This document shows positions 1 to 64,000 of a stretch of DNA of 64,000 nucleotides, one piece after another. The notes beneath the pieces are model-generated. The model had not been told where the DNA came from, did no database searches, and was given only the letters and a program-made list of their open reading frames with translations. How positions within the stretch are numbered: position 1 is the first letter of the stretch; each line of letters begins with the position of its first letter. The stretch comes from Eledone cirrhosa (lineage: Eukaryota), in NCBI GenBank assembly GCA_964016885.1, contig CAXHJY010000292.1:26410-90409 (forward strand), in the 5' to 3' direction. A program made the translations under genes and the position numbers.

Positions 1-921
1 GCAGTTTAGTACAGAATGTGGGATGTAGTAGTGAGTGATGGACTGACAGGTGTAGCTTGTCTTTTGGCACATCGTAGAGGAGGCTAAAACTACTGGAATT
101 AGGGAGCAGGGAGAGAAAATGAAACATTGGTAGCAAATGATAGCAAAAACATAATAATGATAATAATTGGACATGGTTAATGGCAGATTTTTTGGAAGTT
201 TTTATCTTTCTAATAATTTATTTAACTATTGAATTATTTTCTTTCTATCAAGAGCTTCAGCATCCTTCTTTCCTCCTTCCAAATCAACCTTGTAATTGAC
301 ATACATCTGTTAGTACTGACTTCTCCTTATCTAAACTACAGTCTAATCTTTCTGCAGACTTCACTAACACACAAGCCACACAGCTATCAATACTTTATTG
401 CAATCTCTCAAAACAGGCAGCCCACTCCACCTGTTCTGGGGTAACAATCTGAGGCCCATTCACTTTCCATGAACAATTTATTTTATTTTATTTATTTATT
501 TATTTATTTATTTTTGTTTATCTTCATCACATATGGCTATAAAGCCTCTGAAACTTGTTTTCTTTTTTTCTGCAAGATGATAGTTAATGTCACAGTGAAA
601 CGTGCTGTTTCCATGAGGGGAAGATAGAAACTATTGCAGAGTTTAGTTACAGCTTTATCAATAGGAAGCCAGGAGAGAAAGAGAGAGAAAGAAGCAGAAA
701 TCCACTATTATCATCATTTTATTTTATTTTATTTTTCAATACTAGCATATATTGGGCAAAACATTTTGGAGGCAGTATTGAATGGTTGGATATCCCTCTG
801 GATGCCAACCCATACTTTTTAAATAAGGTATTGATTGTTGCACATTGGACTGTTAGATTCTTGTTTATGTGGGATTTAAGCAATCATAACTGCTGCAACA
901 AATGTAAAACAAAAACCCCAT

Positions 922-1070
922 GCATACACACACATACACACACATATATATATATATATACACACACACATATATAAATACACACACACACATGTATACA
1001 CACACACACATATATACATACATACATACATATACACCCACCCACACACACCTACTTGTGCGTGTGTGTA
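922..1070. repeat. (CA)n/(TA)n compound microsatellite
   Basis: Visible CA/TA dinucleotide runs. Confidence 0.9.
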
Positions 1071-2559
1071 TGGTTTCATACATGTATTCTGAAGTAGAGA
1101 GAGGCAATACTCTGTGGATTGGAGGCAGATTCCTAATTTTACTGCCAATCCAATCAAAAATACAAAAACTATATAGGACACCTGCGTGAAACCATAGTAC
1201 AGATTTATTTATATGGATATCCACATACACACACAGGGGAATCTACACACGCTACGAAGTGCCTATAGAGTATATACTTAAGTGTTTATGAATGTAACCA
1301 TTCACACACAAATGCATTTTTATATACACGTATATCTATCTGTCTATCTCCTCCCTCTCTCTCTGTACATATACATATATATATATATATATATACACTC
1401 ACACATATACATATCTAGTAGGGAAAACGGATATTAAACAATGATGATGATGATGCTTGTATATTTTATATGGGGGTATGGGTGTATATAAGTGTATTTG
1501 TATGTATCTATGTATGCATTATATATAATAAACTAATTCTCAAATTCTCAAGACAATGAAAAGGAACTAGCAGGCACAGGCATGGCATATGAATATAATT
1601 TATCTTCCAATTTTATTCATATTTCTTCACTTTTATTTCATTTACATCATCTCATTCTCTCTCTGGCTAATTACCTCCATTAAAACATTACCACATGTTG
1701 CATGCGCTATATAGAGTACATGCAAAATTGGGGAAAAAACCTAAACATTTCTTAAGATTCTTTTCGCTTTTAAACAAACATGATTGTATTTAGGAAACAT
1801 AAATAGAACAGTCTCGAATATGGTTTTAATAATTCTTGAGAAATAACTATTAACTATTCAAATTTATCAAGGATAAACATGCAGCTTTTCAAAGAGTGTC
1901 ATGAATAATAATATAACCACTTTTCTTCTTAAATAAAATATAAATGAAAACTTTAATAAATTAGAAAGAACGCAACTTAGGAATAGAATTTTTATATATA
2001 TCAATATTGATCTAGTCTTTGCTAACATGGAAAAGAAAAAAACTGACATCGATTAGTGATCAATCATGATTATTTAATTAGCGATTAGTTCGTTTATTTA
2101 ATGAGGAGACACTCTCAATACTGAATCACACTATGCCAGCTAGCAAAGTAAGAGTTGCATTTGTTTTTGTTGTTTTTCTGGCAGAGGAGATCAAGTTGAA
2201 GTGAAATTAATCTTCTGTTTACTATGGATATTATATATTAAATTTCAAAGTTTCTCTTATTAGACATGCTGTGTGATTTAGAAGCATGCCTCACAATCAC
2301 ATACGTTTTAAGTCTGGCCCCTCTGCATTCCTTTTTTGTGAAGTGTTTTCTTTGGTTGATGGAAACTGTAAAGATGACTGTTGTATATAATATGCATGTG
2401 AGAGTGTGTATGAGAGAAAGGAGTGTCATATTGACACTGCTTAAAATGCAAATAGGCACACTTGTTTTGTCCCCCAGAAACAATGTTTCACACCTTTTCA
2501 GTTCAACAAATGCCAGTGAGCTATAACATACTTTAAAAATATAAAGTACAAGTTGATAT

Positions 2560-3690
2560 TAGGAAGGGCTTCAGGCCATTGAAAAACTGCCTTGAAAAGA
2601 AAAAGGAAAAGGTTTCATCCCACCTATGTTAGCATAGAAAAACAGACATAAGAATAATGACAACAACTATTTCATAGATATATATATATATATGTTAACA
2701 ACTTAGGTTCCTTCTATTAACATAGCATCTGTAATTACATATTACTACATACAAGTTGTATGATGATTGATCAGATAGAAAGTAGACAGGAAGTTCTATT
2801 TGTGGTACAGTAGTTTTTATGTTTTTTTAACAGAATCCATTGAGTGTATCTGGTTTAGAATAGATTCCTCATATCCTTGCATATCATATGATGCTACTAA
2901 AAGCATTAGCAACAGGAAGGGCATTCAGGTGTAAAACAATGCCTCAAAAAGTTCTCAAGGATGAATATGAAGCCAATCATGTCCACAAAGCTAACCCTTG
3001 CTTTAGCAGTGAAAAATGGTCTGAAAATACTTGTAGTAGTAACAGTCAACGTCCTTTCTGTTCAGTAACAGTACATCTGAAATTCCATACCACTACATAG
3101 AAGTTTTACGTTGATTGTTCAAAAAGAAAATATTAAGCAAGTTCTATTTGTGGTATGCAGAGGAGCTTTTTATTTTCTTATTTTTAACAGACCTCACTGT
3201 AATATATAGGAACATTTTTCAAGATGGTTCTGAAGAACACTCATTATGTATTCCTATCTGAGAGATTTTGTTGCCATGAAAATTAGTTAAACTAAAATTT
3301 TACATTACAGTCCTCAAAATACTTCAAACTGTTCTATTTATATTTTCTCAAATACAATCATGTTCATTTAAAACCAAAAAGAACTCTTGGCATTGAAAAA
3401 TAGACATACAATGATCATGATGAGGATGTACTCACAAACATGCATATGTACATGTATATGTAGATATACTTTTTATATATATATATATATAAATGCATTA
3501 AACTCTATGAAAGTAGTCACATTGGTGCCATGATAAAATACACACTATTCTGTAAAGTGGTTGACATAAGGAGAGGCATCCATCTGTAGAAACCATGCCA
3601 AAATAAAATGTATGTACATGATGAGGTTCCCGTCTTGTGAACCATGACAACCTATGCCAACAGGGAAGATGGATATTATATGATGATATA
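2560..3690 (+). mobile_element. Decayed SINE/RTE 3'-tail remnants (about three fragments)
   Basis: Diverged matches to the AGGAAGGGCATCCAGCTGTAGAAA tail motif of the younger RTE/SINE copies near 2560, 2913 and 3570. Confidence 0.45.
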
Positions 3691-3915
3691 TACATACACA
3701 GACTGTTTGAATAAGCCCCAATGAAATAAATGGTAGTAATAGTCAAACCAATATATAAAACATATTAGTCTACCACCAGGATTTACTTCTTTTATCAGAA
3801 AATGTTTGTTATTGAACAAACCCAAAATTAAAACACATACATTTAATGTCCATTTTCCTCTCAAGTATATATCTATCTATCTCTCTATCTCTATACACAT
3901 ACATAACTCTCCCAT

Positions 3916-3968
<53 letters not shown>

Positions 3969-4496
3969 TAGATAGATAGAGAGAGAGTTTTGGACAGTAT
4001 AAATGAAGCAATGAGACTATAGCGAGGAGGAGCTCCACTTAATGATGAGATATATTTGGTAGGAAGTATAGCACTGAAGTGTGATTCAAGCTACTGAAAT
4101 TGATGTAGAATAGATAATAGTAGGAGCTTGTATGGTACTTGGTGCAGATAAGACATTAAGAACAACAAGAAATAGATTTAATTAGCAATAAATATAAGAT
4201 TGCGGCGTGGAATATATCTAATTAATAATAGTGAGTAGAAATATGAAAGTCGTGTCTAGCAATATAAATAGCTAGTAATTGACATAATATTCTATCCATA
4301 TATCCACATGTAGATAGCTAGATAACTAGAAAGATATCTTTCTGTGTGCGTGTAAGTCTCTCTCTCTCTCTCTTTCTCTCATATATATATGTATACACAT
4401 ATGCATATATATATATATAAATATGCATATATATTTATATATATACATATGCATATATATATATACATATATATACATATACATATATACATATAT

Positions 4497-4790
4497 TATA
4501 ATGAAATGACAGGAGGCTGGATTTGTGTAAATCCTTGAAAGGTTTATTATACTATGATCATTTCAATGACCGGGTTCCGTATGAATCCGGTGATATCATC
4601 AGGTATTCGAAATATAATACGTGATTGTAATAGATAAAATCCATGGGGCTGAAAATCAAGGACCCGAGGGCGATCGCTATCCTGTACCTTCTACCTTAGC
4701 CGGTTGCCCTCGAGTGACGTGGCTAAAGCTTACAGTGTGCTACTACCGGTCAGATAGAGGCTCCATCAAGTAGTGAACCTCAAACCTGAT
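4497..4790 (-). mobile_element. Short hammerhead-bearing island (PLE pseudo-LTR or retrozyme-like) within TA array
   Basis: ~290 bp unique sequence flanked by TA arrays; minus strand has a complete hammerhead core followed by AATAAA. Confidence 0.6.
4549..4606 (-). ncRNA. Minimal type I hammerhead ribozyme
   Basis: Minus strand: ATAC-CTGATGA-[..ACCGG..CCGGT..]-GAAA-TGATCA (palindromic stem III)-TA-GTAT. Confidence 0.75.
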
Positions 4791-6732
<1,942 letters not shown>

Positions 6733-6733
<1 letters not shown>

Positions 6734-7651
6734 ATCTTTGCTCCCAAATACAGGGAGTCCTCAACCAATTCCAGCAGCTTCCCGCCTATATTAGTGATCC
6801 CCTCTGGCTTCTCAACATTCTCTACTAGATATTTTGTTTTAGTCTCATTCATTCTCAGCCCCACACTCATCGACACAGTCTCAACCTCCCGCATCAAATC
6901 CTCTGCCTCCTTCACTGTATTTGTCACCAAAACTATGTCGTCGGCAAATTCACCATCCGATACCTTTTTCGCCCTAACTCTCCTGCTCTGAGCCGGTGCT
7001 ACAGTAAAGCCAGAGTCCTGGTGTTTCTCCAGTGCAAGTTGCATACAATAGTCCACTACGATGACAAAAAAGTAGGGAGCCAATGTAGGGAGCAAAGATT
7101 GGGAATACGGAAGATGATGTGGTTGAGAGGAAGAGCAAGGCCTGGGCTGCGTGCCATAGCTTGAGATCGGTGTGGAAGTTGGACCTTCGTAGAGACCTGA
7201 AAGTCCGCCTCTTCATTGCTGTAGTGGAGTCTGTGCTGCTGTATGGGTCTGAGACTTGGACACTGACCAAGAAACTCACTCAGATGGTGGATGGGTGCTA
7301 TACGAGAATGCTGAGGATGGCTCTGAACATTAATCAGTATACACTGAGGATGAAAAACTCAGAGCTGTATGGCAGCATCCCAAAAGTCAGCTCAAAAGTG
7401 ACACAGAGGAGACTGAGGTTAGCTGGACATGCTCACCGACATCCAGAGTTGACATTGCACTCAGTACTCCTTTGGGAGCCCCTACATGGACACACTAGAA
7501 GAGGAAGACAAAGGTTAAGGTATGTTGATGCCCTCAGGACAGACACTGGTCTGTTGGAGATGCAGGACATGGCAGCGATAATGAGGGACAGAGACCGCTG
7601 GAGAGAACTCGTCCATAGATCTCGGGAATTTTACCCGCCTTAGATAGATAG

Positions 7652-7655
<4 letters not shown>
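6733..7655 (+). mobile_element. 5'-truncated RTE-type LINE (family C, ends REFYPP*) with 5' inversion
   Basis: 6733-7087 on minus encodes [12 protein letters not shown]...EFADD...YLGAKI; 7088-7643 on plus continues GAKIGNT...LLYGSETW...RRLRLAGH...REFYPP*, then a TAGA tail. Confidence 0.88.
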
Positions 7656-7717
<62 letters not shown>

Positions 7718-7776
7718 GCATACATATATATATATATATATATAAGATCAAATGATGGTTAAAGGAGTTCCATATA

Positions 7777-7843
7777 TTTTATTATGCGCATTTCAAAAAC
7801 AAACATCATCAAGCAATAATATTTGTGTTTTCATCAGATAAAA
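7777..7843 (-). ncRNA. Minimal type I hammerhead ribozyme (left PLE arm)
   Basis: Minus: TTTTAT-CTGATGA-stem II-GAAA-TGCGCA-TA-ATAAAA. Confidence 0.85.
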
Positions 7844-7939
7844 CAGGAGAACATGATATGAAGGCTAAAAAACACTTGTTGATAGTGCAGTTTTAAATCA
7901 ACATATGAAAAGTGGTTTTAGATTGATGTGTGATATTGG

Positions 7940-8345
7940 GAAAAATATTTTATTTTGAGAGGGGTGGGGGAGGATGAAAAGGGAAGGAGATGAGAGGGAG
8001 AGATGGGTGATAGAGAGAAAGAGATAGTTTTTATAACTGAGAGGAGATATATTTTTTACATAGAGGGGTTGAAAACCGTTGGAAGATACTGTATAAATTA
8101 AAAATTTTGAAAATTAACGAAGGGAGGATATGTGCGAGGAAAAAATATTTTATTTAGGGAGGGGGGGGCGATGAAAAAAAGGGGGGAGGAGATGAGAGTG
8201 AAGGTGGAGAGGGAGAGATGGGTGATAGAGAGAAAGAGATAGTTTTTATAACTGAGAAAAAGATATATTGTTTTAATATAGAGAGGTTGGGAACCGTTGG
8301 AAGATAATGTATAAATTAAAGGAATTTGAAAATTAACGAAGGGAA
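7940..8345. repeat. ~200 bp tandem duplication in PLE 3' region (mirrored at ~13965-14372)
   Basis: GGAGAGATGGGTGATAGAGAGAAAGAGATAG...AATTAACGAAGGGA occurs twice in tandem. Confidence 0.85.
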
Positions 8346-8819
8346 ATTATGTATGAAGATAGAGAGAAAAAAATAATAATTGTGGGTGAATATTCTAACG
8401 TCAAAAGAAGAAATGTATGTATTGTGGCAATTTCAAAATTAGCGAAGAGAAAAATTGTTAAGGTTTGTGTGTAGAAGGATTTGAGAAAAATAATGTGAAG
8501 TTAAAGTTTGTATATTGAATTGATATGTATTAATAATGAGTTCGTTGATGGGGAGAAAAAAAATAATAATAAATTAAGGATGAAATTGAGATTAAAAAGA
8601 TTTATGATAGAGAGAAAAAATAATAATGATTGCGGATGAATATTCAAAATGTCAAAAACAAATGTTATTATTTTACGAGAAGATAGAATGAGGGTAATGA
8701 GTAAACGAGTATTATAGAGTGTATAATGCCCTTTAAAGTAAGGTAGATGGGTATATTTTAAAGAGGTGTATGTATATGTGCCTTTGAGAAAAGATTCTAA
8801 ATTGATAAAGAATTGAATA

Positions 8820-11045
8820 TTAACTGTATACTTTGTGAAAAGTTCTATGGAATTTATGCAGGCAGATAGAAAACAAATCTGAGCGTCTATTTATTATAGA
8901 ATCTAGGTTAGAGATAATGGTAAATTTTTCATTTAGGCAGAGATTACAGATTTTAGATAGAGAGCTGTTCAAGTATGAGGATGCAGAAGAAATCTTTTTC
9001 CAAAAGATGTTATATTTAATGTTTTTGTCTTTTAAGGACCATATGAGTTCTGAGAGAGCAGTGTTAGTTCTTTTAAGTTTGTATTTGAAAGATGAATGAT
9101 GATTATAGAGACGAGCTTTAAAAGAGGTGGAAGTGGAGCCAAAATAGGTGAAGGAATTGGTGCTAGTTATAATTTTACATTCATAAATTAAGTTTTTATC
9201 GAGGCAATGGTTGTTGAGAGGACATTTATTTTTAATGCGGCAGTTGCAATTAGAGAGATTATTAATGAGTGATCTAGTGTTATCTATAGAAGGAATTGGA
9301 TTGGAGAAGTTGTTTGCGATAGGAATAATAGGAATAATAGTTTCTTGATTTAGAGTTGGATTATGAACATTTAGCGAAGTTGTGTTTGACGTTGTATTTG
9401 GGTTTACAGAAGTTAGCCTAGGGTTTACAATGACGTCGGGAGTACTATTACTGTTATTATGAAATTCAATATTGGAAGGAAGAGATTTAGTATTTAATAT
9501 TTTGTTGTTGTGTTTAGAGATGATGTTGGAAATATTGGAGGATGTAGAATACGAAAATTTGATGGTGTGTTTGTTAAATATTTTACTATAGATATGTGAG
9601 GGAGGGAAGCATTTATTTAAGGCACTAAAAAATAATTTAGGAATATTGTTATTAATAGAGATGGAGAAAGGAGCATTATACCAGATTATGTTTTTGTATC
9701 TAGGTCTTTTATTAAAATTATTGGAATGGTCATGATTAATTATTCTACTGTAAGTTTTCCTAGAACTTGTTTCTTTATTATATTTGATTTTGTCTGGATA
9801 GCCGGCTTTAGAAAGTGCGTTATTATAGTAATTGGCGTTAGCATCAAAGATGTTTTTATTAGAAGATATGTTAGATATTCTATTTCCAATATTATTAACT
9901 ATAGCATTCTTGATATTGGTAGGATGGTTAGATTTAAAGTTAACATAATTAAGATTCTCATTGTTTTTATGGTAAGGGTAATATAGGCCAGTGTCAAGAT
10001 TAAGAGATACATCCAAGAAATTAGCTAGTTTGATACTATTATCAAATTCAATTTTTAGGTTATGTTGGTTAAAGAGATTACGTATATTGTTCTTAATAAT
10101 ATTAAGTTTAACTATATTGCAATTTAGGATAGTAAAGAGTCCATCGTCACGATAAATTCCACCGCGAAGTTGAGGAATTTTCCGACTCAAAGAGTTCAAA
10201 ATGAAGATACCAATTAAATCAGTCAATTGGGATGAATCGGATGCTCCCATTGTGATGTCGAAGTTGTTAGAGGTATCGGCTCTGGTCCAATATTCGTTGT
10301 TGAACTCTAGGATGGTTTTACGTGCGGTGAGGATGATGTGAAGTTCATCTGTGGTGATGTCAGAATATTTAAGTGCGAAAGATAGAGCATTATTGAGAAG
10401 TGAAGGCGAAATGGAGGAATAGTAGCTGGCAATATCGAATTGAATAAATTTTAGTTTGTTTTTATTATCCAATTTGTTGAACCAGCCAATCACTTCAGAA
10501 GTACCAAACCATAAATTTAGGTTTAAAGAAGAGCAATTAGAACTAACCTGTGGGATAATCCTATCCAAGATGGCTTTACTAACAACCCCCAGATCAGATT
10601 TAGAGGGGGCGATTAATCTAACAGGTAGTTCAGTGCGAAAATTGTTTTTGTGATCCTTGAGATTTATCCTCGGAGTTCTTGGGAGGAATGGTTCGGTCTT
10701 TTTTTCAATGCCAAGTTTTGACATAATCTCATAGGCTTCAAGGTTTATGCATTCTAAATTTTTATGGTTGGTTTTACGATACTTTTTCCTAAGTTCCTTT
10801 AGGATAAGGTTGTTATAATTATCCTTGGAAATACCATATAGGTTATTGGTTTTGTCAGAGTGGACTAAAACATTTTTTGAGGAATTTAGGTTATAGATTG
10901 TGTTCTTGAGATTTACAAGGTGCTCTTGTCCTTTGTAAGGGTATCTCTTGAATTTAAGATTTTTTATTATTTTAGTTAATTCTTCCTCGAATTGTGCTAG
11001 ATTTTTGTTGGAAGGAGGATTTCGTCTAGAATTAAAAAGATGATC
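8820..11045 (-). CDS. PLE reverse transcriptase + GIY-YIG endonuclease, 5'-truncated
   Basis: Frame is open 107 codons upstream of the annotated Met and includes VHSDKTNNLY; motifs LKDHK, FDIASYY, TMGA, YRDDG, FLDV; C-terminal CNC..CPL..C, LIY..YFG, CNLC..EK. Confidence 0.9.
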   Translation of the reverse strand, partial: DHLFNSRRNPPSNKNLAQFEEELTKIIKNLKFKRYPYKGQEHLVNLKNTIYNLNSSKNVLVHSDKTNNLYGISKDNYNNLILKELRKKYRKTNHKNLECINLEAYEIMSKLGIEKKTEPFLPRTPRINLKDHKNNFRTELPVRLIAPSKSDLGVVSKAILDRIIPQVSSNCSSLNLNLWFGTSEVIGWFNKLDNKNKLKFIQFDIASYYSSISPSLLNNALSFALKYSDITTDELHIILTARKTILEFNNEYWTRADTSNNFDITMGASDSSQLTDLIGIFILNSLSRKIPQLRGGIYRDDGLFTILNCNIVKLNIIKNNIRNLFNQHNLKIEFDNSIKLANFLDVSLNLDTGLYYPYHKNNENLNYVNFKSNHPTNIKNAIVNNIGNRISNISSNKNIFDANANYYNNALSKAGYPDKIKYNKETSSRKTYSRIINHDHSNNFNKRPRYKNIIWYNAPFSISINNNIPKLFFSALNKCFPPSHIYSKIFNKHTIKFSYSTSSNISNIISKHNNKILNTKSLPSNIEFHNNSNSTPDVIVNPRLTSVNPNTTSNTTSLNVHNPTLNQETIIPIIPIANNFSNPIPSIDNTRSLINNLSNCNCRIKNKCPLNNHCLDKNLIYECKIITSTNSFTYFGSTSTSFKARLYNHHSSFKYKLKRTNTALSELIWSLKDKNIKYNIFWKKISSASSYLNSSLSKICNLCLNEKFTIISNLDSIINRRSDLFSICLHKFHRTFHKVYS

Positions 11046-11573
11046 AAAATTAGCGAAGAGAAAAATTGTTAAGGTTTGTTTGTAGAAGGATTTGAGAAAA
11101 ATAATGTGAAGTTAAAGTTTGTATATGTCATTGATATGTATTAATAATGAGTTCGTTGATGGGGAGAAAAAATTAATAATAAATTAAGGATGAAATTGAG
11201 ATTAAAAAGATTTATGATAGAGAGAAAAAATAATAATGATTGCGGATGAATATTCAAAATGTCAAAAACAAATGTTATTATTTTACGAGAAGATAAAATG
11301 AGAGTAATGAGTAAACGAGTATTATAGAGTGTATAATGCCCTTTAAAGTAAGGTAGATGGGTATATTTTAAAGAGGTGTATGTATATGTGCCTTTGAGAA
11401 AAGATTCTAAATTGATAAAGAATTGAATATTAACTGTATACTTTGTGAAAAGTTCTATGGAATTTATGCAGGCAGATAGAAAACAAATCTGAGCGTCTAT
11501 TTATTATAGAATCTAGGTTAGAGATAATGGTAAATTTTTCATTTAGGCAGAGATTACAGATTTTAGATAGAGA
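11044..11573 (-). repeat. Internal duplicate of PLE ORF end + 3' region (copy of 8433-8963)
   Basis: Near-identical to 8433-8963; lies in the spacer between the arms. Confidence 0.9.
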
Positions 11574-11587
11574 TAGAGTTTGAGATT

Positions 11588-13492
11588 ATGTCAAAACTTG
11601 GCATTGAAAAAAAGACCGAACCATTCCTCCCAAGAACTCCGAGGATAAATCTCAAGGATCACAAAAACAATTTTCGCACTGAACTACCTGTTAGATTAAT
11701 CGCCCCCTCTAAATCTGATCTGGGGGTTGTTAGTAAAGCCATCTTGGATAGGATTATCCCACAGGTTAGTTCTAATTGCTCTTCTTTAAACCTAAATTTA
11801 TGGTTTGGTACTTCTGAAGTGATTGGCTGGTTCAACAAATTGGATAATAAAAACAAACTAAAATTTATTCAATTCGATATTGCCAGCTACTATTCCTCCA
11901 TTTCGCCTTCACTTCTCAATAATGCTCTATCTTTCGCACTTAAATATTCTGACATCACCACAGATGAACTTCACATCATCCTCACCGCACGTAAAACCAT
12001 CCTAGAGTTCAACAACGAATATTGGACCAGAGCCGATACCTCTAACAACTTCGACATCACAATGGGAGCATCCGATTCATCCCAATTGACTGATTTAATT
12101 GGTATCTTCATTTTGAACTCTTTGAGTCGGAAAATTCCTCAACTTCGCGGTGGAATTTATCGTGACGATGGACTCTTTACTATCCTAAATTGCAATATAG
12201 TTAAACTTAATATTATTAAGAACAATATACGTAATCTCTTTAACCAACATAACCTAAAAATTGAATTTGATAATAGTATCAAACTAGCTAATTTCTTGGA
12301 TGTATCTCTTAATCTTGACACTGGCCTATATTACCCTTACCATAAAAACAATGAGAATCTTAATTATGTTAACTTTAAATCTAACCATCCTACCAATATC
12401 AAGAATGCTATAGTTAATAATATTGGAAATAGAATATCTAACATATCTTCTAATAAAAACATCTTTGATGCTAACGCCATTTACTATAATAACGCACTTT
12501 CTAAAGCCGGCTATCCAGACAAAATCAAATATAATAAAGAAACAAATTCTAGGAAAACTTACAGTAGAATAATTAATCATGACCATTCCAATAATTTTAA
12601 TAAAATACCTAGATACAAAAACATAATCTGGTATAATGCTCCTTTCTCCATCTCTATTAATAACAATATTCCTAAATTATTTTTTAGTGCCTTAAATAAA
12701 TGCTTCCCTCCCTCACATATCTATAGTAAAATATTTAACAAACACACCATCAAATTTTCGTATTCTACATCCTCCAATATTTCCAACATCATCTCTAAAC
12801 ACAACAACAAAATATTAAATACTAAATCTCTTCCTTCCAATATTGAATTTCATAATAACAGTAATAGTACTCCCGACGTCATTGTAAACCCTAGGCTAAC
12901 TTCTGTAAACCCAAATACAACGTCAAACACAACTTCGCTAAATGTTCATAATCCAACTCTAAATCAAGAAACTATTATTCCTATTATTCCTATCGCAAAC
13001 AACTTCTCCAATCCAATTCCTTCTATAGATAACACTAGATCACTCATTAATAATCTCTCTAATTGCAACTGCCGCATTAAAAATAAATGTCCTCTCAACA
13101 ACCATTGCCTCGATAAAAACTTAATTTATGAATGTAAAATTATAACTAGCACCAATTCCTTCACCTATTTTGGCTCCACTTCCACCTCTTTTAAAGCTCG
13201 TCTCTATAATCATCATTCATCTTTCAAATACAAACTTAAAAGAACTAACACTGCTCTCTCAGAACTCATATGGTCCTTAAAAGACAAAAACATTAAATAT
13301 AACATCTTTTGGAAAAAGATTTCTTCTGCATCCTCATACTTGAACAGCTCTCTATCTAAAATCTGTAATCTCTGCCTAAATGAAAAATTTACCATTATCT
13401 CTAACCTAGATTCTATAATAAATAGACGCTCAGATTTGTTTTCTATCTGCCTGCATAAATTCCATAGAACTTTTCACAAAGTATACATTTAA
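11588..13492 (+). CDS. PLE reverse transcriptase + GIY-YIG endonuclease, 5'-truncated (second arm)
   Basis: 634 aa ORF differing from the left arm at only a few residues (e.g. NANY/NAIY, KRPR/KIPR). Confidence 0.9.
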   Translation: MSKLGIEKKTEPFLPRTPRINLKDHKNNFRTELPVRLIAPSKSDLGVVSKAILDRIIPQVSSNCSSLNLNLWFGTSEVIGWFNKLDNKNKLKFIQFDIASYYSSISPSLLNNALSFALKYSDITTDELHIILTARKTILEFNNEYWTRADTSNNFDITMGASDSSQLTDLIGIFILNSLSRKIPQLRGGIYRDDGLFTILNCNIVKLNIIKNNIRNLFNQHNLKIEFDNSIKLANFLDVSLNLDTGLYYPYHKNNENLNYVNFKSNHPTNIKNAIVNNIGNRISNISSNKNIFDANAIYYNNALSKAGYPDKIKYNKETNSRKTYSRIINHDHSNNFNKIPRYKNIIWYNAPFSISINNNIPKLFFSALNKCFPPSHIYSKIFNKHTIKFSYSTSSNISNIISKHNNKILNTKSLPSNIEFHNNSNSTPDVIVNPRLTSVNPNTTSNTTSLNVHNPTLNQETIIPIIPIANNFSNPIPSIDNTRSLINNLSNCNCRIKNKCPLNNHCLDKNLIYECKIITSTNSFTYFGSTSTSFKARLYNHHSSFKYKLKRTNTALSELIWSLKDKNIKYNIFWKKISSASSYLNSSLSKICNLCLNEKFTIISNLDSIINRRSDLFSICLHKFHRTFHKVYI

Positions 13493-14468
13493 TATTCAAT
13501 TCTTTATCAATTTAGAATCTTTTCTCAAAGGCACATATACATACACCTCTTTAAAATATACCCATCTACCTTACTTTAAAGGGCATTATACACTCTATAA
13601 TACTCGTTTACTCATTACCCTCATTCTATCTTCTCGTAAAACAATAACATTTGTTTTTGACATTTTGAATATTCATCCGCAATCATTATTATTTTTTCTC
13701 TCTATCATAAATCTTTTTAATCTCAATTTCATCCTTAATTTATTATTATTTTTTTCTCCCCATCAACGAACTCATTATTAATACATATCAATTCAATATA
13801 CAAACTTTAACTTCACATTATTTTTCTCAAATCCTTCTACACACAAACCTTAACAATTTTTCTCTTCGCTAATTTTGAAATTGCCACAATACATACATTT
13901 CTTCTTTTGACGTTAGAATATTCACCCACAATTATTATTTTTTTCTCTCTATCTTCATACATAATTTCCCTTCGTTAATTTTCAAATTCCTTTAATTTAT
14001 ACATTATCTTCCAACGGTTCCCAACCTCTCTATATTAAAACAATATATCTTTTTCTCAGTTATAAAAACTATCTCTTTCTCTCTATCACCCATCTCTCCC
14101 TCTCCACCTTCACTCTCATCTCCTCCCCCCTTTTTTTCATCCTTTCCCCCCCCTCCCTAAATAAAATATTTTTTCCTCGCACATATCCTCCCTTCGTTAA
14201 TTTTCAAAATTTTTAATTTATACAGTATCTTCCAACGGTTTTCAACCCCTCTATGTAAAAAATATATCTCCTCTCAGTTATAAAAACTATCTCTTTCTCT
14301 CTATCACCCATCTCTCCCTCTCATCTCCTTCCCTTTTCATCCCCCCCCCCCTCTCTAAATAAAATATTTTTCCCAATATCACACATCAATCTAAAACCAC
14401 TTTTCATATGTTGATTTAAAACTGCACTATCAACAAGTGTTTTTTAGCCTTCATATCATGTTCTCCTG

Positions 14469-14535
14469 TTTTATCTGATGAAAACACAAATATTATTGCT
14501 TGATGATGTTTGTTTTTGAAATGCGCATCATAAAA
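14469..14535 (+). ncRNA. Minimal type I hammerhead ribozyme (right PLE arm)
   Basis: TTTTAT-CTGATGA-AAACACAAATATTATTGCTTGATGATGTTTGTTTTT-GAAA-TGCGCA-TC-ATAAAA; 6 bp stem I, palindromic stem III, AUC cleavage triplet. Confidence 0.88.
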
Positions 14536-14661
14536 TATATGGAACTCCTTTAACCATCTTTTGATCTTATATTATGCATACTCCAGTCCCACAAACTGTA
14601 GAGTGCTTCTTATCCGATATCTGCATTGCTTTATTGTACTACAATAAAACTCACCTCCCAC

Positions 14662-14698
<37 letters not shown>

Positions 14699-14749
14699 GC
14701 ATATATATATATACATATGCATATATATACATATATATATATACATATG

Positions 14750-15861
14750 CATCATCATCAGGTTTAGCGTCCGTGTTCCACGCTTGCATGGGTTTGGACG
14801 GGGGTTTTCCCACTTGAGGCAAGAGTGATTGTCTTGCTCGCATAGGACTGTCTGGCGGGTTTTCTACAGTTGGATGCCCTTCCTAACACCAACCACATTT
14901 ACAGTGTGGGGCTGGGCGGTTTTTACCGTGTTGCCTACACGGCCACATTACAGCGTGGACTGTCTGGCGGGTTTTCTACAGCTGGATGCCCTTCCTAACA
15001 CCAACCACATTTACAGTGTGGGGCTGGGAGGTTTTTACCGTGTTGCCTACACGGCCACATTTACAGCGTGGACAGTTTGTTTTTTTTTGTCGTGACACCT
15101 ACACGATCTCATTTGTTTCGGCCTGGATGTTGTGGGACCAACATAACTTACATTGAAAGGGGCGGTGTGGATGGGGTGGAGGTGGTGGGACGGGGGTGTG
15201 CTTTGATAGAGATGCCTACTGACTGTAGTAGGTTTTTACTTTGTATTTAGGTAAGGCGGGTCTTCTCTATTACTGAGTACCGCCAAAGGTCTCGGTCCAG
15301 TGACATTGTCTTGGAGAGGTGTAAGCGTGTGAGGTCGGAATTTATCAGCTCGTCCCATGTTTTTCTGGGTCTGCCTACTCTGTGGCTACCGTCTATCTTT
15401 ATTGCCCTGCACTTTGTTATACAGCTGTCGTCTTTCATGCGCATCACGTGACCGTACCAACGTAGCCTTCTCTCGAGTAAACAACATCTGATCCCTCTTA
15501 TTTCTAATTTTTTCCTTAGTTCGTTTATGCTTTGCCGTTCAAGTATATTACTATTGCACATCCAGCGGAGCATGCAAGCTTCGTTCCTCTCTAGTCTGCG
15601 TATATCCTCTGCACACAATGCCCAGGTCTCATTGCCATGCAGCATTGCTGTTCGTATGCAGGCATCGTATAACCTGCCTTTCATTTTTAGGGAGAGCCCT
15701 CTAGCGGCTAATAGTGGTATAAGCACTCTGAACTTTTTCCATCCAGTTCTGACTCTAGCTACTGTACTTTCAGAGCACCCTCCCCCACTGCTGATTTTGT
15801 CACCCAGGTAACGGAAGCTGTCCACTATTTCTATAGAACCCTCTGCGCAGTTGAAGGAGCT
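14750..15861 (-). mobile_element. 5'-truncated RTE LINE (family B, ends IEKTRLT*)
   Basis: FRYLGD...MLHGNETW...[11 protein letters not shown]...GRPRKTW; 3' UTR with ~112 bp tandem duplication; (TGA)n tail. Confidence 0.9.
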
Positions 15862-15907
15862 AATATATATATACATACATATGCATATATATATATACAT
15901 ATATATA

Positions 15908-15938
<31 letters not shown>

Positions 15939-16054
15939 ATATGTACATATGCATATATATATACATATACATATATGTACATATATATATACATACATAC
16001 ATATGCATATACATATATATACATACATATGCATATACATATATACATATATAC

Positions 16055-16087
<33 letters not shown>

Positions 16088-16172
16088 CATATGCATATAT
16101 ATATATACATATATGTACATATATATACATACATATATATATATACATATATATACATACATATATATATAC

Positions 16173-16225
<53 letters not shown>

Positions 16226-16252
16226 CATATATATACATACATATATATATAC

Positions 16253-16289
<37 letters not shown>

Positions 16290-16380
16290 CATATATATAA
16301 ACATATATATACATACATATATATAAACATATATATACATACATATATATAAACATATATATACATACATATATATAAAC

Positions 16381-16447
<67 letters not shown>

Positions 16448-16517
16448 TATACATATATATATACATATATATACATATATATACATATATATATACATAT
16501 ATATACATACATATATA
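15862..16517. repeat. (TA)n/(TACA)n array
   Basis: Directly visible. Confidence 0.95.
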
Positions 16518-17122
16518 TGGTGGCTGCCAACTCGTTTTCGAGTACGGCCACTACTTTATATCCATGTAGGAGAACCCCTACCGATGCGCTGAACTACTGT
16601 GACTTTTTAGTCCAGCCAGCGACTTGAGAACTCTGGTACAAACACTACACTTTTGACAATTATTGACACATAGTGCTGGGCCCATGGTACCATGTGACGA
16701 CAAGTGCAGAGAGATCTCCTGATATAAATCAATGCCTGTGCCGTGAAGATTTTATAGTGAGCAAAGGCACTGCACAAAGCCAGTCCCACTCTCTTAACCA
16801 AGATGATATTTACCAAAAAGAAGAACAAGTCAACATCATTGGATACCATCAGGGTTGCAGGTGTTATATCAGAGTTTTCCTTCTCCTAGAATTCTGCCTT
16901 GACAAAGGCTAAGGGGTCATCTCTCCCGATGATTTTGGATGGCCATTGACTCTTAAGAGCTCCTTTGCCCTTTGACAGGTTTTGTTTTTAGTCCCACAGG
17001 ATGTCCAAAGTCACCCTCCTCACCAAGAAACCTTGATGGGGTTGCCAGTTTATTCGCCAACGACCCGACCATGAGACAGGTTGTACTGGGATACATGTTA
17101 CCAGTAGCACCAACTGGTGACC
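16518..17122 (-). mobile_element. ~610 bp non-autonomous RTE-derived element, copy 1
   Basis: Near-identical to copies at 27518, 44807 and 47699; flanked by TA arrays. Confidence 0.85.
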
Positions 17123-17568
17123 ATACATATATATACACATATATATACATACATATACACATATATACACATATATATACATACATATATATACACATAT
17201 ATATACATACATATATATAGACATATATATACATACATATATATAGACATATATATAGACATATATATACATACATATATATAGACATATATATACATAC
17301 ATATATATATATACATATATATACATACATATATATATACATATATATACATATATATATATACATATATATACATATATATATATATACATATATATAC
17401 ATATACATATATATACATATACATATATATACATACATATATATACATATATATACATATATATATATACACATATATATATACATATATATATACATAT
17501 ATATACATACATATATATACATATATATATACATACATATATATATATACATATATATACATACATAT

Positions 17569-17730
17569 CTAAGGCGGGTAAAATTCCCGAGATCCATGCA
17601 CGCGTTCTCTCCAGCGGTCTTTGTCCCTCATTATCGCTGCCATGTCCTGTGTCTCCAACAGACCAGTGTCTGTCCTTAGGGCATCAACATACGTTAACCT
17701 TGGTCTTCCTCTTCTAGTGTGTCCATGCAT
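17569..17730 (-). mobile_element. RTE family C 3' fragment (HGHTRRGRP...REFYPP*)
   Basis: Homologous to 7485-7643. Confidence 0.88.
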
Positions 17731-17767
17731 TGTGTGCAGAGAGAGGAATGAAGCTTGCATGCTCCGG

Positions 17768-20017
17768 CAAGAGACAGGCATGGAAAGAATGGAGAACGGG
17801 GGGAGCAGGGTACATTACATAGAGACCAAGAGGGAAGCTAGGCGACAAGTATACTTAGCTAGGAGGGAAGCAGAGGATAGGAAATTCAAGCATGTTTTGC
17901 AACGTGAGGACCAGAAACAGGAGGTATTCAAGATTGCGAAGCAGTGTGTCAGAGATAGTTGTGATGTCATTGGAGAGAAGTGTATCCGGAATGATAAAGG
18001 TGAGCTTGCCCTCACAAGTGCTGAGAAGAAAGATGCATGGAAGAGTCATTATGATAGATTACTAAATGAGGAGAATGCATGGGGAGAAGAGACCCTACCC
18101 CAAGTAGACCCTATAGAGGGACCAGCAGTACAAGTCAGCAGCAGCGTAGTAAGTAAGGCAATCAAAGATATGAAGATGGGGAAGGCAACCGGTCCATCGG
18201 CTATAGCTGCCGAGATGCTGAAGGCATCTGGGTCTGTAGGTCACACTATAACCACACGTATCGTTAACCAGGTAATACTAGAAGGTGCCATACCAAAAGA
18301 TTGGTGCAGTAGCGTCATTGTCAACTGCTACAAAGGTAAAGGCGATGCACTAGATAGAGGAAACTATAGAGGTATGAAGTTGATGGACCAGGTCATGAAA
18401 GTAACAGAAAGAGTTATAGCACAGCTGATTAGGGACCGGGTGAATATAGACGAGATGCAATTTGGGTTTGTACCAGGAAGAGGCACCACTGATGCCTCTT
18501 CCTTGTGAGGCAATTACAGGAAAAGTACCTAGCTAAATGTAAGCCACTCTACTTGGCATTTGTCGACCTTGCGAAAGCCTTTGACAGAGTTCCACGTGCT
18601 GTAATCTGGTGGGCTCCTAGAAAACTAGGAGTAGATGAATGGCTTGTGAAAGCGGTACAAGCCATGTATAGGGGAGCAGTCAGCAAAGTTAGGATTAGCA
18701 ATGAGTATAGCGATGAATTTAGCGTACAGGTTGGGGTCCACCAGGGCTCTGTTCTTAGCCCCTCCTGTTCATCATAGTCCTGCAGTCAATAACGGAGGAG
18801 TTTAAGACCGGATGCCCATGGGAACTCCTGTATGCTGATGACCTCGCACTCATAGCTGAATCTATGGTAGAACTAGAGAAGAAATTCCAAACTTGGAAGC
18901 AGGGACTAGAAAGAAAGGGTCTCAAAGTCAACATGACAAAGACTAAGGTCCTTGTAAGTAGACGAGAAAACAAATGCAAACAATAGGTTCACAAGAGATG
19001 TAGCGGGATCTCAGGAAGCTTAATTAAGAATGTGGGATTCACATGCAGCAGCTGTGCTGAGACAGCACGCAGCAAACAGCCACAGGAAACAAGTACCACC
19101 AATCTCTGGGAGGGCTCTGTAGAAACAGTAGACAGCTTCTGCTACCTAGGTGACCGAATTAGCAGCGGAGGTGGGTGTTCAGAAAGTACAATAACTAGGG
19201 TAAGAACGGGATCGAAGAAGTTTAGGGAACTACTACCACTGCTAGCTGCAAAAGGCTTCTCCCTCAGAATGAAAGGCAGACTGTATGATGCGTGTATCCG
19301 AACTGCGATGTTGCATGGTAGTGAGACCTGGACGCTGAAGGTGGAAGACTTACGTAGATTAGAGAGAAACGAAGCCTGCATGCTCCGATGGATGTGTAAC
19401 AGTAATATACATGAACGACAAAGCATAAATGAATTGAGAGAGAGACTGAGCATAAGAGGAGTCAAATGCTGTGTGCAGGAGAGGCGGTTGCGCTGGTATG
19501 GACATGTGATGCGTATGAAGGATGACAGCTGCATAAAAAGGTGCAGAGTACTAGAAGTTGATGGAAACCGCGGAGTGGGGAGACCCAAGATGACCTGGGA
19601 TGAGGTGATAAAAGCCGACCTTACCCAATTACACCTCTCAAAGGCAATGACACATGACCGTGACTTCTGGCGTCACGCAGTAATACAGAGTACCCGACCT
19701 CCCATGGGTACAAGCTGAAGCATATAGACAATATGCCCCAACACCCCTCACCGCAAGGTGGTCGTGGAGGTGCCACGGCAAAAAAGCACCCAGCCCACAC
19801 TGTAAAGTGGACGTGTAGGCGCCACGAAAAAGCAGGCAGCACTCACTGTAAATGAGGTTGGTGTTAGGAAGGGCATCCAGCTGTAGAAATCAAGCCAAAT
19901 CAGTTCCTGTATGAGCAAGGCATGGTCAGCCAACCAGACACTGCCCACAACAGGACAACCCGTCTAACCCATGCTAGCGTGGAAGAACGGACGTAAAACG
20001 GTGATGATGATGATGAT
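17768..20017 (+). mobile_element. 5'-truncated, frameshifted RTE LINE (family A)
   Basis: Highly similar to 20292-22626; frameshifts near 18495 and 18760; 78 bp deletion near 18972; YADD; (TGA)n tail. Confidence 0.92.
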
Positions 20018-20111
20018 ACATATATATATATATATATATACATACACATATATATATATACATATACATATATATATACATATATATATATACATATACA
20101 TATATATATAC

Positions 20112-20142
<31 letters not shown>

Positions 20143-20215
20143 CATACACATATATATATATACATATACATATATATATACATATATATATATACATATA
20201 TATATATACATATAC

Positions 20216-20291
<76 letters not shown>

Positions 20292-20293
<2 letters not shown>

Positions 20294-23190
20294 CATCATC
20301 ATCATCATCATCACCGTTTTACGTCCGTTCTTCCACGCTAGCATGGGTTAGACGGGTTGTCCTGTTGTGGGCAGTGTCTGGTCGGCTGACCATGCCTTGC
20401 TCATACAGGAACTGATCTGGCTTGATTTCTACAGCTGGATGCCCTTCCTAACACCAACCTCATTTACAGTGAGTGCTGGGTGCTTTTTCGTGGCGCCTAC
20501 ACGTCCACTTTACAGTGTGGGCTGGGTGCTTTTTTGCCGTGGCACCTCCACGACCACCTTGCGGTGGGGGGGGGGGGGGCATATTGTTTATATGCTTCAG
20601 CATGTACCCATGGGAGGTCGGGTACCCTGTATTACTGCGTGACGCCAGAAGTCACGGTCGTGTGTCATTGACTTTGAGAGGTGTAGTTGGGTAAGGTCGG
20701 CTTTTATCACCTCATCCCAAGTCATCTTGGGTCTCCCCACTCCGCGGTTTCCATCAACTTCTAGTGCTCTGCACCTTTTTATGCAGCTGTCATCCTTCAT
20801 ACGCATCACATGTCCATACCAGCGTAACCGCCTCTCCTGCACGCAGCATTTGATTCCTCTTATGCTCAGTCTCTCTCTCAATTCATTTATGCTTTGTCGT
20901 TCACGTATATTACTGTTACACATCCATCGGAGCATGCAGGCTTCGTTTCTCTCTAATCTACGTAGGTCTTCCACCTTCAGCGCCCAGGTCTCACTACCAT
21001 GCAACATCGCTGTTCGGATACACGCATCATACAGTCTGCCTTTCATTCTGAGGGAGAAGCCTTTTGCAGCTAGCAGTGGTAGTAGTTCCCTAAACTTCTT
21101 CCATCCCGTTCTTACCCTAGTTATTGTACTTTCTGAGCACCCACCTCCGTTGCTAATTCGGTCACCTAGGTAGCAGAAGCTGTCTACTGTTTCTACAGGG
21201 CCCTCCCAGAGATTGGTGGTACTTGTTTCCTGTGGCTGTTTGCTTGCTGTTTCAGCACAGCTGCTGCATGTGAATCCTACATTCTTAATTAAGCTTCCTG
21301 AGATCCCGGTACATCTCTTGTGTACCCATTGTTTGCATTTGGGGCAAAGAATGGAGTTCCTACCTACACCTTTCCTACATACTGAGCAAGGCCATTTCCC
21401 TGAGGGGATCTGGGTTCTGTTTTCTCGTCTACTTATAAGGACCTTAGTCTTTGTCATGTTGACTTTGAGGCCCTTTCTCTCTAGTCCCTGCTTCCAGGTT
21501 TGGAATTTATTCTCTAGTTCTACCATAGATTCAGCTATGAGTGCGAGGTCATCAGCATACAGGAGTTCCCATGGGCATCCGGTCTTAAACTCCTCCGTTA
21601 TTGCCTGCAGGACTATGATGAACAGGAGAGGGCTAAGAACAGAGCCCTGGTGGACCCCAACCTGTACGCTAAATTCCTCGCTATACTCATTGCCAATCCT
21701 AACTTTGCTGACTGCTCCCCTATACATGGCTTGTACCGCTTTCACAAGCCATTCATCTACTCCTAGTTTTCTAGGAGCCCACCAGATTACTGCACGTGGA
21801 ACTCTGTCAAAGGCTTTCTCAAGGTCGACAAATGCCAAGTAGAGTGGCTTACTTTTAGCTAGGTACTTTTCCTGTAATTGCCTCACAAGGAAGAGCGCAT
21901 CAGTGGTGCCTTTCCCTGGAACAAACCCAAATTGCATCTCGTCTATATTCACCCGGTCCCTAATCAGCTGTGCTATAACTCTTTCTGTTACTTTCATGAC
22001 CTGGTCCATCAACTTTATACCTCTATAGTTTCCTCTATCTAGTGCATCGCCTTTACCTTTGTAGCAGTTGACAATGATGCTACTGCACCAATCTTTTGGT
22101 ATGGCCCCCTCTAGTATTACCTGGTTAACGATACGTGTGGTTATAGTGTGACCTACAGACCCAGATGCCTTCAGCATCTCGGCAGCTATACCCGATGGAC
22201 CGGTTGCCTTCCCTATCTTCATATCTCTGATTGCCTTACTTACTACGCTGCCGCTGACTTGTACTGCTGGTCCCTCTATAGGGTCTACGTGGAGTAGGGT
22301 CTCTTCTTCCCATGCATTCTCCTCATTTAGTAATCTATCATAATGACTCTTCCATGCATCTTTCTTCTCAGCACTTGTGAGGGCAAGCTCACCTTTATCA
22401 TTCCGGATACACTTCTCTCCAATGACATCACAACTATCTCTGACACACTGCCTCGCAATCTTGAATACCTCCTGTTTCTGGTCCTCACGTTGTAAAACAT
22501 GCTTGAATTTTCTATCCTCTGCTTCCCTCCTAGCTAAGTATACTTGTCGCCTAGCTTCCCTCTTGGTCTCTATGTAATGTACCCTGCTCCCCCCGTTCTT
22601 CCATTCTTTCCATGCCTGTCTCTTGGCCTTGACTGCTTCATCTACCTTATTGTTCCACCACCAAGTCACTCTCCTCCTGCTTGAGGTCTTACTCCAGCCA
22701 CAAACCTCATCCGTCGCCTCTAGTAAGTTATTTTTTAGGAACTCCCAGTTCTCTTCTACGTTAAATGTCTCTATCTGTTCTTCTTTACTGTCGTAGGCGT
22801 TGAGTAAAATATCTTTAAATCTGTTACTGGTTGAGGGGACTTTCAGCTTCCAGATCTTTCTTCTCCAGGTTGGCCTCTGTTTCAGGGCTCGTCTAGTTCT
22901 GACCGTGAGGTCGCTGACAACTAAGCTATGTTGGGATGTACATTCCTCACTAGGGAAGGCTTTTGTGTTTACGACCGTCCATCTGTCACGTCCTCTGATG
23001 AGGATAAAATCTAACTGACTAGAGTGCTCCCCTGATCTATAGGTGATCAGGTGGTTGTCGGGTTTTTTAAAGTTTGTGTTACATATCGACATGTCATTGG
23101 CGTCGCAGAATTCTAGAAGTCTGAATCCTTCCTCATTCCTTGTGCCAACTCCATGGCCTCCATGTACTCTATTGAAGCCGTCGCAGTGTT
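20292..23190 (-). mobile_element. 5'-truncated RTE LINE (family A) with uninterrupted remaining ORF
   Basis: Partial APE (SQLDFILI, SQHSLV), RT (YKGKGD..NYRGI, FVDLEKAFD, VHQGSVLSP, YADD), PHD-like finger, 3' UTR, (TGA)n tail. Confidence 0.93.
20597..23092 (-). CDS. RTE ORF: partial AP endonuclease + RT + C4HC3 PHD-like finger
   Basis: 831 aa ORF with the motifs above; frame continues upstream to the junction at ~23190. Confidence 0.9.
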   Translation of the reverse strand: MSICNTNFKKPDNHLITYRSGEHSSQLDFILIRGRDRWTVVNTKAFPSEECTSQHSLVVSDLTVRTRRALKQRPTWRRKIWKLKVPSTSNRFKDILLNAYDSKEEQIETFNVEENWEFLKNNLLEATDEVCGWSKTSSRRRVTWWWNNKVDEAVKAKRQAWKEWKNGGSRVHYIETKREARRQVYLARREAEDRKFKHVLQREDQKQEVFKIARQCVRDSCDVIGEKCIRNDKGELALTSAEKKDAWKSHYDRLLNEENAWEEETLLHVDPIEGPAVQVSGSVVSKAIRDMKIGKATGPSGIAAEMLKASGSVGHTITTRIVNQVILEGAIPKDWCSSIIVNCYKGKGDALDRGNYRGIKLMDQVMKVTERVIAQLIRDRVNIDEMQFGFVPGKGTTDALFLVRQLQEKYLAKSKPLYLAFVDLEKAFDRVPRAVIWWAPRKLGVDEWLVKAVQAMYRGAVSKVRIGNEYSEEFSVQVGVHQGSVLSPLLFIIVLQAITEEFKTGCPWELLYADDLALIAESMVELENKFQTWKQGLERKGLKVNMTKTKVLISRRENRTQIPSGKWPCSVCRKGVGRNSILCPKCKQWVHKRCTGISGSLIKNVGFTCSSCAETASKQPQETSTTNLWEGPVETVDSFCYLGDRISNGGGCSESTITRVRTGWKKFRELLPLLAAKGFSLRMKGRLYDACIRTAMLHGSETWALKVEDLRRLERNEACMLRWMCNSNIRERQSINELRERLSIRGIKCCVQERRLRWYGHVMRMKDDSCIKRCRALEVDGNRGVGRPKMTWDEVIKADLTQLHLSKSMTHDRDFWRHAVIQGTRPPMGTC

Positions 23191-23492
23191 GGGGAGGGTC
23201 ATATTTGTGTAATATTGCCAGAATTAATAACAGAACACACTCACTGTTTGGTTGGTTTTCGCTTCTCGCTGTCTTTTATATATATATATCTGCGATCTAA
23301 CTTACTCGGTCCTCAATGTTGCCATTGACTGACCGGCGGTCAAAAATAATACAGATACAATATAGACAAACACATATATATATAGTTTACATAATTTACA
23401 TAAATCTTTCGTTGCACATCTGCAACATCGTCAGTGGTGTTATATTCATTGTTCCTCCTGTTGTGTTGTATGTCTACGCCATTTTTTTTGTG
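23189..23492 (-). mobile_element. Pseudo-LTR fragment of the Neptune-like PLE, fused to the RTE 5' end
   Basis: Near-identical to 56935-57228. Confidence 0.85.
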
Positions 23493-23499
23493 TTCCAAA

Positions 23500-23557
23500 A
23501 TATACATATACATATACATATATACATATATATATATACATATATACATATATACAT

Positions 23558-23595
<38 letters not shown>

Positions 23596-23647
23596 ATATA
23601 TATATTTATATATACATATATATATATACATATATATATATACATAT

Positions 23648-23685
<38 letters not shown>

Positions 23686-24155
23686 ATATATATATTTATA
23701 TATACATATATATATATATTTATATATACATATATATATATACATATATATATATACATATATATATATATTTATATATACATATATATATATACATATA
23801 TATATATACATATATATATATATACATACATATATATATATACATACATATATATATATACATATATATATATACATATATATATATACATATATACATA
23901 TATATATATACAAATACATATATATACATATATATACATACATATATATACATATACATATATATATACATATATATACATATACATATATATACATATA
24001 CATATATATATACATATATATACATATACATATATATACATATATATACATATATATACATATACATACATATATATACATATACATATATATACATATA
24101 CATACATATATATACATATATATACATATACATATATATACATATATACATATAC

Positions 24156-24224
<69 letters not shown>

Positions 24225-24225
24225 C

Positions 24226-24257
<32 letters not shown>

Positions 24258-24523
24258 ATATATATATATGCATATACATATATATATATAAAGAATCTTG
24301 CTAAACAAATTCAGAAACGAAATATATATATATACATATATATTTACATATATATACATATATATATACATATATATACATATATATATACATATATATA
24401 CATATATATATATACATATATATACATATATATATATACATATATATACATATATATATATACATATATATACATATATATATATACATATATATACATA
24501 TATATATATACATATATATACAC
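23500..24523. repeat. (TA)n/(TACA)n array
   Basis: Directly visible; interrupted by a ~35 bp island at 24288-24322. Confidence 0.95.
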
Positions 24524-25849
24524 ATTTTATCTGTGATCTTAAGGGAGCTAATATACCATATAGCCTTAATTGGCGTTTAGTAGCACGCTCTAACCACCTT
24601 TCTACACATACTAAGTTTTATAATCTCTGATCCTCGAGACACACTCTATAATCTTCTCTAGCGCATCTTTACTTAATAGAAAGTCTGAGATATTCTCTTC
24701 TTGCCCCCACGCTATTTCTAATTCATACTTTTATTATAAACCTAAACGTTCTAGTGGTACAAATTGTACCCATTAGCTGATATATTCCATTATTTATTTT
24801 TTAGTTTAGGTTCTTTTGTTTGCCAACATTATTATTATCATCATTATTATCATTGGTTTTTGATGACTCTTTATTCTAGCTCTCATAATCTTTTGGCTAC
24901 TGTACCATATCTATCTTCTTACGCATTAAATTTTCACTATTACACCTTATGAATGTATATAAGATTATATATTTTACGCTATTTATTTTATTTTATTCTT
25001 ATTTTTATTTTTATTCGGATTCTTCTTTGGAACCCCCTCCCCCTCCCCCCCCATGCGCACATAAACTTATTGTCAACCCCTCCAAATTGACTATGATTAT
25101 ATCTAACCCCCCCTCTTTTACGCTCCTTTCTATTATGTAATATAGTATATCGACTATATTTTATGCCCCTTTGCATCCTCCATATATTTCTTCATTTCTG
25201 TCCCTATTAGCCTACCTTAATTCTGCTTAAGTCAGTTTTTTAGATATCGTTATGTATATGATAATAACAAATTTTCATTCCTTTTTGTAAACATTTGTAA
25301 CGAAATATTAACGTTTATAAACTTTAATGACTTAAACTATAGCTAATATTATACTGCCTTATTGGATATTCTAAATATTTTTAATATTAATTTATCAAAT
25401 AGGGTTTTCGAGTCATTTGCAGGGGTTGTTTCCTTAGTTTTTACTTAACTACTTAACTGCATGTGAGACCTAAATGTATACGTTTGTTTTTGTTTTTTAA
25501 TTTCCGGTTGATTCTATTTATTTATTTTATTCTATATGTTATAGTTTATATTTTATTTGTAATACTACTGTGCATTATATTGACTGTCTGGCACTTACTC
25601 ACTCATCCATATACATATCTGTTCACCAACCTTGTAATTATAAGTAATTATATATTATATTGTGTTAATTTATTTTATATAATATATTATATTATATTGT
25701 ATTTTTTATTGTAATATTGATCCTTATTACTTACCGTTAATTATATGTAAGATTATGATATGTTAAACTTTATATATCATGTAAGATGTTTGTACTTTTG
25801 TACCATCAACATTTTTTGGGGGGTATTGTACAATTTATTTTTCCTCACA

Positions 25850-25850
<1 letters not shown>
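24524..25850 (+). mobile_element. Degenerate 5'-truncated PLE (GIY-YIG C-terminus + AT-rich 3' region)
   Basis: [22 protein letters not shown]...FYNL then, after a frameshift, LETHSIIFSSASLLNRKSEIFSSCPH; aligns with LIWSLKDKNIKYNIFWK...CNLCLNEKFTII...INRRSDLFSICLH of the 8820/11588 ORFs. Confidence 0.75.
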
Positions 25851-27517
<1,667 letters not shown>

Positions 27518-28127
27518 TGGTGGCTGCCAACTCGTTTTCGAGTACGGCCACTACTTTATATCCATGTAGGAGAACCCCTACCGATGCGCTGAACGAGTGT
27601 GACTTTTGAGTCCAGCCAGCGACTTGAAAACTCTGGTACAAACACTACACTTGTGACAATTATTGACACATAGTGCTGGGCCCATGGTACCATGTGATGA
27701 CAAGTGCAGAGAGATCTCCAGATATAAAGCAATGCCTGTGCTGTGAAGCTTTTATAGTGAGCAAAGGCACTGCACAAAGCCAGTCCCACTCTCTTAACCA
27801 AGATGATATTTACCAAAAAGAAGAACAAGTCAACATCATTGGATACCATCAGGGTTGCAGGTGTTATATCAGAGTTTTCCTTCTCTTAGAATTCTGCCTT
27901 GACAAAGGCTAAGGGGTCATCTCTCCCAGTGATTTCGGATGGCCATTGACTCTTAAGAGCTCCTTTGCCCTTCGACAGGTTTTGTTTTTAGTCCTGCAGG
28001 ATGTCCAAAGTCACCCTCCTCACCAAGAAACCTTGGTGGGGTTGCCAGTTTAGTCGCCAACGACCCGACCATGAGACAGGTTGTACTGGGATACATGTTA
28101 CCAGTAGCACCAAGTGGTGACCTGACA
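27518..28127 (-). mobile_element. ~610 bp non-autonomous RTE-derived element, copy 2
   Basis: Near-identical to the other three copies. Confidence 0.85.
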
Positions 28128-28140
28128 TATATATATATAC

Positions 28141-28195
<55 letters not shown>

Positions 28196-28217
28196 CATAC
28201 ATACATACATACATACA

Positions 28218-28249
<32 letters not shown>

Positions 28250-28250
28250 C

Positions 28251-28300
<50 letters not shown>

Positions 28301-28301
<1 letters not shown>

Positions 28302-29172
28302 CATGTTACTGAACGAAGACAAATTCGAACTGATCCACTTTGGAAAAGAGGATGCTCTGAAACTCCCATACTCCCTTCCCTCCGGGGAAACTCTCGTGGC
28401 ATCTAACAACATCAGAGACTTGGGAGTAACCGTGGACAGCAACATAAGCTGGACCACGCATATAAGCAGCAAAGTTGACATGGCCCGCAGAATGTGTTCC
28501 TGGATCCTCAGAACCTTCCAGTCGAGAGATTCCCGCACCATTATCCTTCTCTTCTCTACTTTCGCCCGACCACACCTTGAATACTGTTGTCCACTGTGGT
28601 CTCCCCACACGAAACAAAGTATCATGAAACTTGAAGCTCCTCAAAGGGCAATCACGAAAAAGATAGATGGCATGTCAGACCTTGACTACTGGGGTCGATT
28701 AGAAAACCTGAAACTTTACTCACTCCAACGTCGCCGTGAGCGTTATATTATCTGCATGATGTGGAAAATGTTCCATCATCACTGCCCAAATGATGTTGGC
28801 ATCGCCTTCAAGATACACCCAAGGCTTGGACCCCGTGCTATCCGTCCCATTCAAAAATCTAAATCGCAACTCATAACAACAATACGGCACAATTATTTCC
28901 CCTCAATCGGCCCTGCTCTCCTCAACATCACACCAGGACACGTCAAAACAGAAACTGACCACACAAAATTCAAGAAGTCTTTGGACAAATTCCTCCAAGT
29001 AATCCCGGACAAACCACCCACACCCGGATATGTCTCCGCAAACAGTAATTCTCTTCTCGAATGGGCCATGGTGCCCAAATCCTGAATTGAAAGACTTCGC
29101 CAGGTGGTGCTATTAAGTTAGACATGGCCTGGGCCAATACTGGCCAAAACATTTCAAAGTTATTCAAAGTTA
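28301..29172 (+). mobile_element. 5'-truncated CR1-type LINE
   Basis: Near-identical to 54002-54872; [23 protein letters not shown]; TTCAAAGTTA repeat tail. Confidence 0.9.
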
Positions 29173-29671
29173 CATACATATATATATATACATATACATA
29201 TATATATATACATATACATATATATATATATACATATATACATATACATATATACATATACATACATATATATATATACATATACATACATATATATATA
29301 TACATACATATATATATATACATACATATATATATATACATACATATATATATATACATACATATATATATATACATACATATATATATATACATACATA
29401 TATATATATACATACATATATATATATACATACATATATATATATACATATACATACATATATATACATATACATACATATATATACATATACATACATA
29501 TATATACATATACATACATATATATACATATACATACATATATATACATATACATACATATATATACATATACATACATATATATACATATACATACATA
29601 TATATACATATACATACATATACATACATATACATACATACATACATATACATATACATACATATACATAC

Positions 29672-29724
<53 letters not shown>

Positions 29725-29730
29725 ATATAT
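29173..29730. repeat. (TACA)n/(TA)n array
   Basis: Directly visible. Confidence 0.95.
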
Positions 29731-29759
29731 GCATGCACTTATGTTTATATGGTATGTGT

Positions 29760-30490
29760 ATCCTCATCATCTTCATTTTATGTCTATTTTTCCATGCTTG
29801 CATGATTTGGACAAGTCTTTTCCAATATAAGTTCCCTCCATTCGTAGCAGTCTTTCATCATCTCCTCTTTGAACTTCAGTAATTTGAGACCAAGCAAGAC
29901 AAACACTGCATATGTCTTCCTTGGTCCCCCTCTACTGCAGCTTCATTCCACTAGGAATTCTCGTCACTTCTTCACTCAACGATCATCATCCATATGCATC
30001 ATGTATCCATACTTGTGCACTACATCTGATTTCTCTCCAACCTTTACATATCCTCTGCATCCACTATCTATGTGTCACTACCATGCTACTTTGCACATCA
30101 CACACAGGCATCATATAGCTGATCTTTCATTTGTAGAGTGAAACCTGTTGTTGTCAACAAAGATAGTAACTTCCTGAACTTTTTCTATCTTGTTCTTATT
30201 CTAACTACTGTGTTCTCAGAACACCATCTTTCACTGCTAATTAGACAGCCTCGGTAGCAGAAGCTACCAACCAAGTCTAGGGGCCCCTCTTGGGATTGAA
30301 AAAGTTTATTACACTGATGCTCTGATTACCAACTATACCCTCTGTATCTATTACATTTAAAGTCTACCTTTTCTAATAGTCTGCCTGCTATCTCATTAGA
30401 CCTCTTGTATACCCAAGATTTGCATTATGTAAATCATATAGAGTTTCTACCTATGCTTTATCATGCATGGGATCACGGCCCTGTCTTCTT
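29760..30490 (-). pseudogene. Highly decayed RTE 3' fragment
   Basis: Remnants resembling SFCY..GCSE..RTR..KF and PRKT plus a decayed tail. Confidence 0.5.
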
Positions 30491-30539
30491 TCCTACTTGC
30501 TAAAACTTGTGCTTTCCCCATGTTTACTCAAAGCTATAC

Positions 30540-32130
30540 AGACGGGGAATTTCAAGAATGGCCTGGAAAAATGTATGTGAAATAAACATTAAGTCGTTGA
30601 TGGTGAAGAAACGAAATGGGGAAATTATCAAATCCTCAAGCAGACATTTAAAAGAATGGAAACAGTATTTTTCAAATCTCCTAAATGCCCAACCAATTAT
30701 ATCAACTTGAGAAGTTTTCCCACAGAACACCTTCTCAAGGGGGATTTCACTGAGGCTGAAAGCCCTGAATAATTACAAAGCCTTTGTGTATGATTAAGAC
30801 ATGATTGCTGAAAAGGTTATCAAACATGGTGACAGTGCTATATAATCTTGACTCCTAAGACTCATCAGCATGATCAAAACCAACTAAAACCACTAACTGA
30901 CTGAGACAAAACATCATAGTACCTCTTCTTAAGAAAGGTGACCACACAAAAATGAAAATTTACAAGAGGATCCCTCTAATGAGCATATAAATCAAACTGT
31001 ACAAAGTGCTTTTAGATTAAATTAGATGTGAACTAGATAAGAAGCACAGTAAATCATGTTGGTTTCCTGTCAGGCAGAGGATGGATTGAGTATATTCAAA
31101 CCCTGTGCAGGATATTAAAAGCTGTGATGCAAATAACCTTCCTTTATTATCTCTTTTTGAGGATTTTAAGAAGGCTTTTGATTCCATAGATCACAATGTT
31201 GTCTTCAGGATCATGAAATTAAGCCTAACCAAAGTCATCAAAATCCTATATGAAAACACTACATCATCAATCATTGTTTATGCTGAGCTATTGGAGGAAT
31301 TTGAAGTTACAATTGGCATTCTCCAAGGGGATGTATTGGTACCGTATCTTTTCATTGTTGTGATTTACTGGGTGATGAGACATGCCAATATTAATGATCT
31401 TGGTTTTATCTCACATAAGTGTCAATCCAAAAGATATCCTGGGAAAAGGGTTGATGACCTTGAATATGCAGATGATCGGCCTGTTGGAGAAGGAATTTGA
31501 AAGCAGTCAAAAAGCAACTTCATTCACTGACCTCTACAGCTAAAGAAGTAGGTTTTAATTATCATTGATATGGTGACAAATTTTGACCACATTAATATAA
31601 CCTTAGATGGAACAACACTTAAGAGTGTTGATGATTTCTAGTATCTAGGGTCATTCGTCAATGATACCATGAAGGATTTCAAGTTTAGAAGGTCAATAGC
31701 TTGGACAACCTTTTGAAAACTGAAAAAATATCAGTCGAGTGCAAGTATCCCACTAAAAATCAATTTTTTAAAAGTGTCAGTCCTTCCTATTCCTCTATGC
31801 AACTGAGTAATACACTATCACAAAAAAGCTAGAAAAGAAAATTAACACTTTTCAAACTCAGTGTCTACGAATCATACTTAATATCAGCAGAACAGACCAT
31901 GTCAGCAATCAATATGTATAAAAGCCTACTAGTTAATACAGTGATTTATTGACAGTTATAAATCATTGGACATTCTATTAGAAGAAGCAAGGAAATTTGA
32001 TTCAGCAATATTGTCTGTATGTCTCATAGCATGGATAAGGAAGCAGATATAGACAGAAATCAAGCTATGTTATGTGCCTTAGTCCTGACATCCAACTCCT
32101 AGACAGAGTGGCATAGAGATATGTTGCTGA
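30540..32130 (+). pseudogene. Decayed RTE-type LINE RT
   Basis: KKGD, FEDFKKAFDSI, GILQGDVL.PYLF, EYADD, YLGS with many stops and frameshifts. Confidence 0.75.
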
Positions 32131-32479
32131 GGCAACCACTTGTTTCTTCATACTAGGATGAGACAGTACTGCTTGAGAGATTAATTCTAAGTAGCGTTTC
32201 CAAAGTTAGAGTTTTTTCTCTAGTTCTATACATTCAACCAAGTTACCAGCATACAGAATACCACATGGAAAGCCAGTCTTAAACTACTCTGTTAAGGCCT
32301 GGAGAACTATAATAAACAGAGTGTACCTTATATTTATATTCAATGTATGTATATATAGGGTTGGTGCCATGATAAAATGCACACAGTAGAATGCAGGATT
32401 GTATTTCAGGCCAACAGCCCACCAAGAGATTAGTAACTCTGTTTGAGTACTGACCAATCTGGAATGACATATTCAACCC

Positions 32480-32860
32480 TTGCTAACTGAGAAAACCAAT
32501 GCTAAATGATGGTGTTGATTGAGAAAAGGCTTTTGAAGCATACCTCGATCTATTATCCGGTGGTCCTTAAGAAAATTAGGTATAGAAGAATGGCTTGTGA
32601 GAGCAGTGCAAGCCATGTTCAGAAGAGCTGTTAATAAAATGAAAGTAAGAAGTGGATTTAGTGAGGAATTCAAGGTACAGGTAGGAGTTCATCTGGGTTT
32701 GGTTCCCAACCCACTTCCATTCTCAAGCCATAACAGAGGAGTTTAAGACTGGCTGCTCATGGAAACTTTTCTATGTGGATATGTTCTTATGAATCCATAA
32801 AAGAACTAGAGAATAAGTTCTGATTCTGGAAACAGAATTTACAATCAAAATGGCTGAGAG
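32480..32860 (+). pseudogene. Decayed RTE RT fragment (family A-like)
   Basis: EKAF..PR..IRWSLRKLGIEEWLVRAVQAM..EEFKVQVGVH. Confidence 0.7.
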
Positions 32861-35800
32861 TAAATTTAGAAAAACCTCAAGTGTTGGTAAGCTGGAAAAA
32901 AAAGACATTGCAATCGTGGAAAAATAGGTGTAAAAATAACAATAATAATGATGATGATGATCTATATACATTATATATTTCATCATCTTCAAACATCGCT
33001 TTTCTGTGCTAGCAAGGGTTGAATTGTCACAAACCAAGTCAATAATTAATCAGTGACACTAACCTATCAGATGGTCTGGGGACCCATATCTTGCTTACAT
33101 AAGTCCCTGCACTCTATAGAGTGCATTGGGGGCATTCTATCATGGCACCAACACAAGAGAGGCTGCCATGTTTTTAATACAACTGATGGGTTCTCCCGAG
33201 CCCATATTTTGCAAATTTTCAATAGCTGCCCTTCCTATTACTAAACACCTTACCAAGTGTACTGGGTGCATATTTGTGGCACCAACAGTAGCACCTTACA
33301 GTTACTATATATATAGTAATTGGTAATATCCCAGTAGTGAGCACACTCCATTCCAGCTCATTTGCAAGTTGGCTGGCTTAGAACTATACCAACTCTGTAC
33401 TTAAACATACATTGAATACTACTCTGTTCTGTGATATTTCTGGCCTCCATATTATGAACAATTCATATATGATGATGATGATATAAGAAAATAATTGAAC
33501 AACGTAATGTTTTCTCCACTTACTATACATGTAACAACTCTAAAAGATTCACATAAAACATAAATTAGCTGACAGAGCAGCTGGAAATTATTACATTGCT
33601 ACATATACTAGCTAACATATAGCATGTATGAACATGCTAAATTAAGTTGATAATGACTAATAACTATACATATTAAGTATAGAACATAAATTCAAAACTG
33701 CTATATTACCCTTTATAATGTTATAGTGATAATTGAGATAATCATGAATATTAAGAATTTACATAAGATTTGTAGCAGTGTGGTTAATGAATTCACTTTA
33801 CAACCACATGATTTGGGGTTTACTTTCATTGTGTGTTGCCATGGACTGGTGTCTTCTACTATAACCTTGGCTTTCCCAATGCTGTGTGAGTGAAATTTGA
33901 TAAATGAAAACCACTGAAACTATGCTCCCATTCATTTTTCCATTGCTGATACTATTTGCTGGCTGTAATTCCTAGAAGAAAGGAGAATTTGAATTCAGAA
34001 CACACTGAACCAAATCAGGTACTGTGAAGCATTCTGTATGACTAACAATTCTGCCAATCCATTGTCCATGGACTGGTACTTTATCATTCCAAAATGGATG
34101 AAAAGCAAATTTGACTGTGGCAGGATTTGAAAGCAAAGCACAGAGAGAATGAATAGATACCAATTCTCAAATACATGTGTATGTGTGTGCCCTTGTCTGT
34201 ATTTTTAAATCTGTGCCTGCGTCTCTGTCCTATAACATAGTTGACAAAAAGAGTTTTATAAAATACATATCAGATTTTAAAATACAAGGGTTTGATATAT
34301 TTAACTAAATACTTTTAAGGTGGTGCCACAGCATGGCTGCAGTCTAATGACTAAAACCAGTAAAAGAATTAAAGAATGTTGGTGCAGGCATGGCTGTCTA
34401 ATTAAAAAGTCTGCTTTGCAAATACATGGTTTAGAGTTTCACAATCTTTAGTAGCTTGGGCTGCATGTGAGTGAAATATATTAGATGGAAACTTTACAGA
34501 GACCATGTGATAGATTGTGTAAGTTCTTAGGTAGTATACTATTACTTGATTTAACACCATAAACTAGCTCTAAGGTGCATTTACCAGACAGAGTCTAATC
34601 TGCTACAAGCACATGGACATGGTTCTGAGGATAATTAAATATCCAGATATGCTGCAACAGACCATGTGTTGTGGTTTCATCTTCTCTTTCTACTCCTCAC
34701 CAGTCTCAAAGGCCCTGAAACAAGGTCAAAGGGATACCATTTTCTTCTCTAAGCCATACCAGATGGGTTAAATAATTAACTAAAATAATTACAATGTGTT
34801 ACAGTCATGACAGACATATACTCCTCCCCCTCCTACACACACAGATCCTCTATTATGTTCATGATTGGAGAGGCCATGAAAAGAGATGGCAGAAGATGCT
34901 TAGCTACAACCTCCTCATGCCTAATCAGATACTAAGATTCTCTTATAAATGGAAGCCAGAAGTAGGAGGCAAAGCAAATCTGCCAAGATCTGGTTAAGGT
35001 TTGTGAAGGAGGACTTGATAGACATAAGTCTGGCCTGGGAGCACACCTGTGACAAAGCTTGCAACTATGTTAGGAGCAAGAGGAACTATCTTCGATTTGG
35101 TTTAATATTATAAGAGTATTCCTTACCATACTTATTTTATGTCACTTTTTCCATGATGGTATGGATTGGATGGGTTGTCATGATCAGCTTCACTTCTTAG
35201 AGTTACTGCCCTTGTAATTGAGTTGGAGGAACACAACTAATATATTTTGATATGGTTTCTATTGTTGGGTGCTCTTCCTAAATACAAGGTTGGAGTGAGG
35301 GGCTAGTTGATTAAATTGACCACCATCCCACAGTACTTGATTTGTATTTTATTTTATTGAAGGCTGAAAGGTAAAGTTGACTTTAGTTTGATTTGAACTG
35401 AGAATATAGTTAGCTATAAATAAAAATCTATATTATAATAGACATTATTACTATTCATTCATATGGGTATTCTGAGTTGAGATGAAGCATATTTGTTGTT
35501 AGATACAGTTAGCCTAAAACTTACAGAGCTCTGACCAGTCAGTTGACTTGAGATGCAGGCACTGCATTTTATGTGGATATGTGGTGGGTAGTGGCAGTAA
35601 GTCAGTCAGTGATCAGGTGACCCATTAGATGAAGAGATGGTAATGGTGTATTAGATGTTGGCTTTGGAGGTGAGACAGATATCTTGGGTGTTTGTGTAGT
35701 CCTTATTTTGATCAGAAAGCTATGTAAGCATGTATGACATTAATTGATGGAGGGAATTAAAGGATTGCAAAAGAATCAGATTCTACAGCAATGGCATTAG

Positions 35801-36929
35801 AATCAAATAAATGCAACAATGAAGGAATGCTGTGAACATTGAATTCCTTGAGGACAATGAATCATCAATGTCATCATCATTATCACCTCCATTACCATCA
35901 TTACCACCTCCATTACAATCACTACCCCTACAAACATCATTATCCTTATCATCAATGAAGCAGTAACATGTTTTCTGGAAGCAGTTTGCTACCCTAAGTT
36001 TGTAAATTTCATGCAAATAAGCGACATAAAGCAGAGATCCCAAACAACAACAACAACTCCATCATCAACCTTCAACACCACCATCGATGCTACCATCACC
36101 ATATATTTAAGGATTCTTCACTTTTTTACATTTTACACTAACTTTTTACTATGATAGTTGGATTCAAATATGGTAATTAATGCAACATGTTTCTGTTTTA
36201 TCATCACGTTGACAGCATGGAGAGAAAACATGGTTTTGTTTACAACGATTACTTCCTCATTCCTAAATAGTCAATGCGACATTTTACATAATTTTATCAC
36301 ATTACCACGGCCATCCTCGTGACCCTGCACCATCCTCACTGATATACAAGTATCTCAGAATGCTAAAAAATAATGATATATTTCTTAAGCATTACCATAT
36401 AGTAAATTAAACATGAGGAAAATGTCCGTAAGAAGAACATAAAAAACATTTAGTAAATCACAATTGCATCATTATTAATAAGAGATGCCTAACAATGTAC
36501 TAAAATGTTTGGAATAGTTGAATAATTCCTTTAGGTATAATTACCAAATAATCTAAAGTAAAAATATATATAGGTACTCCTATAACAACATGGAATAACA
36601 AATGAAGATCAGAAATCAGAAAGTCTAATTGTCACTGACCAGAATAATTAACAGCACATAATTAGACATTAACAAAAATGATTGTATTTAAATATGCAAA
36701 TAAACATGATTGTGATCATCATCATCAGCAGCATCAGTAATTTAACATAGTATTTTTTGGCTATGAATTGCTGAAGTCTTCTGTAAAATTCTCCATACAT
36801 GTACAGACTACGTCATTTCATTTTTGAGAATAGCAGTTCTCATACCCAACCCTGCTACTTCCTATGAAATACTTCTTTGTCTTTTTAAAGTTGTACTTGT
36901 TTGGCAAGTGACTTGATTTGAGAGCATGT

Positions 36930-37450
36930 GGTGAAAGTAAAGCAATCGCATCATGGAAGATTCAGTTTAGCCATTCAAAAAACAAAAAGGAAATACTGTT
37001 ATATTCTCTTTTCATTTATTTAATTTATTTCATGACATTTGTGGAAGAATGTGAAAGATGTGCAAAAGCAGGAGAAAATGAATCAAGGATATTCCATTAG
37101 ATGTATAATGTTAGTGTGCTTCAACAACAAAGCACAAATGAGTTGAAGGAAAAACTAGACATAAGAAGAATCAAATATTATATGAAGAAGAGAAGATTAC
37201 ATTGAAACAGACATGTAACACATGGGGATGATAATCGTTGGGTGAAGAAGTTCTAGAAGTTCTAAATAGAAGCAGGTTGTGGAAGAGGAAAACCAAGAAA
37301 AATTAGGCAAGGGCAGTAAAAGCTGATCTCAATAAACTGAACCTTCAAAAGGAAATGACAAAGAGATGAGAAAGAACCAAGTAGTGAGAGGATTACTGAG
37401 TAAGACTCACTTAACTTATGAATACATAGAAAATAGATGTAAAAATGATG
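36930..37450 (+). pseudogene. Decayed RTE 3' fragment
   Basis: Remnants of ENESRIFH*MYN..ELKEKLDIRRIK..RRL. Confidence 0.5.
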
Positions 37451-37951
37451 AAGACAATGATAATAGTGATAATAGTAACGGTTTTTGTGTTTTTGAATGG
37501 CTAAAATGACTTTCCACAATGTAATTGCTTCAGTTTCAGCACAATTTCAAATCAAGTTGCTTGCCAAACAAGTACAACTCTGAAATGACAAAGAATTATT
37601 TCCTAAGAAGTAAGTTAGGTGAGATCTGAGAAACATAATTTCTTTGTCTATCATCTACTTCTAACTCAAATAACCTCTGCCATCAATCTTGTAGTACTTT
37701 CATTTACACTCTCAACATGTCTCCACTGTTCTCAATAGATCTCCAGCCACTATAGTTACATTGTCTACATACATCAGCTAATGTCTTTCATATCAAACAG
37801 ACCTTGTATTATCAATGTAACAAAGCTTTAATGATAAAATATTTACATCAAATGATTACAAAGAATGTGATAAGTGTGAACAATTAAATATGATCTAAAT
37901 AGTGAAATAAGACATTTCTCTGAGTTTTTTTCTTTTCTTTTACAATTTCAG

Positions 37952-38074
37952 GAAAGAGCAGTGTCCATGATCATTCACAGTCTCCAAGATCTAGTGAGAG
38001 AGGGGGAGTAAAGAAAGCACCCTCAAACCAGAGATCTGGCTTGAATACTTGCAACGGAGTGGACACTGCTAAAG
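37952..38074 (+). CDS. Candidate internal exon of an unidentified host gene (123 bp, phase 1-1)
   Basis: Strong polypyrimidine tract + TTTCAG acceptor; open frame KSSVHDHSQSPRSSERGGVKKAPSNQRSGLNTCNGVDTAK; AAG/GTAC donor. Confidence 0.45.
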
Positions 38075-41000
38075 GTACTCAAGGATAAGGTGGTAGTGTC
38101 AAACTGGACGATGGATTGTGTCTTCTATCTATGCAGGACACAGCTAAATTTCAATTCAGGACATAAAGACCTAGAACAAATATGGTAATGTAACTCATCT
38201 GACACTAACAATTCTGCCAATCTATCATGCTGGATTAGCACCTTTATTTAATTGATTTCAAAAAGATGGGAAGTAAAATTAACTTTAGGTATGAACTTGT
38301 AGTGCAGAGGGCCAGAACAAATACTTTAAAGCATTTTGTCAAATATATTATAGCTCTGCTAATTTGCCAATTCTTTGATATATTGCTATTATCAATGAAG
38401 ACAGTGCTTATCTTTAACTACTGTAGGTCTAAATGGATGAGAGAAAAATATCTCCCTGGATAACACAGTGGTCTTTTGAAGAGGATCTCCATTTTGCTCA
38501 AATATAGCCAAGTGTTTGACTGTATGCTTATGTTGTTACTCCTTAGTCAGTCCCAATCTAGCATATCTATGTTTAAAAATGTCTCTACCATTATCATCCA
38601 GTATTATTTATTACACATAGTATATCTAACTAATGGATTGAATGTGGTATGAGAAATTTGAGTGTTTCTAGAGATTGCTTTGTTGGTTCATCATATGTTT
38701 AGATGGGTGTTGTTGTTTAACCCAGGTCTACTAGATCACTAAATACACATAAATCATGCATACATATCAAACACATACTCAAACACAGACATCGTCTCAT
38801 AAATACATACATAAGTACACACCTACACAGAATTGTATTTGATGTGTTAAAACAAAAGAAAACAGATTGTGTATCATAACAGCAGAAAATATTTTGATTT
38901 ATCGATTAAAACATTATTATTATAGATTTATAATAACTGATGAATGTTTAAATATTTAAATGTTCAATAGTGTGTTGCATAGTTTTAAGTTTGATAGTTA
39001 AAAAAGAAAATAATAAAAAGGTAGCCATAGAAATTTAATTTTATAAATTAATTAATATATTAATTCTATAAATTTCAGGCTAACGCTATAAGAAAATGCG
39101 TCTTTCATAATTGTTATTTAATAATTCTATATTAAATTTCTCTCTGCAGAAATGATCAGAAATTATATATTCACTTTGGATATAAGAAAATGGCTGTTAG
39201 CTAAAGATGCCAGTGGTTGTTGTTCTTGTTGATTTTACTGAATGAAAATCTGGTAAAATTTTATTATTGTGTGATAAAGATAACAAGATCTCACTGAGAG
39301 CTGAGTTATTGAGATAACTACTACATATACTAAAACTTCAAGCATGAAAAACCACATCTGACTTATCTACCAAACCTTGCTCTGGGTTTGAAATTTACAG
39401 TAGTTACTAACTCACATACATACAGAGAAAAAAAGTAAATCTATGAGTGAACTGGTCTTGTCATTATCCATTTTATATAAATATGTAAACAAATATATGT
39501 TGAGGATGTTTCACAGGGAAACAGAAATAACTTCCATGGGTGAAGCATATGCAGAGTTTTTTTTATTGGTCGGCTGTAATCCTAATGCCCATTAGATGCT
39601 ACATATATTATCAGTCAATTAAGAATGGTGATTTAATAGCACCAGTTAATCTATTTGTTTCAGACATAAAAAAAACATATTTCTATGATATCTATGGTTC
39701 CACAACTTTACTAGACTGTACAGGCAATGATTGTGGTTATTTTAGCTAAATGAGTTTTTTTTATACTTAAACACATCCACAAGCAATGATAAAAACACTA
39801 TTTATGGAAAACATCCCCCATAAGATTTATGTATGGGTTAAAGGCTGAAGTAAAAATATAAACACAAAGGGTGTGTGTGTGTGTGTATATACATACACAC
39901 ACACCTATACATACAAACTTTGCTTTTCATTCTTTCTAGATTGATAAAAAGAAGTATGAGTTCTAGGTAGTGTATTGGCAGAATAGCTGGAAAAAAATGT
40001 CTTGTAATATTTGTTCTGGCACTTTATATTCTGTATGCTATTAATTAAACGAACAGGAAGTTATATTGACTCTTGTCTTTTCCAAGGACAACATTGGTGA
40101 CATGAAGAATAGAGACATGCAGTATGAGTAACTGCTGATCTTCCTTAATTTTGTTTCTTTTTAAATTGCACATCTCTGCATCTTGGAAAGGAATTTTCTA
40201 GGTGCCAACACATGGTCAATCATGAGAGTAAGAGAGATGTTTTTCCAATAACACTGAAATATTTATATTGATATACTGTATACACTTAAATATAAGCCGA
40301 GGAACAAGTGACCCCCCCAAAAAATCAATGGTAAAATGTGAGAGTGACTTATATACACCATCTAAACAATCTGTTAAGATATCAAGAATGCAGGAAGTTG
40401 AAAAACATACAGAGTGAGCAAGCCTATGATCAAAAGTATAACAGCCATGGTCATTCCATGTTTTTAGGGCTATCATTCACGCATAGCTACATTATATAAT
40501 GTGTTTTTGCTAGTTTAAGTGTGGAGGTTTGATTTGAGGGGAATTTTACTGTTATTTCTAGCTGGTCATGTTACCAAATAGAGGCTTGCTTGTTGGTGAG
40601 ATCAACAAGGCTAGTATTCAATTTGAAATGTTGTATGCTGATGTAATGATAGCTTAGGACTATGGTTGCGAGGAAAAAGGATTGGTGCAAATGTTTAGTT
40701 GGATAAAATGGTAGACTTAGCAAGTTGAGTGAGACACTAGGATTGGGAAGAGAAAGGACACAGTTTGCTAGTTCAGAGGAGCAAAAGCTGTTAATTGTTG
40801 AAGAGACAGTGAGGTGAAAACTTTACTGCAACAAACAACAATGAATGCTACAATTTAGTTTTTGAAGGGAGAACATGTGTGAAAGGGGAAACACTCCATG
40901 GCTGAATTTTTAAAGGAGAAAACAACTGGATAAGGTATTTAGTGTTGTTGGTGTTTAGTCCCAGTCATCCGTGATTGTGTAAACATATGCAAATGCATTG

Positions 41001-41229
41001 CAGCTGTGACCATCACGTCTTTTATTCTGTGTTTCTAAGACTACATTATATCACGTAACCTTCCTGTTTTAAGAGAATAGAGTGGGGTTTAAATGGGATC
41101 TCTAGCAGTAGTTTCCAGTAAGCTATGTGACTATATGGTAGCTCTCATTGGATTGTCTTTCATGCAGCAGAACTCAATGCTTTGCTACAACTTTAGTATA
41201 GAAACACTGTGATGTGCTACATTTAATCG

Positions 41230-41835
41230 TTTTTAATTTAGGTACAAGGCCAGCAATTTAGTGGGATGGGGAAAGTTAAATATACATAGACCTCAGTATT
41301 TGGCTGATACAAATTTTATTGACCCTGAAAAACTGGAAGGCAAAATTGACTTTGGCAGGATCTGAACTCAGAACATAATTATTTTGATTCTCTAATAATT
41401 CCACCAAACCATCACCCTATGATATGCTTTATATAATTATTAAAGATGTTTAGAGATAATAATTGTTTCTACTTTTGGCACAAGGCCAGCAATCATCCCA
41501 GTGCATTACAAGTACTTTATTTTATCGACCCCGTAAGGATGAAAGGCAAAGTTAACCTCGGTGAGATTTGAACTCAGATTGTAAAGGCCTGTAACTCCAT
41601 GCTGCAAACCATGGCGTCCGACCCTCTAACGATACTGCCACTCCAGAGATAATAATTGTTTCTACTTTTGGTACAAGGCCAGCAATTATCCCAGTACATT
41701 ACTGGTACTTTATTTTATCAACCCCGTAAGGATGAAAGGCAAAGTTAACCTCAGCGGGAATTGAACTCAGATCGTAAAGGGACGTAACTATGCTGGAAAG
41801 CATATCCGACCCTCTACCGACACTGCCAATTCACC
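41230..41835 (-). mobile_element. Cluster of three tRNA-derived SINE copies (two tandem at ~41453-41645 and ~41646-41835)
   Basis: Minus strand GAGTTCAAAT B-box followed by TTTGCCTTTCATCC..GGGGTCGATAAAATAAAGTAC; more decayed relatives near 34050-34130, 35290-35400 and 38230-38300. Confidence 0.7.
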
Positions 41836-42105
41836 AATGAAGTGTAAAAAGTGTGATAAGTCATCAACTTAGTGTAAAGAACAAGAAAAAAGTGACTGAG
41901 AAAATATACAATCTGAAATGGTTAAATACATTATTCTAATCCATTACTAGAACAGACAGTTGTTTTTTGTATATGGTGCAGGTGTTCTAGATTTGATACT
42001 AGTTGATTCAGACTTTAATGAATAGCAAATGTCTTAGAAAGTGGGAGAAACAATACTCCACTACTGTCAATGTTTCTTGTTGCTGCAACTAACCTTTCAT
42101 TACAG

Positions 42106-42200
42106 ATGATGATAAAACACGATCACTGACTCAGCTAGATATTAAAAACTTGGATAGTGAGAAATCTACAGATGTTTCTTCAATAACCAAACTTAGATAA
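42106..42200 (+). CDS. Candidate terminal coding exon of the same host gene
   Basis: ACTAAC branch point + CTTTCATTACAG acceptor; phase 1; (D)DDKTRSLTQLDIKNLDSEKSTDVSSITKLR*. Confidence 0.35.
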
Positions 42201-43491
42201 TTAGAGTGAGTAGAATTATTTGTTGTGACTATCATAGAGCAAAGGAAAGAATTGTAAACAGAGCTATAATTATTGCATTTCTGAGTGAGAAATAATTATT
42301 TAGGAGTACCTTTAATTTATATAAACCTAATCCAGTGCTTCTGAAACTTATTTTATTGTGAAACCTTTCTATGATTTTTCAAATATTGTGAACCCATATC
42401 TATATTTTATAGACAATATACACCTCCATAATTTTTATAAGACAAACCTTTTCTTATATTTCTGAGGAATGTCACTACCTATTGTTTCCCAAACATTTTG
42501 AAAATAATCAAGAATTTTGAAGGATTTAGTAATATCAGTAATTTTCTCCTTATTAAATTGTTGGATGGAACATAATTTAAAGATTCTGACATAAAATTAT
42601 CATGGAAGATTTTAGAAAAATCATTTCCTATCATACAGCCTGGAGCAGTCTCATGCAGTTTGCTATCTAATATGTTAAACGAAACAAGAATTTATTCATA
42701 AAAAAAAAAGAATTAAATTGCACTAAAAAGCAGCCTATCTCAGGGAATCCCAGAATAATTTCAAGGAAGCCATTTTAGAAAACACTGGCTGAATCTAAAG
42801 AATATGAGTTTAAAATGTTAACAGATGGTTCTGTTTTTGAAACCAATATTATAGAGGTGTAAATAATAGTTAGCACCAATTATAGCCTCCAATGGTTGTT
42901 AAAAATTTTAGGATTTGGGAGAGTATTAAATCTGCTGATACCAACTTTCCTGATTCTCTGACAGAAAGCAAAAGCTTTTCTATGCTGTACACCCAAGTTT
43001 ATCTGTGTGGTTAAGAAGTTAAATTCATATTCATGCTCTTTCAGGTTTTATCCTACTGGGAAGAAGCATATCTTAATGTATTCTACTATCAACTTGAACA
43101 TTGCCTTGGGAGTGAATTTAATAGATGGAAAATATGTGTTAACATGTCATATATGTTTGTATGTGTGAGAGTGTGTATGTGTTTGTGTATATGTGTGTGC
43201 ACATGTAAGTAGGTTTATCTTCAGTTTCTTTGCATTGTAGTTTTTACCACATTTGTTTGTCCTGCACCTCAGTGACTGAAGGTGTGAAGATCAGTAACCT
43301 TACATACAAACAAGTAAGGATTGATGCGAGGAGGGCTGTTGTGGCCTGATGGAGTCCATCCTCTTAGATTGAGTATAGTCAGTTGGTTTTAATTTTAATA
43401 TTATTTAATAAGGTAATTGTATTTTGTAAGAAGTGTTTTGCATAGTTGAGATTTGTTGCATTTTATTAGGTATGGTTGTATTAGAAAAGAT

Positions 43492-43512
43492 TACATACAT
43501 ATATATACACAT

Positions 43513-43573
<61 letters not shown>

Positions 43574-43805
43574 CACATATACATACATATATATGTATAC
43601 ATACACATATACATACATATATATACATATACATACATATATATACATATACATACATATATATATATACATACATATATATACATATACATACATATAT
43701 ATACATATACATACATATACATATACATACATATATATACATATGTATACATATATATACATGTATATACATATATACATACATAAATATATATACATAT
43801 ATATA
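43492..43805. repeat. (TA)n/(TACA)n array starting the second block
   Basis: Directly visible. Confidence 0.95.
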
Positions 43806-43970
43806 TCATCATCATCATCAACGTTTAACGTCCGTGTTCCATGCTTGCATGGGTTTGGACGGGGGTTTTCCCACTTGAAGCATGAGTGATTGTCTTGCTC
43901 GCATAGGACTATCGGGCGGGTTTTCTACAGCTGGATGCCCTTCCTAACACCAACCACATTTACAGTGTGG
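43805..43970 (-). mobile_element. RTE family B 3'-terminal fragment
   Basis: Matches 14750-14909; (TGA)n tail. Confidence 0.85.
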
Positions 43971-43991
43971 TATATACATAAATATATATAC

Positions 43992-44044
<53 letters not shown>

Positions 44045-44806
44045 TATACATAAATATATATACATATATATATATACATATATATATATATACATATATA
44101 CATATATATATATACATATATATACATATATATACATAAATATATATACATATACATATATATATATACATATATATACATATATATACATATATATATA
44201 TACATATATATACATATATATACATAAATATATATACATATATATATATATGTATATATATATATGTATATATATATATATGTATATATATATGTATATG
44301 TATATATATATGTATATATATGTATATATATATGTATATGTATATATATGTATATATAAATATATATATATACATAAATATATATATATACATATATACA
44401 TACATATATATATACATATATAGACATACATATACATATATACACATACATATACATATATACACATACATATACATATATACATATATATATACATGCA
44501 TATACATATATATATACATATATATACATATATATATACATACATATACATATACATATACATACATATATATGTATATATGTGTATATATATACACACA
44601 TATATATATACATACACACATATATATATACATACATATACATATATACATATATACATATATATGTATATATGTGTATATATATACACATATATATATA
44701 CATATATATATACATACACACATATATATATATACATATATATATACATACATATACATATATACATATATATGTATATATGTGTATATATATACACATA
44801 TATATA

Positions 44807-45416
44807 TGGTGGCTGCCAACTCGTTTTCGAGTACGGCCACTACTTTATATCCATATAGGAGAACCCCTACCGATGCACTGAACGAGTGTGACCTTTTAGT
44901 CCAGCCAGCGACTTGAAAACTCTGGTACAAACACTACACTTGTGACAAATATTGACACATAGTGCTGGGGCCATGGTACCCTGTGACGACAAGTGCAGAG
45001 AGATCTCCAGATATAAAGCAATGCCTGTGCCGTGAAGCTTTTATAGTGAGCAAAGGCACTGCACAAAGCCAGTCCCACTCTCTTAACCAAGATGATATTT
45101 ACCAAAAAGAAGAACAAGTCAACATCATTGGATACCATCAGAGTTGCAGGTGTTATATCAGAGTTTTCCTTCTCCTAGAATTCTGCCTTGACAAAGGCTA
45201 AGGGGTCATCTCTCCCGGTGATTTTGGATGGCCATTGACTCTTAAGAGCTCCTTTGCCCTTTGACAGGTCTTGTTTTTAGTCCTGCAGGATGTCCAAAGT
45301 CACCCTCCTCACCAAGAAACCTTGGTGGGGTTGCCAGTTTAGTCGCCAACGACCCGACCATGGGACAGGTTGTACTGGGATACATGTTACCAGTAGCACC
45401 AACTGGTGACCTGACA
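44807..45416 (-). mobile_element. ~610 bp non-autonomous RTE-derived element, copy 3
   Basis: Near-identical to the other copies. Confidence 0.85.
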
Positions 45417-45750
45417 TATATATATACATATATATAAACATACATATATATATACATATATATGTGTATATGTATACACATATATATATACATATATACA
45501 TATATACATATATATATTCATATATATGTGTATATGTATACACATATACATATATACATATATATGTGTATATAGATATACATATATACATATATACATA
45601 TGTATATATATATACATATATACATATATACATATATATATACATATGTACATATATATATACATATATATATTTATATATATACATATATATATATGTA
45701 TATATATACACATATATATATATATATACACATATATATATATATACATA

Positions 45751-45906
45751 TGTGGAGGTGCCACGCAAAAAAAAGCACTCACTGTAAATGAGGTTGGTGT
45801 TAGGAAGGGCATGCAGCGGTAGAAATCAAGCCAGAATCAGTTCCCGTCCAGCCTTGCAAGCAGGGAAAAGTGGACGTGAAATGAAATGAAAAAATGAAAA
45901 AATGAT
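45751..45906 (+). mobile_element. 5'-truncated SINE (3' tail only)
   Basis: Matches 50030-50180; (AATGA)n tail. Confidence 0.8.
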
Positions 45907-46044
45907 ATACATATATATATGTATATATATATACACATATATATATATAGATACACATATATATATATACACATATATATATATACATACACATATATAT
46001 ATATACATATACATATATATATACATATATATATATACATATAT

Positions 46045-46837
46045 AAAATGAAAGGCAGGTTGTATGATGCCTGCATACGAACAGCAATGTTACATGGCAG
46101 TGAGACCTGGGCATTGTGTGCAGAGGATATACGCAGACTAGAGAGGAACGAAGCTTGCATGCTCCGCTGGATGTGTAATAGTAATATACGTGAACGGCAA
46201 AGCATAAACGAACTAAGGAAAAAATTAGAAATAAGAGGGATCAGATGTTGTTTACTCGAGAGAAGGCTACGTTGGTATGGACACGTGATGCGCATGAAAG
46301 TCGATAGCTGTATAACAAAGTACAGGGCAATAAAGATAGACGGTAGCCACGGAATAGGCAGACCTAGAAAAACCTGGGACGAGCTGATAAACTCCGACCT
46401 CACACACTTACACCTCTCCAAGACAATGTCACTGGACCGAGACCTTTGGCGGTACTCAGTAATAGAGAAGACCCGCCTTACCTAAATACATAGTAAAACC
46501 TACTACAGTCAGTAGGCATCTCTAACAAAATACACCCCCGTCCCACCACCCCCACCCCCTTCTATATAAAGTTATGTTGGTGCCACACCATCCAGGCCGA
46601 AACAAATGAGATCGTGTAGGTGTCACGACAAAAAAACACACAGTCCATGCTGTAATGTGGCCGTGTAGACCCACACTGTAAATGTGGTTGGTGTTAGGAA
46701 GGGCATCCAACTGTAGAAAACCTGCCAGACAGTCCTATGCGAGCGAGACAATCACGTGGGAAAACCCCCGTCCAAACCCATGCAAGCGTGGTACACGGAC
46801 GTTAAACGTTGATGATGATGATGATGATGATGATGAT
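46045..46837 (+). mobile_element. 5'-truncated RTE LINE family B
   Basis: [10 protein letters not shown]...IEKTRLT*; 3' UTR; (GAT)n tail. Confidence 0.9.
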
Positions 46838-46896
46838 ATACATATATATACATATATACATATATATACATATATATACATATATATATATACATG

Positions 46897-47251
46897 TGGC
46901 GGCACATGGCTTAGTGGTTAGAGCATTGGCCTTGCAATCGAAAGGTTGTGAGTTCAATTCTCAGTCCGGGTGATGTGTTGTTTCCTTGAGCAAGACACTT
47001 TATTTCACATAGCCCCAGTTTACTCAGCTGTAGAAATGAGATGATAGGGACTGGGTCCCTATCATTCCACTGCAAAGTGGTCATGGAGGTGCCACGGCAA
47101 AAAAGCACCCAGCCCACAATGCAAGGTGGCCGTGGAGGTGCCACGGCAAAAAAGCACCCAGCACTCACAGTAAATGAGGTTGGTGTTAGGAAGGGCATCC
47201 AGCAGGGAGAAGCGGACGTAAAAATGAAATGAAATGATGATGAAATGATGA
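46897..47251 (+). mobile_element. tRNA-derived SINE with RTE-like 3' tail, copy 1
   Basis: A-box TGGCTTAGTGG, B-box GAGTTCAATTC, central CCTTGAGCAAGACACTT motif, tail homologous to the RTE family A 3' UTR. Confidence 0.88.
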
Positions 47252-47698
47252 TACATATATACATATATGCATATATATGTGTATATATATACACATATAT
47301 ATACATATATGTGTATATATATACACACATATATATATATACATATATACGTGTATATATATACATATATATATATACATACATATATACATGTATATAT
47401 ATACATATATATATACATATATACATGTATATATATACATATATACATGTATATATATACATATATATATATACATATATATATATACATATATATATAT
47501 ACATATATATATATACATATATACATGTATATATACACATATATATATATACATATCTTCGTGTATATATATACATATATATATATATATACATATATAC
47601 GTGTATATATATACATATATATATATACATATATATGTGTATATACATATATATATATACATATATATGTGTATATATATACATATATATATATATTA

Positions 47699-48307
47699 TG
47701 TCAGGTCACCAGTCGGTGCTACTGGTAACATGTATCCCAGTACAACCTGCCTCATGGTCGGGTCGTTGGCGACTAAACTGGCAACCCCACCAAGGTTTCT
47801 TGGTGAGGAGGGTGACTTTGGACATCCTGCAGGACTAAAACAAAACCTGTCAAAGGGCAAAGGAGCTCTTAAGAGTCAATAGCCATCCAAAATCACCGGG
47901 AGAGATGACCCCTTAGCCTTTGTCAAAGCAGAATTCTAGGAGAAGGAAAACTCTGATATAACACCTGCAACCCTGATGGTATCCAATGATGTTGACTTGT
48001 TCTTCTTTTTGGTAAATATCATCTTGGTTAAGAGAGTGGGACTGGCTTTGTGCAGTGCCTTTGCTCACTATAAAAGCTTCACAGCACAGGCATTGCTTTA
48101 TATCTGGAGATCTCTCTGCACTTGGCATCACATGGTACCATGGGCCCTGCAATATGTGTCAATAATGGTCACAAGTGTAGTGTTTGTATCAGAGTTTTCA
48201 AGTCGCTGGCTGGACTAAAAAGTCACATTCGCTCAGCGCATCGGTAGGGGTTCTCCTACATGGATATAAAGTAGTGGCCGTACTCGAAAACGAGTTGGCA
48301 GCCACCA
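47699..48307 (+). mobile_element. ~610 bp non-autonomous RTE-derived element, copy 4 (opposite orientation)
   Basis: Reverse complement of copies 1-3; encodes [18 protein letters not shown] near its 3' end; terminal ACTCG-AAAA-CGAGT hairpin. Confidence 0.85.
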
Positions 48308-48328
48308 TATATATATATATATACATAT

Positions 48329-48406
<78 letters not shown>

Positions 48407-48456
48407 GTATATATATATATGTATATATATGTATATGTATATATACATATATATAC

Positions 48457-48510
<54 letters not shown>

Positions 48511-48564
48511 GTATATATATATATGTATATATATATATGTATATGTATATATACATATATATAC

Positions 48565-48595
<31 letters not shown>

Positions 48596-49036
48596 CATAT
48601 ATATATACACACATATATATATACACACATATATATATACACACATATATATATACACACATATATATATATATACACATATATATATATACATACATAT
48701 ATATACACATATATATATATATACATACATATATATATATATACATATATATATACACATATATATATATATACATATACACATATATATATATATATAT
48801 ATATACATACATATATATATATACATATATATATACACATATATATCTACACATATATATATATATACATACATATATATATACATACATATATATATAC
48901 ATACATATATATATACATATTTATATATACATATATACATATACATATATACATATATATATATACATATATACATATATATATATACATATATACATAT
49001 ATATATATACATATATATATATACATATATATATAT

Positions 49037-49378
49037 ATTGAAAAACTGAATCCTCCGTTCGATCATGAATACCACGAGCTTGCCAGTCACATAAGTCTGA
49101 TATTTGATTTCATATTCAAAGAAACACTTTAAACGTATAATCATTTGATTTGTCCAGTTGTATTTTTCTCAACCTGTTAGTTCTATCGTTACTTTGGTAT
49201 ATTATTGTGTGTTAAATTCTGCCTACCACAATGTTGGATTTGTCAAGCTATTTAAACGCATGTTATTACTCTAAGGACATAACTTATCGAGTGCTTCGCT
49301 AACTCATCATTTCATCATAAGTAGGCGAAATTTGCTTGCAAAACTCCAGAGATTCGATTTTACTAAATTTCCAATTAT
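49037..49378. other. Unclassified unique island within TA array
   Basis: ~340 bp of complex sequence between TA arrays, no match noticed elsewhere in the window. Confidence 0.5.
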
Positions 49379-49393
49379 ACATATATATATGTA

Positions 49394-49435
<42 letters not shown>

Positions 49436-49467
49436 CATATATATGTATATGTATATATATATACATA

Positions 49468-49591
<124 letters not shown>

Positions 49592-49625
49592 CATATATAT
49601 ACATATATATATATATATATACATA

Positions 49626-49733
<108 letters not shown>

Positions 49734-49741
49734 TTTATATA

Positions 49742-49834
<93 letters not shown>

Positions 49835-50180
49835 GGAGGCACATGGCTTAGTGGTTAGAGCATTGGCCTTGCAATCGAAAGGTTGTGAGTTCAATTCTTA
49901 GACCGGGTGATGTGTTGTTTCCTTGAGCAAGACACTTTATTTCACATTGCTCCAGTTTACTCAGCTGTAGAAATGAGATGATAGGGACTCCATTGAGATG
50001 ATAGGGACTCCATTCCACTGCAAAGTGGTCGTGGAGGTGCCACGGCAAAAAAAGCACCCAGCACTCACTGAGGTTGGTGTTAGGAAGGGCATCCAGCTGT
50101 AGAAATCAAGCCAGCATCAGTTCCCATCCTACCCTTGCAAGCAGGGAAAAGCGGACGTAAAATGAAATGAATGAAATGAT
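49835..50180 (+). mobile_element. tRNA-derived SINE with RTE-like 3' tail, copy 2
   Basis: Same A/B boxes and tail as the 46897 copy; small duplication of GAGATGATAGGGACTCCATT. Confidence 0.88.
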
Positions 50181-51717
<1,537 letters not shown>

Positions 51718-54700
51718 TTCGAGCTATCACCCAGCACCACCCTCCACTATCACCCCACTGCACAAACTCCCATTGCTGCCATTAACAAACAAACAAATTA
51801 ACAACACACCAAAACAATTAAAACCATCCACTCTCGCCTCTACATTTTTGCTTAATGCCCAAGGCCTTCCACCAATACTCAAAAATGGAAGATCAAATTC
51901 CTGGAGGACTGGATTGATGTCCATCCAAACCACATCCCTTTCTTCGTCCTCACTGAAACCCATCTCAGTAACCTCCACTTGGAAGCCGAGGTGAAAGTGA
52001 AAAATTTCAAAGCCATCCGTGCTGATCGCGCTGGCAGAAGAAAGGGCTGAACTGCCATTTATGTCCATAATTCTTTCTCAACAGAGGCTATGAACATATT
52101 CACTAATGGATACTGTGAAGCAGTCACTGTATTCAGTCAAACCAACAACCTAATAGTAGTTGGGCTCTATAGGCCACCCCAAACGCCTGTACCATGCTTC
52201 AAGGAATGCCTCAACAGCATAAAGTGTTTCATCCAAGAGTGTCACCCTGACAACATCTTAATGAAGGGGGACTTCAACCTCCCCGGAGTTGACTGGTCCA
52301 CAAACAGCCTGCCACCAGGTTCTTCTGCCTCAACCTCTGACAGGGAAGCAGTGGAATTGCTTCTTGACTTCATGGATGATTTCTTCCTATCCCAACTGGT
52401 GCTCGAACCAACGAGGTGCCACAAAAACGTCCTAGACTTAATTTTCAGCAATCACACTGACAATATCCACAATATTGCAGTGGAGAAAACTCTACTCTCT
52501 GATCATGACATGGTTCTCTGTGATCTGAGATTCCACCGTCCAATATACAAACCCAATGTCATCTCTCCTGTCCATCCGTTTGACGCTATGGATTTCCACA
52601 ATGCAAACTGGGAAGCGATCAGTCATGATCTTGCACATGTCGACTGGTCCTTCACGCACACTCATACACCCACTAACATCAAAAAGTCCTGGCAGACATT
52701 TGTGGACACTGTTACAAACATATGTGCTAAATACACCCCATTAAGAACTATAAACAAATCTAAGAGCAGAATCCCTAGAAATAGAAAAACGCTCATCAGA
52801 AAAATTAAGAGAACGAACAAAAAAATCAACAAGCTGAAATACTGTCAGCAGCAACGCATCAACTTGACTGCCATTTCATCACTAGAGATTAAAAAACATA
52901 ACCTCCAAAACAACATAATGTCCCTCATCAACAATCAAAGAAGAGCTGAAGAGGCCTGGGCCATTGAGAAGATCAAACTCAATCCCAAAGTGTTCTTTTC
53001 ATTTGCAAAAAAACACAAAATCACTGGCTCTACTGTTGGCCCTCTAATTGATGAAAATCGCACTCTTCAAGACAATGCTAAAACCATGGGTGAGATACTG
53101 CACAAACAATACTGCTCTGTTTTCAGCAATCCTGATATGGCCGATCTGGGCTGTATCGGCGATGTTACTCCCCATTACACCTTATCGGACATAACATTTG
53201 GTGCCCCTGATGTCTTAGCGGCAATAAAGGAAATCAAGCATAATTCAGCAGTAGGTCCCGATAGGTTCCCTGCTTGTGTCTTGAAGGCGTGTCAACACCA
53301 ACTTGCATCTCCTCTTGCCAATCTGTGGCGGAACTCGCTGGATGCTGGATATGTGCCAGAAAACCTTCTATCCCAGTCTGTTGTCCCAGTTTTCAAAAAG
53401 GGAAACAAATCCCTTGCCGTGAATTACCGTCCAATCTCACTCACCTCTCATATCATTAAGGTATTTGAGAGAGTGGTGAGATCGCGAATGACCTACTTCC
53501 TTGAGAGTAACAATATGCTGAACTCCAACCAGCATGGATTCCGTAATGGAAGGGATTGCCTGACGCAGCTACTGCATCACTTTGATGACATTTTGAGAGC
53601 CTTGGGAGAGGGTTCCAACACTGATGTTATCTACCTTGATTTCAGCAAGGCCTTTGACAGGGTTGATCATAACATTCTACTGAGAAAGCTGTCCAATATT
53701 GGTGTCACTGGAAAGCTGCTGCAGTGGATCAAGAGCTTCCTGTCAAACAGAACCCAACATGTTGTAGTTGAAGGAGTCAAATCCAGCCCAGCCAAAGTCA
53801 GTAGTGGGGTCCCACAAGGCACTGTGTTGGGCCCACTTCCCTTCATCATCTATATTAATGACATCACTGACATCATCAAACACAGCAACATTAAAATTTT
53901 CGCTGATGATTCCAAGCTCCAAAAGGTCATCAATGGCGTGGATGACCGGATAAGCCTTCAGTCAGACCTACTGGCTGTTACCCAATGGGCGGAAAAGAAC
54001 AACATGTTACTGAACGAAGACAAATTCGAACTGATCCACTTTCGAAAAGAGGATGCTCTGAAACTCCCGTACTCCCTTCCCTCCGGGGAAACTCTCGTGG
54101 CATCTAACAACATCAGAGACTTGGGAGTAACCGTGGACAGCAACATAAGCTGGGCCACGCATATAAGCAGCAAAGTTGACATGGCCCGCAGAATGTGTTC
54201 CTGGATCCTCAGAACCTTCCAGTCGAGAGATTCCCACACCATTATCCTTCTCTTCTCTACTTTTGCCCGACCACACCTTGAATACTGTTGTCCACTGTGG
54301 TCTCCCCACACGAAACAAAGTATCATGAAACTTGAAGCTCCTCAAAGGGCAATCACGAAAAAGATAGATGGCATGTCAGACCTTGACTACTGGGGTCGAC
54401 TAGAAGACCTGAAACTTTACTCACTCCAACGTCGCCGTGAGCGTTATATTATCTGCATGATGTGGAAAATGTTCCATCATCACTGCCCAAATGATGTTGG
54501 CATCGCCTTCAAGATACACCCAAGGCTTGGGCCCCATGCTATCCGTCCCATACAAAAATCTAAATCGCAACTCATAACAACAATACGGCACAATTATTTC
54601 ACCTCAATCGGCCCTGCTCTCTTCAACATCACACCAGGACACGTCAAAACAGAAACTGACCACACAAAATTCAAGAAGTCTTTGGACAAATTCCTCCAAG

Positions 54701-54872
54701 TAATCCCGGACAAACTACCCACACCCGGATATGTCTCCGCAAACAGTAATTCTCTTCTCGAATGGGCCATGGTGCCCAAATCCTGAATTGAAAGACTTCG
54801 CCAGGTGGTGCTATTAAGTTAGACATGGCCTGGGCCAATACTGGCCAGAACATTTCAAAGTTATTCAAAATT
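51718..54872 (+). mobile_element. CR1-type LINE, near-complete ORF2 (APE + RT), inactivated
   Basis: LNAQGL, frameshift near 51868, VLTETHL, TGA at 52048-52050, YRPP, GDFN, SDH, NYRPISLT, YLDFSKAFD, GVPQG, FADD; short 3' UTR and TTCAAA(G/A)TTA tail. Confidence 0.92.
52090..54786 (+). pseudogene. Residual CR1 ORF2 reading frame (APE C-terminal part + RT)
   Basis: 898 aa open frame; its N-terminal APE part upstream is broken by a frameshift and a nonsense codon. Confidence 0.85.
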
Positions 54873-56867
<1,995 letters not shown>

Positions 56868-57143
56868 GCGGCGATGAATTAGTTTTGCGAGGTTTTTTAT
56901 ATGAAATCGTGTGTCGAAACAGATATTGTTATATTTGGGGAGGGTCATATTTGCGTAATATTGCCAGAATTAATAACAGAACACACTCACTGTTTGGTTG
57001 GTTTTCGCTTCTCGCTGTCTTTTATATATATATATCTGCGATCTAACTTACTCGGTCCTCAATGTTGCCATTGACTGACCGGCGGTCAAAAATAATACAG
57101 ATACAATATAGACAAACACATATATATATAGTTTACATAAATC

Positions 57144-57178
57144 TTTCGTTGCACATCTGCAACATCGTCAGTGGTGTT
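57144..57178 (-). ncRNA. Hammerhead-like core (stems I/III uncertain); second copy at 23407-23441
   Basis: Minus: CTGACGA-T-GTTGCA-GATG-TGCAAC-GAAA with perfect 6 bp stem II. Confidence 0.45.
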
Positions 57179-57428
57179 ATATTCATTGTTCCTCCTGTTG
57201 TGTTGTATGTCTACGCCATTTTTTTTTGTTCAGTCCGTCTATATATTTATTTATTTATTTGCTTGTTTGTTTATCTTATTTTATTTTGTCTTCTTTGCGC
57301 ATGCGTTTGCGTGTGTGATGTGTGACTAGTGTGTATAGTGTTGTGTCTGCTGGGTGACTAGTGTGTGTTTATGTGCTTGTGTATGTATTTATTTATCTTA
57401 TTTTATTTAATTTAATTTACTTATTTAT

Positions 57429-60400
57429 TTATACTTCTCTTAGGTCAGTGTTGTTTGTTTGGGTGTTGTTGTTGTTCCACTCATTCTTTCTGTTTAGCTT
57501 TGGTCTTCTAATTTCTATTTCACTGGCCTCTCTGATTTGCCTATCTGCTGGGTCATTCCTATGTTTAGATATTATTCTAATTTCTATGTTGTCTATGTTA
57601 CCGTCATGATGTTGTCTAGCATGTTCGTATAGTACTGACCCGTTTTTTCGTCCTTTTAGTTCCCCCCAGTGTTGGTCTATCCTTTCACCTATGCTACGAG
57701 CTGTCTCACCTATGTATGTTGTTGTCGTGTTTCTGCAAGTACCCTCTGTACATCTTATGCTATAGACTACGTTTCTAGTTTTACAGTTTATCCGGGGGTT
57801 CACCTTACATATGATACATTTCCTATTGGTACAGTGGGTTTTCTTAAAAGGGTAGGTTTTGCTGATCAGGGATTTTATGGTGGTTCCTGGCTTTTCTACC
57901 ACCTTTATTTTTAAGTGGGTCTTTCTCAGGGCCTTTCTACACTGGTTAGCTAATTTCCCTCCAGGGGTGGCGTCCACAAACATGACACTCTGATATCTCT
58001 GGTTGTCGTACCATGATGTGGCCTTCCCTATCTTATGTCTAGCCCTATCTAAGCTATTCCATGATTTGCTCCTGTATAGTGGGCAAATTCCTTTCATGTC
58101 CAGTTCTATGAGGGTCTTATACTTTTCCATGGCTCCTTCGTATACTCTGACTCTGTCTCTTTGGTTGTAGCCAGAGAACTGCATGCGGTTGATGAAGTGT
58201 TGGATGTGTCCTTCCATTTCTGTTGGGTCGCACATGCTGGACACATTCTTCATCACTCGTACCAAATCTGCGATCAGAATATTAAACTTAGCACTACTGG
58301 ACATTGCTGAGTTTTTGAGTATCAGGTATTTGGAGGCCATGGGTTTAGCATAGTGTGAGTGGAGAATTTGGGCTCTCTCGTCTATAGTGTTAATCCAGAG
58401 TTCTGTGTCTAATACAGGTAGTCTATTGTTAGGGTGTTTGGAAGGGAAGTCTATAGTTACAGTTATACTCTGGTGTATGGAATTAGCTATCTGCTGGATG
58501 CTTTCCATCGTGCTACGTTCTAAATCAAACTTGTTAGTGCTCTCTAGTGGGGGTGTTCTTATAACTATATTGATATCGTCTACATAACGAGAGTACATGA
58601 TGAGGTCTATGGAGCTTTCATTAAGGAGATCTTTAAGTCTCCTTTCCCACCATACCATGAAAAGGTTGGCAACATCGCCAGCTATGCTGACGCCGATGGC
58701 TGCTCCCTCATTTTGGGTGTAGATTTTCTCATTGAACTTAAATATGTGGCCCTTTAGGGTAGTTTTGATACTAGCCCCTATTGCATGTGCGACCATTTTT
58801 CTTACCTGATCAGTGTTTTGGGGGGTCCGTATAGCTTTGGTCCACCCAATCCACCTTCCTATGGGAGTCTTTTTAGCCATTGAGGTTATGGTGGGGGGTC
58901 TACCTCTTATAGGTCTACTAGGGCAGAAACATCTAAGGTCATGGCTGTCTAGGTAGTCAGTGTCGTAGGTAAGTCTAAGTAGGAGGCCCAGTTCGTCTGT
59001 GTCGACGTCGCAGAACTCCACCTCACTCTCAATGATCATCTCCACACATCTTTTCACAGCAAAATCAATGTTAATGGATGGGTACAGTGACACCACATCC
59101 ATGCTGCCTATTATGCAGTTGGATAGGCTCCTGTTTTTGTTGCACTCACTGATTCTGCTGAGGAGGTCCTCTGTACTTTCACATACATCTGGGGACATCT
59201 TGATTATGGGGCGTATAACCATTGAGAGGAAGTAGGAGATCCTGTAGTTGCTAGCTATATTAGCTCCGCATACAGGTCTTGTTGGTGGTCCTGTTGTCGG
59301 GTCGTCGACTGTCTTGTGGTCTTTGCGGAGCCCATACAAGGGTGGTATGCCATTGTTAGACGCCTGGAAGTTGTTGGCAGTGCGTCTGCTTGGCTTTAGG
59401 ATGTCAGTCCACATCATCATGTGAGCGTTGAGGATTTTTTCTCTCCCATCGTGTGTTAGTTGTGCAACTTCGCTCGTGTTGGTGATGTGGGGTTGCATTG
59501 CCTCGATGTAGTTCGGCATGCTATCTATTGACATCCTACCAGACTTATCTGTGGGTAGACACACTACCTCACCATCCCTTGTGCGCTGCTTGAGGCTAAC
59601 CAAGCCTTCTACAGGTTTTATCCCAAGTTGTTGGGCCTCTGGTCTGCTCTGTCTCATAGTGTACCTGTCTACTACTTGTCTAATCTTATTTCTAGCTATG
59701 GTGAACTGTGCCTCCGTCTCGTCATCTATTTGTTGTGGTATGCAAACTCTTTTATTAAAGGGTAACCTCGTAGGATAGATATTACCCATCTTATATGTTT
59801 TGTCAGCTGGGTTGAAAAATAGTTTCTCTAAGGGGTTGTCGTTATTTCTATCGTCATAGTTGTGTGTGTTGCTATTATTATTATCATGGTGGTTGTTGTT
59901 GTTTCTATCATTAGCTTTAATATTATTATTGTTATGATTGCTAGATGTATTGTTGTTTACTTCACCGTTATTGTTGTTGTTGTTACTGCTATTTCTACCA
60001 TTGTGGTTGTTACTATTATTATGTTTCTTGTTTTTGTTGATGTTGCTACATGTACTATTTCCATTATTACCACTGTGGTTATTGTTGTTGTTGTTGTTCG
60101 TATTGTTACCGTTATTACTACTGTGGTCACTGTTGCTGTGTCTGTGGTTAACGTTTCTATTATTATTATTATTGTGGTTGTTGTTGTTCTGTCTATCGCT
60201 AGTATTATTACCATTATCACTATTTCTCACTTTCCTGCCATTGTTATGGTTATGGCTGTTATTTTTATACCCAGAGTTATTGTTTATATTACTACTACCG
60301 TTATTATTGTTGTTGTTGTTTACCTTTGCATTCCAACGTATTTTTGTGAAACACTTTTCCAGTTCAGTTTTGCATTCCATAGGGTTAATCTTTTTGTAGA

Positions 60401-60722
60401 TGGCAAATTTTGGTGGTAACTTTAGGATTTGTTGTTCTTGTTCACTGATTAAAGTGTTCCCATAGATATTTACTGTGTGGTCATTGGTAAATTCTTCCGG
60501 TAGTTTTACATCACTCATACGGATGTTGTCGATGTTATCTGGGTATTTTTGAGAATATTCGATTTTCCTTTCTTGTAGTTTTTTCTTATTCATCCATTCT
60601 AATTTCTTCTTGAAATGCCTACAGCATTCGTTTTGAGCATATTTCGTTTCGCGTCGGATGACGCTCATGAAGTCATCTCTCTCGTTTGCTGTGATGAGAT
60701 TTCGGATTTCCTTACCGTTGAT
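57429..60722 (-). CDS. PLE reverse transcriptase + GIY-YIG endonuclease (~1097 aa retained) with Asn-rich insert
   Basis: [45 protein letters not shown]; C-rich linker, NVVY...YIGET, ERIDQH, EH..QHH, REA, PKLN. Confidence 0.92.

Positions 60723-64000
<3,278 letters not shown>

What the first reader, a model, noticed from the sequence alone, without database searches (positions are those of the whole stretch)
16518..17122. Four full-length copies of a ~610 bp non-autonomous element apparently built from RTE ends
Seen: copies at 16518, 27518, 44807 (minus) and 47699 (plus) share the same 3' end and 5' ends within ~5 bp, unlike the variably truncated LINEs nearby; no tRNA head. The 5' part has several hairpins (GGTCACCAGTT/AACTGGCAACC, CACCAAG/CTTGGTG) and GGAGAAGGAAAACTCTGA, a motif I recall from RTE 5' UTRs. 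The 3' part encodes a C2H2 remnant ([23 protein letters not shown], 48176-48247) missed by the ORF track, then an ACTCG-AAAA-CGAGT stem-loop. Inference: a bipartite RTE deletion derivative whose parent is not in this window.
Basis: partly seen in the sequence, partly recalled or inferred. Interest (0 to 1): 0.7.

Follow-up and report, generated by a model that had tools for sequence, protein, structure and literature searches.

The report
Gutted retrotransposon that outnumbers its parent
This 610-letter repeat is the front and back end of a 4,000-letter jumping gene joined together with nearly all of the protein-coding middle missing; it sits in tens of thousands of places, mostly inside TA-rich repeats, and likely spread by borrowing its parent's enzyme, which makes it a new example of a known kind of genomic parasite.

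Summary
Confirmed and resolved. The four copies are real (96-97% identical to the plus-strand copy; three lie on the minus strand) and belong to a family with 26,672 exact matches to a 3' 23-mer in this 3.0-Gb genome. I found the parent outside the window: a ~4.06-kb single-ORF LINE of RTE build ('RTE-delta': endonuclease, reverse transcriptase, three C2H2 fingers). Element nt 1-429 is the parent's 5' UTR and nt 428-608 its last 181 nt, joined at a 2-3 nt microhomology; column majorities differ at 5 positions. The parent is rare (99 exact matches) and no intact copy was seen; both are equally diverged, so they likely spread together. Copies are often 5'-truncated (17 of 30), share one 3' end, show 9-14 bp target duplications where these can be read, and lie in (TA)/(TGTA) tracts (79% against 6.6% background). 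Two sister RTE lineages made similar derivatives. The first 100 nt are more conserved between lineages (85%) than the ORF (58-66%) but match no Rfam ribozyme; what fixes the 5' end is open. New member of a known kind (bipartite non-autonomous RTE).

The parts
47697..48308 (+). Copy 4, full length including the 5' TATG
   Evidence: 5' TATG from phase-break count
47697..48129 (+). 5' half = parent's 5' UTR (stops 51 nt before the parent's likely start codon)
   Evidence: 96.3-97.9% to parent copies L320, L322, L327
47697..47890 (+). Conserved structured head shared by sister RTE lineages and their derivatives; function untested
47939..47956 (+). GGAGAAGGAAAACTCTGA motif, present in the parent's 5' UTR and in variant form in the other RTE 5' UTRs of this genome
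48127..48129 (+). Deletion junction, 2-3 nt microhomology (RTC); about 3.45 kb of the parent is missing here
48128..48308 (+). 3' half = parent's last 181 nt (linker, last C2H2 finger, stop, 61-nt 3' UTR)
   Evidence: 93.4-94.5% for this copy, 96.1-97.2% for copy 2, to L320, L322, L327
48176..48247 (+). Remnant of the third C2H2 finger and stop codon of the parent ORF; the parent's start codon is not retained
48282..48295 (+). 3' stem-loop, likely the recognition signal for the parent's reverse transcriptase (inferred); stem kept with other loops in sister lineages
16517..17122 (-). Copy 1, 5' end a few nt short
27517..28129 (-). Copy 2, full length
44806..45418 (-). Copy 3, full length
15863..17568 (.). 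(TA)/(TACA) array holding copy 1 (the other three copies lie in like arrays: 25847-28301, 43971-45751, 47251-51715)

Best explanation
The element is the 5' UTR (429 nt) and the last 181 nt of a 4.06-kb RTE-type LINE joined at a single deletion point, and it was likely copied into tens of thousands of sites by the parent's endonuclease/reverse transcriptase acting in trans. Shown: both halves map to one parent family; one junction with a 2-3 nt microhomology; the parent's start codon is gone; fixed 3' end, variable 5' truncation, short target duplications; strong enrichment in (TA)/(TGTA) tracts; same divergence as the parent. Inferred: one deletion event made a master copy; the retained 5' UTR lets full-length copies be transcribed (most likely an internal promoter with a fixed start at TATG); the 3' stem-loop and terminal CAT(GT/AT) recruit the parent's protein and pair with nicked (TA)/(TGTA) DNA for target-primed reverse transcription; being short, many insertions stay full length and can found further copies, so the derivative overtook its parent roughly 270-fold by exact matches.
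For: Parent: 6 of 17 extended loci carry the element's 5' half at their 5' end (92.8-97.9%) and its 3' half at their 3' end with endonuclease, RT and three C2H2 fingers between. In 27 of 30 parent 3' ends the match begins at nt 428-430. Column majorities of 45 derivative copies and of 6 (5') / 39 (3') parent copies differ at 5 positions; divergence in the 3' half 2.8% against 2.5%, p = 0.55. Counts: 26,672 exact 3' 23-mers, 99 parent-specific 3' and 19 parent-specific 5' 23-mers; reversed-pattern controls 0. 17 of 30 unbiased copies are 5'-truncated with the same 3' end. 8 of 201 copies have a readable 9-14 bp duplication, each starting at the terminal AT. Purine/pyrimidine-alternating 30-mers flank 102 of 129 copies upstream and 103 of 129 downstream against 6.6% in twenty arbitrary 10-kb regions. 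One chimera joins derivative nt 1-440 to a parent 3' part (L315), as a template switch between the two RNAs would.
Against: No intact parent ORF was seen: longest open frame 626 aa among 150 listed hits and in 6 near-full copies, so the driver cannot be caught at work, while the related RTE-alpha has intact ORFs and an 85%-similar tail. The parent sample used for dating was picked by best hit and may look younger than it is. Most target duplications cannot be read inside microsatellites (193 of 201). Transcription and the promoter were not tested. RTE placement was not tested on a tree with named references.
Confidence: 0.9

Rival explanations
1. Same origin, but most copies were made by the younger, still intact RTE-alpha family (cross-mobilisation) after or beside the parent.
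For: RTE-alpha has open frames of 1,150-1,260 aa in 14 of 58 rows at 65-66% identity (7 of the 58 loci were fetched, 6 matched alpha at about 97% over the whole ORF and one over residues 217-1227); 12 full-length copies are 97.1-100% identical to L195; its tail matches element nt 575-608 at 83-85% and it inserts in the same repeats. The parent has only a few hundred copies and no intact ORF seen.
Against: The element's age matches the parent's (2.8% against 2.5%), not alpha's younger copies; its tail stayed identical to the parent's; alpha has its own derivative with its own tail (family B).
Confidence: 0.1
2. The fixed 5' end is cut by an undescribed self-cleaving ribozyme in the first 100-190 nt rather than set by an internal promoter, so copies are expressed from read-through transcripts.
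For: All lineages start at the same base; first 100 nt are 85% identical between delta and beta against 58-66% in the ORF; the head folds better than shuffles (z -2.15) and an HDV-like pseudoknot can be drawn with 95.5% of cells paired. Several RTE families are reported or predicted to carry 5' ribozymes (PMC5786205 discussion; PMC8501958 passages for twister variants at the 5' end of Perere-3).
Against: No ribozyme family among 61 and 5 Rfam matches at E up to 10. The HDV-like drawing needs two 4-nt linkers that the canonical fold lacks (recalled), one of its three P3 pairs is broken in 3 of 16 heads, and its covariation (10 of 500 shuffles) is within what relatedness alone gives; the plain nested fold scores alike (62 of 500). 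The copied 5' end reaches 3 nt beyond the G where such a ribozyme would cut (phase break 35 of 102 at step -5/-4 against 3-10 of 102 further out). A promoter would also explain the conservation.
Confidence: 0.15
3. A solo LTR, MITE or other DNA-transposon derivative, or a tRNA-headed SINE.
For: Uniform length and many full-length copies; TA-rich insertion sites as for Tc1/mariner.
Against: No terminal inverted or direct repeats; no tRNA; one-sided 5' truncation; every base is accounted for by one LINE.
Confidence: 0.01

Closest known systems
Bipartite non-autonomous RTEs: RTE-N2_Lch (5' 214 bp + 3' 70 bp of RTE-4_Lch), RTESINE1/2, WALLSI3, MAR4_MD, Bov-A (PMC5786205, parts 1-3 of 5 of the text read; figures not seen)
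   Same: Only the two ends of one RTE, no small-RNA head, no ORF, parent's true 5' end kept.
RTE-2_OV of Octopus vulgaris (PMC9115989, passages and section 6)
   Same: Single ORF with endonuclease, RT and C2H2 finger; microsatellite-rich 3' end.
   Different: Four of its published primers differ at 5-7 of 20 positions from the parent, so the parent is not shown to be this family; no non-autonomous derivative appears in the passages seen.
RTE insertion signature and microsatellite association (PMC6007223, abstract and section 16; PMC2887409, abstract)
   Same: First base of the target duplication matches the 3' repeat (A here); RTE 3' ends run into microsatellites.
   Different: Here both flanks are microsatellite in about 80% of copies, which points to insertion into existing (TA)/(TGTA) tracts and not only tail growth.
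RIME/Ingi, NARTc/L1Tc, Vingi and R2 internal-deletion derivatives (PMC5786205, passages)
   Same: Same deletion logic and trans-mobilisation.
   Different: Other LINE clades.

Membership tests
Bipartite non-autonomous LINE | 5' part is the 5' end of an autonomous LINE | tested here: met
   nt 1-429 at 95.8-99.1% to three parent copies, same first base
Bipartite non-autonomous LINE | 3' part is the 3' end of the same LINE | tested here: met
   nt 428-608 at 93.4-97.2%; 30 of 30 parent 3' loci match
Bipartite non-autonomous LINE | No coding capacity for the machinery | tested here: met
   six-frame translation; open frames of 47-77 aa in 150 of 150 hits
Bipartite non-autonomous LINE | Amplified as a unit by target-primed reverse transcription (fixed 3' end, 5' truncation, target duplications) | tested here: met
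   duplications readable in 8 of 201 copies only
Bipartite non-autonomous LINE | Mobilised in trans by the parent protein | not testable with these tools
   indirect only: equal age, one chimera
RTE clade (parent) | Single ORF with APE endonuclease and RT, no ORF1, no RNase H | tested here: met
   Pfam Exo_endo_phos E 1.8e-14, RVT_1 E 3e-21, zf-C2H2, no RNase H hit, on three pieces of two broken copies; about 480-nt 5' UTR leaves no room for ORF1; intact single ORFs in the sister family
RTE clade (parent) | Short 3' UTR ending in a microsatellite | tested here: met
   61-nt UTR then (ATGT)n or (AT)n; criterion from PMC2887409 abstract
RTE clade (parent) | RT groups with named RTE elements in a tree | not tested
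   no named reference set; none of the 120 listed of 1,870 homologues of the sister family carries a clade name; nearest solved structures are L1 ORF2p and R2; label also rests on the recalled GCWNVRTL-type N-terminal motif
SINE2/SINE3 (Pol III head) | tRNA- or 5S-derived head | tested here: not met
   ARAGORN 0 genes; no such Rfam match; the head is the parent's own 5' end
Solo LTR / MITE | Terminal direct or inverted repeats | tested here: not met
HDV-like ribozyme | Nested double pseudoknot with P2-P3 and P1-P1.1 directly adjacent, cleavage before G1 | tested here: not met
   needs two 4-nt linkers; a P3 pair broken in 3 of 16; copied 5' end extends beyond G1; canonical layout is recalled
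Any self-cleaving ribozyme | Site-specific self-cleavage in vitro | not testable with these tools
   Rfam gives no ribozyme hit

The most novel reading that the evidence does not exclude
The ~190-nt head, identical in start point across three RTE lineages and their derivatives and more conserved than their protein-coding DNA, is an undescribed self-cleaving or 5'-end-setting RNA that frees these elements from any read-through transcript, which would explain why this microsatellite-targeting RTE group repeatedly throws off very successful non-coding derivatives.
Probability: 0.13. Interest if true: 0.7.

Novelty: new member of a known kind. Interest (0 to 1): 0.3.

Why it matters
As it stands it is a clean, fully mapped example of a known process: a non-coding derivative that reached at least 27,000 and perhaps about 50,000 copies (rough estimate, 0.4-0.8% of the genome) from a parent with a few hundred. 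It shows that part of the large pool of unclassified short repeats in such genomes (893 'unclassified SINE' families among recent insertions in O. vulgaris, PMC13282606 passages) can be RTE deletion products rather than Pol III SINEs, and that three sister lineages did this in parallel. It also gives a matched set (three parents, three derivatives, one shared head, three tails) for testing how RTE 5' ends are made, what the 3' hairpin specifies and how (TA)/(TGTA) targeting works.

Tried and rejected
Protein search with the 47-aa remnant for longer homologues found nothing; the same query in the genome returned only 47-77 aa frames (150 of 150). Searches seeded with sister families found RTE-alpha and RTE-beta but not the parent. 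Exclusion patterns at guessed junctions found no parent: 0 hits, 97 hits that were mostly a subfamily with a short tandem duplication plus truncations (11 loci read), 1 hit that was a small deletion. The parent turned up by chance beside one of the 29 hits (L272). Loose ends at 48109-48112 in three public runs first looked like the junction; they sit on a GATC site and read GATC-GATC or GATC-AATC, which I read as Hi-C ligation joints, and the real junction is at 48127-48129, so I rejected them. Sequencing runs: no RNA holder listed, so nothing on expression. HDV-like fold drawn and counted, not supported; twister, pistol and hatchet layouts were compared from recall only and did not fit; Rfam gave none. 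RTE-2_OV identity not supported by four primers; its sequence may lie in supplements that were too large or not opened. Literature searches listed no paper on this octopus family, but Dfam and Repbase were not available, so it may already be catalogued. Earlier findings of this scan: none by sequence or words.

Full report
Observation. The four copies are at 16517-17122 (-), 27517-28125 (-), 44806-45414 (-) and 47701-48308 (+), 95.9-97.0% identical to the last. They share one 3' end; three share the first base and one lacks 3 nt. All four lie inside (TA)/(TACA) arrays. No other part of the window matches either half. There is no tRNA gene, no terminal repeat and no ribozyme among 61 Rfam matches at E up to 10, most of which are to the flanking TA repeats (also 5 weak matches on the parent's 5' UTR).

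Family size. The genome has 3.0 Gb in 1,796 contigs; its size, chromosome-scale contigs and repeat make-up suggest an octopus (inference). A DNA search scored 40 of 1,886 candidates, all 97-100% identical and 39 of 40 starting at nt 1. An exact 23-mer from the 3' end occurs 26,672 times, control 0; an exact 28-mer from the head 13,856 times, 86 of the first 100 with this family's letter. With about 2.8% divergence an exact 23-mer is kept in roughly half of the copies, so the true number may be near 50,000 (estimate); twenty arbitrary 10-kb regions held 2 copies. Contigs of other public runs also hold it, and in runs X4 and X8 a contig bridges the junction.

Signature of target-primed reverse transcription. 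Of 30 loci taken in genome order, 13 start at nt 1 and 17 are 5'-truncated, all with the same 3' end. Among 201 distinct copies, 8 have a readable duplication of 9-14 bp, each starting at the element's last two bases AT; the others lie in repeats where it cannot be read. Alternating purine/pyrimidine 30-mers flank 102 of 129 copies upstream and 103 of 129 downstream (this sample mixes best-hit and unbiased loci) against 6.6% in the arbitrary regions.

Relatives. Neighbouring loci showed elements with the same 5' module but other tails. Following them gave two autonomous families. RTE-alpha has intact ORFs of 1,125-1,227 aa in 5 of 150 hits and of 1,150-1,260 aa in 14 of 58 further rows, three C2H2 fingers, a 5' UTR 68% like element nt 190-396 and a tail 83-85% like nt 575-608. 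RTE-beta is older (copies 85-95% alike) and has the whole head and 5' UTR at 68-80%. Family B maps onto alpha ends (90% and 82%, with the head of the older type) and family C onto beta ends (88% and 84%), one copy of each tested.

The parent. Locus L272 held a truncated LINE end with three C2H2 fingers whose last 181 nt match the element. Its specific part found 242 candidates, 40 scored at 97-100%. All 30 fetched loci have RTE-like coding DNA upstream and the element's 3' part; the match starts at nt 428-430 in 27 of 30 and at 409, 419 and 457 in the rest. Of 17 loci extended upstream, 6 reach the 5' UTR, and there element nt 1-429 matches at 92.8-97.9%. Undeleted copies measure 4,021-4,074 nt. 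The window copies match L320, L322 and L327 at 95.8-99.1% (5' half) and 93.4-97.2% (3' half). The parent reads on for 51 nt to a likely start codon, then endonuclease (E 1.8e-14), RT (E 3e-21) and C2H2 fingers. The junction overlaps by TC or RTC. Majorities of derivative and parent differ at 5 positions; divergence in the 3' half is 2.8% (45 copies) and 2.5% (39 copies, best-hit biased), p = 0.55. Parent-specific 23-mers occur 99 times (3' side) and 19 times (5' side), about 1 to 270 against the shared 3' 23-mer. No parent copy with an open frame above 626 aa was seen among 150 listed hits. L315 joins derivative nt 1-440 to a parent 3' part.

Mechanism. Shown: origin by one internal deletion, loss of the start codon, spread with the marks of target-primed reverse transcription, strong preference for (TA)/(TGTA) tracts, same age as the parent. 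Inferred: the parent's protein bound the 3' stem-loop in trans; the stem is kept with different loops in alpha and beta tails, though the 66-nt tail folds only modestly better than shuffles (z -1.61). The terminal CAT likely pairs with the nicked repeat, in line with the link between 3' repeat and first duplicated base reported for RTEs (PMC6007223, section 16). Keeping the 5' UTR likely lets each full-length copy be transcribed, which would explain the expansion. Driving by alpha is the main rival (0.1).

The head. The first 100 nt are 85% identical between one delta and one beta copy, the next 100 77%, the endonuclease-RT region 58-66%, so the head is constrained or was exchanged recently. 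In 16 heads a nested set of hairpins pairs in 95.0% of cells and an HDV-like pseudoknot in 95.5%, but covariation is weak for both (62 and 10 of 500 shuffles; relatedness alone can give this) and only the first hairpin shows a clear two-sided change. The HDV-like drawing departs from the canonical layout (recalled) and from the mapped 5' end. I favour an internal promoter with a fixed start; a new ribozyme stays possible at about 0.13-0.15.

Comparison with what is known. An RTE with a C2H2 finger is published for O. vulgaris (PMC9115989, passages and section 6; one supplement opened, a variant file; others not read), but four of its primers do not fit the parent. PMC13282606 (passages) lists many unclassified SINE families in O. 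vulgaris without naming such derivatives in the passages seen. PMC8501958 (passages) and PMC2887409 (abstract) were used for ribozymes and for RTE features. Four searches listed no description of this family; repeat databases were not available.

Verdict. Observation confirmed, interpretation supported and completed by the parent. New member of a known kind; interest 0.3.

Noticed in passing
L053:150-745 (-), L140, L003:933-1450; L025:2790-3340 (-), L022; L034:2456-2690: Three further short families with the same 5' module and other tails: B (ends of RTE-alpha), C (ends of RTE-beta) and E (parent not found). Parallel bipartite derivatives from sister RTEs.
   Followed up: partly
L124-L128, L195-L199, L205, L206: RTE-alpha: young family with intact ORFs up to about 1,260 aa, three C2H2 fingers and a 300-500 nt microsatellite-filled 3' UTR before the tail. 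Its young copies have replaced the conserved head by other sequence that looks SINE-derived, while family B keeps the old head (L140).
   Followed up: partly
L160:5400-6414 (-): Another element with the same head (87% over nt 1-189) followed by a different RTE-like 5' UTR and no ORF in the locus; the head seems to be an exchangeable module.
   Followed up: no
L315 (G000:C1:53935538-53938718): Chimera of derivative nt 1-440 and the last 620 nt of the parent, as from a template switch.
   Followed up: partly
L227-L255: Subfamily with a short tandem duplication just before the junction (most of the 97 hits), a marker of a secondary master copy.
   Followed up: partly
L153, L154: Derivative copies that fold back at nt 533-538 into an inverted copy of themselves.
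   Followed up: no
L004, L075: A short repeat of the first 8 nt of the element lies about 10 nt upstream of the full copy, as from repeated priming at the 5' junction.
   Followed up: no
window 7740-14572: Inverted duplication (2,995 nt, 99.5%) of an element with a 763-aa frame (8820-11111) that reads like a Penelope-type RT plus GIY-YIG endonuclease (by eye, not scanned), with a 530-nt repeated end.
   Followed up: no
window 17768-22625: Palindrome centred near 20156, made of two inverted copies of a LINE whose 892-aa frame (20597-23275, -) has RVT_1 and a PHD finger.
   Followed up: no
runs X6, X7, X8 on window 48109-48116: Loose contig ends at a GATC site that read like Hi-C ligation joints; they mimic a biological junction.
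   Followed up: yes

Follow-up and report, generated by a model that had tools for sequence, protein, structure and literature searches.

How the 5' end of a LINE and the second DNA strand are joined is still poorly understood, and priming at the second DNA end has so far been regarded as mostly a trait of human L1. The idea of twin priming is said to go back to Ostertag and Kazazian in 2001. According to the accessible part of PMC4245944, 5' inversions were observed for human L1 in human cells alone, bar one Nimb-2 insert; in twin priming as presented there, a single RNA is primed internally from the second DNA end.

The joining of two RNAs in one insertion has already been published, chiefly for human L1. 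The available text on dual human L1 reporters (Mendez-Dorantes et al., 10.1101/2025.09.17.676864) reports same-site insertion by two reverse transcription reactions twice, while five of seven dual events joined distant sites; these were engineered human L1s in cultured cells, with 50-150 bp of designed homology and with target-site duplications. A tumour L1 bridge, in which two inverted L1s are joined at their 5' ends, is described in the accessible part of Zumalave et al. (10.1101/2024.08.27.596794) as a somatic event within one family that links two distant sites and has a reciprocal junction. For human L1, too, the available portion of 10.1101/2024.12.14.628481 describes an insertion whose two ends were each extended on a separate mRNA. 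Antisense RNA/L1 and Alu/L1 chimeras are attributed to twin priming in PMC13174262, whose accessible text concerns mammalian L1 combined with small RNAs, mRNAs or Alu, the chimeras being confirmed through their target-site duplications. Finally, tripartite chimeric retroelements of Magnaporthe and mammals fuse three transcripts and, as far as the available text of PMC2104539 goes, are explained by double template switching in one reverse transcription run, with a 14-bp direct repeat.

Here we describe an insertion in Eledone cirrhosa that combines three LINE families and has two outward-facing 3' ends. Such two-tailed fusions recur in this genome, and the interest of the work lies mainly in that series of fusions rather than in the single locus. 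Within a partial coverage of the literature, we found no earlier account of fusions like these in RTE-type or invertebrate LINEs, nor of inversions at high frequency in them.

A three-family insertion between TA-rich tracts

The stretch of DNA that we analysed (the window; 64,000 nucleotides) reaches the end of a 90-kb contig in a 3.0-Gb assembly and consists of a chain of TA-rich tracts with young insertions. The parts that matter for the locus are as follows, in window coordinates.

17118-17568, no strand: left TA-rich microsatellite tract, with ACA-type interruptions on the plus strand
17569-17727, minus strand: 3' end of a family C LINE (C reference 3132-3291), with an outward-facing ORF C-terminus and stop codon
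17727-17741, plus strand: first internal piece of family B (reference 2890-2904), its first base common to C
17740-17766, plus strand: second piece from inside family B (reference 2919-2945), beyond the 16-nt deletion and overlapping the first piece by 2 nt
17767, plus strand: a single extra G, or a family A base if the template was an L003-type variant
17768-20017, plus strand: 5'-truncated family A LINE with a broken ORF, 3' UTR and (GAT)n tail
20018-20305, no strand: TA-rich microsatellite tract on the right, with plus-strand interruptions of ACA type like those of the left tract
14754-15866, minus strand: neighbouring family B copy containing the source region of the B filler, a candidate DNA template about 2.1 kb away
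6734-7644, plus strand: another family C copy, 5'-inverted with the geometry of twin priming, which serves as a control within the window

The three-family insertion is real, dead and one-off, and we propose no function for it. Its C part is 159 bp long and 97.5% identical to the closest sampled copies, with four private changes in 158 nt. A preliminary description of the window had this minus-strand 3' end run to 17730; the 3' end is present, but the match stops at 17727. Beyond that position intact C runs on differently in all 30 longer C copies among the sampled loci, and three public contig sets also have loose ends at this boundary. The description had also named about 40 bp of family B with an internal deletion, and we find them: the 40-bp filler corresponds to positions 2890-2945 of the 3,645-nt B reference, which lie inside the ORF, some 700 nt short of the 3' end of B; it has the same sense as A, and 16 nt between 2-nt repeats (AG) are missing from it. 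The 26-nt right part of the filler has 563 exact matches in the genome, and the deletion is absent in the first 30 of these 563; the deletion junction itself has a single match in the assembly, its own locus. Family A then continues on the plus strand down to its tail, as described: this part of about 2.25 kb starts at position 1589 of the 3,909-nt A reference and carries a 76-bp internal deletion at 18972 and 27 private changes in 2,230 nt.

Neither join contains TA, in agreement with the spacer-free joins noted earlier, and alignment of the junctions for microhomology gives overlaps of 1-2 nt. C and B have 1 nt (G) in common. Between B and A there is one extra G relative to the commonest A variants (48 of 56 matches in sampled loci), or 1 nt in common if the variant of the closest sampled copy, L003, is used instead.

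We looked for the remainder of C, B or A beside the locus and found none, so this is not a simple nested insertion; the host remainder beyond the inserted tail that marks nesting is absent here, and the same test flags one other locus, L361. Measured against what the accessible texts of the published cases describe, the locus resembles the dual-reporter events (10.1101/2025.09.17.676864): two RNAs, each with its own 3' end facing outward, leave two tails, and their cDNAs are joined to seal a single insertion. In contrast to those events, the partners here are natural copies of families about 25% identical in protein, the inner overlap is 1 nt rather than 50-150 bp, a third piece is present, and there is no readable duplication. 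Like the tumour bridge (10.1101/2024.08.27.596794), the locus has two 5'-truncated, inverted elements joined at their 5' breakpoints, each tailed, but no rearrangement is evident. The chimeras of PMC13174262 offer the same logic of two reactions at opposite ends of a break giving opposite orientations and a template switch giving the same sense, as for B with A, though they do not combine two autonomous LINE families and a filler. Twin priming shares the priming of the second DNA end, and its geometry fits family C's own inversions (PMC4245944), but it primes one RNA, whereas the inverted arm here is another family's own 3' end. Nor are all parts in one orientation, as in the tripartite elements made in one run (PMC2104539): only B and A share a sense, and C is inverted with its own 3' end.

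Full-length A, B and C contain single open frames of 1040, 1075 and 1056 aa, respectively, each with Exo_endo_phos and RVT_1 matches in Pfam; the RVT_1 match clears the Pfam cut-off in every family, and so does the endonuclease match, though in C by a narrow margin. The A and B proteins are 73% identical, and C is about 25% identical to either. Their 3' tails are short tandem repeats, (GAT)n in A and B and (TAGA)n in C. From this architecture, and from C-terminal motifs that we take to be RTE-type, all three are probably RTE-type elements, the clade name of C being provisional; clade names are absent among the 120 homologues of C listed, and human L1 ORF2p is distant (E 1e-31). A short tandem-repeat tail in place of poly(A) is given as a feature of the RTE clade in the accessible part of PMC6007223. 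Exact 3'-end motifs number 12,501 in the genome for A (part of them from a SINE sharing A's end), 16,651 for B, and 6,458, 2,232 and 60 for three C variants.

Some further features of these and related elements deserve mention. A and B have a PHD-like finger directly after the RT domain (L242:1145-4264, L093:2227-5451), and the 76-bp deletion of the A copy at the locus falls there. A fourth LINE family, with a 911-aa endonuclease-RT frame, lies at window positions 51828-54853 and 28301-29152. A SINE-like family with a tRNA-like head (by eye) and part of the A/B 3' UTR is found at 46904-47222, 49836-50160 and 45752-45877.

Two-tailed fusions and 5' inversions in a genome sample

We took loci in genome order through the 3'-end motifs of A, B and C and a motif from the B filler, and added loci picked by similarity. 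After de-duplication the sample held 445 young copies with a 3' end, of which 409 had a visible 5' end (A 109, B 120, C 180, including the A and C of the locus itself); the other 36, whose 5' end lay beyond the fetched locus, were left out. The sample is not uniform, because many A copies sit in one satellite region of contig C1 rather than in TA. In this region (L216-L249, 7.2-9.4 Mb of C1) A copies are numerous and very young, and several of them retain an intact 1040-aa frame.

The preliminary description had suggested a search for other head-to-head fusions. Among the 409 visible 5' ends, there are seven further spacer-free head-to-head joins with two outward 3' ends, all of them A/B or C/C: five A/B (L009, L103, L342, L343 and L174, the B 3' end of the last lying in L116/L316) and two C/C (L142 and L295). 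In the C/C fusions the same 3' region has been copied twice, which is impossible by a single pass over one RNA. Spacer-free joins in the same direction number one, L239, and neighbours across TA spacers are opposite in 6 cases and in the same direction in 14, near the 1:2 expected at random. The ratio of 7:1 for spacer-free joins against 6:14 across TA is significant (Fisher p=0.011; p=0.003 with an earlier, smaller tally of 4:14 across TA), for small counts in a class that was defined after the data had been seen, with four of the seven loci ordered by position and three picked by similarity. Sequential insertion with loss of the spacer does not predict such an orientation bias.

The overlaps at the seven other joins, read by eye, are 2, 2-3, 1, 1, 4, 4 and 0 nt, and the breakpoints lie at non-homologous positions, contrary to inverted-repeat collapse. 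Head-to-head look-alikes do exist, since L361 is nested: in L361:2188-4773 a young B lies within an older B of opposite orientation, outside TA, with the host remainder right after the tail. It is the sole tail-to-tail case, and the sample contains no spacer-free join of two 3'-truncated young copies. None of the 179 other C copies with visible ends is joined to A or B, and the 409 visible 5' ends include no second join of three families. Joins similar to the one described here are present on the large contigs C1 and C9. Most of the other fusions have just one long TA flank, which makes flank similarity (for six of them) and host-repeat continuity (at L295) uninformative. Two-tailed fusions amount to about 1-2 per 100 copies; scaled up to the roughly 38,000 exact 3'-end matches, this would mean a few hundred loci.

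Several joins were left out of this count: L361 (nested), L039 (TA inside the join), L074 (partner a Penelope-like piece, 66% identity), an A/H join at window position 23189 (partner no LINE), and D/A and B 5'-UTR/A matches (shared sequence). In L239:1-4557, the same-direction case, two A copies stand in tandem, the tail of the first running straight into a nearly full-length second.

Family C has a second property that bears on the locus. An inverted upstream piece of C forms the 5' end of 54 of the 180 C copies, compared with none of 109 for A and two of 120 for B. The inner points are at most 30 nt apart in 31 of the 54 inverted copies and overlap by more than 30 nt in none. Of the 34 inverted arms that were examined in an earlier subset, 32 have their start in TA. 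These inversions match twin-priming geometry. They are expected when the second DNA end is primed, and so support opposite-strand priming; a point on the other side is that A and B, the partners in most fusions, almost never invert on their own RNA. Examples are the copy at window positions 6734-7644, L146, L149, L150, L168, L253 and L256, where the inverted arm sometimes extends to the element's first base.

The genome offers two large natural series, an RTE-type family that inverts in 30% of its copies beside two that nearly never do, and the two-tailed fusions. Together they would make it possible to distinguish directly, on empty alleles, the sealing of one break by two RNAs from the bridging of two breaks. 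If the bridging of two breaks is true, these LINEs would be a source of heritable deletions.

Flanks, age and assembly

Left and right of the join alike, all 21 TA tracts of at least 100 bp between window positions 4375 and 63999 carry their ACA-type interruptions on the plus strand. The two flanks of the locus have a similarity of 1.0; values above 0.8 occur in 29 of 39 ordinary copies and in 29% of random pairs. The tract asymmetry disfavours an inversion or translocation at the join; because it extends across the window, it is compatible with a deletion between nearby tracts. Both flanks are TA, and a target-site duplication is therefore unreadable. We searched the assembly for a second, empty allele, using unique DNA of the window as well as the 600-bp element next to the locus, and found none.

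Private changes in C (4/158) and A (27/2230) are compatible with one age (p=0.14), and C plus B together (5/198) lean slightly older than A without reaching significance (p=0.18). A and C are both present in three public contig sets, in which no bridging piece was seen among the 18 pieces listed of about 3,600, and a raw-read run contained no reads matching the stretch; the species of these runs is perhaps another one, and we regard this as neutral evidence.

Other elements crowd the same tracts, whose shared asymmetry would suit a single long array broken up by insertions, or may reflect a sequencing bias. A fixed-length 600-bp element occurs in TA tracts at 16520-17120, 27520-28120, 44809-45409 and 47706-48305; its copies are 96-98% identical, the genome has 2,797 candidates, and its longest ORF is below 100 aa. 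Directly to the right of the locus, at 20306-23495, lies a very young A copy (four private changes in 2,879 nt, 892-aa open frame) whose 5' end has a 2-nt-overlap join to a 300-bp piece of another repeat, also found at 56869-57235. The interval 7746-14566 contains two copies of a Penelope-like element in inverted orientation, about 98% identical to each other, and a 530-bp piece is present in duplicate; by eye, the element has an RT with a C-terminal GIY-YIG-like part, and it gave no Pfam match.

Possible routes to the locus

It is very probable that two separately primed cDNAs were joined head to head, a core claim common to our preferred reading and to the two-step, bridge and DNA-filler alternatives below. 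The preferred reading, which we would place just short of probable, is one event: one TA tract would have primed a C RNA on one strand and an A RNA on the other, each at its own 3' end, and the unfinished cDNAs would have been joined, with a switch through B. TA microsatellites are identical on both strands, which would make opposite-strand priming of one tract by unrelated LINEs feasible. The self-complementary tract would be nicked on both strands. The A reverse transcriptase would copy 2.3 kb and then switch to a B RNA about 700 nt from its end, where it would copy 27 nt, slip by 16 nt between the two AG repeats and copy 13 nt more. A single shared base would link the resulting end with the 159-nt C cDNA, after which both strands would be filled in by host repair.

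The preliminary description had proposed that two different RNAs were primed from the two strands of one break, with a template jump through a third. Priming of two RNAs on opposite strands is supported by the outward tails, the lack of remainders, the seven recurrences with their orientation bias, and the C inversions. The single break goes beyond the evidence, as TA hides any target-site duplication and the assembly holds no empty allele, and so does the jump through a third RNA, because the filler is unique in the sample and a two-step or DNA-templated origin fits equally. More broadly, we put forward as a tentative possibility that unrelated LINE particles prime opposite strands of one TA tract simultaneously, and that this may be a routine heritable route, with a few hundred cross-family two-tailed fusions, 0-4 nt joins and an RTE-type family twin-priming in 30% of its copies; the locus would then represent three RNAs at one break.

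An alternative that we consider unlikely divides the history into two steps, a C/B head-to-head fusion and a later A primed in TA past B's tail, whose 5' join deleted about 700 nt of B and left 40 bp. This would account for a same-sense stub from inside B with no need to enter an RNA partway along, and it draws on B being the partner in five of the seven other fusions, on short slips being common near 5' joins (L184, L196, L205, L234, L249), and on the slightly higher load of private changes in C plus B than in A. It requires two rare events at one site, no other 5' end among the 409 lies inside a 3'-truncated, same-direction copy of a different family, and the age difference is not significant. 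Dual priming may also have been combined with a B filler templated on DNA by a host end-joining polymerase, for example from the inverted B copy to the left, which is quite improbable. That neighbour carries the source region in fold-back orientation with a CpG site as the sole difference, and the filler, with its length of 40 bp, its stutter and its overlaps of 1-2 nt, looks like the kind of insert that templated end joining would leave; a distance of 2.1 kb is far for end-joining templating, a nearby B copy is expected anyway where B copies are this dense, and the neighbour may be younger than the locus (eight private changes in 901 nt).

Priming of C and A at two separate TA tracts, with joining of their cDNAs and deletion or rearrangement of the intervening DNA, is distinctly unlikely. 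Its layout is that of the tumour bridge of two 5'-truncated L1s as given in the accessible text (10.1101/2024.08.27.596794), and most dual events reported in the available text of the reporter study were of the bridge kind (10.1101/2025.09.17.676864); against it stand the unbroken tract asymmetry and the flank similarity, which counter an inversion or translocation but not a local deletion. A history in which three elements entered one TA tract independently and two small deletions afterwards brought them together would suit a region so crowded with insertions, where nesting does occur (L361), but two deletions leaving just 40 bp are required, and same-direction and tail-to-tail joins should then outnumber head-to-head ones, the reverse of our count; we judge this very improbable. 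An assembly or library artefact is scarcely credible: although no read support was obtained and the contig is short and repeat-rich, with the window up to its end, the parts carry private mutations, the joins have overlaps of 1-2 nt rather than long repeats, the inversions are specific to a family (C, not A), and C1 and C9 carry similar joins.

The origin of the B filler is the weakest step in our preferred reading, since the sample offers no series of such fillers. Scanning 268 ordinary junction windows with 14-mers, we found no convincing foreign filler elsewhere: there were 15 matches, compared with 43 in control windows, and they were mostly short self-duplications, self-inversions and neighbours across TA, with three isolated 14-mer matches that we took for chance. 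We also set aside three candidate clues. An AAT variant as a marker of the B source falls on the CpG site, which is C in 13 of 14 unselected B matches and is seen across B subfamilies, and it is uninformative. Homologous recombination between B and A is contradicted by breakpoints at non-homologous positions (B 2945, A 1589). A breakpoint hot spot in C was suggested by four other C copies that break at the same base, but these were selected by the query, and by our own estimate about a dozen per position would be expected.

Two smaller observations concern tandem repetition within these families. In a young B subfamily, represented by the neighbouring copy at 14754-15866 and by L312, L315 and L339, about 120 nt of the 3' UTR are duplicated in tandem, with one unit more in L339. 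At L175, a short unit from the adjoining sequence of an A copy is repeated in tandem ahead of the 5' end of that copy.
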